From NCBI GenBank assembly GCA_001795735.1, contig MGKQ01000017.1, positions 3,326-67,325 on the forward strand: a stretch of 64,000 nt of DNA. Reading direction: 5' to 3'. Of this stretch, positions 1 to 64,000 are shown piece after piece. The stretch is from Candidatus Yanofskybacteria bacterium RIFCSPLOWO2_02_FULL_41_13 (GTDB taxonomy: Bacteria; Patescibacteriota; Minisyncoccia; 2-02-FULL-40-12; GWA2-44-9). The translations under genes were made by a program, and so were the position numbers. Below the pieces are notes generated by a model. The model saw nothing but the letters and a program-made list of their open reading frames with translations. It ran no database searches and had not been told where the DNA came from. Each line of letters opens with the position of its first letter. The first letter of the stretch is position 1.

Positions 1-17
1 TTTATAATATCTTATTT

Positions 18-755
18 TTAAAATTTTTCCTTATACTCCCATATTCCCTTGAATAACTCCCGCAGATTATGTGCTAAACGTTTATCATAAATCTCAATTA
101 AATAATTCGGTTGTTCTTTATATGAAACCATGACTATATAATTGCCCCTGATCCAGACTGCTGAATTAAAATCGAATTTATCGCCGAAATACATAATTTC
201 TCTTTGTGGTAACTTAGGCATTCCTTTCTCTTCTGAATTAGTAATGACCTTAACTTTGAAATCTTTGGTATGAGGTCTGGTGTAATACCATTTGATCCAC
301 TTCTGGTAGCGGGGAGCGAAAGTAGGATCCTGCATGCCCCAAAGCGTTGAGTCTGTTTCTGCCATGCTCTTGTCCCACCTATCCGCTTCGGAATATAGAT
401 AACTCTCCAAATCCAATTCTGAGACAAATTTAATTTTGGGCACGGAATATTCTGTGTTTTTTGAAATAGTATGAAGTTCTGGTATTAAGCTGTCAACGAT
501 GTTCCGCTGCCTGTTAACATAGGTTTTTAGTTGCTCAGGATCCTGGGCTATCAGCATATTTGGACGACTTCCAAGATCTTGCGATATAAACCCTTTGGAC
601 ACCAACTCACTCGCCACACTATAAACCGTGGTTCGGTTGATGCCGGTTATTTTAGCAACTTCGGGAATATCTACTTTTCCCCTCTGTAAAATAGCCAGAT
701 ACAAAGCTATCTCCTTATCGCTTAAACCCAGTTTTTGTAAGTATTCAGTTATCAT
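18..755 (-). CDS. TrmB-family HTH transcriptional regulator
   Basis: The N-terminus 'LGLSDKEIALYLAILQRGKVDIPEVAKITGINRTTVYSVASELVSKGFI' is a TrmB-type winged HTH. The protein is 245 aa. The divergent promoter region 760-880 carries three GTTGACAA motifs. Confidence 0.65.
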   Translation of the reverse strand: MITEYLQKLGLSDKEIALYLAILQRGKVDIPEVAKITGINRTTVYSVASELVSKGFISQDLGSRPNMLIAQDPEQLKTYVNRQRNIVDSLIPELHTISKNTEYSVPKIKFVSELDLESYLYSEADRWDKSMAETDSTLWGMQDPTFAPRYQKWIKWYYTRPHTKDFKVKVITNSEEKGMPKLPQREIMYFGDKFDFNSAVWIRGNYIVMVSYKEQPNYLIEIYDKRLAHNLRELFKGIWEYKEKF

Positions 756-843
756 ATAGCCATTATATCATAGTTTGTTGAAAATTGTCAACAACATTTA
801 TCCACAATATATCGGCGTTATTTCAATACAATGGTTAAAATCG

Positions 844-872
844 TTGACAATTGCAAACTAACATGATATACT
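844..872 (+). promoter_or_regulatory. sigma70-like promoter: TTGACA, 17 nt spacer, TATACT, reading into the GC-rich genes
   Basis: Read directly from sequence. A palindrome gggcactggtgccc and the SD AAGGAGG lie just downstream. Confidence 0.5.
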
Positions 873-929
873 TGAGGTAGAACGTTGACAAAGGGCACTG
901 GTGCCCAACAGTTCTTTAAGGAGGATACC

Positions 930-1127
930 ATGTTCCAGCTTGGTGATCGTCTCGAACTCATCGGTTCCAGTAAGCGTGGCGGCTACGGAGACACCATTCT
1001 TCATGACGTTGCGGACACGGTCACGGTCGCTGAGGTGGTTTCGAGCCAGTTCGGCGACTGGCAGTTCGTTCGGATCGTCGGCCACGACAGACTTTTCCCC
1101 GCCGACTGGTTCGTCAAGATCAACTGA
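930..1127 (+). CDS. small hypothetical protein, 65 aa, on the high-GC island
   Basis: ORF 885..1127. A strong SD AAGGAGG lies 5 nt upstream of the ATG at 930. GC is well above the rest of the window by eye. Confidence 0.45.
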   Translation: MFQLGDRLELIGSSKRGGYGDTILHDVADTVTVAEVVSSQFGDWQFVRIVGHDRLFPADWFVKIN

Positions 1128-1272
1128 TCAAACGGATTCGTGCTCTTGCTGCAAAAGAGGGCTCCTAATGGTGGTGGTCAACCTGGGCGAAACTAAGTTT
1201 CGCCCCTTTCCTGAGACTACGAAATTATTCGCGGTCTCAGAATTGGGAAGTTCTTTTAATGGAGGGTGTGCT

Positions 1273-1644
1273 ATGAACCAAAATATGGAGGCTTGGCGTC
1301 ATCGAATGATTCAAAATGGTGCCGCGGTCAAGAAGATTTCGAAGGCGCTTGTGATTGCCTACTGGACCGAGAGTCGCGAGTCAGATGAAAGGCCGTGCTT
1401 TGCCTCTTACTTTTCAAGAAAAGACTATATCTGCTTCAATGTTTTCTATCGAGGCGTGGAGCAGACAGAGGAGGTTTGGTCGGCTACCTACGCTCGTTTC
1501 CCCGATGGGTGGGGACTCGTCGACTCAAAGGACGTTGAGCCTGTGAAGTTTGAGATGGGCCAATTTTCCGAATCCATCGTGAAGATTAAGGTCTTGGCGC
1601 GGCATGGTCGACAATATACGTTAACCTTCCGCTTCTCAAATTGA
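1273..1644 (+). CDS. hypothetical protein, 123 aa, on the high-GC island
   Basis: This is the in-frame 3' part of track ORF 901..1644. SD GGAGGG precedes the ATG at 1273. A weak hairpin plus T7 follows at about 1709-1731. Confidence 0.45.
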   Translation: MNQNMEAWRHRMIQNGAAVKKISKALVIAYWTESRESDERPCFASYFSRKDYICFNVFYRGVEQTEEVWSATYARFPDGWGLVDSKDVEPVKFEMGQFSESIVKIKVLARHGRQYTLTFRFSN

Positions 1645-1735
1645 ATCACAACGGATTCCTGTACTTTTCCGAAAAAGAGTACTCCTCGCCCTGGAGGTCA
1701 AGGGTGCCACGCATATTGCGTAGCTTTTTTTATTT

Positions 1736-3943
1736 CTACTTCCTGGTTCTATTATGATACCTTTGATGGACTTCTCTTAATTGTTTGTCCGTTACGTGGG
1801 TGTATATCTGGGTTGTTGTCACTGAGGCATGGCCAAGCATAGACTGGACTGAGCGGATATCAGCACCATTACGGAGAAGGTCTGTGGCATACGAATTATG
1901 AGAGATAAATCCATCTGTAATGAGATTGTGAGTCGAATCAATGCCAAAATCAAAAACTTGTTGTTCGTCAGTTTTTATATTGTTAATTTTTTTAACCTTA
2001 AGCCAGATGAGATTTGAATTATCAGCCAGACTCTCTAAAAGTCGGCCTACACTTGAGAAATTCTCACCTTTTTTAAAGGTTTTTAGGCCGAGGATTATTT
2101 TGGATAGTAGATTTCTTGTCGGTGCCAACCACCTATATCTTCGTAGGTACTTTATATTATATTTTTTTTCAAGATATTGATGGAATCCGCTTTTCTCGGG
2201 TAAAGAATCCAGGATTTGAGATATCAAAGTTTGAGCAGGAATCTTATCAGACTCTATTTTGTCAGCTTTTCCTTGATAGATTATATCTTTTTTCAAAGTT
2301 GGAATAAGTTTTTTAAACTTTTTTTGCCCTTCCCTATCAAGGACATGGAGGGTAAAAATTGTATTGGGAATGATTTTACCTTGAGGCAATTTTACCATAC
2401 GATTTCTTTCTAAAACATGACTATCTATACCGAGCCGTATTAATAGCATTTGCAGATCTTTTAGCAGTTCTTTGCTGGAGGAAAAAATTTTTATGGTGCC
2501 GCTGTTACCTTCGGCATCATATATCCCGGCTAGAAACTGTCTAATTTCTGGTTCCGTCGCTTGTAATAATTGAGGGGGGACTCTCTTGTATGGTCCGGTT
2601 CCAATTGGAATGTAATTTCTTAAAAAACTGACCATCTTTTTTGAATAAAAAATTAGCTTATAGGAATTGCTATCTCTCTTTACTAAAAAGGGTTTCTTAC
2701 CAAAGTTTTTTTCAAAAATATTACTATAAAATTTTAAAAAATCCTTATTCTTATCATATATTTTTACCCCACGAAAACGTTCGTTAATCACTCCATCACC
2801 CAGAATATACCCGATAAGTCTCCAAATCTCTGGTTTAAGAAACTTGCGCCCGATCATTTTGATTTCTTTTACCCCAGCAAGATAAGTTCCTAGTTTAATA
2901 TCCTTAGCTTCTATTTCATCAATACCGCCGGTATTTATTGTAAATAGACGGTGTTTGGGTGTGCAAATAAGTTCGTGGCCATCAGCTCGAATTCTAATCA
3001 ACTTATTTTCCATATGACTAAATTTCTGTACCACTTTTTTATCCCTCAATAGACCCCTTTCAAAATCCATGCTTTTGGCGAAGGTGTTGCGGTTTTTGAA
3101 AAGAGTAAGGGCCGAGCAGATCTCCTTATCTAGAAAAATCCTTGTTTCTCTATGCAGACAATGTCTCAATGTATGAGGACTTATTTTTTTACCCATTATC
3201 CCGGCTTTTATTGAATATTTTTTAATAATTCTCTGGATGCTTCTTGGGGTCAGGCGCAAGTTGTCATCTTTTGAAAATGTCTTGCTCTTTGGGATTCTAA
3301 TGAACAGGGCCTCGTCGACATCAGAACGTTTGGATATATACTCATTTATTCTTTTTTTGGCATCCTCCGAAAGAAAAACAAGCCTTATCTTACCGCCCTT
3401 GCCCCTGATCGATAGCTCTCCCCTCTTAACGTCTATTTCCCCCCGATTAAGCGAGCACAGTTCGGATACACGCATACCGGTACTGAAAAGAGTTACGAGA
3501 ATTGCTCTGTCCCTCATCACATCAAGATTCATTCCTTCTGGGGCATCAAAAAGACGCTGAATTTCATCCAGCTCAAGAAATGTCACTTCCCTATCCTCCT
3601 GCTTGCCTAGCTCTATTCTCTCAGCCGGAACAGTTTTTATCCCGACTTTTACTAAATACTTTAAAAAATTACGCAAAGCAATTACATGATAATTCTGGGT
3701 TATTTTCTTAAGCGGCCGGCCTTTTGAATCGCGCAGACGATTTAAATTTAAACGGTACTGGCGGATTAAGTCTTCGTTTAGCTGGCCTATGGTTTTTATC
3801 TTAGCAAAAGCCAGAAACCTATCTAAATACCGCCCATAGTTCTCAAGGGTCTTTAAAGACTTGTTCTTCTCTATCTCCAGATATTCCAGATATCTTATTT
3901 TTAAATCTTTAATGTCCGACATATTTGGGGCCTGCTCCGTCAC
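1736..3943 (-). CDS. tyrosine site-specific recombinase, XerC/XerD-like, with an in-frame intein
   Basis: The N-terminal core-binding domain and the catalytic motifs are present: '[23 protein letters not shown]', 'HTLRH' and '[34 protein letters not shown]'. The two extein halves total about 313 aa, which is typical Xer size. The intein begins 'HTLRH|C' and ends 'HN|S'. Confidence 0.8.
1895..3160 (-). mobile_element. intein, about 422 aa, with a LAGLIDADG homing-endonuclease domain, inside the recombinase
   Basis: Starts with Cys (codon 3158-3160, minus strand) right after HTLRH. Block B reads 'TPKHRLF'. The LAGLIDADG motifs are '[11 protein letters not shown]' and '[10 protein letters not shown]'. 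It ends 'FISHN' followed by Ser (1892-1894). Confidence 0.75.
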
Positions 3944-4130
3944 TCAACAAGCGCCTCATCAAAGGCGACCCGAATAAGTGTATTTTAAAAAATAATTTGA
4001 GTTGCGAATACCGAACTATAACCCGAGATAGGTGACAAGGAGTCCTGCGCTTGTTGTAGTGCGGGGTCGCATAATAATTATAGCAGGTTCTGTTGTAAAA
4101 GTAAGTAGTTTATGTTACAATTCTGATGTT

Positions 4131-4394
4131 ATGTTAACTCCACAGCAAAAGGCTAAAATACTAAATAACTTCAGGGTTCATGATAAAGATACAGGCTCTC
4201 CCGAAGCCCAGATTGCTTTGTTTACTGAAGAGATCGAAAAACTGACGAAACATCTCAAAAAACATGGCAAAGATAACAGTTCCCGTGTCGGCCTTTTGAA
4301 AATGGTTGCCAAAAGAAAAAGACTGCTCGACTATCTGAAAAGGGGGGACGCCAAAAGATACAGTTCTCTAGTGAAGAAGCTTGGCCTTAAATGA
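4131..4394 (+). CDS. rpsO: 30S ribosomal protein S15
   Basis: The sequence 'MLTPQQKAKILNNFRVHDKDTGSPEAQIALFTEEIEKLTKHLKKHGKDNSSRVGLLKMV' is 88 aa. The track ORF extends upstream, but the S15 N-terminus fixes the start. Confidence 0.9.
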   Translation: MLTPQQKAKILNNFRVHDKDTGSPEAQIALFTEEIEKLTKHLKKHGKDNSSRVGLLKMVAKRKRLLDYLKRGDAKRYSSLVKKLGLK

Positions 4395-4397
4395 AGC

Positions 4398-4790
4398 ATG
4401 AAAAAGGAGTTCTATAGCTGGAATCAATTCGAGAAAGATTGCAATAAACTGGCCAAACTTGTTAAAAAAAGTAAGCAGTCGCTTAAGGCCGTCTATGGCA
4501 TACCTAGAGGAGGGCTTACTTTGGCCGTTAGGCTTTCTCATAAACTGGAGCTGCCCCTTATTGTAGATGGGTCCTTAGTTAACAGAAGCACTCTTATCGT
4601 TGATGATATTGCTGATTCTGGAAAAACCCTAATATTGTTTTGCGGCAAGAATAAATATATTACAGCCACTTTGTTTTACAGTCCGAATAGTGACTGTAAA
4701 CCGACGTATTTTTCAAGAAAAAAAGAAAAATGGGTGGTTTTCCCTTGGGAAGAAGAGAAGACAAGTAAGTATGATAAAACAAAAGTATGA
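4398..4790 (+). CDS. type I phosphoribosyltransferase, purine/xanthine PRT-like
   Basis: PRPP-binding motif 'LIVDDIADSGKT'. 130 aa. Confidence 0.6.
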   Translation: MKKEFYSWNQFEKDCNKLAKLVKKSKQSLKAVYGIPRGGLTLAVRLSHKLELPLIVDGSLVNRSTLIVDDIADSGKTLILFCGKNKYITATLFYSPNSDCKPTYFSRKKEKWVVFPWEEEKTSKYDKTKV

Positions 4791-5338
4791 TGACAAATAA
4801 AAAAATCACAATTCCTCAAAGAAAGAACCATCGAGTCGGAGTTTTCGTTGATGTCCAGAATATGTATCATTCGGCAAAGAACCTCTACGGAGCAAGGGTT
4901 AACTTTAAAGAGCTGCTCAGGATTGCCGTAGCTAACAGGGAGCTCGTGAGAGCCGTGGCCTATGTGGTTAAATCCGACACCGAAGAAGAGAAGGCCTTTT
5001 TTGATGCCCTCGAAAAAGCCGGATTTGAACTAAAAATCAAAGACCTGCAGATATTCCCGGGCGGCATGAAAAAGGGTGATTGGGATGTCGGTCTGGCAAT
5101 TGACGCCATAGGCATGTCCAAACAGTTGGATGTAGTGGTTATAGTGTCAGGAGACGGCGATTTTGAGCCATTAATCAGCTATTTAAAGCATGGCGGATTG
5201 ATAGTCGAGACTGTCGGTTTCAGGAGAAGTACAAGCTCAAAATCAATTGAAGTAGCCAATAACTTTTTTGACTTAGATGAGATTTACGATAAAGTACTAA
5301 TGGTGGGCAAAAAGCATTTTAATAAGTATAGGAAATAA
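4787..5338 (+). CDS. NYN-domain (LabA-like) protein
   Basis: 'VGVFVDVQN' and 'VVVIVSGDGDF' match a NYN/LabA nuclease-like domain. Confidence 0.6.
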   Translation: MMTNKKITIPQRKNHRVGVFVDVQNMYHSAKNLYGARVNFKELLRIAVANRELVRAVAYVVKSDTEEEKAFFDALEKAGFELKIKDLQIFPGGMKKGDWDVGLAIDAIGMSKQLDVVVIVSGDGDFEPLISYLKHGGLIVETVGFRRSTSSKSIEVANNFFDLDEIYDKVLMVGKKHFNKYRK

Positions 5339-5387
5339 TTCATAGATAATTCGGGGCAGATCGAGAAACAAGGTAGTCGGGGTTTTC

Positions 5388-5423
5388 CCCAGCCCTAGTT
5401 TTTTTTAAAAAACTAGGGCTGGG
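5388..5423 (+). promoter_or_regulatory. near-perfect 17-bp-stem hairpin (cccagccctagtttttt / aaaaaactagggctggg) between the NYN gene and pnp
   Basis: The palindrome was read directly. Its position upstream of pnp recalls the RNase III-processed pnp leader, or it may be a bidirectional terminator. Confidence 0.5.
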
Positions 5424-5467
5424 AAGAATCTCGTTACTCGTCTGGCCTGGTTATTTACCTGATCTAA

Positions 5468-7567
5468 ATGCCTATTAAAAGGTATGAGGAAGAGTTCGCG
5501 GGAAAACTGCTGAAAGTTGAAATTGGCCGGTTAGCCAACCTGGCTAACGGCTCGGTCTATGTTCAGTACGGAAATACGGCTGTTCTTGTAACGGCGGTAA
5601 TGTCTTCGTCGACAAAATCGGTAGATTATATGCCTCTTTCGGTTGACTACGAAGAAAGATATTATGCCGCCGGAAAAATTAAAGGTTCAAAATGGATGAA
5701 AAGAGAAGGTCGGCCTTCGGATGAGGCAATTCTAAGCGGACGCCTGATTGATCGGTCTTTGCGTCCTCGATTTGATCATCGAATACGCAATGATATTCAA
5801 ATCGTAGCAACGGTGCTGTCTTTTGACGGACAAAACGATCCAGATATGCCGGCATTATTTGGCGCATCTCTAGCCTTAACGATATCGGATATTCCCTTTA
5901 ACGGCCCGGTGGCAAGTACCCGAATCGGACGGATTGAAGGCAAATTAGTTTTCAATCCCACCTATGAAGAACGGCTAAAAAGCGACTTTGACATTGTCGC
6001 CGCCGGAACTTCCAACCGGATAAATATGATCGAAGCCGGAGCTTCAATAGTGGCTGAAAAAGACATTGCCGAAGCAATTGTTTCTGGCTTTAAAGAATTT
6101 CAAAAACTCATCAAATTTCAGGAGGTTATCTCCGGTGATTTAAAACCCAAAAAACGACAGCTTGCTTTAGCCGAAACGGACAAAGAACTTGCCAAGGCGG
6201 TTAAAGACTTTTCAGCTTCAAGCCTTGAAAAAGCAATTTATACCAAGAATAAGCAGGAGTATGTCGAAAATATGGCCAAAGCGAAGGAAGACCTATCGCA
6301 ACGCATAAAAGACTTGTTTAAAGATACTTCCAATATTGATGCAAAGCTCAAAGAAGCTGTCCACTTGTTCGACGAGGAGATCAATGATGTTGTTCATGAG
6401 AATATTCTGGCGTCCGAAAAAAGACCCGACTTCAGAAAATTAGATGAAGTAAGAGAACTGGCCGTAGACTGCGGCGTTCTCCCCCATTCTCATGGTTCAG
6501 GATTGTTTCAGCGCGGAACAACCCAGGTTCTTTCCACCTTAACCCTGGCTTCTCCGGGTATGGAACAGTGGGTAGAAACAATGGAAATAGAGCTTACTAA
6601 AAAAAGATTTATGCATCATTACATATTCCCACCATTTAGCGTCGGCGAAGTTGGCCGAATCGGAGGTACTGGACGGCGCGATATCGGTCACGGAGCCTTA
6701 GCTGAGAGAGCTCTGTCGCCTGTTATTCCCCCGAAAGATTCTTTTCCCTACACAATTCGTATGGTTTCCGAAACGCTGGCCTCCAATGGGTCATCTTCGA
6801 TGGCTTCGGTCTGCGGTTCATCTCTGGCTTTGATGGACGGTGGCGTACCAGTTTCTTCAGCTGTAGCCGGCATTGCCATGGGGGTTATGTTCGATAAGGA
6901 AGGTCAAAATTATAAAGTTTTAACCGACATTCAGGGTCCCGAAGACCATCATGGCGATATGGATTTCAAAGTTGCCGGAACCAAAGATGGCATCACTGCC
7001 ATGCAGATGGATGTTAAAGTTGAAGGAATCACCGGTGAAGTTCTTGAAAAAGCCCTCCTTCAAGCCCAAAAAGCCCGGCTGGAAATCCTCGGAAAAATGA
7101 ATTCCAAAATTGCCCAGCCCAGACCCGATCTTTCGCCTCTAGCCCCCCGAGTTCAGACCATCAAAATAGATCCCGAAAAAATAGGGGCGGTTATCGGCAA
7201 AGGCGGTGAAATAATCAACAAAATTATCGAAGAAACTGGCGCAGAAATTGATATTGAAGACGATGGGTCAATTTTTATTACCTGCATATCGGCCGAGGGA
7301 ATGAAGAAGGCTATTTCTATGATTGAAGAGCTCACCTATGAGGTAAGGCCGGAAGACGAGTTTGATGGCAGAGTTGTTAGCATTAGGGACTTCGGGGCTT
7401 TTATTGAGATCATGCCGGGAAAGGATGGTATGGTTCACATCTCAGAGATAAGCGATGAGAGAGTAAAAAGCGTTTCGGATGTTCTAAAGATGGGCCAAAA
7501 AGTTCACGTTCGGGTTAAGGGTGTTGATGAGATGGGCAGGATAAGTTTAACTATGAGAAAGAAGTAA
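5468..7567 (+). CDS. pnp: polynucleotide phosphorylase
   Basis: 699 aa. Two RNase PH domains and C-terminal KH plus S1 domains are present ('GEIINKIIEETGAEIDIEDDG', 'GRVVSIRDFGAFIEI'). Confidence 0.95.
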   Translation: MPIKRYEEEFAGKLLKVEIGRLANLANGSVYVQYGNTAVLVTAVMSSSTKSVDYMPLSVDYEERYYAAGKIKGSKWMKREGRPSDEAILSGRLIDRSLRPRFDHRIRNDIQIVATVLSFDGQNDPDMPALFGASLALTISDIPFNGPVASTRIGRIEGKLVFNPTYEERLKSDFDIVAAGTSNRINMIEAGASIVAEKDIAEAIVSGFKEFQKLIKFQEVISGDLKPKKRQLALAETDKELAKAVKDFSASSLEKAIYTKNKQEYVENMAKAKEDLSQRIKDLFKDTSNIDAKLKEAVHLFDEEINDVVHENILASEKRPDFRKLDEVRELAVDCGVLPHSHGSGLFQRGTTQVLSTLTLASPGMEQWVETMEIELTKKRFMHHYIFPPFSVGEVGRIGGTGRRDIGHGALAERALSPVIPPKDSFPYTIRMVSETLASNGSSSMASVCGSSLALMDGGVPVSSAVAGIAMGVMFDKEGQNYKVLTDIQGPEDHHGDMDFKVAGTKDGITAMQMDVKVEGITGEVLEKALLQAQKARLEILGKMNSKIAQPRPDLSPLAPRVQTIKIDPEKIGAVIGKGGEIINKIIEETGAEIDIEDDGSIFITCISAEGMKKAISMIEELTYEVRPEDEFDGRVVSIRDFGAFIEIMPGKDGMVHISEISDERVKSVSDVLKMGQKVHVRVKGVDEMGRISLTMRKK

Positions 7568-7699
7568 TAATTGATAATCTCCATTATATCTAATGATGCA
7601 AATATGGTAGAATTAGTCTGACTATGAAGATGTAACAAGCTAATAGGTCTTAAACATTTTTTTGGTTTATAACCTTAGGTTTGTAAATCCTACCACGGA

Positions 7700-9154
7700 A
7701 TGGATGAGAAAGATCAAAAAACACTCACCATCGCTGATATATTAGAGCAGCTAACAAAACCGTCCGTTATTCAATCTCAAGTACCTTTGGGACCAATTTC
7801 GGTTCCGAAAACTACGTTCTCGCCACTACCAGTTCAGTCAGCTGAATCAGGAATTAGACTTCCGGAATTAGGCAAAAAGCTAGAATCATCAACAGCTGTT
7901 CCCATACCGTCCATTGGTCAGTCGCCGAAAGATATTAGAATGTCCATAAGGACAATGTCGGCTGACTTAGCTAGACTTAAGCAAGGCCAAAAACCTACGG
8001 TTTTTGAGGTTAAAAAAACAGCCCTATCAACCCAAAAAGTCGATGGAATATCTCCCCCGCTATCTGCTGTAGCTAAGACGCCTTTGCAAACAGCAGTACC
8101 ACCACCCATAGCTTCACCCCCTTCTTTACAAACACCAGCTTTCAGACCAAGCCCTGTCGTCAGGTCGGTTCCGTCATTTCAGCCATCGCCTAGGCCAGTT
8201 TCCGGTCCATTGGAACCAAGACCTCTCCCCCCTCTACCATCACTTTCCCAGAAAAAGTCAAAAGAACCGGAGCATCGTCACCCGGAGAGGATAATCTCTC
8301 AAGATTCACTGCCATCTTTTCTTGGCGCCCCAGTTCCTAAAAAAGTAGCAAAGCCGCCGGAAGAAAAAGTCGAGTATGGACTAATTGCCAGAGTAATAGG
8401 CAGTGGCATGACTACGGGTATCATCAGTACTATCGTTGTAGCTCTGGCCATATATATTCTTCTTACGTATTTTGTTTTCAACAAAGAAGATACCACCGTT
8501 ACGACTCCCGTTCCAACTCAAAGCGAAACATTACCGACACCTGTAATTAACGAGCTGGAGACAATTTTTAAGGCTGTTCCGGCCGACAATTTTTCGATAC
8601 CCGATAATAAAGAACAAACAGTCTCGGTACTGATAAGCTTCATGAGGAATAAGGTGCTGGTCAAAAAAGAACTAAGGAGGATTAACTTTATACCGTCATC
8701 GGATCAAGTAAAGATAGACGATTTTCACAAACTTTTAGATACTCTAGAGGTTAAGTATCCAGCGGAGCTTAAAGATAACGTCAATACAAATCGGATAGTC
8801 ATGTTATACGGCCAGGATGAACTATTCAGCCAGGCAGTAGAAGTCCCTAAAAGAATGATTTTTATTACAGAGGTTAAGGATACAGACAAAATTATCAGCT
8901 TAATAAAGCGTTGGGAACTAACTATGCCCAACGATTTTAAGAATATTTTTGAGCTAGATGTAAGCAAGCAAGCAAGCCAGAACTTCTTAGATAACCAGTA
9001 TCGCAATACCTCTATACGTTATAATAACTTTCCTTTTCCGGACAGAAGCATTGATTATGCAGTCGTGGCATCATTAACCGGCAAGCAGTACCTTATTATT
9101 ACTAACTCACGGGAATCTATTTATCTCCCGATTGATAAGATCAAGGGTCTTTAA
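7700..9154 (+). CDS. hypothetical bitopic membrane protein with a Pro-rich N-terminal region
   Basis: 484 aa. One predicted TM segment ('GIISTIVVALAIYILLTYFVF'). No recognisable domain. Confidence 0.5.
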   Translation: MDEKDQKTLTIADILEQLTKPSVIQSQVPLGPISVPKTTFSPLPVQSAESGIRLPELGKKLESSTAVPIPSIGQSPKDIRMSIRTMSADLARLKQGQKPTVFEVKKTALSTQKVDGISPPLSAVAKTPLQTAVPPPIASPPSLQTPAFRPSPVVRSVPSFQPSPRPVSGPLEPRPLPPLPSLSQKKSKEPEHRHPERIISQDSLPSFLGAPVPKKVAKPPEEKVEYGLIARVIGSGMTTGIISTIVVALAIYILLTYFVFNKEDTTVTTPVPTQSETLPTPVINELETIFKAVPADNFSIPDNKEQTVSVLISFMRNKVLVKKELRRINFIPSSDQVKIDDFHKLLDTLEVKYPAELKDNVNTNRIVMLYGQDELFSQAVEVPKRMIFITEVKDTDKIISLIKRWELTMPNDFKNIFELDVSKQASQNFLDNQYRNTSIRYNNFPFPDRSIDYAVVASLTGKQYLIITNSRESIYLPIDKIKGL

Positions 9155-9246
9155 AGCAACTTTAGTCTCAGTAAAGTCAGTCACTATTTGTTATCATTCT
9201 GTTAATAAGTCACTTTCGGTTTATTACAATCCGGCTTCTTTTCTGC

Positions 9247-9372
9247 AAATGTCACCAATTAATGTAGATTTTAAGCTATTTTTTGAAGGTGACATTTATC
9301 GGTGACATAATTTTTATTGGTGACAAATTATCCACAGACTGCCATGTTGACTTTGCATAATGCAGGATGCTA
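9247..9372 (+). promoter_or_regulatory. operator/promoter region upstream of the dksA-like gene
   Basis: It holds a 10-bp inverted repeat aaatgtcacc...ggtgacattt and three direct GGTGACA repeats (9286-9325). A perfect DnaA-box TTATCCACA lies at about 9328-9336. A putative promoter reads TTGACT, 18 nt spacer, TATACT (about 9347-9376). Confidence 0.4.
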
Positions 9373-9639
9373 TACTCAGTATAGATCCTTATTTGCTGGT
9401 GTTTATTAAAAGTTGTAATAAATGCTGGCTCAATTTTCAGATCTCTGGCGGAATAATTTTTTCTATCTAGGAGGACTTATTTCGCCAGGGATCTAAATAG
9501 CCCTGGCTCAAGTTAAAGCACTTAGCTTAATTCATTGAGTATCAGGGCTTTTTATTATAAAAGTTTTGACCGTATCTAGCATTTTGCCTTTTAATTTCCA
9601 TCATGATATGCTGATTTATTCCCAGTTTAATACAGTCCA

Positions 9640-10005
9640 ATGGATAAAGAAGAATTAAAAAAACTTTTAGAGAACCTCAATAACAGGGTTAAAGAAATTG
9701 ATAACGAACTAGCCTCGATAGCTACGGAGAATCCCTTAGTTCGGGGTGATTTTAATGTTCGCGTCGAAGATGTGGGACAATCCCAAGAAGATGCGGCCCA
9801 GGAAGCTGGCGAGCTGGACAGACAGCAAGCATTAGTTAATACTCTTGAAACCGAGAGAAAAGATGTAATTACTACCATTAATAAGATTAAATCAGGTGAA
9901 TACGGTAGGTGTGAAAAGTGCTCCACAGACATTAATCCTGCCAGACTAAGAGCAATGCCAGCTGCTTTGTTCTGTATAGGCTGTGCTAAAAAAACAAGAT
10001 TTTAA
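9640..10005 (+). CDS. DksA/TraR-family C4 zinc-finger protein
   Basis: A coiled-coil is followed by 'CEKCSTDINPARLRAMPAALFCIGCAKK'. Confidence 0.7.
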   Translation: MDKEELKKLLENLNNRVKEIDNELASIATENPLVRGDFNVRVEDVGQSQEDAAQEAGELDRQQALVNTLETERKDVITTINKIKSGEYGRCEKCSTDINPARLRAMPAALFCIGCAKKTRF

Positions 10006-10044
10006 GTTTTTTAAACATTCTCCGGAGGGGAGAAAGATACATTT

Positions 10045-11589
10045 TTGTCTATCAGAATATTTTCGGCTGCTCTAAGTGGCATAGATGCTCAATTAATTGA
10101 AGTCGAGGTGGACTCAAGTTCCGGAATCCACTCTTTTAGTATTGTCGGTCTTCCGGATACGGCCGTAAAAGAATCAAAAGAACGAATCGGATCTGCTATT
10201 AAAAATTCCGGCTTTTCTCCTCCTAAATCAAAGACAAAAAAGGTCATAGTAAACCTAGCTCCGGCTGATATCAAGAAAGAAGGACCATCATACGACCTTC
10301 CTATTGCTATAGGGTATTTGTTTGAGACTAAGCAAATAAAATTTGATCCATCAAAAAAGCTTTTCGCCGGAGAATTATCTCTTGATGGCGAGCTAAAACC
10401 AACTTCCGGGATCTTAGCCATAGCCATGCTTGCTAAAAAGCTAAATTTCAACGAAATAGTCATCCCCTTTCATAATGTACAAGAGGCTTCTGTCGTTAAG
10501 GGTATTACCGTAATTGGGGCTCAAAGTTTAAGTCAAGTAATAAGCCACCTAGACAGAACTTCGCCCATATCCCCCGCTGTTTTAAGCACCGAAGGTGACA
10601 AGAGCTCAAAAGGGGGCGACTCTTTCACGTCAATAAGGGGGCAGGAATCAGCTAAAAGAGCCCTTATTATAGCTGCATCAGGAGCTCATAATATATTCAT
10701 GAGCGGGCCTCCCGGATCTGGTAAAACCCTTCTTGCGAAGGCACTAGTTGATATTCTTCCACCCCTATCTTTTGATGAGGCTATTGAGGTAGCAAAGATA
10801 TATAGTTCAGTAGGTTTAATAGATAATTCTAGTCCCTTATCCCTGAACCGACCTTTCAGGAATCCGCACCATACGACATCGGCCATAGCCGTTGTAGGCG
10901 GTGGGAAGTGGCCAAAACCCGGAGAAATAAGCCTGGCCCACAGAGGTGTACTTTTTCTTGACGAGTTACCGGAATTTCCAAGAAGTGTTCTAGAGAGCTT
11001 AAGACAGCCTCTTGAAGATGGTACAGTTGTTGTTTCCAGAGCTTCCGGCTCTGTAAAACTGCCATCTAAATTTATGCTTGTTGCTGCGATGAATCCATGT
11101 CCTTGCGGTAACTATGGTAACCTTAACAGTGAGTGTACATGCATGCCGTTTAATGTACTAAAATACCGTAAAAAAGTGTCAGGTCCCCTTCTGGACAGAA
11201 TAGACATCCAGGTAAATGTTCCGCGCGAAACAATTAGTGAAAGTGATGATAAAACTGAAGAAAATAGTGAAATTTTGAAGGAAGTAAGAGGCAAGATAAA
11301 CAAAGCAAGGAACATACAACTGGCAAGATTTAAAGAACTTGGCATTTTCAGCAATTCAGAAATGAGTTTTAAAAATGTTGAAAAACTGTGTTTAGCTGAA
11401 AAAAGTGCCAAGTTATTATTGAAAAAAGCTATAAATAAGCAGGGCTTATCCTTAAGGGCCTATCATAAGATACTCAAGGTAGCCCGTACGATAGCTGATC
11501 TTGAGGTCACGGAGATAGTCAAAGATCACCACATAGCTGAAGCTATTGGATTTAGAATGAACGAGAAGACGGTTGGTGAGTTGGGGTAA
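10045..11589 (+). CDS. YifB/ComM-family Mg-chelatase-like AAA+ ATPase
   Basis: TTG start. The Lon-like N-terminal domain, Walker A 'GPPGSGKTLLAKAL' and a C-terminal ChlI-like domain are present. Confidence 0.8.
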   Translation: MSIRIFSAALSGIDAQLIEVEVDSSSGIHSFSIVGLPDTAVKESKERIGSAIKNSGFSPPKSKTKKVIVNLAPADIKKEGPSYDLPIAIGYLFETKQIKFDPSKKLFAGELSLDGELKPTSGILAIAMLAKKLNFNEIVIPFHNVQEASVVKGITVIGAQSLSQVISHLDRTSPISPAVLSTEGDKSSKGGDSFTSIRGQESAKRALIIAASGAHNIFMSGPPGSGKTLLAKALVDILPPLSFDEAIEVAKIYSSVGLIDNSSPLSLNRPFRNPHHTTSAIAVVGGGKWPKPGEISLAHRGVLFLDELPEFPRSVLESLRQPLEDGTVVVSRASGSVKLPSKFMLVAAMNPCPCGNYGNLNSECTCMPFNVLKYRKKVSGPLLDRIDIQVNVPRETISESDDKTEENSEILKEVRGKINKARNIQLARFKELGIFSNSEMSFKNVEKLCLAEKSAKLLLKKAINKQGLSLRAYHKILKVARTIADLEVTEIVKDHHIAEAIGFRMNEKTVGELG

Positions 11590-11603
11590 TGTTCCGCGCG
11601 GAA

Positions 11604-11634
11604 CAAAAACTCGGCTAATTTGCCGAGTTTTTGT
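11604..11634. terminator. bidirectional intrinsic terminator (aaaaactcggc-taattt-gccgagttttt)
   Basis: Perfect hairpin flanked by A and T runs, between convergent genes. Confidence 0.7.
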
Positions 11635-12729
11635 TTACTTTGCTAGCGGATTGCGGGCACCATGTACCTCAAAGTGTAAATGACATCCGGTAGAACGACC
11701 AGTAGAGCCCATTAAAGCTATCATCTGACCTCTTTGGGCGAACTCACTTTGACCGATTAAAAGCTTGGTCGCATGGGCATATAGAGTTTCCGTACCATTT
11801 GCATGGACAAGTTTTATAAACTTACCGAATCCGCCGTTATACCCAACCCCATCAGATACTGCGACAGAACCATCGGCGGCGGCATATATCGGTGTTCCGC
11901 AGGAGTTGGCAATATCAACCCCGTTTCTTCCATGAATTCTTCCCCAGTTGTAACCAGATGTCGGAATCATAAAGTAGTCCCCTAGATTAGGCAGATAAGA
12001 GAAGGACCTGTTGGTTGAGCTTGTTGAAGAGCCACTAGTTGCCACATAGATGCTCTTTACTATTCCATCTGGAACGACGATCTCATCACCTATTTGAAGT
12101 TCTCCGCTCTGAGGAAGAGTATTAAATTCAATTATTTTTGCCGAATCTGCTCCGTACTTCTTTGCAATAGAAGCTATGGTGTCATTCTTGGCAACCAGAT
12201 GGATTACTCCGGAAACCGGAGGAATCTTTAGGACTTGGCCGGGGCTTATACTATCCGCGTCCCTTAGCTTATTGGCCCAGATTATAGAGCTTATACTAAT
12301 TCCGTAGTCTGAGGCTATAAAAGATAGGAGATCTCCAATTTGAACCGTGTATTCTACGATTTCACTGCGTTGTGAGCTGTTAATATCAATATAATCAGTA
12401 CTGACCGGGTTATGAGCGAGAAACGAGTTCTCATTGATAGGAAGAGGGGTTATTGAGGTCTCTGGTCCACCCTGACCCAAACCTCCACTGCCGGCTGCGA
12501 AGGTACTTATCTCAGCTAACTGTATCGGTGGCGGGACATGGCCGATGATCGTAGCTGAGGTTTCCTCAATATACCTTTCTATTACATTGCTGAATAAAGT
12601 CGGCTGGCCTTCCCCAATTGATCCCTTGAAGGTCAAGAGCAAAAAAACGAGGAGCAGAGTTCCCCAGAATCCAAAACGCTCACTCTTAATTAAGCTGATG
12701 ATTTTTTTAATCTTTATTCTTCTGACCAA
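11635..12729 (-). CDS. LysM-domain M23 metallopeptidase
   Basis: Two LysM repeats ('YTVQIGDLLSFIASDYGIS', 'IHLVAKNDTIASIAKKYGAD'). The M23 motifs 'HATK...GSTGRSTGCHLHFEV' are present. Confidence 0.8.
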   Translation of the reverse strand: MVRRIKIKKIISLIKSERFGFWGTLLLVFLLLTFKGSIGEGQPTLFSNVIERYIEETSATIIGHVPPPIQLAEISTFAAGSGGLGQGGPETSITPLPINENSFLAHNPVSTDYIDINSSQRSEIVEYTVQIGDLLSFIASDYGISISSIIWANKLRDADSISPGQVLKIPPVSGVIHLVAKNDTIASIAKKYGADSAKIIEFNTLPQSGELQIGDEIVVPDGIVKSIYVATSGSSTSSTNRSFSYLPNLGDYFMIPTSGYNWGRIHGRNGVDIANSCGTPIYAAADGSVAVSDGVGYNGGFGKFIKLVHANGTETLYAHATKLLIGQSEFAQRGQMIALMGSTGRSTGCHLHFEVHGARNPLAK

Positions 12730-12939
12730 GCTTCTAGAAGGAGACGAAAAAGAATTTTTAAATCGAGTATTGATAGGCTAAAAGGTTAGATTTTACGACA
12801 AAAAATGAGCATTTTTACTTTTAAACACAAAAATTCTCCGAAGAGAATTACAAGGTAAAGAGTAGCATTTTGATCTTATTCGTGTCAATATCGCTTTGTT
12901 GATACTCGGAGCATAAGTCTAAAAAATAAGACTAATTTT

Positions 12940-13311
12940 ATGAATGAAAAAATAATTGAGTTTGGAAAATGGGCCGAAGATTATGTCGCACAATATCTAA
13001 AGGGGCGAGGGTATACTGTTCTGGGCCAAAATTATCAGAAACCTTGGGGCGAAATAGATATAATTGTTGAGAAAGAGGGAGTCCTCATTTTTGTTGAAGT
13101 TAAGGCGAATAAAAGAGAGATGGCCGGCTTTGAACCGGAAAACAGAATAAATCCGGAGAAGTTAAGAAGATTGAACCGGGCGATACAAACATACCTAGCT
13201 TCAAAAAAATATAGTCCGGACCAGGATTGGCAAATTGATGTCATCGCCCTGACGTTTGACAAAGATAGGGGAGTGGCCAAAATCAAACACTTCAAAAATA
13301 TTGATGTTTAA
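12940..13311 (+). CDS. yraN: YraN-family (UPF0102) endonuclease-like protein
   Basis: 'GYTVLGQNYQKPWGEIDIIVEKEGVLIFVEVKA'. Confidence 0.7.
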   Translation: MNEKIIEFGKWAEDYVAQYLKGRGYTVLGQNYQKPWGEIDIIVEKEGVLIFVEVKANKREMAGFEPENRINPEKLRRLNRAIQTYLASKKYSPDQDWQIDVIALTFDKDRGVAKIKHFKNIDV

Positions 13312-13320
13312 TATAGCTAA

Positions 13321-13536
13321 TCTCCTCCCCATTTTTCGACCTGTTGAATTTCTTCGGACAAATAGTTAAATTAACCTCAATTTAGTTAACAAATTTGAGC
13401 CTCGTCGCTCGACATCTTTTTATACTAAAAAGATATCGGACTCCCCACTCAAATTTGTGGAATAACATAAATTATCGGTTAATTTAACTATTGTGTATTC
13501 CTTGAAACCAAACGGTCTGCAAAATGGGGAGGGGAT
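13321..13536. repeat. large imperfect inverted repeat, about 90 bp arms, with a central hairpin, in a 650 bp non-coding region
   Basis: Outer arms tctcctccccatttt / aaaatggggaggg. Inner perfect arms agttaaattaacc / ggttaatttaact. Central hairpin atcttttta-tac-taaaaagat. Confidence 0.6.
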
Positions 13537-13972
13537 CAGCTCAGTTTTATTTATTAAGAGTGGTCCCACCTTTTTGAGTCAGTATTGTAAGCTTCTCCTT
13601 ACTCATAATAAAGAGTGAGCTCATCTCCCGATTTATTCTCCTCGCCTGCGAATTTCCTCTCTGGGTATAGTCTCCTAGCTTACCCCTAGCAGATCATTAA
13701 TTATCTTGCTTATATCTCCCTGAAACCGTTTGAGCAACTTCATAATAAACTCGAGATATTTATGAAAGTTTTTCAGAAGACAAAGAATTGGGAGTGAGTC
13801 TTGTCTAGTATTGGTAATGCTTATTACCAATATGTCTATAAGACTGACGAGCGGGACCCAATTTTATGTCTGGAAAATGAATAAATATCGAAAAGTTTAT
13901 TGATGTTGCGAAGGTGTTGAAGAGGGATATAAGCAAGACAGTAACCCTCATTTTACCTCACTTTCCAAGCCC

Positions 13973-14001
13973 TTTACAAAAAGGTAGAAAGGTGATATAA
14001 T
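13973..14001 (+). promoter_or_regulatory. sigma70-like promoter: TTTACA, 17 nt spacer, TATAAT
   Basis: Read directly. It lies about 70 nt upstream of the GC-rich gene at 14070. Confidence 0.55.
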
Positions 14002-14069
14002 GTATATACACAGTCGAGACAGATCTTCGACAATTTTCGCCCCTTGAACGGGGCAGAGGAGAAGACAAA

Positions 14070-14864
14070 ATGAGGAGCATTCTTTCGTTTTTCGTCGTCG
14101 TCGCAACTCTGGCCACGGCCATTCCGGCTGAGGCTCAACAGAGTCCGCTCGTAACCTTGATGGCCGAAAGGATCATCAACAGTTCCAGCGGCATATACGG
14201 CGGTGGCTACTACGGCCCGCGCCTCGGTCGCAACTATGGGGGTTACTACCAGATCGAGCTGGCCATGGTTGTAGACTTTCTCAAAATGCCTGGAGTGCTG
14301 AACGCATGTACGCTGAGCACGAGCGTCTCCAACCCGGAGAAGCAAGTGGCGATGAACTGCCACATCATCATGAGAAGCTCACCGGAGAGCGTCCAGGCCC
14401 AGCTTGGGAACTTCCCGGAATCGGATCTACTCGGAACGCAGCACCCAGAAGCCGGAGTAATGCACATCCGTGCATATGATCCGACGCACAAGCCGTTCAA
14501 CAGAAACCACAAGGATTGCATACCTGTTGAATCACGCGCAATTCAGCCGGCACCGATGCCGACGGCAGAGGTGGCAACACCACTTCCGACACCACAAACC
14601 GTTCCGGTCAAGAGGATCGATCCAGAGGAGGAGATGTCTTGGAATACGGTCAACACTACCGACTTCACAGCGGTGGTCGTTGATCCGAACACGGGAAGGA
14701 AGGAACTGATCTCAGCAATGAGCTCAGCCAGCCTTTCAACTCCGACCGGTTCGAAACCGTACGTGGTAACGTTGCTTGTGCCGGGACGAGGCAACATCGA
14801 CAAGGTTCCCGGCGAGATTCGTCCCAGCAAAGACCTACAGGGCTGGGAAATCGTAGCCCGATAA
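14070..14864 (+). CDS. secreted hypothetical protein, Gly/Tyr-rich, on high-GC island 2
   Basis: Signal peptide 'MRSILSFFVVVATLATAIPAEA'. Carries 'GGGYYGPRLGRNYGGYY' and a PT-rich linker. SD GAGGAG. Composition is far richer in GC than the flanks. Confidence 0.6.
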   Translation: MRSILSFFVVVATLATAIPAEAQQSPLVTLMAERIINSSSGIYGGGYYGPRLGRNYGGYYQIELAMVVDFLKMPGVLNACTLSTSVSNPEKQVAMNCHIIMRSSPESVQAQLGNFPESDLLGTQHPEAGVMHIRAYDPTHKPFNRNHKDCIPVESRAIQPAPMPTAEVATPLPTPQTVPVKRIDPEEEMSWNTVNTTDFTAVVVDPNTGRKELISAMSSASLSTPTGSKPYVVTLLVPGRGNIDKVPGEIRPSKDLQGWEIVAR

Positions 14865-14875
14865 AGGAGATTGAC

Positions 14876-15517
14876 ATGGAACGAATACTGAGAAGGATCG
14901 GATTCTTCTCCTCGGCGGACCAAAATCCGCCGACGGCAACTTGTAATCAACCTGAGGCACCGGGTCCGAACCCGATGCCTCAGCCGACACCACGCCAGGC
15001 AAGGACGAGAAATCGTCCACCGACACGCCTAGCGTACACACGTCATGCCTCAGCAGGCGACGGCGACGACGTGATTGTCAACCCAGCATGGAATCAGTTC
15101 AAAACAGCCATGGTCTGGATTGGGGGCATCGCCGTTCTTGCCTGGATCTTCGGCGGCGGATACCTAGCTGGCCGACCATCGATGGTTAGCCAGCAAACAC
15201 AACAAGTCGTCACCAATCACGCTCAAGTGCCGACTGCGACTCAGCAGACGGCCTTAGAGCAAGGAGCAGTGATGACAACGGAAACGATCAAGGAGGCATT
15301 GACCGAAGCAGGAGAAATCCTGTCGGCCACCAACGTAGTTCGTGGTCAGGTGAAGGAGATGGCTCAGGCCGAGCTCCCACCGACGCCACCCTCGCCTCCG
15401 CCTTCGGTCGAAAAACCGAATGCGGAACCGCCGCCCGCTCCACCCACCCTCACTGATGCCCAACAGCGCAACGAGGCGTTGAAACAACGCCTTCGAGAAC
15501 GCTACGACATCAAGTAG
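14876..15517 (+). CDS. hypothetical membrane-anchored protein, Pro-rich, on high-GC island 2
   Basis: One TM segment 'MVWIGGIAVLAWIFGGGYLAG'. SD AAGGAG. Translationally coupled to the previous gene. Confidence 0.55.
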   Translation: MERILRRIGFFSSADQNPPTATCNQPEAPGPNPMPQPTPRQARTRNRPPTRLAYTRHASAGDGDDVIVNPAWNQFKTAMVWIGGIAVLAWIFGGGYLAGRPSMVSQQTQQVVTNHAQVPTATQQTALEQGAVMTTETIKEALTEAGEILSATNVVRGQVKEMAQAELPPTPPSPPPSVEKPNAEPPPAPPTLTDAQQRNEALKQRLRERYDIK

Positions 15518-15523
15518 GTTCCA

Positions 15524-15580
15524 AGCTCGTACCTTCCAACCCAGTTCATCTGGGCCATCGGAAGGACGAGCTTTTTTCTT
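15524..15580 (+). terminator. intrinsic terminator closing island 2
   Basis: Stem agctcgtaccttcc / ggaaggacgagct followed by TTTTTTCTT. Confidence 0.55.
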
Positions 15581-15788
15581 TATCTTGAGCCCACCGAAAG
15601 AATTGAAAAAATTCCCACAAACTGTAGACTATAATCAATAGATTTGAGCTAAGTTCGAGGCAGAATCGAGTATTGATTCGAGGCGTAGTAGGACTACGGC
15701 GAGAATCAAGCGGAGATTTTAACGAAGAAATTAGCCAAACCTGAAAGGTGTGCCGCTGGCCTAAAATTCATATTAGGCCCGGCATATA

Positions 15789-16238
15789 TTGATTATGAAA
15801 CATATCACTAAAAGCCCGAAGGAAACTCAAAAACTAGGGCATTTTTTATTAAATAAAATAAGCGTTGGTACCCAAAAGAGCGGTTTGATTATAGCCTTAT
15901 CGGGAGAGCTTGGAGCAGGCAAGACAACCCTTGTTCAGGGATTGGCAAAAATATTAGGCATAAAAACCAAAGTAAAAAGCCCCACTTTTACCCTTATTAA
16001 GAAGTACAAACTTCCAAAAAAGTTTAAAAATTCTAAATATCTATATCACATAGACTGCTACCGCTTGAAAAATCATAAAGATTTATTATCTCTCGGAATA
16101 AAGAATATATTGAAAGACAAAGAAAATATAATTCTGATTGAGTGGCCAGAAAAGATAAGGAAAATATTATCCGACAAAAAAATAGACATTAGAATCGAGC
16201 ATATAGACAAGAACACAAGGAAAATAGCTGTAAGCTAG
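15789..16238 (+). CDS. tsaE: tRNA t6A biosynthesis ATPase TsaE (YjeE)
   Basis: 'GELGAGKTTLVQGLAKILGI' and 'YHIDCYRL'. Confidence 0.8.
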   Translation: MIMKHITKSPKETQKLGHFLLNKISVGTQKSGLIIALSGELGAGKTTLVQGLAKILGIKTKVKSPTFTLIKKYKLPKKFKNSKYLYHIDCYRLKNHKDLLSLGIKNILKDKENIILIEWPEKIRKILSDKKIDIRIEHIDKNTRKIAVS

Positions 16239-16412
16239 GTTTAATAGAATAATCTGTAGATCTCAGAGGCTATAATTCTAGCGAAGAAATACGCAGACCG
16301 ATCGGCTTGGTTCTGCGATCGGTCGAGTACTTAAGATTCGATTTCCGCTGGAGAAATCGAATGTGGTCTGAGTCTGAATTATAGTCTTTGAGATCTAAGC
16401 CACCCAATCAGT

Positions 16413-19055
16413 ATGAAAAAATTAGTCTTAATCGACTCAAACGCCCTAGTCCATCGGGCATTCCATGCTTTGCCCCCAACCCTTACCTCACCTAAGGGTG
16501 TTTTGACCAATGCCGTTTATGGTTTTACGTCAGTTCTCATAAAAATGCTTAAAGATTTAAAACCCGATTATATTGCCGCAACTTATGATTTAGCTGGCCC
16601 TACATTTCGCCATAAGGAATTTGAAGAGTATAAAGCCCACCGGGAGAAAGCCCCTGACGAGCTATACGCCCAGATACCACTAACCAAGGAAGTGCTTAAA
16701 ACATTCGGGATACCCATATATGAGAAACAGGGGTTTGAGGCTGATGACCTAATCGGTGCTTTAGCCGAGAGGGGTAAAAAAGAGAAGAATCTGCAGGTCA
16801 TAATCGTAACCGGCGACTTGGACACTCTTCAGCTGGTTGATAAAGATAAAGTCGTTGTTTTTACATTAAGAAAAGGCTTGACCGACACGGTAACCTACAA
16901 CGAGGGCGAGGTACAAAAAAGATATGGCCTCAAGCCAGAGCAAGTTGTTGATTTTAAGGGATTAAAAGGCGATCCATCCGATAATATCCCAGGAGTACCG
17001 GGGATAGGGGAGAAGACGGCAGCGATGCTTATTCAAAAATTTGGGAGCATGGAGAATCTTTATGACAGTATCGCTGAAATCAAAAATCAAAAATCAAAAA
17101 TCAAAAATCAAGGTTTATCAGAAAAGTTAATACAAAAACTTCAGGAGAATAAAGACCAGGCATTCTTTTCAAAAAAACTGGCCACCATCGTCAGGACGGT
17201 TGATATTGATTTCAGTCTTGAAAAAACAGATTGGCGTAAAAATCTCGATCTCCAAGCAATCGAGAAAACTTTTAAAGACTTCGGCTTTTACAGCTTAGTT
17301 AAAAGATTGTCCGAGATAGATGTACAAAGCTCTATATCAACGCTAGACCTTAACCTAGCGCCAGCCCTACTTCAGGAAAGCACTCATATAAAGTCCTGTG
17401 ACTCAGTGAAAGAAATAAAAAATGCCGTTGATAAAATAAAGCTAAAGAAAGAAGTTGTCCTGGAGCTAGTAGGCGATAGACTGGTATTTACCTCTGATAG
17501 CAAGGAGTTTTTCTCTACAAAAACCGAATTATTGAGCCTCCTAAAAGAAGTTTTCGAGGACGGAAATATATCTAAGACCGGACATGATCTAAAACCTGTA
17601 GCCAAGGAATTTCTTAAAAAAGGTATTCATATTAAGGGCCTGTCTTTTGATACTAAGATAGCGGCCTATCTTGTAAAAGCCGACAGAAAAGACTATGACT
17701 TGCCGATAATGTATCAGAACGAACTAGGCAAAGATCTTGCGGTGGGGGGTGCTAACCGCCTTGATGCGGTCTTAGAACTTAAAAAAATATTTTGGGATAA
17801 GCTAAAGAACGACGGTCTTATTAAAATCTTTGAAGAGATAGAAATGCCGCTGGTTCCGGTTTTGGCCGAAACGGAGCTAAATGGCTTAAAGATAGATATC
17901 AGCTCTCTTAAAAAACTATCGTTATCGGTTAACAAAGAGTTGTCTGGGTTAGAGAAGAAGATACACAAACATGCCGGCACCCAGTTTAATATTAATTCAC
18001 CCAAACAATTAAAGGAGATTCTTTTTGAGAGACTGGGCCTAAAAGGCAAGGTCAGAAAAACAGCTAAGGGCGCCCTTTCAACTGCGGCCGGAGAACTTGA
18101 TAAATTATCAGGCGAACATCCCATTGTTGATCTTATCCTAAAATACAGGGAGCTTCAGAAAATTAAGACTACTTATATTGAACCCTTCCCCCACCTTATT
18201 GACCAAAAGACAGGGAGGCTTCATACGACCCTCAATCAGACGGGTACTGTCACTGGTCGTTTATCAAGCCAAGACCCTAATCTTCAGAATATTCCTATTA
18301 AAACAGAGTTGGGTCAGGAGTTTAGAAAAGCGTTCATCTCATCTCCCGGCTATAAATTAGTGTCTCTTGACTATTCACAGCTTGAACTCAGAATCGCCGC
18401 CCATATTTCCGGTGATAAAAAAATGACCGAAGCGTTTAAAAGAGGGGAGGACATTCATACTCGGACGGCGGTAGAAATTTTTGGAGTCACGCCGGAAAAA
18501 GTCACGGCCAATATGCGCCGGGAGGCAAAAGCTATGAATTTCGGCCTTCTTTATGGAATGGGAATTCTTGGTTTTCAAAGAGCATCGGGTACATCGAGAG
18601 AACAGGCCAAAGAATTCATCAATCGTTATATGGCAGAATTCAGCGGAATTGCCCGATATATGGAGGATATCAAGAAAAAAGCCTGCAAAGACGGTTATGT
18701 TTCGACTATCCTCGGCCGACGCAGATACCTACCGGAGATTAATTCCGGCATACCTCAGCTGATGGCCCAAGCAGAGAGAATGGCTATAAACCACCCTGTT
18801 CAGGGAACCGAGGGGGACTTTCTAAGAATTGCTATGAATAGGATATCCGATTTAATTCACAAAGAGTTCAACGATAACGATGTAAAAATGCTTCTTCAGG
18901 TGCACGATGAGCTTCTGTTTGAGGTTAAAAATAATTTAGTCGAAAAAATATCAAAAGTGATTAAGAGTATCATGGAGTCAGTTTATAGACTCGATGTTCC
19001 GCTTATCGTTGATGCCAGATATGGCAATAACTGGCGGGATATGGAGCCAATTTAG
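16413..19055 (+). CDS. polA: DNA polymerase I
   Basis: N-terminal 5'-3' exonuclease domain. Polymerase motifs A 'DYSQLELRIAAH', B 'RREAKAMNFGLLYG' and C 'VHDELLFEV' are present. Confidence 0.95.
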   Translation: MKKLVLIDSNALVHRAFHALPPTLTSPKGVLTNAVYGFTSVLIKMLKDLKPDYIAATYDLAGPTFRHKEFEEYKAHREKAPDELYAQIPLTKEVLKTFGIPIYEKQGFEADDLIGALAERGKKEKNLQVIIVTGDLDTLQLVDKDKVVVFTLRKGLTDTVTYNEGEVQKRYGLKPEQVVDFKGLKGDPSDNIPGVPGIGEKTAAMLIQKFGSMENLYDSIAEIKNQKSKIKNQGLSEKLIQKLQENKDQAFFSKKLATIVRTVDIDFSLEKTDWRKNLDLQAIEKTFKDFGFYSLVKRLSEIDVQSSISTLDLNLAPALLQESTHIKSCDSVKEIKNAVDKIKLKKEVVLELVGDRLVFTSDSKEFFSTKTELLSLLKEVFEDGNISKTGHDLKPVAKEFLKKGIHIKGLSFDTKIAAYLVKADRKDYDLPIMYQNELGKDLAVGGANRLDAVLELKKIFWDKLKNDGLIKIFEEIEMPLVPVLAETELNGLKIDISSLKKLSLSVNKELSGLEKKIHKHAGTQFNINSPKQLKEILFERLGLKGKVRKTAKGALSTAAGELDKLSGEHPIVDLILKYRELQKIKTTYIEPFPHLIDQKTGRLHTTLNQTGTVTGRLSSQDPNLQNIPIKTELGQEFRKAFISSPGYKLVSLDYSQLELRIAAHISGDKKMTEAFKRGEDIHTRTAVEIFGVTPEKVTANMRREAKAMNFGLLYGMGILGFQRASGTSREQAKEFINRYMAEFSGIARYMEDIKKKACKDGYVSTILGRRRYLPEINSGIPQLMAQAERMAINHPVQGTEGDFLRIAMNRISDLIHKEFNDNDVKMLLQVHDELLFEVKNNLVEKISKVIKSIMESVYRLDVPLIVDARYGNNWRDMEPI

Positions 19056-19056
19056 T

Positions 19057-19974
19057 ATTCCGGAACTTCCAGAGGTAGAAACAATTGTCAGGGAATTGCG
19101 CAAAAAAATAATCGGTTTGAGAATAACCGATTTTTGGTCCGATAAAGAAAAGCCTGTCAAACAAGCTGGGGGAGTGGCTAAGTTTAAGAAAGAAATTACC
19201 GGCAAAGAAATAGTGGGCATTTTCCGTCGAGCTAAATTCATAGTTATTGATATTAAGGGCAATAAGTCAATTTTTATTCATCAGAAAATATCCGGCCACC
19301 TTATGTACGGCCAATGGAAGTTAAAAGTTAAAAGTGAAAAGTTAAAAGTGAAAGAAAAAGATCAAGAAACATGGATCTCGACAATACCGGGTCCTCTAGA
19401 AAATGACCGGCAAAATCAGTATATCCGATACATTTGGACATTAAGTAATGGTTATCAGCTGGCGATGTCAGATTTACGCCGTTTTAGCAGAGTAATCTTA
19501 GTTAAAGACAAGGATGTCTCAAACCTTAAAGAAATACGCAATCTGGGGCCGGAGCCTTTAGATATAAAATTTGATCAGTTTAAGAAATTATTTCAAACAA
19601 AGAGAGGGAGTTTAAAGCCTGCCTTAATGGACCCGTTCTTTATCGTCGGCATAGGCAATATATACAGCGACGAAATACTCTGGGACGCCGGCTACCACCC
19701 CTTGTCCAGAGTCGAAAAGCTCAAAGAATTAGACTTGATAAAAATATTCCGGTCAACTAATAAAATTTTAAAAAAAGCGATAAAATTAAAGGGTGACAGC
19801 ATGGACGATTACCGTCTGCCGTCTGGAGAAAAAGGGGGCTATCAAAACATCCAGAAAGCCTATCAGCAGACTGGTAAAAAATGTGCAAAAAAAGACGGAG
19901 GAACAGTCCAAAGAATCAAAGTCGGCGGACGATCGGCCCATTTCTGTTTTAAACATCAAAAAATAATAAAATGA
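19057..19974 (+). CDS. mutM: formamidopyrimidine-DNA glycosylase (Fpg/Nei family), probably initiating at ATT
   Basis: The catalytic N-terminus 'PELPEVET' must directly follow the initiator. The codon before Pro is ATT (19057-19059), with GGAG 10 nt upstream. Track ORF 18994..19974 would add 21 aa and bury the catalytic Pro. Confidence 0.65.
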   Translation: MPELPEVETIVRELRKKIIGLRITDFWSDKEKPVKQAGGVAKFKKEITGKEIVGIFRRAKFIVIDIKGNKSIFIHQKISGHLMYGQWKLKVKSEKLKVKEKDQETWISTIPGPLENDRQNQYIRYIWTLSNGYQLAMSDLRRFSRVILVKDKDVSNLKEIRNLGPEPLDIKFDQFKKLFQTKRGSLKPALMDPFFIVGIGNIYSDEILWDAGYHPLSRVEKLKELDLIKIFRSTNKILKKAIKLKGDSMDDYRLPSGEKGGYQNIQKAYQQTGKKCAKKDGGTVQRIKVGGRSAHFCFKHQKIIK

Positions 19975-21005
19975 GAGGGATTATAAAAAAGTTATCCGAA
20001 TTGACTATCAATCAAGTGCTAATTATCGGCGGAGCGATAGCTTTTATTTTTATCGTGGCTTTCTTTGTGTGGTGGCAAAAAGGAGGAGGGATTGAGATAA
20101 ATAATAACGGCGATTCCGACACAATAAGCAACCTCCCTAAAAGCCTGATTACCGGTTTGGGCTGCGAGGGAGCCGAAAACAGGCCCATAGCTGTAATGCT
20201 GGCTTCTGATCCGATTACCAGACCGTTGTCGGGTATAAGCCAAGCCGATATTGTCTTTGAAATGCCAGTTACACCAAGCGGGTTAACCAGGATTATGGCT
20301 GTATATCAATGCGAGAGTCCGGATGAGATCGGATCGGTAAGGTCGGCCAGAGAAGATTTTATTCCTTTAGCGGCAAGTTTAGGGACCGTGTTTGCCCACT
20401 GGGGAGGAGAGACAGAAGCCTTAGAAAAATTGGACGGACATATTATAGATAATATTGACGCGATGAGATATGAGACTGTCTACTTTTATAGAAAGTCCGG
20501 AATACCTCAGCCTCATAACGGGTTTACCGACTTTGAGCGCCTAGAGAAAGCGACCAAAGACTTAAAATACGATCAAAAAAATACATTTACGGGTTATCCT
20601 CGCTCTAATCAAGATTCTCCAAAAAATATTTTGAATTTGGCTGATACGATTTCTATCAACTACGAACCGCCTTTTAATATAAGTTGGCTTTACAAGAAAG
20701 ACGAGAATACCTATGCCAGAATTCGCGGAGGCAGTCCGGAAACGGATAAGAATAACGGAGTGCAGGCCCTTGCCAGCGTTGTAATAGTAATGAAAACGAC
20801 ATCTAGGCCCATAAGTAAGGACTATCAGTCCGTTATAGCTATCGGCAAAGGGAATGCCGATATATATCAGAACGGTGTTAGAATCAGCGGACAGTGGTCA
20901 AAAGATCCAAGCCGACTTGATAGTAAACTATTTTTCTATGATACTAACGGCAAGGAGATTGAATTTACCCCAGGCAAGATATGGGTGGAAATAGTTACAG
21001 AGTAA
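19971..21005 (+). CDS. DUF3048-like secreted/lipoprotein-family protein
   Basis: N-terminal TM or signal segment. 'RPIAVMLASDPITRPLSGISQADIVFEMPV' resembles DUF3048 (YerB-like). Confidence 0.5.
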   Translation: MRGIIKKLSELTINQVLIIGGAIAFIFIVAFFVWWQKGGGIEINNNGDSDTISNLPKSLITGLGCEGAENRPIAVMLASDPITRPLSGISQADIVFEMPVTPSGLTRIMAVYQCESPDEIGSVRSAREDFIPLAASLGTVFAHWGGETEALEKLDGHIIDNIDAMRYETVYFYRKSGIPQPHNGFTDFERLEKATKDLKYDQKNTFTGYPRSNQDSPKNILNLADTISINYEPPFNISWLYKKDENTYARIRGGSPETDKNNGVQALASVVIVMKTTSRPISKDYQSVIAIGKGNADIYQNGVRISGQWSKDPSRLDSKLFFYDTNGKEIEFTPGKIWVEIVTE

Positions 21006-21146
21006 AACCCGAAGCACGAAATCAGAAACAACGTATTTCCATATATTTCGCGAAGCATATTTCAATTCATTTCAGAAATACAATAGAAATAAGGTTGAAA
21101 TACGGTAGAAATAAATTGTTTTTGATATTCTAATTTCGAGTTAAAA

Positions 21147-22109
21147 ATGATCATCTTTCTATACGGTTCCGATTCTTATCGTTTAAAGCAGGCTAAAGAC
21201 GATATAATCGGCCGTTACAAAAGTAAGTACAAAAGCGGCTTTAATCTGTTTAATGTTGATTTGTCTGAAATCTCCGGCCCGGATCTTCTGGAAGAAGCTC
21301 TAAAAAGCTCCTCTTTTTTTAGTGAGCACAAACTGATAATCTCTAAAAATATTTTCGCAAAAAAAAATAGCGCCGATTTGATGGCCAGCTGTATTAAAAA
21401 GTATGAGATTGCCGACATATCGGACATCACTCTTCTGGTATTTGAGGATTCCTTGGAAAAGGAAATAATCGTCAAAAATAAAGAGTTATTTAAGCTTCTT
21501 TCAGATAAAACTAATGTTGTGAGGGTATTTGAGCCCTTGGAAGAAACAAAATTACACGGATGGATTAAAAAGGAATTTGAGGTCAGGGGATGCTCTGCGG
21601 GCCTGACAGTGGTCAAAAAACTAATTAACGCCGCAGGTAATGACGGCTGGTCCCTGATAAATGAAATAGAAAAATTGGCTGCTTATAGGCAAAGAGGGGA
21701 GATAGGGGAGGGTGATATATCTATGCTAGTTTCTGCGAAGACCGATCTCAATATATTTAATCTGATTGATGCCATCGGTTCCAGAAATAATAAAAAGGCC
21801 GCTGAACTTCTCTACTGCGAGTTAAAATCCGGCCGTGACCCGTATTATATTTTGACGATGATTACATATCAATTCCGAAACATTTTAATTGTATCCGGTC
21901 TATTTGAAAAAGGTTTTTCTCATGTCGAAATAGCAAAGAAAAGCGGACTCCACCCATTTGTTATAAAAAAAGTATTGGCCAATATTAATCGATTTAAAAC
22001 TGCTGATTTAAAAAGGATCTATACTCAGCTTCTAGGTACAGAAATCGGCTTCAAGAATGGCCAGATGAATATTGAAGACTCTTTATACGGACTTTTCTTT
22101 TCTAGCTAA
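21147..22109 (+). CDS. holA: DNA polymerase III delta subunit
   Basis: 'MIIFLYGSDSYRLKQAKDDII' plus the overall delta-subunit pattern. 320 aa. Confidence 0.65.
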   Translation: MIIFLYGSDSYRLKQAKDDIIGRYKSKYKSGFNLFNVDLSEISGPDLLEEALKSSSFFSEHKLIISKNIFAKKNSADLMASCIKKYEIADISDITLLVFEDSLEKEIIVKNKELFKLLSDKTNVVRVFEPLEETKLHGWIKKEFEVRGCSAGLTVVKKLINAAGNDGWSLINEIEKLAAYRQRGEIGEGDISMLVSAKTDLNIFNLIDAIGSRNNKKAAELLYCELKSGRDPYYILTMITYQFRNILIVSGLFEKGFSHVEIAKKSGLHPFVIKKVLANINRFKTADLKRIYTQLLGTEIGFKNGQMNIEDSLYGLFFSS

Positions 22110-22224
22110 CAACTCCTGAGCTATATACAAAAATTTGATAGGCAACGTAAGGATGTTGACTCTCCCATACTTTTGAATTATTCTTTCTACAACAGGGTCT
22201 TTAAAAACAAAAAAGGAAGGATCT

Positions 22225-24294
22225 ATGTCGCAAAAAGCTACACCGATTTCTGGTCATGAAAACCTGCTATTCCATCTAAAAGAAGTGACTGAGGGTAAGA
22301 GGAAATTTGAAACGGCTGCCAGGGGCATATCCAGAATGATTCTTGAAAAAAGAATTGAGAAAAAAACCAGAGCTGGAAAGACCGTGTATGATTATGAATT
22401 TTTCCGTCAGGGGTCAAAACATATTATTGGATGGTATGATGAGATTAACGATTTTGTTCACTTCGTAAAAGATGCGGCTGAAGGCGGATCTGCCAAAGAG
22501 AACGCTTTTGTTCTGGTAGGAGAGCCTGGAAATGGCAAGACTTTTTTCGTAGATTTCATTTGCGCAAAATATAGACAATTTTTGTCTAGATCAGAAAATC
22601 ATAAATACACTTTTAAATTTACAGGATTAGATAAAACGCTTAACTACCATAAAAATGTTGCGGAGCTTCATTCTCTAACGTTTGAGGATCCGATGATTCT
22701 GGCCATGAATCTTTACGGCGGCAACGATAAATCAAAAGGTTTTATTGCCGAACAAGGTTTCGGAGATAATCAGATAGATCTTCTATACAATGACTATCGT
22801 TCGCTAGGTGCATCCACAGAATACTTATGGCACAAACTTCTTGCATACTTTAACGGGGATACCCTAAAAGCACTCGAGCAAGTACAGGTTATTCCGGTTC
22901 CAGTTCAAGAAAGTCTGGGTACTATAACCGGTAAATACTCCGCTAAAGATAAAATTACATCTTCGTCTGTTGATCTTCTTGGAGAGGAATCTCTTCAGCT
23001 TATTTTGTTGCTTCCGCCGGGAGATCCAAATAAGTTTGATCTGCGTCGAGGAGCCTTGGCTCGCGTTGCCGGTTCAGGAATACACTTTGCCGATGAAATG
23101 TTTAAAAACAAAACGGATCTTGTTAAAATTTATCTTCAGGTTATTCAGAATAGAAATATAGAACTGGATGGGTTTATTTGGCCCATCGACACCATGATTA
23201 TCGCAACTTCAAACAACTGGGAGTATAACCGCTTTGTTTCCGAGAAGGAAGAATCTCCGATAAAAGACAGGTGCCGAATTTGCTATGTGGGTCATAATAC
23301 CGACTACAAGCTTCAGCAAGAGCTTACAAGATATTCTCTGGGCAGTCAGAAAAAAACAACCGTTCTTGGAAAAAACATGCATGAGGATCCCAATCTTAAT
23401 TACGCTATTTCCGTAGGAATGGCCCTAACTCGCCTTCCTTACTCGGAGAAGCTTACCCCGATTGAAACCATGAAGCTTGAAGCCGGTGAAACGGCTGGCG
23501 AGAAAGGAATTAAAACCTTATCAGAAGTTAAAGATGTCGCAAATGCTAACTCGGATGTTACCAAAAGATGGGGCCAAAAAGGTTTAGGTCATCGTGATGA
23601 GGGCCGAGTTTTGCAGATATTGGCGACTATGTCTGAAAGCAATGAAGGGGAGTGCCTCTTTGCTAAAGATGTTTTTCGGGCCATGGAAAGAGTGATCTTG
23701 GATTACGTTACCGAATCCGCAGACAGGGATAAGTACCTCAAGGATATAAAAATTGCCAAACAATTATACCGTGAACAGGTGAAAAAAACCATCTTTAACG
23801 CTTATCGAGATGATGAAAATGCTATCCGTAAGGACGTTATGTCTTACATTAACATGATTATTGCCGTGGGTGCCGAGAATCTAGGCCCGGACATGATCTG
23901 GACATATATAGATCGCCAAACTCTTAAAACTACATCAATCAAGATTGATACAAGTTTTGTTAACAGCGTAGAAGCGAGACTGGGTCTTTCTAATAATGAA
24001 AGACAAGAGTCGTATCGAAATATGATTAGAAAAATCTTTGGGCAAAAAGCAGTATCAGATCCCAATTATGATTTTATGGATAACCACGAACTGGTAAATG
24101 CAGTAACTCAGGTTAGGTTAGAGTCAGATGTCGCTGGGGCAGGTAGTCTGGTCGGAGCTTTAGCGAATAGAACCAACGAAGAGAATGTTAAGATTTATAA
24201 CAGAATGATAGAAACTATGAAGAAGCTGGGATATTGCACTACATGTGCTCATAAAACAATTGAGTACTTCTGCGAGAAAGATGATGAAAGCTAG
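22225..24294 (+). CDS. prkA: PrkA-family AAA+ serine protein kinase-like protein (YeaG-like)
   Basis: Walker A 'VLVGEPGNGKTFFVDF' lies at about residue 100. Size (689 aa) and architecture fit PrkA. Confidence 0.7.
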   Translation: MSQKATPISGHENLLFHLKEVTEGKRKFETAARGISRMILEKRIEKKTRAGKTVYDYEFFRQGSKHIIGWYDEINDFVHFVKDAAEGGSAKENAFVLVGEPGNGKTFFVDFICAKYRQFLSRSENHKYTFKFTGLDKTLNYHKNVAELHSLTFEDPMILAMNLYGGNDKSKGFIAEQGFGDNQIDLLYNDYRSLGASTEYLWHKLLAYFNGDTLKALEQVQVIPVPVQESLGTITGKYSAKDKITSSSVDLLGEESLQLILLLPPGDPNKFDLRRGALARVAGSGIHFADEMFKNKTDLVKIYLQVIQNRNIELDGFIWPIDTMIIATSNNWEYNRFVSEKEESPIKDRCRICYVGHNTDYKLQQELTRYSLGSQKKTTVLGKNMHEDPNLNYAISVGMALTRLPYSEKLTPIETMKLEAGETAGEKGIKTLSEVKDVANANSDVTKRWGQKGLGHRDEGRVLQILATMSESNEGECLFAKDVFRAMERVILDYVTESADRDKYLKDIKIAKQLYREQVKKTIFNAYRDDENAIRKDVMSYINMIIAVGAENLGPDMIWTYIDRQTLKTTSIKIDTSFVNSVEARLGLSNNERQESYRNMIRKIFGQKAVSDPNYDFMDNHELVNAVTQVRLESDVAGAGSLVGALANRTNEENVKIYNRMIETMKKLGYCTTCAHKTIEYFCEKDDES

Positions 24295-24317
24295 GGTGAG
24301 TAGAATGAGGCCTTTTT

Positions 24318-25475
24318 ATGCCCTCTGAATCTTTTGATGAACTTTTAAAAAGAGATGCCTTAAGAGAAAAAGATGGGTTTGAAAAAAGAATAAAAATAAG
24401 ACGTATTCTCGCTGGACCGGGGAAAATAATAGCTATTCCGTATGTTGTTGAAGAAAAGCTTATTCATGGCGATTTTGAGCCAACAGGCGAGCATGGACAA
24501 GATGAAGCAGGGCGCGGTGAAGGTGAGGTTGGAAGCGTGGTAGCTGAAATACCCATCTGGGGTGATGAAGGAGAGGGTGACATAGATTCAGAAAGTGATT
24601 CCAATGCCGGAGACGGTGAGGGGAGTCATGGTATTGAAACGGAAGCCTACCAACTAGGTAAAGAGCTCTCGGAGAAACTAAAGCTGCCCAATCTCAAGGA
24701 TAAGGTAAAAAAGGTGCCGACCGATGAATATATTTACGATTTAACCGACAGACATAAAGGATCCGGCCAGCTTCTTGATAAAAAGGAAACTCTAAAAAGT
24801 ATAATTAAGAGCAATAAGATCCTCGACCGTTTAGATGAGAATAATCCCGATATGACAAATCTTGTGGTTGGTCCGCAAGATAAGGTTTACCGGGTTCTTT
24901 CCAGGGAAAGAATTTGGAAATCACAAGCGGTAGTATTCTTCTTACGAGATTATTCCGGTTCAATGATTGGTTATCCAACCCGGGCAATAATAAGTCAGCA
25001 TCTCATGCTATATTCTTGGCTATTGTTCCAATATGAAAAACTTGTAATCCCGAGATTTATCGTTCACGACACGGTTGCTAAAGAAGTTTCAGTAGATAAT
25101 TACTTCAAAGTAGCTTCAGGCGGGGGAACTCTTATCCCATCTGCGTATAAGCTGATCAACCAGATAGTCGAAGAAGAAAATCTTACTCGTGACTATAATA
25201 TTTATGTTTTTCAAGGAACGGATGGCGATGATTCAGACGAAGGAGAGCTGGCGGTACCGGAGATAGAAATAATATTAAGTTATGTTAACTTGATGGGCGT
25301 AAGTCTTTTAGGAACGCCTTATAATGAGGGCAGAGAAACTGAGTTTGAGAAATATATAAAAATAGGGAGGTTTATTGAAAGAAATAACATTTTTAGAATG
25401 CACAAAATGTCTTATCGCAACCCGAGTGATAAAGAAAATGAGGAGGCAATCAAGGCACTTGTCACCAGCGGGTAG
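24318..25475 (+). CDS. DUF444 (YeaH/YhbH) vWA-like protein
   Basis: Acidic N-terminal region. The vWA MIDAS-like motif 'FFLRDYSGSM' is present. Confidence 0.7.
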   Translation: MPSESFDELLKRDALREKDGFEKRIKIRRILAGPGKIIAIPYVVEEKLIHGDFEPTGEHGQDEAGRGEGEVGSVVAEIPIWGDEGEGDIDSESDSNAGDGEGSHGIETEAYQLGKELSEKLKLPNLKDKVKKVPTDEYIYDLTDRHKGSGQLLDKKETLKSIIKSNKILDRLDENNPDMTNLVVGPQDKVYRVLSRERIWKSQAVVFFLRDYSGSMIGYPTRAIISQHLMLYSWLLFQYEKLVIPRFIVHDTVAKEVSVDNYFKVASGGGTLIPSAYKLINQIVEEENLTRDYNIYVFQGTDGDDSDEGELAVPEIEIILSYVNLMGVSLLGTPYNEGRETEFEKYIKIGRFIERNNIFRMHKMSYRNPSDKENEEAIKALVTSG

Positions 25476-25599
25476 AGCTATAAAATTAAAGGACGAATGT
25501 ATCGTCCTTTTTTATTTTGTGAAGAATACTTGTATTTATCCTATAATTTTATAGATTAGGAGAAGTACATTTAAAATATTACCTAGGTCAGGAGAGATA

Positions 25600-27309
25600 A
25601 TGGAGCTAATAAGTCAAAAAACCAAGGAAATAATGGAAGAATGCAAGAAGCGAGCTTTATCTGCCGGATTGAGTTTTAAAGGAGAAAGCCTGGAGTATAT
25701 AGTAACTAATCAAGGCTTCCTTGAGCTTAGTCCAAAAGTAATGATTCCGACACTGTATGATTTCTGGGCTGATGACGTAGAAATTGTAAGAAATAAGTGG
25801 CTTTACAACGTTTATCCGCACAACCCCTATGAAACGGTTATCAATACAAGGCCTCCCATGTCATTTTACAATGATAATAATCCAGACTGGCTTAATGTAA
25901 TGATATTTTACCATGTTCTAGGCCACATAGATTTCTTTCAGAATAATGTTTTTTTTAGAAATACATGGAATGATGATTTTTGCGGCCAAGCCTTAGCTGA
26001 TAAGCGCCTGATCAACCGAATTCGCGAAGAGATGGGTGACAAAAAAAGATGGGTGGATTATGTAATTGAATTTGCCAGAGGTATCGATAACCTAGTTGGT
26101 TACTACGGTGAACTTGGAGAAGATGACAAGTCTGTATCAGGGAATGTGCTAGGGACACTTTCGGAGAGAATAAGATTTTACTTCGGGGAATTTCTTAAAA
26201 ATCATTATGAGAGCAAGACAGTTCCGATTAAATTCTACTACGACGAAATAAGCCGTCTCAATTTGTCTCAAGAACAGTTTGGTCAAAAGGTCGGAGAAGA
26301 GGTTTTTTTTGATGACCCGTTTCTAAAAAGCAAGTTCCCGGAGTTTAAGAACGCTTTTGAAAAAAAAGACAAGAAAAATAAATTAAAACCGAAAGATATA
26401 CTTCAGTATCTTGTAGAAAATTCAGACTTCATAAATAAGGACGAAAATAAGTGGATGAAGGATATCCTTGGAATAGTAAGAAGGACGTCGTTATATTTCC
26501 AGCCCCAGATAAGAACTAAAAATTCACATGAAGGCTGGGCAAGTCTTTGGCACGAAAGATTGTTTGTAGCTGACCCCAGGATTAAATCTCACGAGGTTGG
26601 TTTTGCCCTGACTAATTCCAAGGTTGTAGTTGATCCGCCTGGCGGAATCGGACTTAATCCGTATATAGGATTCAAGCGTCTTTACGAATTTATCGAAGGG
26701 ATGGCTATGAAAGGAAAACTTTCTGCCGAATATCAATTGCTGGAAGATGCGGAAGCCAGAAAAAACTTTGATAAAAAGCTTGGAGAAGACGCCGGGAAAA
26801 ATACTCTGCTAGAGATAAGAAAGAACCTCAACGACTCCATGTTGGTTAATTTTCTTTCCGACGATGACTTTCAGGATTTTGTTGATAAACACAATCTTTT
26901 TGTGGCCGGACGCCGACTTAACCCGGACAAATTGGTTATCGAAATATATATTAAGTCGCGTAGCGGAAGGGAATATAGAAAAATGCTTAATGACAGCTTA
27001 TACCACCCGCCAAGTATATTAATCAATGAGGATAAGTCCAGGGAAGGAGAGCTTTATCTCGATCATGTATTCGAAGGCAGAACTTTAGTTACAGAATATA
27101 TTCCTGCCGTGTTAATGGGCTTGTCGTATCTTGCCGGAAATACAATTAGCCTAGAAACAACTGAATTTGATATCGAAAGAGAAGAGAGAGAAAATTTACT
27201 TTTTGATCCGGAGTATACGCCTTATTATAAAAGATTTCGAGTTCGTTACACCTGCAAAGATAAGGTCATAGAAAAAACCATGCTTTCCGCAGATGAGATA
27301 GGGGGGTAA
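25600..27309 (+). CDS. spoVR: SpoVR-family protein (YcgB-like)
   Basis: 'YHVLGHIDFFQNNVFF' and 'HEGWASLWHERL' are conserved SpoVR-type signatures. Confidence 0.7.
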   Translation: MELISQKTKEIMEECKKRALSAGLSFKGESLEYIVTNQGFLELSPKVMIPTLYDFWADDVEIVRNKWLYNVYPHNPYETVINTRPPMSFYNDNNPDWLNVMIFYHVLGHIDFFQNNVFFRNTWNDDFCGQALADKRLINRIREEMGDKKRWVDYVIEFARGIDNLVGYYGELGEDDKSVSGNVLGTLSERIRFYFGEFLKNHYESKTVPIKFYYDEISRLNLSQEQFGQKVGEEVFFDDPFLKSKFPEFKNAFEKKDKKNKLKPKDILQYLVENSDFINKDENKWMKDILGIVRRTSLYFQPQIRTKNSHEGWASLWHERLFVADPRIKSHEVGFALTNSKVVVDPPGGIGLNPYIGFKRLYEFIEGMAMKGKLSAEYQLLEDAEARKNFDKKLGEDAGKNTLLEIRKNLNDSMLVNFLSDDDFQDFVDKHNLFVAGRRLNPDKLVIEIYIKSRSGREYRKMLNDSLYHPPSILINEDKSREGELYLDHVFEGRTLVTEYIPAVLMGLSYLAGNTISLETTEFDIEREERENLLFDPEYTPYYKRFRVRYTCKDKVIEKTMLSADEIGG

Positions 27310-27312
27310 TCT

Positions 27313-29538
27313 ATGGGCAAACACGAAACTTTAAAAAGTTTTTATTCCGAAGATACGGCCGAACAAAGGAACAAGACAAAGCTTGCCTTAGAATCTCTTA
27401 AAAGTAGTGTCGAGGGTAAGGAAAAAAGATTAATCCTTGATTTCGAAGATTATCTTGAAATAGCGCGAAAAGAGCCTCGCAGGGTTTTTAGAAATATTTT
27501 CCAACTGTTTTCTGACATGGTAACTAGTTATGTCGGTGAGGGAGAAGATGAATACCCGAATGACCCTGAGAGTATCGGTTTCGTAAAATATAATTGTTCA
27601 AAAATTTTTGAGCAAAGATCCGACAACCCGTTCTTTGCCGATAGATTGTTTGCAAATAGATTTATAGGGCAAATGCGTCTGTTAAAACAGGGGTCTCAAC
27701 AAAATCGGATATACATATACGAAGGTCCACAAGGATGCGGTAAGAGTACGTTCTTAAATAACCTTCTCCGTACATTCGAAGAATACACTGACACCGAAGA
27801 GGGAAGGACCTTTGAAATTTTTTGGGACATTAAGCTGGACGGAAAAGAAGTAAAAGTTTCTTGTCCAAGCCATGACAATCCGATACTCCTCATCCCTAAG
27901 AGCTATCGAATCTCTTTTCTTGACAACCTGCTTTCACCGGAGAAATTAACAGAATTAGATTACCAGCTTACTCATGAAAAAGAATATGAGTGGTTATTTA
28001 AAAATGAGGCTTGCACTATTTGCAAATCTCTTTTCAGGGCGTTGATTGATAAGGTCGGTTCTCTAGATGCAGTCTTAAAAATGGTTAAGGTGCGTTATTA
28101 CAAGTTTGACCGGAGGTTAGGAGAGGGGATTAGTGTTTTTAATCCCGGCGATAAACCGATGAAGGAAGCTTACTTAACTGACAAACAAATTCAGGAAAAA
28201 CTCGATGAAACTTTCGGAGCTAATCTTGTAAAATACGTATTTTCGCGTTACGCCAAAACGAATAATGGCATCTATGTTTTAACCGATATAAAATCACACA
28301 ATAAAGACCGGCTTTTAGAACTTCATAATGTTATTTCTGAGGGCGTGCACAAGGTCAATGGAATAATAGAAGAAAGTATAAGTTCCCTTTTTATTGCTCT
28401 AATGAACCCGGAGGACAAAAAGAGTATAGAAGATGAGAAGGTCGGATCACTGCAGGGGAGAATAAGATATACAAAAATATCCTATGTGCTGGATGTACCA
28501 ACTGAGGTTAAAATATATCATAGTATATTCGGGGACCAAATCAATTCTTATTTTCTTCCCGGGGTGTTAGAAAACTTTGCAAGAATAATAATTTCTTCGA
28601 GAATGAACTCAGAGTCTAAGCCACTTCAAGAATGGATTCCCGATGTTAAAAAATATAAAAAGTACTGTGATGAATCCGGCTTGCTTTTAAGGATGGAGAT
28701 TTACAGCGGAGTAATTCCAGCGTGGTTGTCCGAAGAAGATAAAAAGGGATTAACAGCTAAATTCCGACGCAGACTTATTGCTCAAGGCGAACAAGAAGGA
28801 GAAGGCGGTTTTTCGGTCAGAGATTCAATAAGATTTTTTGGCGAATTCGTTAACCGTTATTGCGGTAAAACAAGTTTGGCAAACATGCGCAATGTTTCCG
28901 ACTATTTTAAAAAGGTTTTAAGCAGAGAGCAGAGAAATCAGAATATACCGCCGAAATTTATTGATTCAGTTGTAGATTGGTACAACTATACGGTTCTCAG
29001 CCAGATAAAAGAATCCCTTTATCTCTATGATAAAAAGCAGATATCGGAGAATATTCTAAATTATCTTTATGCGATTAATTATGATGTCGGCAACAAAGTG
29101 AGATGTAATTGGACTCAGCAAGATTTCGAAGTGACCCTGGAATTGTTAAAAACAACAGGCTCTTACTTTGTGGGTAAAGAGCTGGACGATAGAAACACTC
29201 TTAATTTAGCAAGAAGCCTTCAGCTAAAGTATGTTGAAGTTATTGCTCAAGGAAAAGAAAGTAAAATAGTAGAAACGGAACTGTATTGTAATTTGTTCGA
29301 TTCCTATATCAGACATCTTAAAGAAAGGACTTTCGAGCCGTTCTTAAAGAATAATAACTTCAAAGACATCGTATCATCTTTCGGAACCAAAGAGTTTGAG
29401 ACATTTGATACTCGCCTGAAGCTGCATGTTTCCCACATGATTAAAAACTTGATAGAGAAATTTAACTATACCGAGAGGGGTGCCAAAGAAATTTGTTTGT
29501 ATGCAGTAGATCAAAGTTTGGTTGAAAAGTTCTCTTAA
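27313..29538 (+). CDS. second PrkA-like AAA+ protein (paralog)
   Basis: Walker A 'YIYEGPQGCGKSTFLNNLL' lies at about residue 130. 741 aa with PrkA-like organisation. Confidence 0.55.
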   Translation: MGKHETLKSFYSEDTAEQRNKTKLALESLKSSVEGKEKRLILDFEDYLEIARKEPRRVFRNIFQLFSDMVTSYVGEGEDEYPNDPESIGFVKYNCSKIFEQRSDNPFFADRLFANRFIGQMRLLKQGSQQNRIYIYEGPQGCGKSTFLNNLLRTFEEYTDTEEGRTFEIFWDIKLDGKEVKVSCPSHDNPILLIPKSYRISFLDNLLSPEKLTELDYQLTHEKEYEWLFKNEACTICKSLFRALIDKVGSLDAVLKMVKVRYYKFDRRLGEGISVFNPGDKPMKEAYLTDKQIQEKLDETFGANLVKYVFSRYAKTNNGIYVLTDIKSHNKDRLLELHNVISEGVHKVNGIIEESISSLFIALMNPEDKKSIEDEKVGSLQGRIRYTKISYVLDVPTEVKIYHSIFGDQINSYFLPGVLENFARIIISSRMNSESKPLQEWIPDVKKYKKYCDESGLLLRMEIYSGVIPAWLSEEDKKGLTAKFRRRLIAQGEQEGEGGFSVRDSIRFFGEFVNRYCGKTSLANMRNVSDYFKKVLSREQRNQNIPPKFIDSVVDWYNYTVLSQIKESLYLYDKKQISENILNYLYAINYDVGNKVRCNWTQQDFEVTLELLKTTGSYFVGKELDDRNTLNLARSLQLKYVEVIAQGKESKIVETELYCNLFDSYIRHLKERTFEPFLKNNNFKDIVSSFGTKEFETFDTRLKLHVSHMIKNLIEKFNYTERGAKEICLYAVDQSLVEKFS

Positions 29539-29543
29539 TTAAT

Positions 29544-29565
29544 CCCGCATCTGCGGGGTTTTTTA
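29544..29565 (+). terminator. intrinsic terminator (cccgca-tct-gcgggg, then T6)
   Basis: Read directly. Confidence 0.6.
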
Positions 29566-29649
29566 TATCACCGCAGAACCAACCGGTTAATTGTTGCTTT
29601 TATTGTTTATTTCATTATACTTCCGATAACGTTGGTTCTTTAAAAAGGA

Positions 29650-32181
29650 TTGGTCATGGGATCAAACGCAAGAAAAGAGATGATAATTCCGGGCGAATTT
29701 CCAGTAATTGACCTTATTTCAGAAGTAATGACCTTTCCCGGGTCGACTTCCAGAGTCCGCTTAAGAAGAGATTACTACTTCGAGCTTGTTCATAATGCCT
29801 TAAACGGACAGTGCCCTTTTGTTTTTAGTGTCATGTCCCAACCGGGTGCATATCAAGCCCCTGAAAGATTTTATAGGATCGGGGTCGTATCTCAGCTTAA
29901 GGTTGAAGATCAGGAAATACCGATAGTTAGCCTACAAGGCCGTTACCGAGCCGAAGTAATAAGTTACACCAGGAACAGAAAAGACATTAAAAGCTACTGG
30001 CTGGCTAAAGTATCTCCGATAGCTGACATTGAAGAGGATATATTTGAAAAAATTGGTACTGATCATGCCGTTATTAAAGAATACGCAGACCCTATCTACG
30101 GATACATGCTTAGAATAAAGAAAATGCTTGTCATAATGATTAACGAGATTGCAAAAAGCAGGCACTCCGAAGATGACTTCACGAGCGATCCAGATCTGAT
30201 ACATATTCACGATATCGTGGATAACTTTGAAAATTACGACTTCAGATTAAAGTCCGGAATAGATTCTTTTACTTGGAATATCATCGCAATATTGCCCGAT
30301 ATTGCTATTGATCAAAAACAAACAGTACTAAGTCTGCGACACCCCATGGAACGCCTTGGCGTACTAAGCGATACTCTTATCAGGAGCATAAATCAGCTAA
30401 AGGCGGGAAATGAATTTGAAAGACTTAGCAGGGAGAGAGTTGAATATGAAGAGGAAAAAGAGAATAGTGATCAGAGTGCTTCTTCTCGGCCAAGAAAAAG
30501 TATAGAACCAAACCAGAAGGAAAAAGACGCTTCTTTCGTCCAGAACGCTCATCCGGAGCTAGTTGAAAAATACAAAAAATTCATAGAGATCAGAGAATAC
30601 ATGAATGAGGATGCAATCAAATCAACAATGGAGAGCTTCAAGAGACTTAAATCTCTCGGTAAATTAAAAGGTGAGGGGTCGGAATGGACTGTATTTATAA
30701 ACCACATTGATTTTATGCTTGATATACCATGGAATAAAGAAAGCAAACAAGAAGAAAATATAGCCGAAGTAGAAGAAACGTTAAATAGCGACCATTTCGG
30801 TCTAGATTTCGCCAAAATTCACATTCTCAGGTATCTTGCCGGAAAACTATTAAATCCTACCGGCAAGGGAGCCAATCTTTGCTTTATCGGCCCTCCGGGA
30901 GTCGGTAAAACTTCTTTGGCAAATTCAATTGCCAGAGCTCTCGGAAGAAAGCTGGTTCGCTTGTCTCTCGGTGGAGTCAGGGACGAAGCCGAAGTCAGGG
31001 GACATAGAAAAACATACATCGGAGCCTTAGCTGGCCAGATCATGAGGGAAATAAGGCGGGGCGGGGTCAAAAATCCTGTTTTTGTTCTCGATGAGATAGA
31101 TAAAATTACAGCGGATTTCAGAGGCGATCCATCAGCCGCACTTCTGGAAGTTCTTGATCCGGAGCAGAATAATTCTTTCAGGGATCATTACCTGGATGCG
31201 CCATTTGATCTTTCCCAGGTATTATTCATAGCAACGGCAAACGATACTACGCCGATTAGGCCGGCTTTATTGGACAGACTGGAACCGGTTTTCTTGCCCG
31301 GCTACACAAGATATGAGAAGGTACAGATTGCTAAAAGATTCTTAATCCCTAAAGCTACTACTGAAGTTGGTCTTTCGAAGCATAAAATAGATTTTAAATG
31401 GCCGAATAACAGTCCAGACGAAGTTTTATACAGTATTATAAAAGGCTACACGAAAGAGTCTGGAGTCAGAAATCTTGAACGCAGAATAGTAACCCTTGGG
31501 AGAAGTTTGGCTCAGGAATACTTAAAAAATCCCAAGAATTTCTCTTCTCCTGAGATTAATGAAGGATGGCTGAGAAAAATCTTAGGTCAGCCTAAGTATT
31601 ATGAAGAACGGGCTTCTAAAACTCAGGTCGGGGAAACTATTGGCCTAGCCTGGACTCAATTCGGCGGAGATATCTTGTATGTCCAATCGGCTATACTGCC
31701 GGAATTTAAAAGCAAGGAGCTTTCCCAGACCGGTTCGCTCGGAAAAGTTATGCAAGAATCGGGCAAATTAGCCCTTTCTCTGCTTAGACTAGAGCTTGAG
31801 AAAAGTAACAACCCGGAATTACTGAAAAATAGGTCGGTTCATATCCATGTTCCCGAGGGTGCTATAGAGAAAGACGGTCCTTCTGCCGGAGTAACTATCT
31901 ACTGCTCGCTTTATTCGATTGCTTTCAAAAAGATTGCCAAACCTTATGTGGCTATGACCGGTGAGATAACCCTTGCAGGTAAAGTTACCGGAGTGGGTGG
32001 CATTAAAGAAAAAGTTATAGCTGCGGAAACGTCAGGCATTAAAGAAGTTATTTTACCGAAGACAAACGAAAGAGATCTTGACGAAGTTCCTCAATCGGCA
32101 AAAGATAATCTTAAATTTCACTTCATTGAGAATGTCGATGAGGCTCTAAAAATAATGTTTGACGAAAATCAACCTGCCTAA
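29650..32181 (+). CDS. lon: ATP-dependent Lon protease (LonA)
   Basis: LON N-terminal domain. AAA+ 'GPPGVGKTSLANSIARALGRK'. Protease domain with 'DGPSAGVT' (Ser) and 'KEKVIAA' (Lys). Confidence 0.9.
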   Translation: MVMGSNARKEMIIPGEFPVIDLISEVMTFPGSTSRVRLRRDYYFELVHNALNGQCPFVFSVMSQPGAYQAPERFYRIGVVSQLKVEDQEIPIVSLQGRYRAEVISYTRNRKDIKSYWLAKVSPIADIEEDIFEKIGTDHAVIKEYADPIYGYMLRIKKMLVIMINEIAKSRHSEDDFTSDPDLIHIHDIVDNFENYDFRLKSGIDSFTWNIIAILPDIAIDQKQTVLSLRHPMERLGVLSDTLIRSINQLKAGNEFERLSRERVEYEEEKENSDQSASSRPRKSIEPNQKEKDASFVQNAHPELVEKYKKFIEIREYMNEDAIKSTMESFKRLKSLGKLKGEGSEWTVFINHIDFMLDIPWNKESKQEENIAEVEETLNSDHFGLDFAKIHILRYLAGKLLNPTGKGANLCFIGPPGVGKTSLANSIARALGRKLVRLSLGGVRDEAEVRGHRKTYIGALAGQIMREIRRGGVKNPVFVLDEIDKITADFRGDPSAALLEVLDPEQNNSFRDHYLDAPFDLSQVLFIATANDTTPIRPALLDRLEPVFLPGYTRYEKVQIAKRFLIPKATTEVGLSKHKIDFKWPNNSPDEVLYSIIKGYTKESGVRNLERRIVTLGRSLAQEYLKNPKNFSSPEINEGWLRKILGQPKYYEERASKTQVGETIGLAWTQFGGDILYVQSAILPEFKSKELSQTGSLGKVMQESGKLALSLLRLELEKSNNPELLKNRSVHIHVPEGAIEKDGPSAGVTIYCSLYSIAFKKIAKPYVAMTGEITLAGKVTGVGGIKEKVIAAETSGIKEVILPKTNERDLDEVPQSAKDNLKFHFIENVDEALKIMFDENQPA

Positions 32182-32269
32182 GATTCCTAATTTACCATAA
32201 ATCCCTAAGCGAAATGCCAGGGATTTTTTATTTGTTTTTATGACGAATTTGTGGTTAATTTAATAGACA

Positions 32270-33829
32270 ATGCCTGATTATCTCCATATCGGACGAGCAA
32301 GCGATTTAGCTGAAAAAAGAGATAGAAGAGTCTATCGAGCTTTTGAAATAATGCCCGGTCTTTTAGCCTGGACAACCATATTATTAATAATTCTCCTTTC
32401 ATTCTTTGTACCAGTTTTTATCGCTGTTTTTATTATAATTTTCGACGTTTATTGGTTTATAAAGACGCTTTATCTCTCGCTTCACCTCCGAGTTTCTTAT
32501 AATAAGCTCCGTGAAAATTTAAAGATCAACTGGCTCGAAGAACTTAACAACCTACAACCTACAACCTACAACCTACAACTAAAATCCTGGCGGGATATTT
32601 ATCATGTAATTTTTCTGCCTCTGTATAAAGAAGATTTTTCTTTAGTCTCTGCTTCAATGGAGGGATTATTAAAAAGCAACTATCCCAAAGAAAAAATGAT
32701 TGTTGTTCTATGCTGGGAAGAGAGGGGAGGGGAAGCAACCAGACAGACGACTGAAGAAATAGAAAAGACATATGGCAACAAATTTTATAAATTTCTATCT
32801 ACTATGCATCCCGCTGGCCTTCAGGGAGAAATGCCCGGCAAAGGATCAAATACCGCTTATGGCGCCCGAGTAGCTAAGGAACAGATCATTGATAGACTAG
32901 AAATACCCTATAGCCATATTTTGGTTTCCAACCTCGATATAGATACCGTTGTTTTTCCTGAATATTTTGGAGTTCTTACCTACACATTTTTAATGACCGA
33001 TAGGCCGCTCAGGGCCTCTTACCAGCCTGTGCCGCTGTATATAAATAATATCTGGGAGGCTCCTTCGTTTGCCAGAGTCGTAGCTTTTTCGGCAACTTTT
33101 TGGCACACCATCAAACAGGAGAAGCACGAAACGGCAACGACTTTTTCTTCCCACTCAATGCCTTGGCAGGCTTTGGTTGATGTTGATTTTTGGCAGAAGA
33201 ATATGGTTTCAGAAGATTCAAGAATATTTTGGCAGTGCTTTCTCCGCTACAATGGTGACTACCGGGTAGTACCGATGTATTATCCGGTATCGATGGATGC
33301 CAATGTGGCTTACACGTCATGGCAAACATTTAAAAATGTGTATAAGCAACAGCGGCGCTGGGGCTATGGCGTAGAAAACGTCCCTTATTTTCTTTTCGGA
33401 TTTGTTAAAAATAAGGCTATTCCTAAACTTAAAAAATGGAAGTACGGTTTTATGATAGTTGAGGGGTTCCATTCATGGGCAACCAATGCCCTAATAATAT
33501 TTCTTCTTGGCTGGTTGCCGGTCATTGTCGGGGGTTCAGAGTTCAATAAAAGTATCCTATCTTTTAACCTGCCGTTTATAACCAGGACTATTATGACAAT
33601 CTCCATGATAGGTCTTGTCTCAACGGCTGTTCTATCAATTGTCCTTCTTCCGCCTCGTCCGCCCAAATTCGGCAAGTTCAAGTACCTCTGGATGGTTCTT
33701 CAGTGGCTTTTATTCCCCATTACCACTATCGGCTTAGGCCTGTTACCGGGCCTAGAAGCACAGACTCGGCTAATGCTCGGAAAATATATGGGATTTTGGG
33801 TAACGCCAAAAATTCGAATTGTAAAATAA
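32270..33829 (+). CDS. integral-membrane family-2 glycosyltransferase, cellulose/chitin-synthase-like
   Basis: Multiple TM segments. 'DxD'-type 'NLDIDT'. Q(Q/R)xRW motif 'YKQQRRWGYG'. Confidence 0.65.
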   Translation: MPDYLHIGRASDLAEKRDRRVYRAFEIMPGLLAWTTILLIILLSFFVPVFIAVFIIIFDVYWFIKTLYLSLHLRVSYNKLRENLKINWLEELNNLQPTTYNLQLKSWRDIYHVIFLPLYKEDFSLVSASMEGLLKSNYPKEKMIVVLCWEERGGEATRQTTEEIEKTYGNKFYKFLSTMHPAGLQGEMPGKGSNTAYGARVAKEQIIDRLEIPYSHILVSNLDIDTVVFPEYFGVLTYTFLMTDRPLRASYQPVPLYINNIWEAPSFARVVAFSATFWHTIKQEKHETATTFSSHSMPWQALVDVDFWQKNMVSEDSRIFWQCFLRYNGDYRVVPMYYPVSMDANVAYTSWQTFKNVYKQQRRWGYGVENVPYFLFGFVKNKAIPKLKKWKYGFMIVEGFHSWATNALIIFLLGWLPVIVGGSEFNKSILSFNLPFITRTIMTISMIGLVSTAVLSIVLLPPRPPKFGKFKYLWMVLQWLLFPITTIGLGLLPGLEAQTRLMLGKYMGFWVTPKIRIVK

Positions 33830-33831
33830 CG

Positions 33832-34581
33832 ATGAAAGAACGAAATTTTATAGAAAAATATGAGGCAGTTTTTTCTCCGACTAAAGCTGTCGAGGGCTTA
33901 ACTCACGAACAATGGCTGGAAAAAATTCCGGAAGTTGATGCTGCAATTGTTCTTGGCTCCGGCTTGAAATTTTTACCGGATGAAAAAGACAAGCTTAATC
34001 TTCACGGCAAAATGAGAACTATCGCCGCCTACGAGTTATACAGACTCGGCAAAGCCAAGCAGATTATAGTTACCGGCGGAGTGCCGATCGGAGAGGGTTA
34101 TGACCGTTCTATGGCTGATGCAGAGGAAGAGTATTTGATTGAAAATTTGGATGCAAAACCAGAAGATGTCATCAAAGAGATTGGCGAGTCGTCTGAAAGT
34201 ACAATTGAAAACTTTGAAAACATATTAGATATACTTAAGAGCAAGGGTATAAAGACAGCCATTATTGTTTCTAACGGGTATCATATTCCCCGAGCCGAAG
34301 CCTTATTTAAAAAGATCTCCATCCAACACAATCTCAGTATTGAGGTTATGGGTATTCCCGCTGAAGAAATATTGTTAGAACGATCCACACATTATAAAAA
34401 ATTAGTGGAGCATTACGATATTGCAAAAAAAGCTCTTGAGCATCCCGGGAAAATTAGGAAATATATTGAGAAAGAGGGGATCGGTCTATTCCTAGCTCAC
34501 GTAGACAGGAACGATACAATTGCCCGCAATCGATCAGCAAAAAGAAAGAAGGAGAATAAACCCGACGCTCACGCAGAATAG
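33832..34581 (+). CDS. DUF218 (YdcF/ElyC-like) domain protein
   Basis: 'IIVTGGVPIGEGYDRSMADAEEEYL' and 'AIIVSNGYHIPRA'. The track ORF 33703 start overlaps the upstream gene, so the ATG at 33832 was chosen. Confidence 0.5.
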   Translation: MKERNFIEKYEAVFSPTKAVEGLTHEQWLEKIPEVDAAIVLGSGLKFLPDEKDKLNLHGKMRTIAAYELYRLGKAKQIIVTGGVPIGEGYDRSMADAEEEYLIENLDAKPEDVIKEIGESSESTIENFENILDILKSKGIKTAIIVSNGYHIPRAEALFKKISIQHNLSIEVMGIPAEEILLERSTHYKKLVEHYDIAKKALEHPGKIRKYIEKEGIGLFLAHVDRNDTIARNRSAKRKKENKPDAHAE

Positions 34582-34893
34582 CTATCTTAATATCCCTTAA
34601 GTCTCGGTTGATTTACTAAGAGAACAAGTGGATAAAATCTTTCCTTATCGTTTTTGATAACCGTTGCAAGAGGGTTAGGTATAAATAATAGCTTACCTAA
34701 AACCGACCCGCTTCGCCGGAGCTTCAGCGAGGCGAGCAGGAAAGCTTAAGGCGAAGGTTCACTGGAGGAACTTCCAGGGAATCGCCTCCGAAACTGACTG
34801 AAAGGAATTTCGGAAGGCCTTCCGGAGGTTTTAAGCCATTATTTGTCTAACCCGAAGCTCAGGTTGAGAAAATAATGAGGAAAGATTTTATAA

Positions 34894-37347
34894 CTACTCA
34901 AAGTGGGTCAGCTTCTGGAATGACTCTAGTTTATCCCTAAGGAGAGGATAGTTATTAAGCGATGGATCTTTTTTGAGAAGTAGGCGAGCCTCGGCGCGGG
35001 CTTTTTTAATTAAATCTATATTGGCAAGCGAAGCCATACCGAGGTCAGGCATTCCAGATTGTTTAACCCCGAAGAATTCTCCCGGCCCTCGTATTTTCAT
35101 ATCTTTCTCGGCCAGTTCAAAACCATCATCACACTCAACTAAGGCTTTCAGTCTTTGATTTATTGATTTATCTCCCGAAGAAGAGAAAAGAATACAGTGA
35201 GATTGGTGCTCTCCTCGTCCTACTCGCCCCCTGAACTGATGAAGCTGGGCCAAGCCGAACCTTTCGGCGCTTTCGATCGCCATAATAGTTGCATTTGGGA
35301 TATCTATGCCGACTTCAATTACTGACGTAGAGACAAGAATATCAAATTCTTTATTTTTAAATTTACCCATTATTTCATTCTTAACTTTTGGTTTTAATTT
35401 ACCGTGAAGCATAGCAACTCTCAGATCCGGAAATACAAGTTCCGATAATTTTTTATATTCTTCCTCAACGGCCTTAACTTCCTGCCAAAGAATATTCATC
35501 TTGCTTTGCGGAGAACCGGTTTTTATCTCTTTCTTGGGATCGCTTAGTTCTATCCTGGGGCAGACGACAAATACCTGCCGGCCGTCTCTAACTTCATCTC
35601 TTATGAACTGATATGTTTCTTTCTTCTGGGTGGGCGTGATCACTTTAGTAATTATTTTTTGTCTGTTTTTTGGTTTTTCTTTTATCAGGGATATATCTAA
35701 ATCTCCGTATATAGTAAGGGCCAGGGTACGGGGGATAGGGGTGGCAGTCATACTCAGCAAGTGAGGTACCACTTGCTGAGAATTTCCAATTTCTCCCGAT
35801 TCGCTTTCGCGAATCGCGGATCCTCGATTGCGAAGCAATCGGGACAATTTCCAATTTCCAATATTTGAGATTTCTGATTTTGAATTTGTAATTTGCTTAG
35901 GATTTGGTTTTTGTAGTTCGGAGTTTTTAAGCAGTGCCTTGCGCTGATTAATTCCAAAGCGATGCTGTTCATCAATTACCACCATCGCCAATTTATCAAA
36001 TGAAACATCTTTCTGGATAATGGCATGAGTACCGATTATAATTTGAACCTGCCCCGAAGCAATCTTTTCCTTGATAATTTTTTTAGATACCGACTGTCCG
36101 TTTAACTTAGCTTCCGAGCCTATCAGTAATCCGATATTTATTTCGTTTTCTAAACTTTGAGAGCTTTGATGTTTGATTTGATTGGAAATTGGAAATTGTC
36201 CCGATTGCTTCGCAATCGAGGATCCGCGATTCGCGAAAGCGAATCGGGAGAAATTGGAAATTAACGATGTAATCGTTCGATAATGCTGTTGAGCCAGAAC
36301 TTCAGTTGGTACCATAAAAACAGTCTGGTAACCCCCCTTGGCAATCTGATAGGAGGCAGTTAGGGCAACCACAGTTTTACCGCTTCCGACGTCTCCTTCC
36401 ATTAACCTGTTCATCGGATAACTTTTTTGAAGGTCTTTGAGAATCTCCCATAAGGAAACCTTCTGATCAATGGTCAGCTCAAATGGCAGACGGCCTATGA
36501 AATCCTGAATCAGTGCCTGATCGAAAGGTACTGAAATTGATTTAAGCTGATTTATTTTCCTTCTCTCAAGAAGAGCTTTTATCTGAAAGAGTAGGAGGTC
36601 TTCAAAAGCAAATCTTTCTCTGGCCGAATCGGCATCTTTTAAATTTTTCGGATAATGGATATCTGAAAGAGCCTCAGATATTCTCGGGAAGCTGTACTTA
36701 TCCAAAATCGTCTGAGGTAGCGGCTCGTCGGCTTTTATGTTCTTGAGAAGCGGCTTGATTAAAAATCTGAGATATTTTGAAGTTATTCCTTCGGTCTCAG
36801 GATAAACTGGCACGAGACCGGAGGTGTGTTTCAAGCTAGAATTTTGAATTTTGAATTTTGAATTTTGAATTTCACCTTCTTGATTCAGAACCCTTAATTC
36901 ATTACCCATCATTCTCTCATATGTTGGACTGGAGAGGTATAGGCCGTGTTTATTCAAGTTAGCCTTTCCAGCAAGGCTAACCATAGCACCCTCAACTAGC
37001 TGATTTTCAATATATGGCTGATTAAACCAGACAACTTTGATCGCTCCGCTGGAATCACCGACAATGGCGTTAGTAACGGTCAGTCGGCGGGGGAATATCC
37101 TTTTACTTGAGATCTTTAAAACTTCCCCCTGAACATTTACTTTTTGACCAGGTTCTACCTGATTTATAGGCATTACTTCGCTATAATCTTCATAGCGAAC
37201 TGGGAAATGCCAGAGAAGATCTCTTATGGTTTTAATTCCTAATCTATTGAGACGCGAAAGATTCCGCGAACCGACATTTTTAAGTTTTTCGATCGGAAAC
37301 AATAGGTTATCCATAGAGATAATAACGAAGTCCTGTATCTGGGGCAT
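34894..37347 (-). CDS. recG: ATP-dependent DNA helicase RecG, carrying two in-frame repeat-element insertions
   Basis: Wedge/OB N-terminus. Helicase motifs 'GDVGSGKTVVAL', 'DEQHRFG', 'LSMTATPIPRTLA', 'MLHGKL' and 'QFRGRVGRG'. Extra peptides are encoded by elements at 35781-35863 and 36181-36262. Confidence 0.9.
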   Translation of the reverse strand: MPQIQDFVIISMDNLLFPIEKLKNVGSRNLSRLNRLGIKTIRDLLWHFPVRYEDYSEVMPINQVEPGQKVNVQGEVLKISSKRIFPRRLTVTNAIVGDSSGAIKVVWFNQPYIENQLVEGAMVSLAGKANLNKHGLYLSSPTYERMMGNELRVLNQEGEIQNSKFKIQNSSLKHTSGLVPVYPETEGITSKYLRFLIKPLLKNIKADEPLPQTILDKYSFPRISEALSDIHYPKNLKDADSARERFAFEDLLLFQIKALLERRKINQLKSISVPFDQALIQDFIGRLPFELTIDQKVSLWEILKDLQKSYPMNRLMEGDVGSGKTVVALTASYQIAKGGYQTVFMVPTEVLAQQHYRTITSLISNFSRFAFANRGSSIAKQSGQFPISNQIKHQSSQSLENEINIGLLIGSEAKLNGQSVSKKIIKEKIASGQVQIIIGTHAIIQKDVSFDKLAMVVIDEQHRFGINQRKALLKNSELQKPNPKQITNSKSEISNIGNWKLSRLLRNRGSAIRESESGEIGNSQQVVPHLLSMTATPIPRTLALTIYGDLDISLIKEKPKNRQKIITKVITPTQKKETYQFIRDEVRDGRQVFVVCPRIELSDPKKEIKTGSPQSKMNILWQEVKAVEEEYKKLSELVFPDLRVAMLHGKLKPKVKNEIMGKFKNKEFDILVSTSVIEVGIDIPNATIMAIESAERFGLAQLHQFRGRVGRGEHQSHCILFSSSGDKSINQRLKALVECDDGFELAEKDMKIRGPGEFFGVKQSGMPDLGMASLANIDLIKKARAEARLLLKKDPSLNNYPLLRDKLESFQKLTHFE
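35781..35863. repeat. palindromic MITE/RPE-like element, copy A, inside recG
   Basis: 'aatttccaatttctcccgattcgctttcgcgaatcgcggatcctcgattgcgaagcaatcgggacaatttccaatttccaat'. It has terminal inverted repeats and the internal hairpin cgattcgc-tttc-gcgaatcg. Confidence 0.75.
36181..36262. repeat. palindromic MITE/RPE-like element, copy B, inside recG
   Basis: Near-exact reverse complement of copy A, about 320 bp away. recG stays open through both copies. Confidence 0.75.
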
Positions 37348-37473
37348 ATTTTAACACTTTTAGTTAAATACACAAAACCCCCGCCAACTGAAGGTAAGCA
37401 TTGACATTTAAAGAAATTAAGCGTATTCTAGAGATAGGGTTTGACACAAGAGCAAGAAGGAGAAAGAGAGAAA

Positions 37474-37836
37474 ATGAAAGAAAAAAAAGCGTATGTGCTA
37501 GTTTATTGTGCAACAATCGTACTTGTTGTCTGTATCACTTCGGCCGCGTCTGCACAAACCAGGAAAAATACAGGACGAGTTATTTTTATGGAGCGGTGTG
37601 CTGCATGCCATGCACCGAACGGAAAAGGCAATCTCAATGTCATAGCTATGGTTAATGGCGATATCTCGAGGATCGATCTTACCGACGAGACAACAGCCAA
37701 GAAGCAAGACGTTGATCTTCGCTCTACTATTCTCGACGGTCGGGGATTAATGCCCGCGCATAAGGACAAACTTACTGCCGTTGAAGTAGATCACGTGCTG
37801 AAGTTTATCCGCCAATTGGGGAAAAAGAGAAAGTAG
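37474..37836 (+). CDS. monoheme c-type cytochrome with a signal peptide
   Basis: SD AGGAG. Signal/TM segment 'VLVYCATIVLVVCITSAASA'. Heme-binding 'CAACHAPNG'. A distal Met candidate lies in 'GRGLMPAH'. Confidence 0.65.
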   Translation: MKEKKAYVLVYCATIVLVVCITSAASAQTRKNTGRVIFMERCAACHAPNGKGNLNVIAMVNGDISRIDLTDETTAKKQDVDLRSTILDGRGLMPAHKDKLTAVEVDHVLKFIRQLGKKRK

Positions 37837-37854
37837 CAACAATCTTTTTCCAGC

Positions 37855-37876
37855 CGCAGCATCTGCCTGCGGTTTT
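37855..37876 (+). terminator. intrinsic terminator (ccgcag...ctgcgg, then TTTT)
   Basis: Read directly. Confidence 0.55.
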
Positions 37877-37950
37877 AAATTACAAAAATTAAACACCGTG
37901 TGAAGAATTGCACAGTGAGGTTCAGTGTCTTTATTATACCAAGCTCGACC

Positions 37951-38268
37951 TTATTTACTACGCTTCCTAGTTTTTGTATCTGCGGTCGATTTTATGTTCA
38001 CATAATCCAGCCACGAGAAATCTTCTTTGTTAACGAAAGGGGAATACTCTTTTAGTATGTCTAAAGCCTCTTGCCCCGATATAAAACCTAGTTTGTCCTG
38101 CGTCTTAAGGTCAAAAACTCCAAAACCATTTTCCGGAAAATTATGCTGAGACTCCTTTCCGTCTTTCCATCTGATATCAACCGCATAGTGATGGTTTATA
38201 ATCTTATGATTCAGCACCCCTAATTGTTGGTTTTCTAGCCTTTCCATTTTTTTTAGATTATCTGCCAA
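37951..38268 (-). CDS. hypothetical protein, 105 aa
   Basis: ORF only. No recognisable motif. Confidence 0.35.
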   Translation of the reverse strand: MADNLKKMERLENQQLGVLNHKIINHHYAVDIRWKDGKESQHNFPENGFGVFDLKTQDKLGFISGQEALDILKEYSPFVNKEDFSWLDYVNIKSTADTKTRKRSK

Positions 38269-38296
38269 AAATAATTAGTTAACCAATTTTTGATAT

Positions 38297-38383
38297 TGGT
38301 GCCCGGAGCCGGACTCGAACCGGCAAGGCCTTGCGGCCAACTGATCTTAAGTCAGTCGAGGTTACCAATTTCTCCACCCGGGC
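38297..38383 (-). tRNA. tRNA-Leu (UAA)
   Basis: The minus-strand sequence folds as a cloverleaf with a long variable arm. Anticodon loop cuUAAga. CCA is encoded. Confidence 0.8.
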
Positions 38384-38411
38384 AATTTTATAGATTATAC
38401 CACAGTTTTAG

Positions 38412-39146
38412 TTATTTTCCACGCCTCATGGCCTGTCCTGAGTCTTGTCGAAGGGCCCATTGAGTTGCCTTAGCCAGAGAGTCAAATGTCCCGGCATCTA
38501 TCCATAGACCTTTTACAATATCAACCTTTAGTTCACCTTTATTTAGATACCAATTATGTAAATCTGTAATTTCTAGCTCTCCACGAAGAGATGGCTTTAA
38601 TTTTTTGGCAACTTCAACAACTCGGTTGTCGTATATGTATAATCCGGTAATCGCGTAATCCGATAGAAACTTTTTAGGCTTTTCTTCTATCTGGATGGCT
38701 CTTCCTTTCTTACCAAACTTTACTACCCCAAATCTTTCCGGATCGGAAACTTTTTTAGCAAATATGTGGCCTCCTTTTTTGAACTTTTTGATAACTTTTG
38801 AGAAATCATCTTCAAAAATATTATCACCTAGTATCATGGCAACATTATCATCACCGATGAAGTCTTTAGCGATAATAAAGGCTTGAGCCAATCCTTCAGG
38901 CTTATCCTGTATCTCGTAGGTGAACTTGGCACCAAACTCCTTACCTGAACCGAGAAGTTTCAAAAAGTCACCGGGATGTTCCGGAGAAACAATTATTAAG
39001 ATGTCTTTTATCCCAGCCCGAAGAAGAGTGTTGAGCGGATAAAAAACCATCGGCTTGTCATAAACCGGCAATAATTGCTTTGAGGTTATTTTTGTAAGAG
39101 GGGAGAGGCGGGTACCCGAACCTCCCGCTAAAACAATTCCGCGCAT
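38412..39146 (-). CDS. rfbA: sugar-phosphate nucleotidyltransferase, RmlA-like glucose-1-phosphate thymidylyltransferase
   Basis: 'MRGIVLAGGSGTRLSPLTKITSKQLLPVYDKPMVFYPL'. Confidence 0.75.
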   Translation of the reverse strand: MRGIVLAGGSGTRLSPLTKITSKQLLPVYDKPMVFYPLNTLLRAGIKDILIIVSPEHPGDFLKLLGSGKEFGAKFTYEIQDKPEGLAQAFIIAKDFIGDDNVAMILGDNIFEDDFSKVIKKFKKGGHIFAKKVSDPERFGVVKFGKKGRAIQIEEKPKKFLSDYAITGLYIYDNRVVEVAKKLKPSLRGELEITDLHNWYLNKGELKVDIVKGLWIDAGTFDSLAKATQWALRQDSGQAMRRGK

Positions 39147-39150
39147 TTTA

Positions 39151-40149
39151 TTATTTCCAAGAATTAGACCTGCTTAGAAGAGGCTGCCACCATTTGGGGT
39201 TATTCTTATACCAATTTAATGTTTCCTCGAGTCCTTCGTGCCATTTTATTTTTGGTTTCCAGCCAAGTTTTTTCATTTTGGAAGAATCGAGTAAGTATCT
39301 TGAATCGTGGCCGGGCCGATCAGGAACAATCTTTTTTAAGGTTTTAGGCTTTTTTAGGATAGCCAACACATCATCGGCTATATTAGTTACTGTTTTCTCA
39401 AGCCCCGTACCGACATTATAAGTTTCGCCCGCTCTTCCTTTTTCTAAAACTAAATCAATTGCTGAGCAGTGGTCGGAAACATGAATCCATTCTCTTTTAT
39501 TTCCCGAAGACTTAAATACGGGCAGGGGATCGTTCTGTATTGCCCTGATAGCAAAAACTGGAATTACTTTTTCCGGAAACTGATGAGTGCCGTAATTATT
39601 AGCGCAATAGCTTATTGTGACAGGCAAACCAAAGGTGTGATGATATGCCTTGGCTATTAAGTCACCCGAGGCCTTGGCGGCGTTATACGGAGTTCTAGGA
39701 TTATACGGTGACTTCTCAGAAAATTTTGATTTACTTTTAAGCGGTAGCTGGCCAAACACTTCACAAGTTGAGATATGATGAAATCTTTTTACCCCCGCCT
39801 GCCGTGCCGCCTCGAGAAGCACTGCGGTTCCCAACGCATTTGTTCTGGCAAAATCTACTGGAGAACTGACAGCTTTATTATTGTCAGATTCAGCCGCAAA
39901 ATTAACAATACAATCAATCTGATGCTTTTTAAGAACACTACTCATTGCATTATAGTCACCTATATCAGCTTTATAAAAATTATATCTTGAATCATCGGCA
40001 ATATCTCTGACATTTTCAGGATTACCACAATAAGTGAGTAGATCAACATTAACTAGGTTAATGTCTTTATATTTTTTTAGCAGATGGTGAATAAAGTGGC
40101 TACCGATAAATCCGCATCCACCGGTAACTAAAATGTTTTTATAGCTCAT
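39151..40149 (-). CDS. rfbB: dTDP-glucose 4,6-dehydratase-like NAD-dependent SDR
   Basis: 'ILVTGGCGFIGSHF' Rossmann motif. A catalytic YxxxK lies in 'YNAAKASGDLIAKAY'. Confidence 0.75.
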   Translation of the reverse strand: MSYKNILVTGGCGFIGSHFIHHLLKKYKDINLVNVDLLTYCGNPENVRDIADDSRYNFYKADIGDYNAMSSVLKKHQIDCIVNFAAESDNNKAVSSPVDFARTNALGTAVLLEAARQAGVKRFHHISTCEVFGQLPLKSKSKFSEKSPYNPRTPYNAAKASGDLIAKAYHHTFGLPVTISYCANNYGTHQFPEKVIPVFAIRAIQNDPLPVFKSSGNKREWIHVSDHCSAIDLVLEKGRAGETYNVGTGLEKTVTNIADDVLAILKKPKTLKKIVPDRPGHDSRYLLDSSKMKKLGWKPKIKWHEGLEETLNWYKNNPKWWQPLLSRSNSWK

Positions 40150-40341
40150 TGTTTTTTAATAAATTATCAATAAAATTTTCGAGCGGTGTTCGCCAATCAG
40201 TCTCAAGTTGACTATACATAAGTTTCAACGACTTTTCATCAGAAAAACCACTTTCTGCAAGCTTATTTAGCTTCTTTAGTATTCTCTTGTCTTGGTCACT
40301 GTCCAGAATATAAGGTGTTTTTGGATTAGGTGGTATTTTCA
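40139..40341 (-). CDS. small hypothetical protein, about 67 aa
   Basis: This is the 3' part of track ORF 40139..40495. The upstream part of that ORF overlaps tRNA-Cys, so the internal ATG was chosen. Confidence 0.25.
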
Positions 40342-40405
40342 TTGTGAGGTGCAGGCGGGGATTGCACCCGCGAATCGCGGTTTTGTCCCGATTGATAAAA
40401 AATCC

Positions 40406-40480
40406 TGGAGGCGGCAGGGAGAATCGAACTCCCGTATAGTTCTTTTGCAGAGAACTGCCTTGCCACTTGGCTATGCCGCC
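40406..40480 (-). tRNA. tRNA-Cys (GCA)
   Basis: Cloverleaf with anticodon GCA. CCA is encoded. Flanked on both sides by partial copies of the palindromic element. Confidence 0.8.
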
Positions 40481-40490
40481 AAGATTTTTT

Positions 40491-40549
40491 ATCAATCGCG
40501 GATCCTCGATTTCTATTTAAATCTTAATATATCTACAGAAATCGGGACA
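40491..40549. repeat. palindromic element copy beside tRNA-Cys; a partial copy also lies at 40365-40396
   Basis: 'atcaatcgcggatcctcgatttc...gaaatcgggacag' shares the core with the recG and leuS copies. Confidence 0.6.
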
Positions 40550-40649
40550 GATGGTCGCGTTACTACTTCGCCACTGCACCATATTTTATATTACCACTTG
40601 CCTGCCCGCCGAAGCTTTAGCGAAGGCGGGGCTATGCCGCCATGAACTT

Positions 40650-42197
40650 CTAAACATTCCTTAATATCTTCTCCTCGTCATAAATCTCCAGCGTGTCGCC
40701 CTCTTTTATATCCCAATCAGACTGACCGGGTAATTTTTCGAATTTAAGACCGCATTCTGAGCCTTCCTTAACCTCACCCACGTCTTCTTTATTGTACTGA
40801 AGCTGAGTTATTCTACCGCTTAACAGCTTAGCGTTATTGCGCATAACATCGGCCAGTGCTCCTCTTCTAACTTTGCCGGAAGTGACTTTACCACCCACGA
40901 TTTGAAATCTGTTCTCAGTTTTAAAAACCGCCAGAATCTTAATTCTGCCCAACGTTACTCTTTTTATTTCAGGTTCAAGGAGATTAGACAGTTCTTTTCT
41001 TATGTACTCGACCAAGTCATAGATAATATCAAATGTAGAAATTTTAACATTTTCTTTTTCGGCTAACTTTGTAACGGAACTATCGGCTATAACTCTGAAT
41101 CCGACAATCTGGGCAGATGAGCCTATCGCCATTTTTACATCGCCCTCCGATATGTTGCCAATATCGTAATTAACCACCCGACAGACAACTTCTTTAGCAT
41201 TAATTACTCCCAAGGTAGATTCGATTGCTTCTAGAGAGCTTGAAACATCCGATTTAAAAATAATATTAAGATATTTTTTAGTACCATCTTCGGGCAGAGC
41301 GTCTTTAGATGCTCCCTTAAAGAGTTGAAACAGGGGAGCTGAGTCGGTATTGCTTCCTGCAATAATATCAGCTTCTTCTCTGGATGTTGATGCTTTAAAT
41401 TCTTTGCCGATACCGGGAGATGTCGGCCAGCCTAATATCTGGATCGGTTGAGACGGCGTTGCCTCATCAACCTGCTTGGCCAGAAAGTCTTCCATCATTT
41501 TGATTTTACCGACAATCGTGCCGACGACTATCCAATCGCCGGTTTTTAATATGCCTTTTTGAACAAGAGCTGTAGCGACATGACCTTTTCTCTTATCAAG
41601 ATGTGATTCAATAATTATTCCTGTCGCCGGCACGGAAATATCCTCTTCAAAATTCTCAAGCTCAGCTACAAGAAGAACCATCTCGAGTAATTCGTCTATA
41701 TTTTTATTTTGTTTAGCTGATATTTCAACTAAGGGAACTTTTCCTCCCCACTCCTCAACTAAAATATTTTCCGAGGCAAGATCTTGTTTTACTTTTTGAA
41801 CGTTTGCCCCGTCTTTATCTATTTTATTAACCGCAACAACAACCGGAATTTTTTCTTCATTAATAATACGGATAGCTTCCTTAGTCTGGGGTTTCACGCT
41901 TTCATCAGCGGCTACAACAAGGATAGCGATGTCGGCAACTTTAACTCCCCGAGATCTAATTGCGGCAAACGCCTCGTGCCCGGGCGTATCCAAAAAAGTA
42001 ATTGTTTTGCCCTTTATTTCCGTTTGATAAGCACCGATATGCTGAGTAATGCCGCCCGACTCTTTTTCTGCAATTTTAGTTTTTCTAATAGTGTCAAGCA
42101 GGCTGGTTTTGCCATGATCGACGTGACCTAAAACAACCACCACCGGCGGCCTGGTCTTTGGAACACTGCTTTTAGTATGGTTTTCATTCTCGGGCAT
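40650..42197 (-). CDS. infB: translation initiation factor IF-2, short form
   Basis: G domain 'VVVVLGHVDHGKTSLLD', 'DTPGHEAF' and 'NKIDK', followed by C-terminal beta-barrel domains. Confidence 0.9.
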   Translation of the reverse strand: MPENENHTKSSVPKTRPPVVVVLGHVDHGKTSLLDTIRKTKIAEKESGGITQHIGAYQTEIKGKTITFLDTPGHEAFAAIRSRGVKVADIAILVVAADESVKPQTKEAIRIINEEKIPVVVAVNKIDKDGANVQKVKQDLASENILVEEWGGKVPLVEISAKQNKNIDELLEMVLLVAELENFEEDISVPATGIIIESHLDKRKGHVATALVQKGILKTGDWIVVGTIVGKIKMMEDFLAKQVDEATPSQPIQILGWPTSPGIGKEFKASTSREEADIIAGSNTDSAPLFQLFKGASKDALPEDGTKKYLNIIFKSDVSSSLEAIESTLGVINAKEVVCRVVNYDIGNISEGDVKMAIGSSAQIVGFRVIADSSVTKLAEKENVKISTFDIIYDLVEYIRKELSNLLEPEIKRVTLGRIKILAVFKTENRFQIVGGKVTSGKVRRGALADVMRNNAKLLSGRITQLQYNKEDVGEVKEGSECGLKFEKLPGQSDWDIKEGDTLEIYDEEKILRNV

Positions 42198-42408
42198 CTC
42201 AGTAAGATTACTTCGAATTACGCCTTAAATAATTTTTAGAAAAGACAAAATTATTCGAAATAACCACTAACCATAGATCAAGCCCAAAATTACCTTGAGG
42301 CATCATAAAAATCTATTCAAACGTAGCTCCACTGGGCATGCCAAAAGTCTAGCATTTTTCTAGCTTTTTTACAAACTAAGAACACCCTTTCGCGGCAGGT
42401 CTAATTGC

Positions 42409-42570
42409 CTATTTTATGATGAGTCTCACTATCACCATTCCCACATATATGCTAACCACACCGAGAACTCCGCCTAAAACCGACGGTGCCGGTATGGGCA
42501 GTCTAAATAAAGAGAATATTATCCCAACCGTTAGGCCGACCGCGATTGATTTAAGTATTTCTGCCATCAT
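42409..42570 (-). CDS. small membrane protein, XapX-like, 53 aa, absent from the ORF track
   Basis: 'MMAEILKSIAVGLTVGIIFSLFRLPIPAPSVLGGVLGVVSIYVG' resembles XapX-domain peptides. Confidence 0.4.
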   Translation of the reverse strand: MMAEILKSIAVGLTVGIIFSLFRLPIPAPSVLGGVLGVVSIYVGMVIVRLIIK

Positions 42571-42902
42571 TATTTAATATACCACTTTTTGTTTAATACT
42601 TCTTTAGGTCTAAGACTATTTTTGCAAAAGTATCTGGCCGTCATTGACTGCCGTTCCGTAGCTTAAGAGAATATTTTTGGGCAATATCCAGGTTCTTTTC
42701 GGCATTTGGTTCATTTTTTACTTCCTCGTTCCGGCCGGTTAGGGCTGAGTACAAAGAGTTGATTAAATTCCATGTTTAATTATAAATTCAAAAAGCTATT
42801 TAATATAATGAGATTATCAACAGATGGTCAGTTTTTTTATTGCAATAATTTACGATTCGAGTAGTTTAGTGATAAGGACAGGAACATTAAAAAGGATTTA
42901 AT

Positions 42903-44057
42903 ATGAAAGAAGAGAGAGACGATCCGATAGAAAGTTACCTTAAACCCAGATTAGCTAAGTTCGGGATAGCTCTTGGCAGGGGATTTCTTCCGCCAACAGA
43001 TCCTTTAACCTTGATGCCGGGCGAGTTCGGCTACTTAGATGTTTTTGGTAAGCAGATTCCTGATTTGCTTGAATCGGGAAACATTATCCAAGCGGCCAAA
43101 TCTCTACCCCTGCCTTCACAAAATGCCTTAGCCGTTCTTAGTCGGGCTGAAAAAGACAGGGCGATGATGATTTACGGTTTCGGGGCAAGTGCAGTTGTTC
43201 ACTCAACTAATCCGCCCCAGACCGTGATACCAAGACAAATTGCTGAACCTCTCTGCCGGCTTTCAAATGACTTTGGCAAAAAACCGATTCTTTCCTACTA
43301 TTCATACTCTTCGTCTAACTGGAGAAGGATTAATCCGGCAAATGACATAGCGCTCGGCAATATTGAACTTCTTCAGAATTTTGTGAAGGCCTATGACGAG
43401 GATTGGTTTATTTTAGTCCATGCGGCCATTGAGAAAAAAGCGGCTCTTGTGGTTGAAGGGGGGATTTTAGCCGCCGATATTGCTAAAGCAAGCAATACTC
43501 ATCTTCTTTGGCATGCATTATCAGATGTGAGTTCGGCCATTTGGGGAATGACGGTAGTCTTAAAGAGAATGCCCGAGCATTGCTCTCCGGATGTTTACTA
43601 TAAAACAGTTCGTCCGTGGATAATGCCTTTTAGCGATGTCGTTTTTGAAGGCGTCAGAGATGATCCGATAAAAGTATTGAGAGGTGAAACCGGCGCTCAA
43701 AGCCTGATCATCCCCTTTCTCGTTGCGTTACTGGGCATAAAACACGGGCAAACAGGACTGACTAACCATCTTATGGATATGCGTGATTACATGCCCCCCG
43801 GACACAGGATATTAGTTGAAGAAATGGAAAAAATCTCGATTATACGAAACTTGATAATCAAAACAGGCTTCAGGAATTTAGTAGAAATTTATAATGAATG
43901 TCTTGAAATGCTTTATGAATTCAGAGCTTTACATTACGAATACGCCATAACTTACATTCATAAGAAAACTGATAATCCTGAAGGAACCGGTAAAACTCCG
44001 TTCATGGAATGGTTAAAACAGCTGATGAACGAGACGCTGGAGCATAAAATAACTTAA
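42903..44057 (+). CDS. indoleamine 2,3-dioxygenase (IDO)-like heme dioxygenase
   Basis: 'GETGAQSLIIPFLVALLGI' matches IDO1 'GGSAGQSSVFQCFDVLLGI'. 'RDYMPPGHR' matches 'RRYMPPAHR'. A proximal His lies in 'ALHYEY'. 'EGTGKTPFMEWLK' matches 'KGTGGTDLMNFLK'. Confidence 0.7.
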   Translation: MKEERDDPIESYLKPRLAKFGIALGRGFLPPTDPLTLMPGEFGYLDVFGKQIPDLLESGNIIQAAKSLPLPSQNALAVLSRAEKDRAMMIYGFGASAVVHSTNPPQTVIPRQIAEPLCRLSNDFGKKPILSYYSYSSSNWRRINPANDIALGNIELLQNFVKAYDEDWFILVHAAIEKKAALVVEGGILAADIAKASNTHLLWHALSDVSSAIWGMTVVLKRMPEHCSPDVYYKTVRPWIMPFSDVVFEGVRDDPIKVLRGETGAQSLIIPFLVALLGIKHGQTGLTNHLMDMRDYMPPGHRILVEEMEKISIIRNLIIKTGFRNLVEIYNECLEMLYEFRALHYEYAITYIHKKTDNPEGTGKTPFMEWLKQLMNETLEHKIT

Positions 44058-44124
44058 ACGGCTAAAGCCGTTTTTTGGTTGAAAAAACCCAATTATGTGT
44101 TAAAATTAATTATCTAATTATTTT

Positions 44125-44199
44125 GTCGGTGTAGCTCAGTGGTAGAGCACTTCCCTCATAAAGAAGTTGTCGCAGGTTCGATCCCTGCCACCGACACCA
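44125..44199 (+). tRNA. tRNA-Met/Ile2 (CAU), elongator type
   Basis: Cloverleaf. Anticodon loop cuCAUaa. CCA is encoded. The 1-72 pair is paired, so this is not initiator-like. Confidence 0.75.
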
Positions 44200-44210
44200 C
44201 ATCTGATGCA

Positions 44211-45491
44211 ATGAAAACAACTTTTAACCACAATTTTCACAAATTTGATTCAGGTTTACGCCTGATTACTATTCCCATGCCGTCGACAAAAACGGCGACG
44301 GTTTTTGTTTTAGTTGGAACTGGTTCCAAGTATGAAGCTAAAAATATAAACGGCATTTCGCATTTTCTTGAGCATATGATGTTTAAGGGAACGGAAAAAA
44401 GGCCGGGAACGATGGATATTGCCAGAGAGCTCGATTCTATCGGTGCCGAATATAATGCTTTCACTGGCAAGGAGTATACCGGCTACTATGCTAAAGCCAG
44501 CGCTGAGAAGTTGGATACGGTAATGGACGTCGTATTTGATATTTTTCTTAACTCAAAGTTATCAGAAGAGGAGATAGCTATTGAAAAGGGAGTTATTGTT
44601 GAGGAAATAAACATGTATCGAGATTTACCTCAGCGCCATGTCGGAGATCTGATCGAGGAGCTTTTATATGGCAATCAGCCGGCCGGATGGACTATTACCG
44701 GCGAAAAAGAAATTGTCATCGGTCTCAAGCGTGACGACTTTGTTAATTATTTTAATTCTCACTATGTTGCCGAGAACACAATCGTTGCCATAGCTGGCAG
44801 TGTTGATCCAGAAGAGGTTAAGAATAAGGTTGAAAAATATTTTAAGAACATTCGTCACGGTAAATTAATCGGCAAGCCGGCGGTAAAAGAGGAACAAAAT
44901 GAGCTAAAACTGCTTCTTAACTTCAAAGAAACCGACCAGTCTCATTTTATTTTAGCATTTAGATCTTTCGATATATTTGATGAGAGAAAATATGCCTTAG
45001 CCGTTTTAGCTAAAGTGTTGGGCGGAGGAATGGCTTCAAGGTTGTTCTATGAAGTCAGAGAGAGAAGAGGGTTGGCTTACTATGTCAGGGCAGAGGCGAA
45101 TCCTTATACTGACAGCGGTTATCTTGCCATTAGTGCTGGAGTGAATAACGAAAAAGCTCCGGAGGCGATAAAGGTTATTTTAGCTGAGGCAAACAAAATA
45201 AAGGAGAGTGGTATTACCGATAAAGAGCTTCAAGGGGCCAAAGACAATGCTGAGGGAGGGATGGCTTTGAGCTTAGAACATTCTGATGGAGTAGCGATGA
45301 ATTATGCCGATTCAATTTTATTCCATAAGAAGGTTTTGACCCCGGAGGAAGAACTCGGTAAAATAAAGAGAGTAACCATTGAGGATGTTCATGGGGTGGC
45401 CAAGGATATCTTTAGCAATAAGGGATTAAATCTAGCCCTTATCGGACCGTTTAAAGACGAGGACAAATTTAAAGAAATTTTAAAACTTTAA
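44211..45491 (+). CDS. M16-family (pitrilysin/insulinase-like) zinc peptidase
   Basis: Inverted zinc motif 'HFLEHMMFKGT'. The track ORF start lies inside the tRNA, so the ATG at 44211 was chosen. Confidence 0.75.
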   Translation: MKTTFNHNFHKFDSGLRLITIPMPSTKTATVFVLVGTGSKYEAKNINGISHFLEHMMFKGTEKRPGTMDIARELDSIGAEYNAFTGKEYTGYYAKASAEKLDTVMDVVFDIFLNSKLSEEEIAIEKGVIVEEINMYRDLPQRHVGDLIEELLYGNQPAGWTITGEKEIVIGLKRDDFVNYFNSHYVAENTIVAIAGSVDPEEVKNKVEKYFKNIRHGKLIGKPAVKEEQNELKLLLNFKETDQSHFILAFRSFDIFDERKYALAVLAKVLGGGMASRLFYEVRERRGLAYYVRAEANPYTDSGYLAISAGVNNEKAPEAIKVILAEANKIKESGITDKELQGAKDNAEGGMALSLEHSDGVAMNYADSILFHKKVLTPEEELGKIKRVTIEDVHGVAKDIFSNKGLNLALIGPFKDEDKFKEILKL

Positions 45492-45513
45492 TTTATCGGA
45501 ACTTACGACTGAC

Positions 45514-46578
45514 GTGCCAAACGAACACATTCACGTACAACTAAATACCAACACCATTTTAAGAGGAATACTCTGGATTGTTTTCTTTATACTGCTGTAT
45601 GTTCTGAAGGACGTAATAATTATATTTCTTTTTGCAATTATTATAGCTTCATCAATATCGCCGTTTGCCAACTGGCTGGATTCAAAAGGGCTTCCTCGTT
45701 TGTTCGGAGTCTTGGGCCTCTATCTGTTGGTTTTAGGATCAATTGTTTTCGTACTTTCTCTAGTGGTGCCGTATATTGCTGAAGAAGTTTCTCAATTATC
45801 AACTACGCTCCCCAACATTGTTCAAAGGCTATCAAGCTCGCTTGAGGATGTTCAACAGGGATCGCCTCAGTATTTTGATTTTGTCAGCGAGATACAGAAC
45901 ATGCTTGATACTTTTTCTGTCTATCTTCAGCAATCATCGCAGTCTGTTCTAAGCTTAGTTGTCAGTATTTTTGGAGGAGTGTTATCGTTTATCGCAATAA
46001 TCATAATTTCTTTTTATCTTGCAGTGATGAAGCGGGGGATAGAAAGTTTTATAGAATCGGTAGTTCCGGCGCGTCAGGAAGCTTATGTTATGGATCTATG
46101 GAAAAGGTCAGAAGCCAAAGTCGGACGCTGGATTCAGGGCCAATTGCTCCTAGCTCTCATAGTCGGCTTAACCGTATATATCGGCCTCTCTTTGATGGGT
46201 ATTAAGTTTGCTCTTGTTCTGGGTATTCTGGCTATGGCTTTTGAAATAGTTCCGATTGTCGGTCCGGTATTGGCGGCTATTCCGGCGGTTTTCTTTGCTT
46301 TTTTACAGGATCCGGGACTGGGCTTATGGGTTATAATTTTTTACATACTTGTTCAGCAGTTGGAAAATCACCTGTTAGTTCCGGTAGTATTAGGCAAAAC
46401 AACCGGGCTAAATCCCGTAGTTGTCATTATGGCGTTGTTAATCGGCAACCAGATTGCCGGGATTTCTGGAATGGTGCTGTCTGTTCCAATCGCAACTGTA
46501 ATCGTTGAGATGCTGGAAGATTTGGCAAAACATAAGGAAGAGGCGAAACATAATGGCACCACACCGGTGGTGCAATGA
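45514..46578 (+). CDS. AI-2E family transporter (PerM/YhhT-like)
   Basis: Eight TM-segment pattern. Conserved C-terminal 'LVPVVLGKTTGLNPVVVIMALLIG'. Confidence 0.7.
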   Translation: MPNEHIHVQLNTNTILRGILWIVFFILLYVLKDVIIIFLFAIIIASSISPFANWLDSKGLPRLFGVLGLYLLVLGSIVFVLSLVVPYIAEEVSQLSTTLPNIVQRLSSSLEDVQQGSPQYFDFVSEIQNMLDTFSVYLQQSSQSVLSLVVSIFGGVLSFIAIIIISFYLAVMKRGIESFIESVVPARQEAYVMDLWKRSEAKVGRWIQGQLLLALIVGLTVYIGLSLMGIKFALVLGILAMAFEIVPIVGPVLAAIPAVFFAFLQDPGLGLWVIIFYILVQQLENHLLVPVVLGKTTGLNPVVVIMALLIGNQIAGISGMVLSVPIATVIVEMLEDLAKHKEEAKHNGTTPVVQ

Positions 46579-46683
46579 CCAATTTCCAATTTCCAATTTC
46601 CAATGAATTTTCAATAGTTCAATGTTCTAAACAATTAAAGCATTGGTAAATTGATATATTCAATGAAAATTGAGAATTGGTAA

Positions 46684-47397
46684 TTGAAAATTACGATGTT
46701 ATACATCGTAGCTACTCCGATAGGAAATCTAGAAGACATTACTCTGCGGGCTATCAGCGTACTGGGGTCCGCTGATTTTATTTTGGCCGAAGACACGAGG
46801 GTTACCCGAGTATTATTAGATAGGTATAATATAAGGGTGCCTGTTATTTCTTATCACCAGCATAGCAAAATACAGAAAGTCGATCACATTATTGACCTGT
46901 TAAGAGAAGACAAGAAGCTTGCCCTTGTAACTGATGCCGGAACGCCGGGGATAAATGATCCGGGTAATTTCCTGGTCAGCAAGGTATTGGAGGCATTGTC
47001 AGATTGCAAAGTTGTTCCTATTCCCGGACCCAATGCGGCGATAACCGCTTTGAGTGTAAGCGGGTTTCCGATGGATAAGTTTGTGTATCTTGGATTTCCC
47101 CCTCATAAAAAAGGTCGGCAGACATTTTTTAAAAGAATTGGCCAGATTGAAGAAACTGTGGTATTCTATGAATCCAAATACAGGGTGATGAAAGCCTTAG
47201 AAGAATTAAGGGGGGTGTCTAAAATAGAGAGTAGGTCAGTAATGATTGCCCGTGAGCTGACTAAGCAATTTGAAACAATATATCGTGGAACACTTGATCA
47301 GATTGAGATGGAGATGAAAGCCAACAAAAACAGCACGCTAGGCGAGTTTGTGGTGGTGATTAGTCCGAGAGGAAAAAATAATAGGGAAGAATCTTAG
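46684..47397 (+). CDS. rsmI: 16S rRNA (cytidine1402-2'-O)-methyltransferase
   Basis: 'LYIVATPIGNLEDITLRAISVLGSADFILAEDTRVT'. Confidence 0.8.
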   Translation: MKITMLYIVATPIGNLEDITLRAISVLGSADFILAEDTRVTRVLLDRYNIRVPVISYHQHSKIQKVDHIIDLLREDKKLALVTDAGTPGINDPGNFLVSKVLEALSDCKVVPIPGPNAAITALSVSGFPMDKFVYLGFPPHKKGRQTFFKRIGQIEETVVFYESKYRVMKALEELRGVSKIESRSVMIARELTKQFETIYRGTLDQIEMEMKANKNSTLGEFVVVISPRGKNNREES

Positions 47398-47583
47398 TTT
47401 AGAATGCAGCTGGCTTAGTCAAATTCAAGGCAAAATTGAGCAAGAGAAGATTTTAACGAAGATGTTGGCTAAGAGTGTACTGCCGTAATCGAGCCTGGCT
47501 CGATGGCAAAGCGATTAGCAAGTTATAATGAATAAATATTTTATCTCAACTGCGATACCTTGCCAAGTCTGGTAAATTAAAAA

Positions 47584-48486
47584 ATGATAATCTCTGCTCC
47601 TGAAAATATATCAGATTTTTTAAAATCACGAGACTCATTTCTAATTGTCAAAGATAAAAAAACAGAGTTTCGGGTACTGGATAAAGATCCCAGGCATATT
47701 AGCTTCGATGGTAGTTTCAAGTTGATGACTATTTCTGCAAAAGGAATTGCCAATCTCAGCAATTACTATAATCAGATCGGCCTTTTGCAGGTATATTATA
47801 GATTTTTAGGAACGCAATCTATTGAGGATGATATATTCTTGCTTCATGGTTCAGCAGCGATATCTAATAATGGCAGAACTGTTTTATTCGGAGATAGCGG
47901 ACGTTCAATAGGCAAAACATTGTCTTCAATGGAGCTGGCTCGTCTAAGCAGTCAATACATCGCTGACGAGTTTGTGTTTTTTGACATCAACTCTTTTGAG
48001 ATTTTTTCAGATGACAATATTCCGATACATGCCCGACAAAAAACAGTGGACCATTTTGCCAAAGAACACGGTATGGTTATAACCAATGAGTTTTTTGATA
48101 AGCAAGAGTTGGGCTGGAAATTTATAAAAAAAGCAGGATTGGATTTAATTGTGTACGTTAACTTTTCCGAAGGCAAGGAGGGCCTAGAAGAATTGTCCAC
48201 TGATATTGCCGCAAAATACGCCATGGTTACACTATCCGCCCATTTAGAGAAGATGCTTAATCCAAGCCTCGATCGATTTCAGTTCGACTCCCAAAAGGAC
48301 ATGGTCAATATGGATAATAGTCAGTTTGAGAAAGCTAGACAAAAAGTAATCTTTGATAGGCTGAGCTCGCGGCTTAAAGATGCTTCTTTAAAAATTGGGC
48401 ATAATATTCCTAGTTTTGAGTTGTCCGTAAAGACCCCTTGCAGTGTCCCGCTTTATATTGATACTATTACTAGCAAGAATAGATAA
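47584..48486 (+). CDS. HprK-C-like P-loop kinase-domain protein
   Basis: 'LLHGSAAISNNGRTVLFGDSGRSIGKTLSSMELARL' resembles the HPr kinase/phosphorylase C-domain P-loop (GDSGxGKS). Confidence 0.45.
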   Translation: MIISAPENISDFLKSRDSFLIVKDKKTEFRVLDKDPRHISFDGSFKLMTISAKGIANLSNYYNQIGLLQVYYRFLGTQSIEDDIFLLHGSAAISNNGRTVLFGDSGRSIGKTLSSMELARLSSQYIADEFVFFDINSFEIFSDDNIPIHARQKTVDHFAKEHGMVITNEFFDKQELGWKFIKKAGLDLIVYVNFSEGKEGLEELSTDIAAKYAMVTLSAHLEKMLNPSLDRFQFDSQKDMVNMDNSQFEKARQKVIFDRLSSRLKDASLKIGHNIPSFELSVKTPCSVPLYIDTITSKNR

Positions 48487-48507
48487 ATTAATTAATTTAC
48501 ATATACA

Positions 48508-48921
48508 ATGAGCAGCAAAAATAGGGCAGTAATTATTATAATAAATGACGATAAAATCCTTCTCTTGTATCGTCTTAAAAATGGGGAAGAATATTATGTA
48601 TTTCCTGGCGGTGGAGTTGAGGATGGAGAGTCAGTCCTGGATGCAGTTGTCAGGGAGGCAAAGGAAGAAACTGGTCTCGATGTAACGATAAAACTAAAGC
48701 TGTGGGAATATGAGAATAAAGATAGGGTAGAGCATTTCTTTCTGGCTGATAAGTTTAGCGGGGAATTAAAGATTGGTGGCCCTGAAGAAACAAGGCAGTC
48801 GGCAGATAATGTCTATCGACTCGAATGGGTGGCGCTTGATAAGGTTAGTGACTTAAAGTTAGTTCCGGAAGAGATGAAAACCAAAGTATTAAAGGAGCTT
48901 CTTGCTCAAGAATCTTCTTAA
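48508..48921 (+). CDS. NUDIX hydrolase
   Basis: NUDIX box 'GGGVEDGESVLDAVVREAKEETGL'. Confidence 0.75.
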   Translation: MSSKNRAVIIIINDDKILLLYRLKNGEEYYVFPGGGVEDGESVLDAVVREAKEETGLDVTIKLKLWEYENKDRVEHFFLADKFSGELKIGGPEETRQSADNVYRLEWVALDKVSDLKLVPEEMKTKVLKELLAQESS

Positions 48922-48944
48922 TAAAAATTTCTTAGAGAAGGATC

Positions 48945-49505
48945 ATGAATATATTTGAAGAAAAAATAAAATTTGAGAAACTCTTGCTTGCTTATAAAGT
49001 TCCGGTTCTTACGGTGGCATATCACGGCAGTTTGCTCGGTCATGTTACACCCAAGAGTGACCTGGATGTAGTCTTAATAATAGAGGATATCACACCGGAT
49101 CTTTTTAGAAAGATAAACTCTATTACCAAAAAAATAAATGCCCATCTGGGTATTAGCATAGTTCCAGTTAGAGAAGCCGGAACAATCTTCGGTGGATTAA
49201 AATATTTGGATGCCCTATGTCGACACTACGGATCTGAAGATAAATATCCTTATGCATATTATAAAATTGCTACTCTCAATGAACAGTTCAGGCGCAGTGC
49301 CATAGAGATGAATCTTAAGAAGTGTGAGAATGTAGCTAAAATAATAACGAAAACCATAAATAATTTTTTAGGAACAAACTTTAAAATAAGCGTTAAAACA
49401 TTTGATTCTCTGGTCAACTCATTAGAAAAGAACTTGGGACTCTTTTATCGTCATGAAAAAATTAAGGTCGGCCGATATTCGGAAAGGGTAGAGACAGTTC
49501 GGTAG
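48945..49505 (+). CDS. minimal pol-beta-superfamily nucleotidyltransferase
   Basis: 'HGSLLGHVTPKSDLDVVLII' matches the GS-x(n)-DxD nucleotidyltransferase motif. Confidence 0.55.
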   Translation: MNIFEEKIKFEKLLLAYKVPVLTVAYHGSLLGHVTPKSDLDVVLIIEDITPDLFRKINSITKKINAHLGISIVPVREAGTIFGGLKYLDALCRHYGSEDKYPYAYYKIATLNEQFRRSAIEMNLKKCENVAKIITKTINNFLGTNFKISVKTFDSLVNSLEKNLGLFYRHEKIKVGRYSERVETVR

Positions 49506-49527
49506 ATACTATTTATAATAAATTAAT

Positions 49528-50118
49528 ATGGATAGTTCTTCTTATAGCATTGCAATAATAAAACCGGATGCTCATAGAGATATGATGGCAGAGATGATTG
49601 GCCGGGATCTTGAAGAAGGTGGTCTGGATGTAATATTTAGGAAAGATATAGTTTTTTCTGAAGTGCAGGCAAAAATAATTTACCTAAAGGAACTAGAGGG
49701 CCATCCTAATTTATCCGGGGCAATTAAGAGTATTTTAGGGACAGAGAAGAATAACCTTAGTACCATTTTAATTCTAAAATCTAAAGAGGGCCAAAATGGG
49801 TTGGCTAAAGCAGTAAATATTAAGGGCAAAGTAGGCAAGGGAGGTATTAGGGCGAAATACAATCTTTATTCTCGTGAGGAGCTAGAGTCAGGGGGTTTTA
49901 CGGGTGATGAGTTGAGTAGTGAGTTAGCGAAGAACCGTCTTCATGTGCCTGATACTGATTCGGAGGCATTTGAAATCATGAGTATGTTGTTAACGGAAAA
50001 AGATAAAAATGAACTTAAATATAGGGAGCCTGAGTTATATAACGAGTTGGAGAGGATGATTAAAAGCAGGGAAGTAACACTTGAGCCTGAAAGGCCCAGA
50101 GAGTTGAAATCAAGATGA
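49528..50118 (+). CDS. nucleoside-diphosphate-kinase-like domain protein, possibly inactive, with a C-terminal extension
   Basis: 'YSIAIIKPDAHRDMMAEMIGRDLEEGGLDVIF' aligns with the NDK N-terminus. The canonical NxxHGSD histidine was not found. Confidence 0.4.
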   Translation: MDSSSYSIAIIKPDAHRDMMAEMIGRDLEEGGLDVIFRKDIVFSEVQAKIIYLKELEGHPNLSGAIKSILGTEKNNLSTILILKSKEGQNGLAKAVNIKGKVGKGGIRAKYNLYSREELESGGFTGDELSSELAKNRLHVPDTDSEAFEIMSMLLTEKDKNELKYREPELYNELERMIKSREVTLEPERPRELKSR

Positions 50119-50189
50119 AAAATAAATATTTTATTTCGACCACTCCGTATCTAGAGCGCGTTGGAAATTGTCAAAATTTGTGATAGAAT

Positions 50190-51188
50190 TTGGCAATGAG
50201 AAGGGTTGATATACAGGAGAATATCCTGAGAAATTTATATATAAATCAGCATCTCACCACTTATCAAATAGCTGAAAAGCTTGGTTTTTGCCAGGGAACA
50301 ATTTGGAAACGACTTCATGAATATAAAATAAAACCCAGGCTTTCTTATGTGCCCGTCGGTTTTACCGAGGAACAACTTAAAAAATGGTATGTAAGTCAGA
50401 AGCTTTCAACGTGGGAAATTGAGAAAAAGTTTGGATATCCTCGGGGTACTATATATAGGAAACTAAAAGAATTCGGTTTAAATACAAGGAATATAGCCTC
50501 ATCTCATATAAGGTTTTCTCGCCAAGATTTTAGCGGTGATATTCTGGAGAAGGCATATTTGGTAGGTTTTAGGATAGGCGACCTAAATATTACTAAGTGC
50601 GGTCCACAAAGCGAAACCATTGTGACCAAATGTGGGAGTACTAAAAAGGGACAGATAAGATTATTTAGAGATTTATTTTCACATTATGGTCATATTTTAC
50701 AAGGCAAGCTCACCAAAGAAGGAAAAATAAATATTCAAGTAAATCTCAATCTGACATTCTCTTTCTTACTTGCCAAAAACCCAAATAGCTATCAGTGGGT
50801 TTTTAATAATAAGGATACATTTTTTTCTTTTTTGGCTGGCTTTTCTGATGCAGAAGGATCGTTTTTTATATCTGAAGATAAAGCAGTTTTTGCTCTAGGC
50901 AACTATAACAAGATATTGCTCGCAAAAATTAGAAAGAAATTGTTTGAGTTAGGAATAGAGACTCCAGAGTTAAGCATTTACCACTCAAAAGGATTAAGAA
51001 GTAGCAATGGCTATATTAATAACGGCGATTATTTTACTCTCCATTGTAGTAGAAAGAAGTATTTGCTAAGGATTTTAGAGGAATTTAAGCAGTATTTGAA
51101 ACACCCCGATAAGTTAAAAACGATGGAAAAGTCACTTCAAAATATAATAGATCGTAATAAAAAGTACGGAGATTTAAGGATGGCATAA
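50190..51188 (+). CDS. free-standing LAGLIDADG homing endonuclease with N-terminal tandem HTH repeats
   Basis: 'YLVGFRIGDLNI' and 'FLAGFSDAEGSF' are the two LAGLIDADG motifs. The N-terminus duplicates 'TYQIAEKLGFCQGTIWKRL' / 'TWEIEKKFGYPRGTIYRKL'. Confidence 0.7.
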   Translation: MAMRRVDIQENILRNLYINQHLTTYQIAEKLGFCQGTIWKRLHEYKIKPRLSYVPVGFTEEQLKKWYVSQKLSTWEIEKKFGYPRGTIYRKLKEFGLNTRNIASSHIRFSRQDFSGDILEKAYLVGFRIGDLNITKCGPQSETIVTKCGSTKKGQIRLFRDLFSHYGHILQGKLTKEGKINIQVNLNLTFSFLLAKNPNSYQWVFNNKDTFFSFLAGFSDAEGSFFISEDKAVFALGNYNKILLAKIRKKLFELGIETPELSIYHSKGLRSSNGYINNGDYFTLHCSRKKYLLRILEEFKQYLKHPDKLKTMEKSLQNIIDRNKKYGDLRMA

Positions 51189-51190
51189 TT

Positions 51191-52681
51191 ATGAGTAAAT
51201 TCTATATAACAACTGCGATTATTTATACTAATGGTCCACCACATTCAGGATTTGCTTTTGAATTGATTCAGGCCGATGTTTTGGCTAGATATCGTCGCTT
51301 ACTTGGTGATGACACCTTTTTCTTAACTGGTACAGATGAGCATGGCTCTACCGTGGTAAAGGCGGCTGAAAAAGCCGGCGTTGAGCCACAAATTTTTGTT
51401 GACAAAATCGCAAAACAAGTCCAAGAACTTATACGGATCCTTAATATTTCTAATGATGATTTTATTCGTACTTCTGATCAAAAACGACATTGGCCAACAG
51501 CTATGAAAATCTGGCAGTTAATTGAACAAAATGGTGACTTGTCTAAGAAAAAATATAAAGGATTATATTGTGTGGGCCATGAATCGTTTATTAAAAAAAC
51601 AGATTTGGTTAATGGTGTATGTCCATTGCACCAAACCGAACCGGAAGAGATTGAAGAAGAAAATTATTTTTTTAAGCTAAGTAAATACAAAAAAGAAATA
51701 AAGAGAAAAATTGAGAGTGATGAACTAAAAATTGTTCCAGAAACAAGAAAAACTGAGATTTTAAATTTAATTGAAGATGCAGAAGACGTTAGTTTCTCTA
51801 GGTCTAGATCAGTTTTAAAATGGGGGATTCCAGTTCCCAACGATCCGGAACAGACACAGTACGTATGGACAGATGCTTTGACAAACTATCTTTCCGCTCT
51901 TGGTTATGCCGATAATGACGCTCGCTTCAAGAAATATTGGCCTGCTGATGTGCATTTAATTGGCAAAGATATTTTAAGATTCCATGCATTATATTTTCCG
52001 GCCATGTTAATGTCCACGGGGCTAGAACTTCCCAAAGCTATATATGTTCACGGATTTATTACCATAGAAGGACAAAAAATGTCCAAGACAGTTGGCAACG
52101 TAATTGACCCCTTGGAATTAATAAAAAAATACGGAACCGATGTTGTGCGGTACTTCCTTTTGCGGGAAATTCCGTCGGGAGAAGACGGAGATTTTTCTTA
52201 TAAAAAACTAGAGGAAAGATACAATGGCGACTTGGCCAATGGACTTGGTAACTTAACTCAAAGAGTAGTAACTCTTATTGATACTAAGCTGAACGGTGAG
52301 CTAATATATAAATACTCTCTTGTTGAGAAAGAAGTTAAGAAAAAAACTGAGTATATTTTCAAAGAATATATCAAAAATATAGATAACTTTGCTCTGCATG
52401 AAGCCCTAGGCAGAGTTTGGGAGTTAATAGGCTACGGAGATAAATATATGGATGAGAAAGCTCCATGGAAGGCTATTAAGCACGACGAGGCCGAGTTTCT
52501 AAAAATAATGAACAATGCCCTCTACATTCTATACAACGTTGCATGGATGCTAGTCCCGTTTCTACCGGAGACAGCCGACAATATATTCAATGCCATGGGG
52601 GCAGACAGAGATGTAAAGTCTCTTGACGATTACAAATTCAAGGTACAAAAAACTGCAGGTTTATTTCCGAGGCTTCAATGA
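51191..52681 (+). CDS. metG: methionyl-tRNA synthetase, short form
   Basis: 'PHSGFAFELIQADVLARY' (HxGH-like) and 'KMSKTVGN' (KMSKS). Confidence 0.9.
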   Translation: MSKFYITTAIIYTNGPPHSGFAFELIQADVLARYRRLLGDDTFFLTGTDEHGSTVVKAAEKAGVEPQIFVDKIAKQVQELIRILNISNDDFIRTSDQKRHWPTAMKIWQLIEQNGDLSKKKYKGLYCVGHESFIKKTDLVNGVCPLHQTEPEEIEEENYFFKLSKYKKEIKRKIESDELKIVPETRKTEILNLIEDAEDVSFSRSRSVLKWGIPVPNDPEQTQYVWTDALTNYLSALGYADNDARFKKYWPADVHLIGKDILRFHALYFPAMLMSTGLELPKAIYVHGFITIEGQKMSKTVGNVIDPLELIKKYGTDVVRYFLLREIPSGEDGDFSYKKLEERYNGDLANGLGNLTQRVVTLIDTKLNGELIYKYSLVEKEVKKKTEYIFKEYIKNIDNFALHEALGRVWELIGYGDKYMDEKAPWKAIKHDEAEFLKIMNNALYILYNVAWMLVPFLPETADNIFNAMGADRDVKSLDDYKFKVQKTAGLFPRLQ

Positions 52682-53469
52682 TTTTTGACTCTCACTGCCA
52701 TCCGCAGATGGAACAATATGATAAAGACCGAGAAGAAATGTTAAAACGCGCCCGCGAAGCGGGCGTTCTTATGATTTGCGTAGGGACAGATTTGGAGACC
52801 TCAAAGAAGGGGATTGAACTGGCTCAGAAAAATGATGGAATGTGGGCGACAGTCGGTCTACATCCGAACGATATCACCGATGGGTTTGATGTTATGGCGT
52901 ATCATAACATGTTGCTAGACTCAAAAGTCGTGGCGATAGGGGAGGTGGGGCTGGATTATTACCGTACTCCTGAACCGGGAAAACAGAAAAAACAAAAAGA
53001 ATTTTTTGAGCAATTCATAGATTTAGCCCAGAAAACAAAAAAACCATTGATACTTCATTTTCGCGATAGTTCCAAGGGAAGTTCAGGTAGGGTTCATAAA
53101 GATGCCATCAAGATTCTAGATTCTAGATTCAAAATTCAAAATTCTGGTCTTTGCGGCGTAGCCCATTCTTTTACGGGGAACATGGATGACGCAAAAAAAT
53201 ATCTGGATCTAGGTTTTTGTTTAGGATTTAATGGAATTTTAACTTTCACTAAACAATACGATGATGTAGTTAAATATATTCCGCTTGACCGGATACTTCT
53301 TGAAACCGACGCACCATTTCTTTCGCCTGAACCGTATCGTGGCAAAAGAAATGAACCGGCATATGTTGTCGAGGTTGCTAAAAAAATTGCGGAACTAAAA
53401 AATGAATCATTGGAAAAGGTAATTGAACAGACGACGAATAATTGTAAAAAACTATTTAAACTGGTATAA
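52678..53469 (+). CDS. tatD: TatD-family metal-dependent DNase/hydrolase
   Basis: 'MIFDSHCHPQ', 'GEVGLDY' and 'ETDAPFL'. Confidence 0.85.
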   Translation: MIFDSHCHPQMEQYDKDREEMLKRAREAGVLMICVGTDLETSKKGIELAQKNDGMWATVGLHPNDITDGFDVMAYHNMLLDSKVVAIGEVGLDYYRTPEPGKQKKQKEFFEQFIDLAQKTKKPLILHFRDSSKGSSGRVHKDAIKILDSRFKIQNSGLCGVAHSFTGNMDDAKKYLDLGFCLGFNGILTFTKQYDDVVKYIPLDRILLETDAPFLSPEPYRGKRNEPAYVVEVAKKIAELKNESLEKVIEQTTNNCKKLFKLV

Positions 53470-53501
53470 AAACCAGAAGCTCTTTTATTTGAAGAGGGGA
53501 A

Positions 53502-54107
53502 ATGAGATTAGTACTAGGAAGCGATTTGCATGGTAATTTACCGAAGGTGCCTAAGTGCGATGTATTAATTCTGGCAGGAGATATACTTTCTGAGACAGAC
53601 CAGGAATTATTTATAGAAAATAGTTTAGCGCCGTGGCTTGATCGGGCATCTGCCAAATATATTGTTGCTACCTGGGGTAATCATGATCATAAGCCATTCA
53701 AGCATTGGGAGCATCAATATAATCTGCGCTGGAATTTATTAATAGATAGGGGGATTATTATTCAGGGGCTGAAGTTTTATGGGACTCCCTGGTGTCTTCC
53801 GATTGGGCGTTGGGCGTGGCAGGCGCCTGAATATGTTCTTAAGAACATATATGCGATGATTCCTGACGATGTAGACATTCTTATTAGTCACTGTCCGCCA
53901 TATGGCATATGCGACTTAGCTAAAGATAGTAGTAAGTGCGGAAGCAAAGAACTGGTTTCACGGATGGAAAGTTTAGGGAATCTTAAATTCTTGGTTTGCG
54001 GCCATATCCATGAAGCACGTGGCAGTATGGGAAAAGTCTTAAATGTAGCCTGTCTCGACGAAAAGTATCTACTACGTCCCGACCCTTGGACTATAATTGA
54101 TGTTTAA
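53502..54107 (+). CDS. calcineurin-like metallophosphoesterase
   Basis: 'GSDLHGN', 'LAGDI' and 'WGNHDH'. Confidence 0.65.
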   Translation: MRLVLGSDLHGNLPKVPKCDVLILAGDILSETDQELFIENSLAPWLDRASAKYIVATWGNHDHKPFKHWEHQYNLRWNLLIDRGIIIQGLKFYGTPWCLPIGRWAWQAPEYVLKNIYAMIPDDVDILISHCPPYGICDLAKDSSKCGSKELVSRMESLGNLKFLVCGHIHEARGSMGKVLNVACLDEKYLLRPDPWTIIDV

Positions 54108-54128
54108 TCCCGCTATGGCGGGATTTTT
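54106..54128 (+). terminator. intrinsic terminator (aatcccgc-tatg-gcgggatt, then TTT)
   Basis: Read directly. Confidence 0.6.
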
Positions 54129-54185
54129 GATTTTTGGGAGATTTTGAAGTATGCTTCCGGAAGTTCTCATGAATGGAGAGATATC

Positions 54186-54614
54186 ATGAAAGTGCTGATT
54201 CAGAGCTTTAGCTATAAAAGAACTGGTTACCCCAAAGACGAAACTGGTAAGGGTGGAGGTTTTGTATTTGATTGCCGGGCGATAGATGCTTATGATTATT
54301 CTAATCACGTTCCCGGCGCTCGCTATTCTCATATGCATCTTACTGGATTGGACGATAAGGTTGCAGACGCCCTTAATAGAGACACTGAAACTCAAGAATT
54401 TTTTCTAGCCGCTTGGACCATGGTTAGAATAGATATAGCCAAGAGTCTTAGACGTAATATACCCGTTATAACCGTTAACTTCGGATGCACTGCCGGTCAG
54501 CACCGTAGTGTTTACTTAGCTGAGGCTATGGCTAGATTGATAAAGCAGAATTATCTGGAAGTAGAGGCAGAGTTAGTTCATCTGGAAAAATCACATTGGC
54601 CGAAGGGAGCCTAA
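54186..54614 (+). CDS. stand-alone RapZ/YvcJ C-terminal-like domain protein
   Basis: 'VNFGCTAGQHRSVYLAEAMARLI' matches the RapZ C-domain signature GCTGGxHRSV. No N-terminal P-loop domain is present. Confidence 0.5.
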   Translation: MKVLIQSFSYKRTGYPKDETGKGGGFVFDCRAIDAYDYSNHVPGARYSHMHLTGLDDKVADALNRDTETQEFFLAAWTMVRIDIAKSLRRNIPVITVNFGCTAGQHRSVYLAEAMARLIKQNYLEVEAELVHLEKSHWPKGA

Positions 54615-54668
54615 GTCGAGGTAACTCGGCTTTTTGATTTTTAGGCTAAATTTGGTTATAGTCTTTAT

Positions 54669-55049
54669 ATGAAAAAAGAACAACTCCAAGAATCGGAAAG
54701 ACAGAATTTGGCTGAATATTTAGAAAAAAATTCTAATGTTGTGATTGATAAAGATAAGCTTAATGAAGAAATAATCCGCATAGCTATGTCCATGAAGGGC
54801 ATGCTTGGTTATTATGATAGTCGCGATGTTAAATTTTCGGTTGATGGGTATGACTTTGTATATTTTAATAATGAAGGGGATCTTTTGCACGTGAAAATAA
54901 AACCGGAAGAGGTGTTAGATTTAGAAAAAGCGGGTAAGATTCACGAGAGTGATGAATTGGAGGAAAAATTAAAGGAGTTGGGTTTTGAACTTGATCAATC
55001 AGAAAAATTCAGGTCAGCTCTTTGGCGACAACTGAATCCACCTAAGTAA
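54669..55049 (+). CDS. hypothetical protein, 126 aa
   Basis: ORF only. Confidence 0.35.
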   Translation: MKKEQLQESERQNLAEYLEKNSNVVIDKDKLNEEIIRIAMSMKGMLGYYDSRDVKFSVDGYDFVYFNNEGDLLHVKIKPEEVLDLEKAGKIHESDELEEKLKELGFELDQSEKFRSALWRQLNPPK

Positions 55050-55084
55050 TTGAAGTATAATCCAAATAAAATTGAGAGAAAATG

Positions 55085-55154
55085 GTCCCGATTTTGTTCA
55101 AGCATAGCTTGATTACAAAATCGAGGATCCGCGATTCGCGAAGCGAATCGGGAC
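55085..55154. repeat. palindromic element copy in the leuS 5' region
   Basis: 'ggtcccgatt...aatcgaggatccgcgattcgcgaagcgaatcgggac'. TIRs are gtcccgatt / aatcgggac. Internal hairpin cgattcgc-gaa-gcgaatcg. Confidence 0.7.
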
Positions 55155-55160
55155 AGAAAT

Positions 55161-57851
55161 ATGAAGTATCAACCATCTAAAATCGAAAAGAAGTGGCAAA
55201 AATATTGGGAGACCAAGAAGATTTATCGCGCAAATGATAAGTCAAGAAAACCACACTATTATCAACTGGAAACCTTTCCATATCCATCTGCGGCTGGGCT
55301 TCACGTCGGACACCCCAAGGGCTATATTGCCGAAGATATTCATGCTCGTTTTATGCGAATGAACGGAAATGAGGTTCTGTATACAATGGGCTGGGATGCC
55401 TTTGGTTTGCCCACAGAAAACTACGCAATAAAAATTAATAAAAGTCCTCAAGAAGTAGCAACGTCTAGCATAAAGAATTTTAAACGACAGGTTAAAATGT
55501 TCGGTCTCTCATATGACTGGGACAGGGAAATTAATACCTCCTCGCCCGGATATTATAAGTGGACACAGTGGTTGTTTGTTCAGATGTTTAAAAGGGGGTT
55601 AGCCTATCAGAAATCTGCAAAAGTAAATTGGTGTCCGAAAGACCAGACGGTTTTAGCGAATGAGCAGGTTGTAGATGGAAAGTGTGAGCGTTGCGGCGAA
55701 GTTACAACTCAAAAAGAAATGAAGCAATGGTTTTTTAAGATAACTAATTATGCGGATAGATTACTCAAGGATTTAGAGGGGCTGGACTGGCCGGAAGCAA
55801 CAATTAAGAAGCAAAAAGACTGGGTAGGTAAATCTGAAGGAGCAAAATTAAAATTTAAGCTGATAAACATTCCCGGCCAGCCAGATAAAAAACATTTTGT
55901 GAAAGTATTTACGACTAGACCCGATACTTTATTTGGGGCGACTTTTGCTGTGGTGTCGCCTGAGCTTGCTAAAAAATGGCTTGATGCTGGATGGCAAGTT
56001 AATGACAGCGTAAAAAAATATATTAATGATAGCTTAAATAAAAAAGAGTTAGATAGGCTGGCTGAAGCTGGAGATAAGACGGGAATTGATTCTGGGATTA
56101 GGGCAGTAAACCCTGCCAACAAAGAAGAGATTCCTGTCTGGGTTGCCGATTATGTTTTGGGCGGTTACGGCACCGGAGCAATCATGGCCGTTCCTGCGCA
56201 TGATGAAAGGGATTTTAAATTTGCAGAAAAATTTAATTTGCCAGTTAAAACAGTAATTTCCCCTAACTCTGGGGCGTTAGTTAAATTCTTAAATAGAAGT
56301 CTTGTTTCCGACTGGAAAGATAAAGTACTAAATAATTATCCGTATTCATCAACTAGTGAATTTATTGAATTTTCAGTTTCTCCTGAAGGATTAGACAAAT
56401 TTATCTCTATTGGACAATCTTTGCTTAGAGAGGGTCCCTACTATTTCAGTATTCGTGGTAAGTCAAAGCTCATTGCATATAAAGATGCAGTATTTGATAT
56501 TTTTCAGAGCGAAGAAAATGTGAAAGCAAAAACTTACGGCAGAGAAAAAAGAATTCCAGAGAATGAATTGAGTTGGAGTACGGCATACGAAGAAAAGGGC
56601 ATACTTATTAATTCAGGTAAGTTCGATGGCCTTGACTCAGAAAAAGCCAAATGGGAAATTACAAAATTTGTTGGAGGAGAGAGACAAGTCCAATATAAGA
56701 TAAGAGATTGGTCTGTATCACGGCAAAGATATTGGGGAGTTCCAATTCCTGTCATCTATTGCGATAAATGTGGCGTTGTTCCGGTTCCCGATAAGGATCT
56801 TCCGGTTAAATTGCCAATATTGAAGGGTTATAGACCCAAAGGCGTTCCGCCATTAGCCAGCTCAAAAAAGTTTTTGGAAGTTAAGTGTCCAAACTGTAAT
56901 TCTTTAGCTCGGAGAGACGCTGAAACTTTGGATACTTTCGTAGATTCTTCTTGGTACTATCTTCGCTATACTGATTCAAAAAATAAAAACAAATTTGCTG
57001 ACGAACTGAAGCTAAAAACATGGTTGCCAGTTAAACTATACGTGATTGGTGCCGAACACTCAGTCTTGCATTTGCTCTATGCCAGATTTATAGCAAAAGT
57101 TCTTAACGATCAGGGCTATTTGAACTTTAATGAACCATTCTTGAAATTGAGGCATCTGGGTCTTATTCTCGGTACTGATGGACAGAAAATGTCCAAGTCA
57201 AAGGGTAATGTTATCAATCCAGATGGGATAGTCAAAGAATTCGGTGCGGATGCTTTTAGAATGTATGAAATGTTTATGGGTCCGTTTGAAGATGGTCAGC
57301 CTTGGGATACTAAGGGTGTGGTTGGAGTTTATAGGTTTTTAAATAGAATCTGGAATTATGTCGGCCGATATGATGGTAATATTAAACCTAATCTAGAAGC
57401 CCAAAGAATATTAAACAAATTTATAAAAGAGGTGGGAGAAGATATAGGTAGAATGAGTTTTAATACCGGTGTCAGTGGTTTGATGAAGCTTTTGAACGAG
57501 CTTGAATCACATGAAATCTCGAAAGAAGAATATGAAACACTACTCAAGCTATTGGCGCCTTTTGCTCCGCATTTGGCGGAAGAATTGTGGATGGGAGTAT
57601 TAAAAAATAAAAAATCTGTTCATCTTGAAAAGTGGCCGGAATATGACGAAAAATTACTAGCTGAAGAAAAAACAAAGCTAGTAATTCAGGTAAATGGCCG
57701 GGTTAGAGATACTTTTGAAGTTAAAAAAGGTCTTTCCGAAAGTGAGGCAAAAGATTTAGCCCTAAAGAGTGAGAACGTGAGAAGACATATATCCGGAGAA
57801 ATTAAAAAAATTATATATATAAAAGACAGAATAATTAATATTGTTATCTAG
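55161..57851 (+). CDS. leuS: leucyl-tRNA synthetase
   Basis: 'PYPSAAGLHVGHP' (HIGH) and 'KMSKSKGN' (KMSKS). 896 aa. Confidence 0.95.
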   Translation: MKYQPSKIEKKWQKYWETKKIYRANDKSRKPHYYQLETFPYPSAAGLHVGHPKGYIAEDIHARFMRMNGNEVLYTMGWDAFGLPTENYAIKINKSPQEVATSSIKNFKRQVKMFGLSYDWDREINTSSPGYYKWTQWLFVQMFKRGLAYQKSAKVNWCPKDQTVLANEQVVDGKCERCGEVTTQKEMKQWFFKITNYADRLLKDLEGLDWPEATIKKQKDWVGKSEGAKLKFKLINIPGQPDKKHFVKVFTTRPDTLFGATFAVVSPELAKKWLDAGWQVNDSVKKYINDSLNKKELDRLAEAGDKTGIDSGIRAVNPANKEEIPVWVADYVLGGYGTGAIMAVPAHDERDFKFAEKFNLPVKTVISPNSGALVKFLNRSLVSDWKDKVLNNYPYSSTSEFIEFSVSPEGLDKFISIGQSLLREGPYYFSIRGKSKLIAYKDAVFDIFQSEENVKAKTYGREKRIPENELSWSTAYEEKGILINSGKFDGLDSEKAKWEITKFVGGERQVQYKIRDWSVSRQRYWGVPIPVIYCDKCGVVPVPDKDLPVKLPILKGYRPKGVPPLASSKKFLEVKCPNCNSLARRDAETLDTFVDSSWYYLRYTDSKNKNKFADELKLKTWLPVKLYVIGAEHSVLHLLYARFIAKVLNDQGYLNFNEPFLKLRHLGLILGTDGQKMSKSKGNVINPDGIVKEFGADAFRMYEMFMGPFEDGQPWDTKGVVGVYRFLNRIWNYVGRYDGNIKPNLEAQRILNKFIKEVGEDIGRMSFNTGVSGLMKLLNELESHEISKEEYETLLKLLAPFAPHLAEELWMGVLKNKKSVHLEKWPEYDEKLLAEEKTKLVIQVNGRVRDTFEVKKGLSESEAKDLALKSENVRRHISGEIKKIIYIKDRIINIVI

Positions 57852-57883
57852 CAGTTTATCGGGAGTATCTTCTAACTGGTATA

Positions 57884-60070
57884 ATGAGTACAATGAATAT
57901 CAACCTATCTCCATATAAATTAGTTAGTTTAGTCACAGTAATAATCGTGGTTTGTCTTTTTACATCTCTGGGAAGTGCCCAAACCACCTCGTCCTACACC
58001 CTTGACCTCTCTTCATATATTAGTATCGGTGTCCGTGATATTGCCGCTGACTCTCAGGGAAACTTCTATGTCACCGGTGGCGGCGATGTTACCTCATTAC
58101 CGATAACCTACACTTTTAAGAATAGCGGTACCCCGGAATCCGTTATTGCCGGCCCTTCTGATGTCTTGGTGGCTAAGTTCAATAGTTTCGGCCAGCTACT
58201 CTGGAGTACCCGTATCGGAGGTCCTAGCCATGACCGAGCCTATGCTGTGGAAGTTGATAATCAGGGATATGTATATCTTGCCGGAAGAGCTGCTGCTAAC
58301 TTCCCTGTGACTAATGGATCTCTACAAACATCTTTTCAAGGAGGTTTCAGCTCAGCCTATGGTAATCAGGATGGATTTATTCTCAAGCTTCAACCTAACG
58401 GATCGGGTATCGTTTGGGCTACCTACTTCGGTACATCTGATATTCATATTGTCCGTGATATTGCCCTTGATTCAGGCGGAAATGTATATCTCGCAGCCGG
58501 TTATGAATCAGGAAACTATCCTTCCCCCCTACCTTCTTCCTTTGTTAATACTCCCAGAGGCGGCCAGGACACAATAATTGCTAAAATTAACTCAACCGGC
58601 TCTGCTCTCTTATGGGCCAGATATGTCGGCGGTTCAGGCAATGAAGCTGGCACTCCCTCTGTAAGGACTGACAGCCTGGGCAACCCTCATCTTCTTTCTG
58701 ATACTGATTCAACCGGTATCGCCACTACGGGAGCTTATGACACTACCTATAACGGCGGTGGCGACTATCTAATCTCCAAACTTAACCCAAGCACCGGTGC
58801 TATCGTCTGGAGTACTTACCTTGGAGGTTCCGGAAACGAATCAATAGAAACTCACGAATTCGCCGGTATTGATAATGCGGGCAATGTCTATGTTACCGGA
58901 CCCACCTCATCAACCACTAATTTCCCAACCACTAACGGCGCTTATGACACAACTTACAATGGAGGCGGTAATGACACGTTTATTTCCAAGATATCTTTCA
59001 ACGGGTCAACCCTCCTGGCCTCCACTCTATTAGGCGGTAATCAAAACGATCGTCCTGAGGGCACAGCCGTTGATAGTGCCGGCAACGTATATCTGACTGG
59101 CGTTACGGCTTCACCTAACTTCCCCGTAACCTCCGGTGCTTTTCAATCAACAATTAGAAACTCAAGTTCGGGTGATGCCGTTGTCGTTAAACTTTCTCCC
59201 GATTTGAGTCAGCTTCTATATGGTTCATATATCGGAGGCACTAACCAAGACAACGGTCGAGGCTTAGCTATAGATTCAAATGGTAATATATTTGGCGGTG
59301 GACAGACTAGTTCTACTGACTTTCCAATTTTAAATACTTCTCAGGGAAGTAGTACTGACGGCGGAGTAATTTACAAGTTTAAAATTGCCGGTACATCATC
59401 TTCTCCAACTCCGACACCGACTAACGATATAATTTTTCCGACAGTCAGCATCACTTCTCTGTTCTCTGGCCTTACTGTTTTGGGAACAATGACTATAAAT
59501 ATTACGGCAACTGACAATATCGGGGTTACCAGAACTGAATTCTATGTTGACGGAGCATTAAAAGGTACTGACTCTACTTGGCCGTATACTCTAACTTGGG
59601 ATACTACTAATGCCGGCACTCATCCTTGTAATGGTACTCATACCCATGCTCTGACAGCCAAGGCTTATGATAATGCGGGTAATATCGGTACAAGCCCCGT
59701 GATTACAGTTAATATGAATAACCCTTCATATTGTACTTCTCCATCTCCTACTCCCACCCCCACTCCCACCCCCACTCCCACTGACTACACTGCTCCATAT
59801 ATCTCCTCCGTTACCGTCACTAATATCACTCCCTTTGTAGCTTCAGTTAACTGGATTACTAACGAACCGGCTGACGGCCAGATCGCTTTCTGCACCACCT
59901 ATCTAATCGACTGTGCCAACAGCACTCCTTTAGTTTCTCAACTGACCACTCAACACACCGTTAACCTCTCCGGTCTCAATCCTAACACCTATTACTACAT
60001 GTGGATCAAGTCCAAAGACGCTGCCGGGAATTTAAGAATATATTACAGGAGTTTTAGGACGGCGTTTTGA
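57884..60070 (+). CDS. secreted beta-propeller (SBBP-repeat) surface protein with PT-rich linkers and Ig/FN3-like C-terminal domains
   Basis: Signal peptide. Repeated 'D..VAKFN'-type SBBP blades. 'SPSPTPTPTPTPTPT' linkers. Confidence 0.6.
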   Translation: MSTMNINLSPYKLVSLVTVIIVVCLFTSLGSAQTTSSYTLDLSSYISIGVRDIAADSQGNFYVTGGGDVTSLPITYTFKNSGTPESVIAGPSDVLVAKFNSFGQLLWSTRIGGPSHDRAYAVEVDNQGYVYLAGRAAANFPVTNGSLQTSFQGGFSSAYGNQDGFILKLQPNGSGIVWATYFGTSDIHIVRDIALDSGGNVYLAAGYESGNYPSPLPSSFVNTPRGGQDTIIAKINSTGSALLWARYVGGSGNEAGTPSVRTDSLGNPHLLSDTDSTGIATTGAYDTTYNGGGDYLISKLNPSTGAIVWSTYLGGSGNESIETHEFAGIDNAGNVYVTGPTSSTTNFPTTNGAYDTTYNGGGNDTFISKISFNGSTLLASTLLGGNQNDRPEGTAVDSAGNVYLTGVTASPNFPVTSGAFQSTIRNSSSGDAVVVKLSPDLSQLLYGSYIGGTNQDNGRGLAIDSNGNIFGGGQTSSTDFPILNTSQGSSTDGGVIYKFKIAGTSSSPTPTPTNDIIFPTVSITSLFSGLTVLGTMTINITATDNIGVTRTEFYVDGALKGTDSTWPYTLTWDTTNAGTHPCNGTHTHALTAKAYDNAGNIGTSPVITVNMNNPSYCTSPSPTPTPTPTPTPTDYTAPYISSVTVTNITPFVASVNWITNEPADGQIAFCTTYLIDCANSTPLVSQLTTQHTVNLSGLNPNTYYYMWIKSKDAAGNLRIYYRSFRTAF

Positions 60071-60112
60071 GCACGGCCATAACTTTATTTTATAAATAAC
60101 GAAACCGACAGG

Positions 60113-60616
60113 ATGAACTTATTAGCTAGGGAATTAAAAAAGTTAAAAATAGTTAAGAGGGGCAGGGTTGTATTAAAAAGCGGGGAAGTCTCAGATTTTT
60201 ATGTTGATATGAAAAAGGCCTTCGGTGATCCGAGGGCTTTTAGTTTAATCTGCTCCGAACTTTGCAAGATAATAGACAAGAGGGCGACATGTGTCGCCGG
60301 TTCCGGCCATGGTGGGTTGCCGTTAGCGACGGCGGTCTCTTTAAGATTAAAATTGCCGCTAGTCTTGGTTAGGGATAGTGATAAAAAGCACGGTCTTAGT
60401 AAATTAATTGACGGCTATGTGCCCGGTAAAAAAGATAAAGTTGTTGTCATTGATGATGTTTTTTCTTCCGGAACAAGCATTTCTAATACGGTCAGAGCTT
60501 TAAATAAAACAAAATCAAAAATTGTAGCAGGCTATGTAGTAGTGAGCAGGGGAGATGCATCAAATTTCAAGATTAGTATCAACAGTCTGCTTGACCACCG
60601 AAAATTATTAAATTAA
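60113..60616 (+). CDS. type I phosphoribosyltransferase, orotate-PRT-like
   Basis: 'KVVVIDDVFSSGTSI' PRPP motif. Confidence 0.55.
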   Translation: MNLLARELKKLKIVKRGRVVLKSGEVSDFYVDMKKAFGDPRAFSLICSELCKIIDKRATCVAGSGHGGLPLATAVSLRLKLPLVLVRDSDKKHGLSKLIDGYVPGKKDKVVVIDDVFSSGTSISNTVRALNKTKSKIVAGYVVVSRGDASNFKISINSLLDHRKLLN

Positions 60617-60633
60617 TATTTAAATACAATTAA

Positions 60634-60741
60634 ATATTATCAAGAGTGCGGCGAGAGTAACGGCTCAATGACCCGCTAGCAACGTGTCCTCTGATATTGT
60701 AGAGGATAACGTGCCCCATCCGTCCCGCACGGGAAGATAAT
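60634..60741 (+). promoter_or_regulatory. SAM-I-like riboswitch aptamer upstream of metK
   Basis: 'UAUCAAGAGUGCGGCGAGAGUAACGGCUCAAUGACCCGCUAGCAACG...GUGCC...' follows the SAM-I consensus 'UAUCaAGAGaGGcGGAGGGAcuGGCCCgauGAaaCCCgGCAACC'. P1 pairs attatc with gataat. P3 and P4 hairpins are identifiable. Confidence 0.6.
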
Positions 60742-60755
60742 TATGCTCATCATAA

Positions 60756-60790
60756 TAAAAATTCCACCGTGGGTGGAATTTTTATTATGA
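60756..60790 (+). terminator. riboswitch expression-platform terminator (aaaaattccacc-gtg-ggtggaattttt)
   Basis: Perfect 12-bp hairpin followed by a T run. Confidence 0.7.
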
Positions 60791-60970
60791 GCGGTGATTT
60801 AGGGGCTATTACCGGATACTGTTTCTACTGCAATTTTTAGATTTTGGCTACGGCTTTGCAAAAATTGTTCGACAGATACTCAATGTATATGCCTCACAAT
60901 TTTTACTTCGCCTCGCTCTAAATCTTAAAATTTCGTTACGAAAGTGTATTCGGCAATAGCCCCCCACATT

Positions 60971-62017
60971 ATGTTTTTTGCCCAAAAAACATTTACAGTC
61001 GAGAGTGTAACTTCAGGACATCCGGATAAGGTCTGTGACCAAATCTCTGATGCCATATTAGACGAGTGTCTAAAGCAGGATCCACAAAGTCGTGTTGCAG
61101 TTGAGGTATTTGGCAGTCACGGAACTTTAGTTATCGGTGGGGAAGTAACGACTAGGGCTGTAGCCGACTACCAAAAGGTTGCCAGAGATTTGTATAAATC
61201 AATAGGCTACGAAGACGAACTGGAAATTATTAGTCGTGTTGTTCAACAGTCGCCGGATATTGCCAAGGGTGTTGATAACGGGGGAGCCGGGGATCAAGGC
61301 ATAATGTATGGCTATGCAACTTCAGAAACTCCTGAGTTTCTTCCACGTCCCGTCGTATTAGTTCATCAGCTGGCTAAAAAACTGGAGACGCTCAGGCGTG
61401 AAAACCCCAAATTTTCGTGGCTTGGGCCAGATGGGAAAACTCAGATTACATGTCATAACAACAGTATTGATACAGTTCTTGTCAGTTGTCAGCATGACCC
61501 ATCTATAGATAATAAGACAATAAGTTCATCAATCCGTGACTCTGTAATAATACCAGTAATAGGCGATATTTCTGGTATAAAAATACTTGTTAATCCTTCA
61601 GGCTTGTTTACTATCGGCGGATTTACGGCCGACACTGGTCTTACGGGGAGAAAAATAATGGTGGATACCTATTGCGGGCTTGTGCCTCATGGCGGCGGAT
61701 GTTTTTCAGGAAAAGATTCAACCAAAGTTGATCGGTCCGGTGCCTATATGGCGCGATATGTTGCCAAACAAATAGTTGCAAGGGGAATTGCTGATGAATG
61801 TCTGGTCTCGGTGGCCTATGCTATTGGTAAAGCCGAGCCGCTAATGGTTGAAGCTCATGATGGTAGGGGAAATGATCTGAGCGCCTATGCTCAAAAGAGT
61901 TTTGATTTTCGTCCGTTGGCAATCATTGAACATCTCGGCTTAAGAAATCCCATTTTTTTGAACACTGCTTCTTACGGCCATTTTGGACGAAAAGAATTTC
62001 CATGGGAGAAGGCATAG
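60971..62017 (+). CDS. metK: S-adenosylmethionine synthetase
   Basis: 'ESVTSGHPDKVCDQISDAILDE' and 'GAGDQGIMYGYA'. The track ORF has a GTG at 60944. The internal ATG gives a typical MetK N-terminus. Numbering here may be off by 1 nt. Confidence 0.9.
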   Translation: MFFAQKTFTVESVTSGHPDKVCDQISDAILDECLKQDPQSRVAVEVFGSHGTLVIGGEVTTRAVADYQKVARDLYKSIGYEDELEIISRVVQQSPDIAKGVDNGGAGDQGIMYGYATSETPEFLPRPVVLVHQLAKKLETLRRENPKFSWLGPDGKTQITCHNNSIDTVLVSCQHDPSIDNKTISSSIRDSVIIPVIGDISGIKILVNPSGLFTIGGFTADTGLTGRKIMVDTYCGLVPHGGGCFSGKDSTKVDRSGAYMARYVAKQIVARGIADECLVSVAYAIGKAEPLMVEAHDGRGNDLSAYAQKSFDFRPLAIIEHLGLRNPIFLNTASYGHFGRKEFPWEKA

Positions 62018-62048
62018 CCATATTTTCTCCAAACAAAAATCGAAAAAT

Positions 62049-62077
62049 TTGACATTTTAGGCGTTTTCTGCTAATAT
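62049..62077 (+). promoter_or_regulatory. sigma70-like promoter: TTGACA, 17 nt spacer, TAATAT, with a 150 nt structured leader
   Basis: Read directly. The leader contains the GC-rich motif ctcgccgaagctttggcgaagg. Confidence 0.5.
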
Positions 62078-62236
62078 ATAGGGTATAAAGCCTAAGGGTT
62101 GATTATTTCATCTCGCCGAAGCTTTGGCGAAGGTGGATCCGAAGGCCCGGTCGAAATAGTATAAGAATTAGGCTGATATTTGACCATTTCCTACAGCTTT
62201 GCTGTGGGAGGGGATGAGTAGGCAGTCATTAATGAA

Positions 62237-62575
62237 GTGGCTAAAGAAAAAGCAGTATCACAGGACAGAGATCGAGATTTCGTAGAGATAATCATCAAGG
62301 AAATTGTTAACAATCCCGATGCCGTTAAGGTTGTCAGGACTGTCGATGAACTCGGTGTTCTGCTTACCGTAAAAGTTGACCCGACAGATATGGGTCTTCT
62401 GATCGGACGAAGCGGCTCTACAGCTAAGGCAATCAGGACTTTGGCAAGGATCGTAGGAATGCGAAACAATGCCAGAGTCAACCTCAAGATCGAGGAGCCG
62501 GAGGGTGGACGAGCTCCAAGCGCTACCGGCAAGACCAGAAACGTCGAAGACGTTATGGGAGATCTAGATATGTAA
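62237..62575 (+). CDS. khpA: KH-domain RNA-binding protein (KhpA/YlqC-like)
   Basis: 'GLLIGRSGSTAKAIRTLARIVG' is the GxxG KH core. 112 aa. Confidence 0.65.
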   Translation: MAKEKAVSQDRDRDFVEIIIKEIVNNPDAVKVVRTVDELGVLLTVKVDPTDMGLLIGRSGSTAKAIRTLARIVGMRNNARVNLKIEEPEGGRAPSATGKTRNVEDVMGDLDM

Positions 62576-62586
62576 GTTTTTGTCTA

Positions 62587-62627
62587 AAAAACAAAACCGA
62601 CCTTAATGGGTCGGTTTTGTTTTTTTA
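62587..62627 (+). terminator. intrinsic terminator (aaaacaaaaccgacc-ttaatg-ggtcggttttgttttttt)
   Basis: Read directly. Confidence 0.75.
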
Positions 62628-62890
62628 GTTACAAAAAGTTATCCCGCCTCATCTAGGTAAGAAACGTTTGCTAAGGTTAAGAAAAGCCGAAGGCGAGTTT
62701 GCAATATAATTAAAGTATAAATAAAATACTTGACTCTAGATGGGGCGTGGATTCGTGGGTTAAGGAAGCTCTAGGTTGTGCCAGGGTTCGTGTGATAAGT
62801 AAAATTGGTAGATTAGCTAAAACCAGTTTTCAGTTTGCCTTTTTATATAAAAATTATATAATAACACCCAGTTCTTAATAGGGAGTATCA

Positions 62891-63355
62891 ATGATAGCCT
62901 CGACTCATCTTGTAGCTGGAGCTTTCAGCGGTTTGTTGGTACAAAAACTTCTACTGGAAAATCCAAACGTGATTAAAGGGATTGGGGCAGGATTTTGTGC
63001 CGGCTTTGCTTCTCACCTGATTCTCGATGCTATTCCTCATCAGGATTACGGCATTGAGGGTTATGCGCTTGGAGGTATTTTGTTTGTTGAGGTATTGGCT
63101 GTGTTTTATCTAGCCTTTTATTCCGTCCACAAGGCTTTTACCAATTGGATTATTTTTTTCGGTATGGTTGGTGCCGCATTCCCAGATCTCCTTGGTATGG
63201 TTTATGAACATGGATTTAGATTGGGATGGTTATATAATGTCGATCGGCTGTTGCATGTTTTTCACAGCAATCCGAATGCAGTCTACAAGATAGGTATTTT
63301 GAGCCAATTGATTCTAGCTATATTTATGTCTCTCGGGGCAAGAGTAAGAAAATAG
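62891..63355 (+). CDS. membrane protein, DUF457/YdjM-like putative metal-dependent hydrolase
   Basis: Four TM segments. 'HLILDAIPHQDYG' is a His-rich motif. Confidence 0.4.
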   Translation: MIASTHLVAGAFSGLLVQKLLLENPNVIKGIGAGFCAGFASHLILDAIPHQDYGIEGYALGGILFVEVLAVFYLAFYSVHKAFTNWIIFFGMVGAAFPDLLGMVYEHGFRLGWLYNVDRLLHVFHSNPNAVYKIGILSQLILAIFMSLGARVRK

Positions 63356-63366
63356 CGGCCCTACGG

Positions 63367-63474
63367 TTGACTTAAGCATTAAATTATAGTAATATCTCTG
63401 TGGCGTAGGATCTTCAAACGGCCAGCAAAACATGCCAAGTCCTACCTGGCCACATGGTCCGCTTCGGCGGACCA
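63367..63474 (+). promoter_or_regulatory. promoter (TTGACT, 17 nt spacer, TAATAT) plus two stable hairpins upstream of trmD
   Basis: Hairpin 1 is ggccag...cctggcc. Hairpin 2 is ggtccgc-UUCG-gcggacc. Confidence 0.4.
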
Positions 63475-63495
63475 CTTTCTTTATTATGATAAAAT

Positions 63496-64000
63496 ATGAA
63501 GATAGATATAATTACAATCTTTCCAAATTTATTTTCAGGGTTCTTATCCGAATCTCTTTTAGCGCGGGCGCAGAAGAAGAAGTTAATAACAATTAAAACT
63601 CATGACTTAAGAAAATGGACAACCGATAATCACAAAACAGTTGATGATCGGCCGTATGGCGGGGGAGCGGGAATGCTTCTGAAAATAGAACCTATTTTCA
63701 GAGCAGTGGAAAGTTTAAAGTTTAAAGTTAAAAGTAAAAAGACAAGGACTATTTTACTTTCGGCTAAGGGAAAAACATTTACCCAGAAAGATGCACGAAG
63801 ATTATCAAAATGTGACCAGCTGATTTTTATATGCGGAAGATATGAGGGGGTTGATGAAAGAGTGGCTGAATATGTTGCCGATGAGGAAGTATCAATCGGG
63901 AATTATGTTTTGTTCGGAGGGGAAGTGGCCTCGATGGTTGTGATTGAGGCCGTGTCCCGGCTTATTCCGAGAGTTGTTCAAAAAGAAGAATCGATAAAAA
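63496..64000 (+). CDS. trmD: tRNA (guanine37-N1)-methyltransferase, 5' partial, running off the window
   Basis: '[17 protein letters not shown]' and '[16 protein letters not shown]'. Confidence 0.85.

Follow-up and report, generated by a model that had tools for sequence, protein, structure and literature searches.

A TrmB-paired array of small GC-rich genes with variable contents in Parcubacteria

The genomes of Patescibacteria (Candidate Phyla Radiation, CPR) are tiny and streamlined and, to our knowledge, little is understood of how these bacteria acquire new genes and test them. The locus described here, in Candidatus Yanofskybacteria, raises the question of how two small genes of deviant composition came to lie between a TrmB-family regulator and a tyrosine recombinase. 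The window (i.e. the whole stretch of 64 kb that was analysed) displayed 40.5% GC, against 50.3% for positions 885-1735 and 50.7% for positions 885-1700; the flanks were at 36.8% on the left (1-884) and 39.6% on the right (1736-6000). With a z of 2.7 among 851-nt windows, 2% of which were as high, the segment was indeed the outlier described by an initial annotation, although the value of about 55% given there exceeded the computed one by some 5 points. All top-ranked GC windows belonged to another island, located at about 14.0-15.6 kb. At the gene level, ORF1 and ORF2 displayed 57.1% and 48.9% GC, with third-position values (GC3) of 0.71 and 0.58 vs 0.40 (sd 0.066) in the 42 long ORFs of the window. 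Both genes are compositionally foreign to this genome, as had been proposed, and segment 885-1735 displays the deviation from its host genome by which genomic islands are recognized. The locus occurred identically in more than 20 independently assembled contigs, which rules out an assembly chimera. An apparent 55-nt insertion in one of the loci (L005) proved to be a scaffold gap of Ns.

The organization of the region is as follows (coordinates refer to the window).

18-755, minus strand: TrmB-family winged-helix regulator, 245 aa (Pfam PF01978, E 5e-14)
762-794, minus strand: promoter of the TrmB gene, TTGACA-18-TATAAT (12/12), overlapping palindrome TTGTTGAAAATTGTCAACAA (775-794)
843-891, plus strand: array promoter (promoter scan) with GTTGACAA sites at 843-850 and 884-891
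893-924, plus strand: leader, with hairpin GGGCAC-TG-GTGCCC (893-906), AGTTCTTT (910-917) and Shine-Dalgarno sequence (SD) AAGGAGG (918-924)
930-1127, plus strand: ORF1, 65 aa, orphan cassette gene (57% GC, GC3 0.71; predicted all-beta)
1128-1182, plus strand: tail copy T1 (AACGGATTC ... hairpin A ... GGTCAA), following ORF1 and recognized as a direct repeat and by alignment
1184-1257, plus strand: intercistronic linker (IGE), with hairpin H1 (1185-1205), CTTTC, hairpin H2 (1211-1240, extendable to 1203-1246) and AGTTCTTT (1249-1256)
1261-1644, plus strand: SD GGAGGG and ORF2 (1273-1644, 123 aa), O2-family protein
1645-1702, plus strand: tail copy T2, conserved structured 3' UTR element with hairpin A at 1662-1683
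1707-1733, plus strand: intrinsic terminator of the array, a stem at about 1709-1721 followed by T7, ending 2 nt short of the Xer stop codon
1736-3943, minus strand: Xer-type tyrosine recombinase with a LAGLIDADG intein (Pfam), neighbour of the array and not part of the system

The expression signals of the initial annotation were recovered. Both ORFs are preceded by strong SDs, AAGGAGG being located 5 nt from the ATG at 930 and GGAGGG (1261-1266) 6 nt from the ATG at 1273. The promoter scan confirmed a near-consensus promoter of its own at 844-872 (TTGACA-17-TATACT, 11 of 12 positions, with an extended-10 TG), and the inverted-repeat search returned the reported GC-rich hairpin GGGCGAAAC-TAA-GTTTCGCCC at 1185-1205. 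Likewise, the longer ORF at 901-1644 (247 aa) is a frame chimera, as suspected; it shares the frame of ORF2 while its first 124 codons cross ORF1 out of frame and continue through the non-coding linker. In the related locus L001, a stop interrupts the matching upstream frame, whose peptide is not conserved. For these reasons the 65- and 123-aa models were preferred to the 247-aa one, and the public gene calls of 80 and 158 aa were also found to be worse. ORF1 displayed a coding-type pattern (GC1/2/3 of 0.62/0.38/0.71). Terminators equivalent to that of the window occurred 3' of the tail in L001, L012 and L014. The array is probably transcribed as one transcript. A single promoter upstream of variable, promoterless cassettes is also encountered in integrons and CALINs (clusters of attC sites lacking integrase), a likeness in the way of working which does not by itself confer membership.

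At the protein level, the winged-helix domain of the regulator was recognized with 52 bits for PF01978 (cut-off 25.6). In profile searches of the PDB, TrmBL2 and TrmB matched residues 3-105 only; the C-terminal part of about 140 aa gave no Pfam, NCBIfam or PDB match past residue ~105, and the sugar-binding domain of archaeal TrmB was not found there. Since its promoter ends 6 nt before the ATG, the TrmB mRNA is probably leaderless. Palindrome TTGTTGAAAATTGTCAACAA, conserved in L001, L012, L014, L016, L017 and L043-L047, is the presumed operator. A third copy of GTTGACAA lies at 785-792 on the minus strand, so that three of the five copies in the 64 kb are located within 110 nt, where 1.6 would be expected in the whole window. 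TrmB may repress both promoters via the palindrome and the GTTGACAA sites.

The non-coding parts of the array displayed a clear conservation of their own. The linker (about 75 nt, two hairpins) scored 88 bits against its covariance model (E 5e-21), with a fold z-score of -3.9, and was 85-99% identical at the nucleotide level between lineages whose TrmB coding sequences were 71-85% identical. In H2, 87% of cells were paired vs 27-46% in slid controls, and four pairs had changed on both sides; the asymmetry between G.U and A.C was balanced, so that RNA and DNA are not told apart there. The sample comprised about ten lineages and seven linker copies of two sequence types, for which reason the covariation statistics are weak. 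Tail copy T1 is the same 3' element of about 55 nt as that found after the last gene in the arrays, and T2 is 78% identical to the tail of L001. Tail hairpin A was 100% paired, with three of its six pairs changed on both sides, and contains an invariant U.G pair that is possible on the sense strand only, an asymmetry in favour of that strand. Linker and tail are thus both more conserved than coding DNA and marked by compensatory changes. They may act at the RNA level, as a leaky terminator or attenuator, as processing or stabilising structures or as a translation-initiation context. The Rfam search of the window returned only three tRNAs, the best sub-threshold match in 700-1900 being at 19 bits (E 3.7). 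The linker was discarded as a dispersed repeat since the window holds a single copy. A search with pattern GAGACNNCGAAANNNTTCGNNGTCTC gave one true match in JGI metagenomes (L019); its other matches in metagenomes, genomes and IMG/VR were chance terminator-like hairpins.

The proteins encoded in the array resembled nothing recognizable in Pfam, PHROGs, PADLOC, NCBIfam or the PDB, in agreement with the initial annotation. In the first four of these collections, ORF1, ORF2 and nine other cargo proteins remained without match except for an Ocnus/PHPT1-like domain in a cassette of L001 and L046, which is the sole family assignment among cargo proteins. None of nine cargo proteins matched the HMMs of PADLOC defence systems and PHROGs; the only resemblance there was between the HTH of TrmB and the HTH domains of CasR and Csa3. 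Homologue searches with ORF1 returned only itself, and its AlphaFold model (five strands, pLDDT 67) gave no Foldseek match in the PDB with E < 0.3. ORF2, on the other hand, belongs to the small O2 family, found only in these arrays (P0002 in L001, P0056, P0057, P0059 and paralogues in L012). Its indels come in whole codons and its dN/dS is about 0.38. PDB searches by sequence and by profile gave no match for this family, and the AlphaFold model of ORF2, built on an alignment of two sequences, was unusable (pLDDT 48). Collections of phages, plasmids and viral contigs (IMG/VR) contained no relatives. It is possible, although no better than a guess that we rather doubt, that cargo proteins take fast-evolving accessory roles, e.g. 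in phage conflict or host-cell interaction.

Searches for the regulator yielded 52 TrmB homologues (at least 52 protein clusters), of which 10 related loci entered the comparison of arrays; a TrmB profile run against GTDB genomes found no further loci. All 10 related parcubacterial loci with an orthologous TrmB (67-93% identical to each other) carried a divergent array of one to three small unannotated genes. L047, whose TrmB is 41% identical, contains two TrmB paralogues, each with a divergent two-gene operon, the matched one (TrmB2) being preceded by the same palindrome. The pairing of array and TrmB is conserved; the contents are variable and combinatorial. Five loci occupying the same syntenic slot (dksA, array-TrmB, ComM) displayed the combinations O2'+O2'', A+Z, B+Z, D+C and A+C, unrelated families sharing that slot although the TrmB proteins are 88-90% identical. 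L012 harbours tandem paralogues of the O2 family. In the window, ORF1 occupies the position that two other genes, Ocnus and S, take up in the closest relatives, and its leader shares 77% identity with that of the L046 Ocnus gene up to AGTTC, from where both diverge. The initial annotation implied that relatives would not carry the same genes at the same place and with the same composition. This held for ORF1, an orphan, and failed for ORF2, whose L001 homologue is 69% identical, occupies the same position and has the same 49% GC. The "island" is not one unit: ORF2 is the terminal, orthologue-bearing member of the array and ORF1 a lineage-specific newcomer.

Array genes and TrmB displayed discordant divergence, and the suspicion that the array had a history unlike that of its neighbour was borne out. 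The TrmB of the window is nearest to that of L046 (85%), yet ORF2 is 69% identical to its counterpart in L001 and only 31% to that of L046, i.e. nearer to a distant than to a sister lineage. Synonymous divergence (pS) for the same genome pair was 0.36 (unsaturated) in ORF2 vs 0.88 (saturated) in the adjacent TrmB. More generally, ORF2, Ocnus and S had a pS of 0.36, 0.47 and 0.46, respectively, vs 0.77-0.92 for TrmB in the same pairs, dN being similar in both. Low values were confined to clades I and II, families Z and C of clade III being at 0.77-0.84. A low pS could also arise in the absence of transfer, if mRNA structure constrains synonymous sites. As to composition, array genes had a GC3 of 0.46-0.71 in every genome compared; this was typical where neighbouring genes were at 0.48-0.64 and deviant where they were at about 0.39-0.40 (the window and L044). 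Array genes thus keep a GC3 of about 0.5-0.7 in all genomes and look foreign only in low-GC hosts. Homology junctions between arrays were not sharp, some reaching the SD and others ending at GTTCTTT, which fits homologous exchange without proving it.

Our preferred explanation, which we consider reasonably probable, is that 885-1735 is the swappable payload of a TrmB-paired operon whose contents have been exchanged among Parcubacteria, probably by recombination in leader, linker and tail. The array would be a compact promoter-to-terminator operon, permanently paired with its divergent regulator. Conservation of this pair extends across Parcubacteria (Yanofskybacteria, Zambryskibacteria and other relatives), with a looser version in Doudnabacteria. 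The operon would serve as a slot in which small accessory genes are accommodated, each cistron consisting of an SD and an ORF, sometimes with a structured tail. The structured linker, in which a GC hairpin is followed by a long imperfect one and by GUUCUUU, would join the units, and tail and terminator would close the array. Lineages would reshuffle the contents, most likely by taking up DNA from other Parcubacteria and recombining with it inside the conserved stretches of leader, linker and tail; such exchange would be homologous rather than site-specific. The pool of cassettes may have a composition of its own (GC3 of about 0.5-0.7), which would make the array look foreign in this 40%-GC genome. 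ORF2 of the window is an O2-family gene that a distant lineage also carries, and ORF1 would have come with its own tail copy, displacing the Ocnus and S genes of the closest relatives. Gene transfer between Patescibacteria was reported to be common (PMC12455944). No description of this TrmB-linked array locus was found in the literature.

Other explanations were weighed against the same data. The genes may be old residents, inherited vertically, with GC content and slow synonymous change due to selection on mRNA structure or expression and with contents shaped by local duplication, divergence and loss. The L001 orthologue of ORF2, the tandem paralogues of L012, the demonstrably structured non-coding parts and the similar array GC3 in all genomes agree with such residence, but we judge it unlikely given the closeness of ORF2 to a clade-II gene rather than to that of the sister clade, the unrelated families in one syntenic slot beside TrmB proteins that are 88-90% identical, and the orphan ORF1, whose GC3 exceeds the genome average of any relative. 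Furthermore, the pS of ORF2 exceeds the linker divergence of 15%, so that synonymous sites are not frozen. That the segment is a small foreign element (island or moron) inserted by the neighbouring recombinase, as initially suggested, was contradicted and appears highly improbable. This reading is invited by the deviant composition of the segment, by the promoter and terminator that it carries and by the tyrosine recombinase gene lying 2 nt from the terminator. Yet the direct-repeat search found no flanking att repeats, only 10-nt ones at chance level, and the recombinase is of the housekeeping Xer type: with its intein spliced out, it scored 242 bits for XerD, 242 for XerC and 228 for XerA, vs 131 for the integron integrase (cut-off 265). 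It is also convergent with the array, and none of the other ten loci with an array has a recombinase gene next to it, the constant partner of the array in every lineage being TrmB. In L045, an Xer gene also lies beside the S15 block, with the array about 2.4 kb away. Array flanks consist of core genes (S15, PNPase, Xer, M23 peptidase) outside any phage or prophage setting, and relatives in mobile-element collections are lacking, as stated above. We give equally little credence to spurious ORFs in a non-coding structured-RNA locus. GC-rich DNA easily yields long open frames, structure extends over much of the non-coding part and ORF1 has no homologue, but the O2 protein family with its whole-codon indels and a dN/dS of about 0.38, the correctly spaced SDs and coding-type GC1/2/3 of both ORFs and the lack of any Rfam match speak for genes.

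A dedicated site-specific system was also considered, in which H2 or a GTTCTTT core would be used by a single Xer-type recombinase as in an integron analogue of Patescibacteria. Its mechanism would be akin to attC x attI recombination or to that of the dif modules that depend on Xer in Acinetobacter plasmids. Several features point in this direction: promoterless, SD-led cassettes expressed from one upstream promoter, combinatorial contents, mismatched imperfect hairpins that lie between cassettes and are better conserved than the genes, array homology often stopping right after GTTCTTT (where the R' core of attC would lie) and, in the window, an Xer gene abutting the array. However, an attC site folds into a single imperfect hairpin that carries an R'' core (RYYYAAC) and an R' core (GTTRRRY), whereas inspection of seven linkers by this sequence rule showed a 3' motif, GTTCTTT, that does not fit GTTRRRY, no RYYYAAC partner and two separate hairpins. 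Each junction has one linker, without further copy in 64 kb, and first and last cassettes lack it on their outer side. In addition, breakpoints do not fall at a single position, and the recombinase, of Xer type, converges on the array and is not its neighbour in other lineages. H2 itself is an 11+4+11 imperfect palindrome, present once per junction; compared by sequence, it resembled no known dif site or arms beyond being a palindrome. This system is accordingly quite unlikely in our eyes. Only slightly less so is the broader idea of an undescribed cassette platform of Patescibacteria, i.e. a TrmB-controlled slot with linker and tail as capture and exchange sites, working via a single Xer or driven by transformation with dedicated homology arms.

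The exchangeable TrmB-paired operon favoured here would matter in several respects. A regulator-linked slot is kept across genera while its contents turn over, and linker and tail are candidate new structured RNAs absent from Rfam. The locus also supplies about ten new families of small proteins for functional study. Small GC-rich "islands" in some CPR genomes would receive a simple explanation if cassettes keep their composition whatever the GC content of the host. Should exchange depend on a dedicated mechanism, a phylum with no known integron-like system would have one, and a true capture and exchange platform would mean an integron-like sampling of small accessory genes by minimal genomes. 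If it is not dedicated, the locus still provides a clean, compact model of accessory-gene flux in uncultivated bacteria.

Among known systems, integron arrays and CALINs come to mind, with promoterless small ORFs in one orientation behind a single promoter, highly variable combinatorial contents, imperfect hairpins between ORFs and cargo mostly without assigned function and of a composition unlike that of the host. In contrast to these, the array described here lacks IntI, its linker has two hairpins and no RYYYAAC/GTTRRRY cores, it contains only one to three genes, it ends in tail and terminator rather than in attC, and it is always paired with TrmB. Phage morons (promoter, gene and terminator with deviant GC) share the small genes, the near-consensus promoter and terminator of their own and a GC content off that of the surroundings; the array, unlike them, lies outside prophages, has no relatives in phage or IMG/VR collections and is kept across genera with a dedicated regulator. 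Xer dif modules (pdif modules, IMEX) are bracketed by 28-bp dif-like sites (11-6-11). Those of Acinetobacter plasmids are similar in being small, in having palindromic sites at their boundaries and in that Xer is the sole recombinase at hand. Here, however, the sequence of H2 lacks the consensus of XerC/XerD arms, paired inverted sites do not flank the modules and most lineages have no Xer gene linked to the array. REP/BIME-type palindromes and stabilising or attenuating hairpins also place GC-rich hairpins between cistrons of one operon, plausibly acting on transcript termination, processing or stability, but the linker is not dispersed, is confined to these arrays, with a single copy in 64 kb, and is far more conserved between genera than REP sequences. 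Finally, the regulator forms a bacterial (Patescibacteria) clade distinct from TrmB and TrmBL2 of Thermococcales, and its C-terminal domain has no detectable likeness to the sugar-binding domain of TrmB. It nevertheless shares with them an N-terminal winged helix followed by a long helix, a length close to that of TrmBL2 and a presumed palindromic operator overlapping the regulator's own promoter.

Region 885-1735 of the window held the small-gene array of a conserved regulator-array pair, whose TrmB-like gene (18-755, minus strand) is transcribed divergently from it. The cistrons of this array were swappable, the linker between them and the 3' tail were structured and conserved, and patterns of composition and divergence indicated exchange. 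The array locus, identical in more than 20 contigs of independent assemblies, comprised:

844-872, plus strand: array promoter (TTGACA-17-TATACT)
930-1127, plus strand: ORF1, 65 aa
1184-1257, plus strand: linker, composed of hairpin H1, a C/T-rich spacer, hairpin H2 and AGTTCTTT directly before the SD
1185-1205, plus strand: GC-rich hairpin, the H1 of the linker
1273-1644, plus strand: ORF2, 123 aa
1709-1733, plus strand: array terminator

The promoter, the SDs of both ORFs and the GC-rich hairpin of the initial annotation were all recovered and its gene models of 65 and 123 aa kept; the 247-aa ORF 901-1644 was judged too long. This also held for the public calls (records L002-L010, window 885-1127 and 1168-1644): the 80-aa ORF1 call starts at TTG 885, no more than about 6 nt from where the transcript is predicted to begin, and the 158-aa ORF2 call at ATG 1168, inside the conserved non-coding linker. 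In the related contig L001 a stop lay in frame upstream of ORF2, where the DNA and not the peptide was conserved. At the sequence level, ORF2 is coding; a 69%-identical homologue displayed a dN/dS of about 0.38 and more distant relatives (P0056, P0057, P0059) differed by indels in whole codons. No ORF1 homologue was found anywhere; this gene displayed a perfect SD, coding-type GC1/2/3 (0.62/0.38/0.71) and a predicted structure of five beta strands (moderate confidence, the model coming from a shallow alignment). An apparent 55-nt insertion between array terminator and Xer gene in L005 (5003-5013) consisted of Ns and AT-rich filler and was a scaffolding artefact, not a variant.

The comparison set was made of the public contigs of ten TrmB orthologues, representing ten lineages, 67-93% identical among themselves and 68-85% to that of the window. 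Each of them had beside it an array of small genes, unannotated and transcribed divergently.

Array gene content in relatives (families assigned by BLASTP; O2 is the family of ORF2, and S, A, C, D and Ocnus-like are other cassette families)
L001: Ocnus-like, S (65 aa), O2 (121 aa)
L046: Ocnus-like, S, O2 (140 aa)
L012 and L013: two O2 paralogues
L014, L015 and L019 (Zambryskibacteria): S and a 170-aa gene
L017 and L018: D and C
L045: A and C
L044: a single 166-aa gene

On this comparison, array content is truly hypervariable at a single syntenic site, since five loci (L012, L016, L017, L043, L045) shared the position dksA/traR, array-TrmB, ComM and differed in their array genes. TrmB and array also occurred together at other positions: the window has the pair flanked by an M23 peptidase and by Xer-S15, L014 by RNase H and RecJ, and in L001 it adjoins tRNA genes. 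Doudnabacteria contig L047 carried two TrmB paralogues spaced by about 3 kb, and a two-gene operon ran divergently from each (153-2448 and 2600-4765); the matched copy, TrmB2 (41% TrmB identity), was preceded by palindrome GTTGTTGAAATATTGTCAACA, as in the window. One of these operons included a SAM methyltransferase, and the cargo was not GC-deviant. The first cassette of L001 (1356-1805) and L046 (964-1404, minus strand) encoded a Janus/Ocnus, PHPT1-like phosphohistidine phosphatase domain (PF05005, E 4e-14); no family could be assigned to any other cargo protein. It is possible, if rather doubtful, that cargo proteins fill fast-evolving accessory roles.

The TrmB gene displayed a perfect TTGACA-18-TATAAT promoter ending 6 nt upstream of the ATG, without SD (753-767, minus strand), so its mRNA is probably leaderless. 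This promoter overlapped the conserved palindrome TTGTTGAAAATTGTCAACAA. Three of the window's five GTTGACAA octamers lay within 785-891 (1.6 expected in the entire 64 kb), one at the -35 box of each promoter and one just past the predicted array start. The regulator matched TrmB/TrmBL2 over its N-terminal 105 residues only. We infer that it would repress both promoters; TrmB-type repression together with a single polycistronic transcript appears likely.

Linker identity between lineages reached 85-99%, against only 71-85% for TrmB coding DNA of the same lineages. H2, an imperfect 13-bp hairpin extendable by CCC/GGG, had 87% of cells paired versus 27-46% with partners slid, and four pairs changed on both sides among the seven linker copies. 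In H1, inspection revealed one position changing from G-C to A-T and another present as A-T, G-C or T-A. The covariance model found one copy per junction and no further copies in the 64-kb window. The tail, ordered as AACGGATTC, hairpin A, a CTCC...GGAG hairpin and GGTCAA, lay 3' of the last array gene in the window, L001, L012, L014 and L046, with a second window copy 3' of ORF1 (1128-1182). Hairpin A was 100% paired, three of six pairs having changed on both sides; its invariant U.G pair forms on the sense strand only, and this favours structure at the RNA level. The 145 nt separating ORF1 from ORF2 folded far better than shuffles (z = -3.9), and neither linker nor tail matched Rfam. Together, extended H2 and the AAGUUCUUUU after it resemble an intrinsic terminator that would be leaky, and in the shorter junctions of another clade a GC hairpin, GTTCTT(T) and an SD recurred in this order. 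Linker and tail would, with somewhat better than even probability, act at the RNA level, through attenuation, processing, stability or translation start.

The region had a GC content of 50.3%, compared with 40.5% for the whole window, 36.8% for the left flank and 39.6% for the following 4 kb. A value of about 55% had been proposed by eye: the outlier status stood (z = 2.7 among 851-nt windows, only 2% of which reached it) and the value did not, since it fits ORF1 alone (57.1%). The anomaly was sharper at third codon positions than in overall GC, and checking GC3 placed ORF1 (0.71) and ORF2 (0.58) as outliers against 0.40 for the window's 42 long ORFs. Elsewhere in the window, only two genes at 14.0-15.6 kb had outlying GC3. 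In every genome compared, array genes had a GC3 of 0.46-0.71; they were unremarkable in relatives whose neighbouring genes displayed 0.48-0.64 and stood out in low-GC genomes, namely the window and L044 (neighbours' GC3 0.39). L046, a short contig without neighbouring genes, had a TrmB GC3 of 0.36.

The two other outliers belonged to a second, stronger GC-rich island (13990-15580; 55-59% GC; GC3 0.65 and 0.59) with a promoter (TTTACA-17-TATAAT, about 13976-14004), leader hairpins, an SD, a long-stem terminator (about 15525-15575) and two genes, neither with a Pfam match:

14070-14864: gene 1, 264 aa, N-terminal signal-like hydrophobic stretch
14876-15517: gene 2, 213 aa, one hydrophobic segment and Pro-rich tracts

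In style this was a self-contained "expression unit" like the TrmB-linked array, with no TrmB gene adjoining. The roughly 750 nt separating it from a UPF0102/YraN-like gene (12940-13311) were unusually long for a genome this compact; this stretch (13312-14069) held no plus-strand ORF of at least 60 aa and no Rfam match.

The neighbouring recombinase (1736-3943, minus strand) had suggested an integrated element. With its intein removed, it was of XerD/XerC/XerA type (228-242 bits, exceeding the XerA cut-off) and scored 131 bits against the integron-integrase model (cut-off 265). The gene was convergent with the array, and no recombinase was found beside the array in other lineages; L045 had its Xer gene near S15, as in the window, and its array about 2.4 kb away. 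The recombinase-integrated element was therefore abandoned, and the search for flanking att-like repeats around the array returned none. Exchange of cassettes by a site-specific route is improbable. The intein, a LAGLIDADG type of about 420 aa, interrupted the catalytic HxLRH|S motif itself, with ...SPHTLRH on one side and SYATDLL... on the other; the L045 orthologue (302 aa) was without it.

The window's TrmB was nearest to that of L046 (85%), and its leader was homologous to the L046 leader as far as AGTTC, diverging after; its ORF2 was 69% identical to that of L001 and only 31% to that of L046. Between the window and L001, ORF2 displayed a pS of 0.36 and a dN of 0.19, and the adjacent TrmB a saturated pS of 0.88 and a dN of 0.17. 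Ocnus (pS 0.47) and S (pS 0.46) resembled ORF2; families Z and C of another clade were saturated. By parsimony, ORF1 would have replaced the Ocnus and S genes common to L046 and L001. The patterns of composition and divergence indicate exchange of array genes; our reading is of a common cassette pool passed around among Parcubacteria. Slightly favoured as the route is uptake of DNA followed by homologous recombination in the leader, linker and tail, which are conserved. A literature search found no published description of the array locus; one report describes gene transfer among members of the phylum as frequent (PMC12455944).

Follow-up and report, generated by a model that had tools for sequence, protein, structure and literature searches.

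Several LAGLIDADG inteins are known from solved structures, among them TliVMA and PhoVMA (7QSS, 7QST), PI-PfuI (1DQ3), PI-TkoII (2CW7) and PI-SceI (1VDE/1LWS), and share an architecture in which a HINT domain is split by a two-motif endonuclease together with an extra helical DNA-binding region. The survey by Novikova et al. (2015; PMC4760082) describes a preference of inteins for DNA-binding enzymes of replication, recombination and repair and for the most conserved catalytic motifs of these enzymes. According to the same survey, most of these intein hosts are ATPases, with ATP being bound by 77% of the hosts from bacteria. In CPR bacteria, LAGLIDADG homing endonucleases are also known from introns of rRNA genes (PMC11270868).

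The window analysed here, by which we mean the whole stretch of DNA with its 64,000 nucleotides, features an insert of the same architecture in a recombinase gene. Judged by its sequence, the host gene is a chromosomal Xer-type tyrosine recombinase of an uncultured Patescibacteria (CPR) bacterium related to Yanofskybacteria, while the insert is a canonical class 1 intein, predicted to be bifunctional and equipped with a two-motif LAGLIDADG endonuclease. We regard it as likely that this is a class 1 homing intein residing in frame in a CPR chromosomal Xer. Full-text literature searches for inteins in Xer or other tyrosine recombinases yielded no description of such a case; they returned work on engineered split-intein recombinases and articles that mention both terms without connecting them. 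CPR genomes were essentially unsampled at the time of the 2015 intein survey.

The interrupted recombinase and its intein

The precursor gene (1736..3943, minus strand, as are all its parts) was recognized from the ORF list, its translation, Pfam and NCBIfam. It is a single open frame of 735 aa that starts with GTG at 3943 and ends with a stop codon at 1736-1738; an alternative ATG at 3922 is the start of the public 728-aa call P0001, a protein with 100% identity. The N-extein (3161..3943, aa 1-261) comprises the core-binding domain, which is SAM-like, and the larger part of the catalytic domain; Pfam places Phage_int_SAM_1 at residues 17-99 and Phage_integrase at residues 122-262 of the precursor. 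It carries the catalytic residues Arg158, Lys182 and His257-x-x-Arg260-His261 and ends in the HTLRH box (3161..3175), which contains the second catalytic Arg and is directly followed by the intein. The C-extein (1739..1894, aa 684-735) starts with SYATDLL, Ser684 being the +1 residue, and contributes His705 and the nucleophile Tyr714 (in TTQIYTH); here the Phage_integrase profile resumes with positions 137-171. All seven residues, i.e. R158, K182, H257, R260, H261, H705 and Y714, are invariant among 59 homologues.

When joined, the exteins amount to 313 aa (261+52). Pfam breaks Phage_integrase into two stretches on the whole ORF and, once the insert is removed, reports a single stretch that covers profile positions 2-171 of 172 (1.2e-44). 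Compared with sequences of solved structures, the joined exteins are contiguous across the junction in alignments with XerA 5HXY (2.4e-38) and XerD 1A0P, and the extein fold predicted in the AF2 model matches XerA/XerD in Foldseek. In NCBIfam, the joined exteins reach 228.1 bits with XerA_Arch, which is above the cut-off of 220, while the scores for XerD (242) and XerC (241.8) stay below the equivalog cut-offs of 329.6 and 335. A complete Xer-like recombinase had been anticipated in the earlier note, and the contiguous Phage_integrase stretch and the uninterrupted alignments with XerA and XerD bear this out.

The intein itself (1895..3160, aa 262-683) comprises 422 aa, running from CLHRETR to FISHN, and consists of a HINT splicing domain into which a LAGLIDADG homing-endonuclease domain and a helical region are inserted. 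Block A (CLHRETRIF, 3134..3160) provides Cys262, the position-1 nucleophile, and block B (2942..2971) has the T-x-x-H signature (TPKH) with His331, corresponding to intein His70. Block G (FISHN, 1895..1909) contains the penultimate His682 and the terminal Asn683, both of which are invariant together with S681, and in block F (1910..1957) D665 and G678 are invariant and F666, T676 and D677 at least 90% conserved. The four splicing signatures, i.e. C1, the block-B His, HN and the +1 Ser, are invariant without exception among the 59 homologues. LAGLIDADG motif 1 (LIGYILGDG, 2792..2818) carries the catalytic acidic residue Asp383 and motif 2 (2507..2536) carries its counterpart Glu478. Among 59 sequences, G382 and G384 in motif 1 and Y475, D476, A477 and G479 in motif 2 are invariant, and the two acidic residues D383 and E478 are at least 90% conserved; in 12 diverse inteins, G121-D122-G123 and D215-A216-E217-G218 (intein numbering) do not vary at all.

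Profile searches assign the insert to Intein_splicing (PF14890; 2.6e-19, 70 bits versus a cut-off of 35.8) and, in two stretches, to LAGLIDADG_3 (PF14528; 4.6e-16), and both intein_Nterm (TIGR01445; 26.9 versus 24.5) and intein_Cterm (TIGR01443; 18.7 versus 15.6) lie above their cut-offs. With phmmer, the intein sequence matches PI-PfuI (1DQ3) among the solved structures (3.4e-11). The AF2 model has a mean pLDDT of 82.6, with about 90 across the intein, and its best intein match in Foldseek is TliVMA 7QSS (E 2e-24, TM 0.70 on target), with further matches to PI-PfuI 1DQ3, PI-TkoII 2CW7, PI-SceI, 1EF0 and I-DmoI (TM 0.63-0.69 on target). The endonuclease part thus conforms to the alpha-beta-beta-alpha-beta-beta-alpha pseudo-dimer fold of two-motif LAGLIDADG enzymes. 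GC and GC3 are 0.347 and 0.315 in the intein and 0.41-0.46 and 0.43-0.47 in the exteins. The coordinates and lengths given in the earlier note (1736-3943; about 313 aa for the two exteins; 422 aa and 1895-3160 for the insert) proved exact against the ORF list and the translation, and the initial Cys, block B, the two LAGLIDADG motifs and HN followed by Ser were all located. The interpretation put forward there, a LAGLIDADG intein in a Xer-type recombinase at the HxLRH box, agrees with the profiles (PF14890, TIGR01445 and TIGR01443 for the 422 aa), the structure matches, the predicted fold and the intein-less orthologues.

The junctions are identical in 115 independent full-length homologues, which is far beyond chance; SHN/S (a slash marks the insertion point throughout) is read in 113 of the 115, and a +1 Cys instead of Ser occurs at two GTDB loci. 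A BIL or Hedgehog-type HINT domain is ruled out by the His-Asn/Ser junction and the embedded homing endonuclease. The same is true for an assembly artefact, as the architecture is common to more than 100 independent assemblies.

Translation would yield a 735-aa precursor with an active site split between the two exteins, and since the insertion splits the active site the precursor should be inactive. Splicing would begin with an N-S acyl shift at Cys262, proceed via trans-esterification onto Ser684 and His682-assisted cyclisation of Asn683 and conclude with an O-N shift, the products being a 313-aa recombinase (...HTLRH-SYATDLL...) and a free 422-aa intein. These steps are established intein chemistry and the mechanism is ordinary, inteins being well understood, and comes as no surprise. 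For splicing as well as DNA cleavage, we infer the activity from conserved residues. With the intein one residue past the catalytic Arg and the Tyr isolated, the recombinase should depend on splicing.

It is also conceivable that the insert is a decaying, non-splicing HINT/LAGLIDADG remnant, that the xer copy is a pseudogene or encodes a split-function protein and that another recombinase does the real work. A second Xer could sit beyond the visible 64 kb; within the window, custom HMMs applied to all six frames detected neither a second Xer nor other inteins, and Pfam found no other intein or Xer on ten large window ORFs. One relative (L054) has an intein ORF that is broken around residue 321. 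Decay is, however, difficult to reconcile with a frame that is intact through 735 codons, with the invariance of all residues for the four splicing steps and of the extein catalytic residues across homologues, with strong purifying selection on the intein (see below) and with the confident fold prediction. We therefore consider a remnant very unlikely and a splicing-competent intein the better interpretation.

Empty and occupied alleles next to rpsO

The divergent neighbour of the recombinase gene is rpsO, encoding ribosomal protein S15 (4131..4394, plus strand; Pfam Ribosomal_S15 covers residues 40-120 of the 4032-4394 ORF), a gene that marks a conserved chromosomal locus (rpsO-pnp). An S15-PRTase-NYN-PNPase neighbourhood is also present in the intein-less relatives L001-L004, and the intein-bearing relative L005 has an S15-NYN-PNPase arrangement at the same locus. 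All of the 120 top-ranking extein homologues are proteins of about 305 aa that lack the intein, with identities of up to 87%. In the intein-less orthologues the box is uninterrupted (HTLRH/SFATDLL), and one syntenic intein-less orthologue (87% identity) reads CAT/AGT (H/S) at the insertion site, i.e. empty and occupied alleles exist at one and the same locus. The predicted target consensus is CCnCAYannnTnaGnCAY/TCnTTYGCnACnGAY. An intein-less site reconstituted from the exteins in the window reads ATAAGTCCTCATACATTGAGACAT/TCGTATGCCACAGACCTTCTCCGT, and CCTCATACATTGAGACAT/TCGTATGCCACAGAC is an example of a synthetic intein-less site.

The free intein or the precursor would cleave xer alleles that lack the intein at the sequence encoding the HxxRH/S(F/Y)AT box, and repair from an occupied allele would then copy the intein into the cut one. 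This box is conserved throughout the tyrosine-recombinase superfamily, and its conservation probably underlies the spread to many CPR lineages, to divergent integrase paralogues and to DPANN-type XerA.

Close to the recombinase gene, on its 3' side, lies a GC-rich patch of about 0.8 kb (~900-1700; GC 0.48-0.54 versus a window mean of 0.405) with two orphan ORFs. In the earlier note, the recombinase had been placed at the edge of a GC-atypical island; a small patch does exist and confirms the island weakly, but the idea that the recombinase belongs to it is not supported, as synteny is constant in relatives without the patch. If, instead of a housekeeping Xer, the gene encoded the integrase of a mobile island that includes this patch, a mobile element would be carrying the intein. 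The position of the patch and its orphan ORFs would fit such a scenario, as would the M23 peptidase that occupies the place of the patch in relatives and the occurrence of related inteins in divergent integrase-like recombinases. Yet, the rpsO-pnp neighbourhood is the same whether relatives carry the patch or not, and the profile scores are those of XerC/XerD/XerA and not of a phage integrase. Moreover, the two patch ORFs match nothing in Pfam or PHROG, the tRNA nearest to the recombinase is found at 38 kb, and comparable GC-rich patches are present at 14-15.5 kb and 58-60 kb of the window. Rfam at gathering thresholds gave only three tRNAs window-wide and no non-coding RNA in the patch. Nothing links the patch to the recombinase, and an island integrase appears highly improbable to us compared with a chromosomal Xer.

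This Xer may act as the chromosome-dimer resolvase of the cell. Neither an FtsK partner nor a dif site was identified within the window, in which the dif-core pattern CATAA-N6-TTATG, a crude one, gave three matches with up to one mismatch as compared with 3.4 expected by chance.

Distribution, selection and suggested transfer between hosts

No fewer than 115 clusters of full-length proteins and about 66 GTDB species representatives have the intein at the identical site. Carriers are almost all Patescibacteria and belong to many CPR classes. While the earlier note's description of the host as unusual holds for the searched literature, it does not for the databases, where the architecture is common in Patescibacteria. 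JGI automatically labels this architecture as 'site-specific recombinase XerD/intein/homing endonuclease'.

Among close relatives, genes with and without the intein are intermixed, and the nearest extein neighbours of our query are devoid of it. At least 12 presence/absence changes are required on an NJ tree of 236 exteins, a biased sample in that the intein-less set consists of the top 120 matches to the query extein. In some homologues the intein is far closer to ours than the extein, e.g. in P0018 (0.75 versus 0.51). Relative to L005, dN/dS comes to 0.07 across the intein and to 0.045 in its endonuclease domain, in a synonymous comparison near saturation. Synonymous sites of the extein are saturated, whereas intein dS is about 1.3. 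Strong purifying selection acts on the endonuclease domain. Patchy spread combined with purifying selection is consistent with an active homing intein; the broad and strong conservation of the intein across CPR would be compatible, too, with some host-level benefit in place of pure selfishness.

An alternative is a role in regulation. A domesticated intein with conditional splicing, responding for example to redox, DNA or temperature, would serve as a post-translational switch that holds Xer inactive until it is required; it would be fixed in lineages and homing would be vestigial. Its position one residue from the catalytic Arg, with the Tyr cut off so that activity must depend on splicing, its maintenance in many species and CPR classes at low dN/dS and the C-extein, which appears undocked in the AF2 precursor model with a pLDDT below 50, are all in line with this idea. 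Other inteins in recombination proteins are documented to splice conditionally, an example being the RadA intein (PMC8987985, PMC11409957). On the other hand, conservation is highest in the endonuclease domain and both of its catalytic acidic residues are intact. Purely regulatory inteins usually lose these residues. In addition, the intein is absent from the nearest relatives of the host gene and thus not fixed, and no sensor-like feature was identified. Taken together, we consider a primarily regulatory role rather unlikely and prefer the homing intein.

Six intein hosts score best as XerA_Arch; for one of these six 'archaeal' contigs (L026) there are independent archaeal markers, namely L18e, L13 and S9, while the assignment of the other five rests on extein type and MAG labels, some of which are clearly unreliable in the intein set. 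The same intein family is also encountered inside divergent integrase-like recombinases. Intein identity (mean 0.41) exceeds extein identity (mean 0.32) in 288 of 288 CPR-archaeal pairs, as compared with only 2% of 1128 CPR-CPR pairs. As the inteins are closer than their hosts in every cross-domain pair, inter-domain transfer is suggested, i.e. the intein family appears to have moved between CPR bacteria and archaea. In 185 of 200 NJ bootstraps, the archaeal inteins are nested within the radiation of CPR inteins. Strict monophyly of the archaeal inteins was obtained in 0 of 200 bootstraps; they form two groups and our claim is limited to nesting. We infer any direction of transfer from NJ trees with a star-like backbone, in which the number and direction of transfers are weakly resolved. 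CPR and DPANN both consist of ultra-small organisms with overlapping habitats. We lean cautiously towards one intein family that homes to the conserved HxxRH/S box and in doing so crosses Xer/integrase paralogues as well as the CPR/DPANN boundary, in either direction. If true, this would constitute a clear sequence trace of recent CPR-DPANN genetic exchange. The occurrence of the same intein in CPR Xer, archaeal XerA and the divergent integrases offers a concrete and testable case of a selfish element moving between domains, here between CPR and DPANN organisms.

Comparison with described inteins, Xer recombinases and CPR introns

Possible practical uses include a naturally intein-gated site-specific recombinase and a new LAGLIDADG endonuclease, the predicted target motif of which is present in most tyrosine recombinase genes. 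Foldseek relates the Xer intein to solved inteins with E values from 2e-24 to 5e-15 at an identity of only 11-19%. Like the archaeal LAGLIDADG inteins, it has class 1 junctions (Cys1 ... His-Asn followed by Ser/Cys/Thr) and interrupts a catalytic motif in an enzyme that acts on nucleic acids or nucleotides. The inteins of solved structure reside in V-ATPase, RNR and DNA polymerase, whereas the one described here resides in a CPR tyrosine recombinase. Its nearest relatives outside of recombinases are inteins in archaeal RadA, MCM, aRF1 and radical-SAM proteins with 25-32% identity.

By its choice of host, the Xer intein follows the bias exemplified by RecA/RadA, RecG, GyrA and DnaB inteins in PMC4760082. 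In contrast to most of the intein hosts surveyed there, tyrosine recombinases work without ATP. They are missing from the top-15 tables and the mobilome table of PMC4760082, a low-count supplementary entry being possible, and would represent an added intein host family relative to the main tables. If our reading is true, the Xer intein would be an allele not described before, and its host superfamily one without ATP use.

Like XerA of archaea and XerC/XerD of bacteria, the joined exteins possess the full catalytic set R-K-H-R-H-Y and consist of two domains, and their alignments with XerA 5HXY and XerD 1A0P extend over the whole length. They differ from the XerC/XerD/XerA resolvases in that the gene is interrupted by an intein and in that they score below the XerC and XerD cut-offs (242 versus about 330). 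With the endonucleases of CPR rRNA introns (PMC11270868), the Xer intein shares the endonuclease family, the host group and the selfish targeting of an extremely conserved sequence. The elements in CPR rRNA genes, however, are free-standing enzymes encoded by introns or IS and are removed at the level of RNA, whereas the Xer intein would be removed at the level of the protein.

Architecture of the interrupted recombinase

The xer gene is a single open reading frame of 735 codons on the minus strand (1736-3943 in the window). Its translation falls into an N-terminal extein of 261 residues ending in ...ISPHTLRH, a 422-residue insert (1895-3160, same strand) that begins with CLHRETRIF and ends with ...DGFISHN, and a C-extein, a tail of 52 residues starting with [14 protein letters not shown]. 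These coordinates and lengths agree exactly with the earlier note, which had proposed that a LAGLIDADG intein splits a XerC/D-type recombinase at its HxLRH box. An identical public protein (P0001) has 728 residues as it was called from an ATG at 3922 and not from the GTG at 3943; either translation start is possible.

In a Pfam search of the whole ORF, Phage_integrase is matched in two separated stretches, together with Intein_splicing (2.6e-19) and LAGLIDADG_3 (4.6e-16). Deletion of the 422 residues in silico restores a single Phage_integrase match covering profile positions 2-171 of 172 (1.2e-44). Both the N-terminal and the C-terminal intein models of NCBIfam are matched above their cut-offs. 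The joined exteins score 242 bits for XerD, 242 bits for XerC and 228 bits for XerA_Arch, of which only the last exceeds the curated cut-off. Among solved structures, they align unbroken across the junction with XerA 5HXY (2.4e-38), Pyrococcus Xer 4A8E and E. coli XerD 1A0P, and for the insert the matches are the intein endonuclease PI-PfuI (1DQ3, 3.4e-11) and, at its two ends, several mini-inteins. An AlphaFold2 model computed with 59 homologues has a mean pLDDT of 82.6 and about 90 throughout the intein; the C-extein falls below 50 and is left undocked. Foldseek against the PDB found the TliVMA intein 7QSS (E 2e-24, TM 0.70 on the target), furthermore PI-PfuI, PI-TkoII and PI-SceI, I-DmoI for the endonuclease core, and XerA, XerD, IntI4 and lambda Int for the exteins.

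All class-1 splicing residues (Cys262, block-B His331, His682-Asn683 and Ser684) are invariant in the 59-sequence alignment, as are the catalytic residues of the recombinase (Arg158, Lys182, His257, Arg260, His705 and Tyr714). The acidic residues that end the two LAGLIDADG motifs ([19 protein letters not shown]), Asp383 and Glu478, are both retained. Since profiles, structural matches and invariant splicing and catalytic residues agree, the core interpretation is confirmed and, judged from its sequence, the insert belongs to the family of bifunctional inteins, of which it is mechanistically a textbook case.

The insertion point lies one residue past the HxxRH box and divides the catalytic residues, with Arg-I, the beta-hairpin Lys, His-II and Arg-II in the N-extein and His-III and the tyrosine nucleophile in the C-extein. 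From established tyrosine-recombinase chemistry we infer that the unspliced precursor would be unable to assemble an active site, so that recombinase activity should depend on splicing. The N-side junction reads HxxRH|C in 115 of 115 full-length members, and the C-side junction SHN|S(F/Y)AT in 113, the other two varying upstream of the terminal Asn (SNN|S and THN|S). Two Nomurabacteria loci (L027 and L073) and the representative protein P0244 carry Cys in place of Ser as extein residue +1 (SHN|CFATDLL); the splice-junction nucleophile is therefore variable within one intein allele.

Genomic setting and the empty allele

The window covers an unremarkable part of the chromosome of a CPR (Patescibacteria) bacterium, with genes for S15, PNPase, PolA, Lon, RecG, LeuRS, IF-2 and three tRNAs, and no second Xer or second intein of the same kind was found in its 64 kb. 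Next to xer, in divergent orientation, lie rpsO, a PRTase-like gene, an NYN gene and pnp. The same arrangement flanks an intein-less orthologue of 305 residues (P0121, 87% identical; loci L001-L004), and S15, NYN and PNPase also lie on this side of the intein-bearing orthologue P0002 (locus L005), where no PRTase gene was called. The empty allele shares 78% nucleotide identity with the joined exteins and has the sequence ...CGC CAT|AGT TTC... (H|S) at the insertion point. Common synteny and the empty H|S site thus establish a single conserved locus that occurs both with and without the intein. In composition the intein (GC 0.347, GC3 0.315) stands apart from the exteins (0.41-0.46 and 0.43-0.47); the GC content of the window is 0.405. 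Between rpsO and xer, L005 carries a gene for a HigB-like toxin and a small ORF upstream (5327-5811), neither of which is present in the window or in L001. The 190 bp between xer and rpsO in the window (3944-4130), which include the S15 leader, gave no Rfam match at gathering thresholds; known autoregulatory S15 leaders are lineage-specific and an undescribed one could therefore lie here.

The earlier note had placed the recombinase at the edge of a GC-atypical island. A GC-rich patch does exist directly downstream of xer (about 900-1700; GC 0.48-0.54 versus a mean of 0.405), but it is small and we found no link to the recombinase. It holds two orphan ORFs on the plus strand (885-1127 and about 1168-1644) without Pfam or PHROG match, and in the relatives at L001 and L005 an M23 peptidase gene occupies its position. 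An insertion or rearrangement has occurred here, of only about 0.8 kb. We found nothing to indicate that the recombinase serves this patch: comparable patches lie at 14-15.5 kb and 58-60 kb, and the synteny on the rpsO side is kept irrespective of it. The second patch (14000-15600, GC 0.50-0.55) likewise contains two orphan ORFs without Pfam or PHROG match, one of 264 residues with a signal-peptide-like N-terminus (14070-14864) and a Pro-rich one of 213 residues with a hydrophobic segment (14876-15517).

Two further regions of the window deserve mention. Positions 22225-32181 constitute a duplicated PrkA/SpoVR stress-type module in a small CPR genome, comprising genes for a PrkA-like kinase (22225-24294), a 385-residue ORF, a SpoVR-like protein (25600-27309), a second PrkA-like protein (27313-29538) and Lon protease. 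In RecG (34894-37347, minus strand, 817 residues) the DEAD-box domain is matched in two separate stretches, which suggests an insertion in the helicase core; neither Pfam nor a custom intein HMM identifies it as an intein.

Distribution, signs of mobility and host range

When the full ORF was searched against 5.8 billion proteins, 293 matches were obtained, and the identical domain set is present in 120 of the 120 matches listed. Their source names include Yanofsky-, Woese-, Nomura-, Azam-, Brenner- and Wolfebacteria, Kazan and 'Patescibacteria group', and several bear the JGI label 'site-specific recombinase XerD/intein/homing endonuclease'. With the intein alone as query, exhaustive HMMER scanning of 1.84 billion cluster representatives gave 33 clusters at E<=1e-30, and scores fall sharply outside recombinase hosts; the next relatives, at 25-32% identity, reside in archaeal MCM, RadA and aRF1 and in a radical-SAM protein. 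Scanning GTDB with one genome per species identified 76 loci, about 66 of which contain a full or contig-truncated copy in a same-site Xer (36-78% identical). The carriers are mostly Patescibacteria, including a complete Roizmanbacteria chromosome, and by these matches the Xer intein is widespread in this group. Nine loci (L017, L019, L020, L023, L029, L035, L060, L064 and L069) stem from records titled Gammaproteobacteria, Pseudomonadales or Nevskiaceae. Their Xer exteins are CPR-like, the N-extein reaching 300-340 bits with the CPR HMM, and are similar to those of Woesebacteria/Microgenomates; these MAG names are probably wrong.

The best 120 matches to the joined exteins are all intein-less, and in a neighbour-joining (NJ) tree of 236 exteins the nearest neighbours of the query after its identical twin lack the intein, the tree requiring no fewer than 12 changes between presence and absence. 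Divergence from the query is correlated between intein and extein (r = 0.80), with clear outliers such as P0018 (similarity 0.51 for the extein, 0.75 for the intein). Relative to the L005 orthologue, the intein has a dN/dS of 0.07 and its endonuclease domain one of 0.045, at an intein dS of about 1.3 and with saturated synonymous extein sites. Taken together, intein-less neighbours, the number of state changes, discordant outliers and low dN/dS are good signs of current mobility; they fit a functional homing endonuclease with ongoing cycling through populations, and not a relic. At L054 (2176-4402) the ORF is interrupted around intein residue 321 and resumes in another ORF, which reflects either decay of the intein or a frameshift from sequencing.

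Six GTDB loci, labelled Woesearchaeota, Nanoarchaeota, Pacearchaeota and, in one case, 'Chloroflexi', score 496-547 bits on the intein HMM and low on the CPR extein HMM; their hosts obtain their highest scores with XerA_Arch (196-247 bits even when interrupted). The L026 contig encodes archaeal-type L18e (97.9 > 85), archaeal/eukaryotic-type L13 (113.3 > 98.9) and an S9 with its best score as archaeal, in the classic archaeal gene order, and is thus archaeal. Contig JAFCCG010000006.1 (L036), labelled Chloroflexi, may be archaeal and mis-binned: its intein host has its best score as archaeal XerA (247 bits) and the neighbouring gene encodes a TRAM-domain protein like archaeal PyTRAM or the aIF2-beta C-terminus. 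Mean identity is 0.507 for exteins and 0.403 for inteins in 1128 CPR-CPR pairs, the intein exceeding the extein in 2%; for 288 CPR-archaeal pairs the values are 0.316, 0.411 and 100%. In an outgroup-rooted NJ analysis, 185 of 200 bootstraps nest the archaeal inteins within the CPR intein radiation, where they form two groups on a poorly resolved backbone. Reconstituted target DNA is closely alike in both domains; for instance, the window and L026 agree in all 15 nt upstream of the site. Related inteins also occur at HxxRH|S in divergent, non-Xer tyrosine recombinases (P0252 at L050:1817-3664, P0256-P0259, P0261-P0265 and P0288), with junctions such as CHPHTYRH|C...SHN|SFAINWIK and LRFHILRH|C...SHN|SRVTHLVE, and branch at the base of the Xer-intein tree. 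Superfamily-wide conservation of the catalytic box would let one intein lineage hop between paralogues and domains. That it did so is the simplest reading, with direction and number of transfers uncertain, and inter-domain transfer between CPR and ultra-small DPANN archaea appears plausible.

Comparison with known inteins

The earlier note regarded the host as unusual. In full-text literature searches we found no paper on an intein in Xer or any tyrosine recombinase, only engineered split-intein recombinases; on the other hand, the many GTDB loci and the automatic JGI labels are in public data. Because the sequences are public and partly auto-annotated, the novelty lies in the description and not in the sequence. 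A short study appears worthwhile on three counts, namely the host family, a probable chromosome-resolution enzyme that should depend on splicing, and the spread across domains; the intein mechanism itself holds no surprise. Tyrosine recombinases are absent from the mobilome table and from the top-15 bacterial and archaeal intein hosts in a 2015 survey, which emphasizes ATP-binding hosts and which most CPR genomes post-date (PMC4760082). Like known inteins, the Xer intein fits the preference for catalytic motifs of DNA-metabolism enzymes; it differs from them in that its host is a tyrosine recombinase. Host and insertion site are new, while the kind of element is already known.

What the first reader, a model, noticed from the sequence alone, without database searches (positions are those of the whole stretch)
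13312..15585. A second GC-rich island holds a self-contained promoter-to-terminator cassette for a secreted Gly/Tyr-rich protein and a Pro-rich membrane protein. A 650 bp non-coding stretch with nested inverted repeats lies next to it
The segment 13970-15580 stands out from the AT-rich background by composition. It carries a textbook promoter (TTTACA, 17 nt spacer, TATAAT, at 13973-14001) and strong SD sequences. Two translationally coupled genes follow. One is a secreted protein with a signal peptide and GGGYYGPRLGRNYGGYY. The other is a TM-anchored protein with PT-rich tracts. An intrinsic terminator closes the unit. Upstream lies an unusually long non-coding region (13312-14069) for such a compact genome. 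It contains an approximately 215 bp nested inverted repeat. The pair could be a horizontally acquired surface or host-interaction module, possibly from a high-GC donor. If the organism is an epibiont, host-to-symbiont transfer is one possibility. That idea is speculative.
Basis: partly seen in the sequence, partly recalled or inferred. Interest (0 to 1): 0.6.

Follow-up and report, generated by a model that had tools for sequence, protein, structure and literature searches.

The report
Conserved GC-rich surface-protein operon, hairpin-flanked
The GC-rich patch is real, but it is not a recent foreign insert: it is a strongly promoted two-gene operon for an exported protein and a membrane partner that sits at the same chromosomal slot, and stays GC-rich, in at least nine related Parcubacteria lineages, next to conserved long hairpins.

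Summary
Observation confirmed. Window 14000-15580 is 55-58% GC against about 40% elsewhere. It has a near-consensus promoter, two closely spaced genes (14070-14864, 14876-15517) and a terminator. Upstream lies a 758-nt gene-free stretch with a 227-bp nested hairpin (13315-13541).

The interpretation (acquired from a high-GC donor) is not supported. Homologues of both proteins lie between yraN and tsaE-polA in nine lineages. In the eight with DNA they are 53-61% GC in 30-43% GC surroundings. Four short contigs carry the same GC-rich operon. Synonymous sites are near saturation, as in polA, so the composition has been maintained, not left over.

About half of the GC excess comes from amino-acid composition and half from codon choice. 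The promoter, upstream element and pre-SD hairpin are conserved. The proteins evolve fast and as a mosaic. They match no known family or fold. The family has 45 cluster representatives among 1.84 billion proteins.

Both long hairpins have orthologues with compensatory changes and a consistent strand preference.

In passing: a third hairpin (15623-15760) belongs to a widespread, strongly covarying RNA-like element that has no Rfam 15 match.

The parts
12940..13311 (+). yraN (UPF0102), the conserved upstream flank of the slot
   Evidence: Pfam PF02021, E 1.3e-21. The same gene precedes the operon in L001, L005, L014, L137 and the P0018 contig.
13315..13541 (-). hp1: a 227-nt long hairpin made of four nested arm pairs. 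On the + strand it is followed by a T-rich run (about 13545-13560).
   Evidence: Arm pairs. Fold z -9.6 (+) and -12.7 (-). Most extreme structure in the 64 kb. The orthologue at L014 4811-5012 lies directly after yraN, is 70% identical and shows 8-10 double compensatory changes. The minus strand is more stable in both copies. The strand given is the better-folding one; transcription is not shown.
13644..13686 (.). 44-nt block in the spacer between hp1 and hp2. It recurs, inverted, elsewhere in L014.
   Evidence: blastn gives 84% identity to L014 2894-2937. Function unknown.
13704..13938 (+). hp2: a 235-nt long hairpin that ends just before the promoter's upstream element
   Evidence: Arm pairs I3 and I13. 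Fold z -8.7 (+) and -7.6 (-). The orthologue lies in L012 at 5649-5890, in the same position relative to the promoter, with 9-10 double compensatory changes. The plus strand is more stable in the window, in L012 and in the second hairpin of L014.
13951..14001 (+). Promoter: conserved upstream element TTTTACCT (13951-13958), -35 TTTACA (13973-13978), extended -10 TGATATAAT (13993-14001)
   Evidence: 11 of 12 matches plus TG. These columns are invariant or nearly so in six lineages (alignment A4). They are also present in L137, L140, L015 and L016.
14002..14069 (+). 5' leader with two small hairpins (GTCGA 14013-14017 with TCGAC 14027-14031; GCCCC 14039-14043 with GGGGC 14050-14054) and the SD GAGGAG (14056-14061)
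   Evidence: Read from the sequence. A G+C-rich stem-loop 1-3 nt before the SD is present in all lineages, with four different stem sequences. Formal covariation could not be scored because the alignment failed for the divergent copies.
14070..14864 (+). ORF1: 264-aa exported protein. It has a signal peptide, a Gly/Tyr/Arg-rich low-complexity segment, an alpha/beta domain (about residues 60-155, with conserved Cys) and a C-terminal beta-sandwich (about residues 188-264).
   Evidence: Homologues P0002-P0004 have E 6e-71 to 7e-31. The family profile finds 45 representatives. AF2 model pLDDT is 70.7, with two domains at 85-92. No Pfam, NCBIfam or PDB match.
14876..15517 (+). ORF2: 213-aa single-pass membrane protein. 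It has a Pro/Arg-rich N-terminus, a TM span at about residues 78-100, a Pro/Thr-rich linker and a conserved C-terminal helix LTDAQQRNEALKQRLRERYDIK.
   Evidence: Positional homologues are 32-39% identical with the same architecture and C-terminal motif (alignment A2). The word-indexed search finds only the protein itself.
15523..15582 (+). Intrinsic terminator: 14-bp G+C-rich stem with an inner stem-loop, then TTTTTTCTTT
   Evidence: MFE -34 kcal/mol, z -5.3. GC falls to background right after it, here and in the other lineages.
15623..15760 (+). hp3: a member of a widespread structured repeat family. The core is AAGUUCGAGGC ... AACGAAGAAAUU around covarying stems. It lies between the terminator and tsaE.
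   Evidence: Covariance model R1 scores 100.6 bits. No Rfam 15 match.
15789..16238 (+). tsaE, the conserved downstream flank of the slot, followed by polA (16413-19055)
   Evidence: Pfam PF02367, E 9e-38. The same order is seen in all long related loci.

Best explanation
The island is an old, lineage-specific, bicistronic operon of a group of Parcubacteria that includes Yanofskybacteria and Taylorbacteria.

It is read from a strong, highly conserved sigma-70-type promoter through a structured leader and ends at an intrinsic terminator. It makes a Sec-exported two-domain protein (ORF1) and a single-pass membrane protein (ORF2). ORF2's Pro/Thr-rich stalk and conserved C-terminal helix lie outside the cell. 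I infer that ORF2 holds or organises ORF1 at the cell surface, forming an abundant envelope or host-contact module.

The operon keeps a fixed chromosomal slot: M23 peptidase / yraN, then the hairpins, then the operon, then an optional paaX-like gene, then tsaE and polA. Its proteins evolve much faster than the neighbours. They swap modules: a glycine-zipper insert is present or absent, there are alternative C-terminal domains, and ORF1 and ORF2 similarities are incongruent. This is the pattern expected for surface proteins under diversifying selection with occasional recombination between relatives.

The GC-richness is a long-maintained property of the coding region, not a trace of recent import. 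About half comes from a Pro/Ala/Thr/Arg/Gly-rich, Lys/Ile/Leu-poor amino-acid composition. About half comes from avoiding T- and A-ending codons. What maintains the codon part is not known. My leading guess is selection acting on the mRNA (stability or structure of a very highly expressed message in an AU-rich cell). The next guess is GC-biased gene conversion at a recombining locus.

The 650-nt non-coding stretch is not junk. It is two conserved long hairpins with a strand-specific folding preference. They most likely act at the RNA level as transcript-end, stabiliser or insulator structures between yraN and the strong promoter.

Shown: composition, signals, synteny, conservation, saturation of synonymous sites, compensatory changes.
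Inferred: expression level, export and topology, the ORF1-ORF2 partnership, the function, and the cause of the GC bias.
For: GC and GC3 contrast in the window.

The same slot in nine lineages. The same contrast is measured in the eight with DNA: the window, L001, L003, L005/L013, L012, L014, L137 and L138. The ninth is the P0018 contig, for which only the gene table is available.

Four short contigs (L011, L015, L016, L140) hold the same GC-rich operon; L015, L016 and L140 were also checked and carry the same promoter.

Synonymous-codon identity at identical residues is 0.447 observed against 0.35 expected for ORF1. For polA it is 0.459 against 0.39. Both are near saturation.

Between lineages polA is 70-83% identical, ORF1 35-59% and ORF2 27-72%. 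The pairs are incongruent. For example L001-L014 gives ORF2 72% but ORF1 46%, and L005-L012 gives ORF1 59% but ORF2 39%.

Partition of the GC excess. Background coding GC is 0.404. ORF1 is 0.561, and 0.472 would be expected from its amino acids with background codon usage. ORF2 is 0.584, with 0.523 expected.

The GC-rich part coincides with the coding sequences plus the terminator. The leader is 0.47 GC, the upstream spacer 0.37 and the downstream spacer 0.42.

The promoter and leader are conserved.

The protein family is real. It has a conserved signal peptide with an AEAQ cleavage motif, conserved Cys and a conserved C-terminal domain (alignments A1 and A3). The AF2 domains have pLDDT 85-92.

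Hairpin conservation and strand asymmetry.
Against: No expression, proteomic or localisation data exist. The signal peptide and topology were read by eye, not by a predictor.

No fold or family match gives a function.

The one ribosomal-protein gene in the window (S15) has an ordinary GC3 of 0.36. High expression alone therefore does not explain GC-rich codons in this genome.

The lineages compared are roughly equidistant (polA 70-83%). Vertical descent therefore cannot be separated from ancient or repeated exchange by tree congruence.

hp1 folds better on the minus strand although the T-run that would make it a yraN terminator is on the plus strand.

The first hairpin of L005 has no T-run after it.
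Confidence: 0.6

Rival explanations
1. It is a replacement-type cassette. The slot is fixed, but the operon or its parts is repeatedly exchanged among Parcubacteria lineages by homologous recombination in the conserved flanks (the promoter region and the hairpin elements). The GC-richness is carried by, or created by (GC-biased gene conversion), this recombining gene pool.
For: ORF1 and ORF2 similarities are incongruent between the same pairs of lineages. L001-L014 ORF2 keeps 0.675 synonymous-codon identity against 0.353 expected. That is far above polA (0.508 against 0.397) and suggests a more recent exchange of that gene. Domain modules differ between members. The promoter region is much more conserved than the genes. 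Hairpin elements of the same families occur on either side of the operon and in either orientation in different lineages.
Against: For most pairs synonymous sites are as saturated as in polA. No copy was found outside this slot, in viral contigs or in GC-rich genomes. GC drops sharply at the ends of the coding region and does not spill into the flanks, which is not what gene-conversion tracts would be expected to do.
Confidence: 0.25
2. One reading: a recently acquired module from a high-GC donor (for example an actinobacterial host), not yet ameliorated.
For: Composition and codon usage are atypical for the genome. The unit is self-contained, with its own promoter and terminator.
Against: It is present at the same slot, with the same composition, in at least nine lineages whose polA proteins are only 70-83% identical. 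Synonymous sites are near saturation. There is no homologue outside this small family among 1.84 billion representatives. There is no mobility gene, tRNA or direct repeat at the borders.
Confidence: 0.04
3. It is a secreted toxin or bacteriocin (ORF1) with a membrane immunity protein (ORF2), which would explain fast, arms-race evolution.
For: The pairing of an exported protein of about 25 kDa with a small membrane protein, its rapid divergence and its domain swapping.
Against: There is no similarity to any toxin, bacteriocin or immunity family in Pfam or NCBIfam. PHROGs and PADLOC were not searched. The operon is universal, single-copy and fixed in position in the clade, with a constitutive-looking consensus promoter. 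Many homologues carry a membrane-type glycine zipper, which suggests envelope residence rather than release.
Confidence: 0.08
4. It is an artefact: an assembly chimera, or a GC-rich structured RNA whose ORFs are spurious.
For: GC-rich DNA gives long chance ORFs on both strands. Several assemblies break at the borders of the island, giving contigs of 1.2-2.7 kb that hold only the island.
Against: The same junctions occur in independent long contigs from ENA, JGI, NCBI and Logan assemblies. Conservation is at the protein level, with variable linkers between conserved domains and a conserved signal peptide. There is no Rfam match.
Confidence: 0.02

Closest known systems
Replacement flexible genomic islands of aquatic prokaryotes (Lopez-Perez et al. 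2014, PMC4033161; abstract seen; concept from my own knowledge)
   Same: It occupies the same chromosomal position in all genomes and has conserved flanks. Its content encodes exposed envelope components. It is very divergent between genomes, has atypical composition and shows signs of recombination.
   Different: Those islands are usually tens of kilobases of glycosylation genes, usually of lower GC than the genome, and are defined between strains of one species. Here it is a 1.6-kb two-gene operon of higher GC, compared between species or genera, and the genes remain recognisably homologous.
Borrelia vlsE expression locus (from my own knowledge; not tested against sequences here)
   Same: A surface-protein gene much more GC-rich than its AT-rich genome, with a long inverted repeat next to its promoter.
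   Different: No array of silent cassettes and no internal repeats were found in the 64 kb. There is no strong GC skew. The resemblance is only an analogy.
Glycine-zipper envelope lipoproteins (SlyB/Pcp, YMGG, Rick_17kDa_Anti; Pfam PF13441, PF13488, PF05433)
   Same: Many ORF1 homologues carry a 40-residue glycine-zipper segment that matches these models near threshold (SlyB 7ojf, E 0.04).
   Different: The window's ORF1, P0002 and P0003 lack the segment. There is no lipobox. The flanking domains are unrelated. These organisms are thought to lack an outer membrane.
REP/ERIC/REPIN-type intergenic palindromes that stabilise or terminate flanking transcripts (from my own knowledge)
   Same: hp1 and hp2 are long imperfect palindromes in intergenic DNA. 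They keep their pairing through compensatory changes, and one is followed by a T-run.
   Different: They are single-copy in this 64 kb and two to three times longer. They are positionally conserved between genera, and each prefers one strand.

Membership tests
Recently acquired horizontal-transfer island | Composition and codon usage atypical for the host genome | tested here: met
   GC 0.56-0.58 against 0.40. GC3 0.59-0.65 against 0.31-0.47.
Recently acquired horizontal-transfer island | Patchy distribution: absent from the same site in related genomes | tested here: not met
   Present between yraN and tsaE-polA in all nine related lineages for which flanks could be read.
Recently acquired horizontal-transfer island | Low synonymous divergence from a donor, or between recipients | tested here: not met
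   Same-codon fraction at identical residues is 0.447 against 0.35 expected, similar to polA. No donor homologues were found.
Recently acquired horizontal-transfer island | Mobility hallmarks at the borders (integrase, tRNA, direct repeats) | tested here: not met
   No tRNA within 22 kb. No flanking direct repeats. The nearest integrase-like gene (1736-3943) is 9 kb away and belongs to the conserved neighbourhood.
Replacement flexible genomic island | Same position in all genomes, with conserved flanks and divergent content | tested here: met
Replacement flexible genomic island | Different versions among strains of one species | not testable with these tools
   Only between-species comparisons were available. 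Contigs of one species (L005, L006, L007, L013) carry an identical ORF1.
Sigma-70 promoter to intrinsic-terminator transcription unit | -35 and -10 hexamers at 17 nt spacing, conserved in orthologous loci | tested here: met
Sigma-70 promoter to intrinsic-terminator transcription unit | Mapped transcript start and end | not testable with these tools
   No transcript data are available.
Sec-exported protein (ORF1) | N-terminal n-h-c signal peptide with an AxA cleavage motif | tested here: met
   MRS / ILSFFVVVATLATAI / PAEA-QQ. The AEAQ motif is invariant or nearly so in the family. It was read by eye; no predictor was available.
Glycine-zipper lipoproteins (SlyB/YMGG) | Glycine-zipper segment | tested here: not met
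   Absent from the window's ORF1. Present near threshold in P0009, P0010, P0011, P0024 and P0027.
vls-like antigenic-variation locus | Array of silent cassettes homologous to the expressed gene | tested here: not met
   The island has no second copy in the 64 kb. The rest of the genome was not available.
Target gene of a diversity-generating retroelement | Template repeat and reverse transcriptase nearby | tested here: not met
   No repeat of any island segment occurs in the window.
MITE or REP-type mobile palindrome (hp1, hp2) | Multiple copies per genome | tested here: inconclusive
   Single copy in the 64 kb. The only relatives found are positional orthologues. The whole genome could not be searched.
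Any Rfam 15 family (hp1, hp2, hp3) | Covariance-model match | tested here: not met
   Only chance-level hits (E 0.3 or higher, far below gathering scores) in 13000-16100. The whole window gives 3 tRNAs only.

The most novel reading that the evidence does not exclude
The locus is a hairpin-bounded, self-contained expression cassette whose high GC content is actively maintained in AT-rich, reduced genomes by a locus-specific process. That process could be selection on the message of the cell's dominant surface protein pair. It could instead be GC-biased conversion during cassette exchange, promoted by the flanking long hairpins. The two strand-specific hairpins would then be functional RNAs that insulate or regulate the cassette. 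This would be a designed compositional island rather than a foreign one, and it would mark the main host-contact proteins of this uncultured clade.
Probability: 0.2. Interest if true: 0.7.

Novelty: new variant of a known kind. Interest (0 to 1): 0.5.

Why it matters
Atypical GC is routinely read as a sign of horizontal transfer. Here a 1.6-kb operon has kept a GC content 15-25 points above its genome through enough divergence to nearly saturate synonymous sites. Composition alone would mislead any island-calling pipeline on these genomes.

The operon has the best-conserved promoter seen at this locus. It encodes an uncharacterised, clade-restricted, fast-evolving exported protein with a membrane partner. 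That makes it a concrete candidate for the envelope or host-attachment machinery of uncultured Parcubacteria, about which almost nothing is known.

The conserved long hairpins, and the widespread unannotated structured repeat next to the operon, are leads for RNA biology in reduced genomes.

Tried and rejected
Rfam on the region at a permissive threshold and on the whole window: only chance hits and 3 tRNAs.

Pfam and NCBIfam on both proteins: nothing.

Protein-pattern scan of GTDB representative genomes: no confirmed relative. This is probably a limit of the two short patterns, because the family is in NCBI assemblies.

Viral contigs: none.

Word-indexed search with ORF2: the protein itself only.

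Spearman test of ORF1 or ORF2 identity against polA identity: uninformative, because the lineages are nearly equidistant.

RNAalifold on the 5' leader: MAFFT could not align the divergent hairpins, so there is no formal covariation.

Covariance model of the hp3 family against hp1 and hp2: no match, so they are not members of that family.

A silent-cassette or DGR explanation was rejected because there are no repeats.

A spurious-ORF or structured-RNA explanation was rejected on protein-level conservation.

My promoter pattern search used the wrong spacer and is not informative.

Literature searches by sequence words and by topic found no description of the operon, the GC phenomenon in these phyla, or the hp3 motif.
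Full report
WHAT IS THERE

The window comes from a Candidatus Yanofskybacteria genome. ORF1 is identical to an NCBI protein of that name.

Between yraN (12940-13311) and tsaE (15789-16238) lies a 2.5-kb insert-like region. Its right half, 14000-15580, is 55-58% GC against about 40% for the window. It is the only sustained stretch above 50% apart from a weaker patch near 900-1400.

- A TTTACA-17-TATAAT promoter with an extended -10 TG at 13973-14001.
- SD sequences before both genes.
- A 264-aa ORF with a signal-peptide-like N-terminus and a Gly/Tyr-rich tract.
- A 213-aa ORF, 11 nt downstream, with one hydrophobic span and Pro/Thr-rich tracts.
- A strong stem plus T-run at 15523-15582.

The left half, 13312-14069, has no credible ORF. 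It contains the reported nested inverted repeat (13315-13541, four nested arm pairs). This is the most extreme predicted structure in the whole 64 kb. It also contains a second, unreported long hairpin at 13704-13938. A third structured element lies just past the terminator at 15626-15797.

IS IT FOREIGN?

The decisive evidence came from relatives. ORF1 has few homologues. Every one whose context could be read sits in the same slot: M23 peptidase and yraN upstream, tsaE and polA downstream, sometimes with a paaX-like gene in between. It is followed by a positional homologue of ORF2.

In the eight lineages with flanking DNA (the window, L001 Taylorbacteria, L003, L005/L013, L012, L014, L137, L138) the operon is 53-61% GC with GC3 of 0.45-0.66. 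The neighbours are 30-46% GC with GC3 of 0.25-0.51. Four short contigs (L011, L015, L016, L140) hold the same GC-rich operon.

polA proteins of these lineages are only 70-83% identical. At residues that are identical between lineages, the same codon is used 44.7% of the time in ORF1, against 35% expected from codon usage alone. For polA the figures are 45.9% and 39%. Synonymous sites are therefore near saturation in both. The operon has been diverging about as long as its flanks, and its GC3 must be close to a local equilibrium.

A full HMMER profile search of 1.84 billion representative proteins found 45 members. No relative was found in viral contigs.

WHERE THE GC COMES FROM

The background coding GC of the window is 0.404. 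With that background codon usage, the amino acids of ORF1 would give 0.472, and the real value is 0.561. For ORF2 the figures are 0.523 and 0.584.

Roughly half of the excess therefore comes from amino-acid composition. Pro, Ala, Thr, Arg and Gln are enriched, while Leu and Ile are depleted. The other half comes from codon choice. T-ending and A-ending codons are avoided: GTT 0.22 against 0.45, TCT 0.03 against 0.23, TTA 0.03 against 0.22, AGA 0.14 against 0.42, AAA 0.40 against 0.69. Both C- and G-ending codons rise, so this is a general GC shift, not the pattern of selection for a particular tRNA set.

The GC-rich part coincides with the coding sequences and the terminator. The leader is 47% GC, the upstream spacer 37% and the downstream spacer 42%. 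In the other lineages GC also falls within about 150 nt of the ORF2 stop.

The S15 gene in the window has an ordinary GC3 of 0.36. High expression alone is thus not a general cause of GC-rich codons here.

I cannot decide what maintains the bias. Two candidates are selection on the message (stability or structure in an AU-rich cell) and GC-biased gene conversion at a recombining locus. The sharp boundaries favour the first, and the mosaic evolution favours the second.

THE OPERON AND ITS PROTEINS

The promoter region is far better conserved than the genes. An upstream TTTTACCT(A/C)(G/A)CTTT element, TTTACAAA at -35 and TGATATAAT at -10 are invariant or nearly so in six aligned lineages. They are present in four more.

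The leader always carries a G+C-rich stem-loop 1-3 nt before the GGAG SD, with at least four different stem sequences.

ORF1 family members share:
- the signal peptide with an AEAQ motif;
- a Gly/Tyr/Arg-rich low-complexity tract;
- a middle domain with conserved cysteines;
- in most, a C-terminal domain with the motif W-T-V-N-T-T-D-F ... P-G-E-I-R-P-S-x-D-L-Q-G-W-E-I-V-A-R.

Many members have a glycine-zipper insert that matches SlyB/YMGG-type models near threshold. The window's protein lacks it. A subgroup has a different C-terminal domain but the same slot.

The AlphaFold model built from 16 sequences has mean pLDDT 70.7. It gives two confident domains, residues 60-155 (alpha/beta) and 188-264 (beta-sandwich). 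Neither matches PDB or viral structures below E 1e-3.

ORF2 homologues are only 32-39% identical. They keep a Pro/Arg-rich N-terminus, one TM span, a Pro/Thr-rich linker and the C-terminal helix (L/S)(T/S)DAE(R/Q)RNEALKERLR(R)RY.

Similarities are incongruent between lineages. For L001-L014, ORF2 is 72% identical but ORF1 46%. For L005-L012, ORF1 is 59% but ORF2 39%. L001-L014 ORF2 also keeps unusually many identical codons. Parts of the operon have therefore been exchanged between lineages at least occasionally.

I infer, but have not shown, an abundant exported protein held or organised at the surface by its membrane partner, evolving under diversifying selection.

THE NON-CODING STRETCH

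hp1 has an orthologue directly after yraN in L014. It is 70% identical over 233 nt and has an apical deletion. It shows 8-10 pairs changed on both sides with pairing kept.

hp2 has an orthologue directly before the promoter in L012, with 9-10 such pairs.

L014 has the same two-hairpin layout. L005 and L003 have long hairpins of other sequence at the same place.

The folding energies are asymmetric, and consistently so. The yraN-proximal hairpin is more stable on the minus strand in the window, L014 and L005. The promoter-proximal one is more stable on the plus strand in the window, L012 and L014. This points to G-U pairs and hence to RNA, or a single strand, rather than a DNA cruciform.

hp1 is followed by a T-run on the plus strand here and in L014. 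That fits a giant terminator or 3' stabiliser for yraN, but it conflicts with the strand preference. This is unresolved.

Neither hairpin recurs in the 64 kb. Neither matches Rfam or the hp3 model.

THE ELEMENT DOWNSTREAM (hp3), FOLLOWED OUTSIDE THE FINDING

The hairpin at 15623-15760 is 77% identical to a reversed copy in L001, where it lies upstream of the operon. It also resembles a copy elsewhere in L003.

An exact scan of one genome per species for its two conserved strands, AAGTTCGAGGC-N(30-60)-AACGAAGAAATT, gave at least 119 places. I estimate about 0.5 would be expected by chance. Nearly all have the same 81-83-nt spacing.

The hits span Bacillaceae, Saccharibacteria, Doudna-, Kaiser-, Colwell-, Taylor- and Yanofskybacteria, Bacteroidota, Desulfobacterota, Campylobacterota, Aquificaceae, Neisseria and a Clostridia genome. 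There are often several copies per genome. Clusters of two or three copies occur within 8 kb in L073, L082, L097 and L109. The element is mostly intergenic and found in either orientation. In three Bacillaceae loci it lies just upstream of the 23S rRNA.

A covariance model finds 79 copies in 71 loci, including a second, shortened copy in this window at 47393-47494. On the model-fitted alignment 92% of cells pair. Fifteen of 20 pairs have changes on both sides. The covariation score is 0.469, against 0.139 for shuffles and below 0.09 for slid partners. Many pairs are G-U.

No Rfam 15 family matches any copy tested. I could not find it in the literature searched. It may nevertheless be described somewhere I could not search.

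VERDICT

The horizontal-transfer interpretation is not supported.

The best-supported reading is a clade-specific, strongly expressed surface operon at a fixed slot. It diverges fast, its GC-rich composition is intrinsic and long maintained, and it is preceded by two conserved strand-specific long hairpins.

It is a new variant of a known kind: a fixed-position, hypervariable envelope locus. Two features are odd. The compositional island is persistent and of high rather than low GC. Its proteins have no known relatives.

Noticed in passing
window 15623-15760 (+) and 47393-47494 (+); L001 2831-2968 (-); L003 8870-9005 (-); loci L018-L136: A widespread structured repeat with a conserved internal loop (AAGUUCGAGGC opposite AACGAAGAAAUU) and covarying stems. 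There are at least 119 exact-pattern hits across many bacterial phyla, often several copies per genome. It is mostly intergenic; in three Bacillaceae loci it lies just upstream of the 23S rRNA. No Rfam 15 match. Covariation is strong: 15 of 20 pairs, score 0.469 against 0.139 for shuffles.
   Followed up: partly
window 885-1650: Another GC-rich patch (0.50-0.54 GC) with the same design as the operon studied. It has a consensus promoter (TTGACA-17-TATACT with TG at about 843-871) and a G+C hairpin just before the AAGGAGG SD. Two small ORFs follow (931-1127 and about 1274-1644), then a terminator near 1670-1730. Whether it is also conserved in relatives was not checked.
   Followed up: no
window 1736-3943 (-): The tyrosine-recombinase (XerC/D-like) gene is about 735 aa long. 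It appears to be interrupted by an intein-like insert with LAGLIDADG-type motifs (for example LAGIYDAEG). Related loci have a phage-integrase-family gene at the corresponding place.
   Followed up: no
window 5341-5580, 60721-60960, 16261-16500, 9361-9600, 62401-62640: Other strongly structured 240-nt windows (z about -7 to -12 against shuffles) in intergenic regions. The one at 5378-5433 is a 27-nt-arm hairpin between the NYN-domain gene and pnp.
   Followed up: no
window 34632-34891 and 43112-43390: Two further long-range inverted repeats (arms of 23-26 nt, 214-227 nt apart). They may be further long hairpins of the hp1/hp2 kind. The first lies in a gene-free stretch of about 1 kb (33830-34893).
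   Followed up: no
window 57884-60070 (+): A 728-aa exported protein gene with very skewed third positions (C3 0.30, G3 0.09, T3 0.42) and GC skew down to -0.23. This is a different compositional oddity in another surface-protein gene.
   Followed up: no
L002, L004, L008-L011, L015-L017, L139, L140: Many public assemblies yield contigs of 1.2-2.7 kb that contain only the GC-rich operon. This suggests assemblies tend to break at the AT-rich hairpin flanks, or that strains vary there.
   Followed up: no
window 13979-13950 (-): On the minus strand, the conserved upstream element and -35 region of the operon promoter also read as TTGTAA-18-TAAAAT. A divergent promoter pointing into hp2 is possible. 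The conserved TTTTACCT could be its -10 rather than an UP element.
   Followed up: partly
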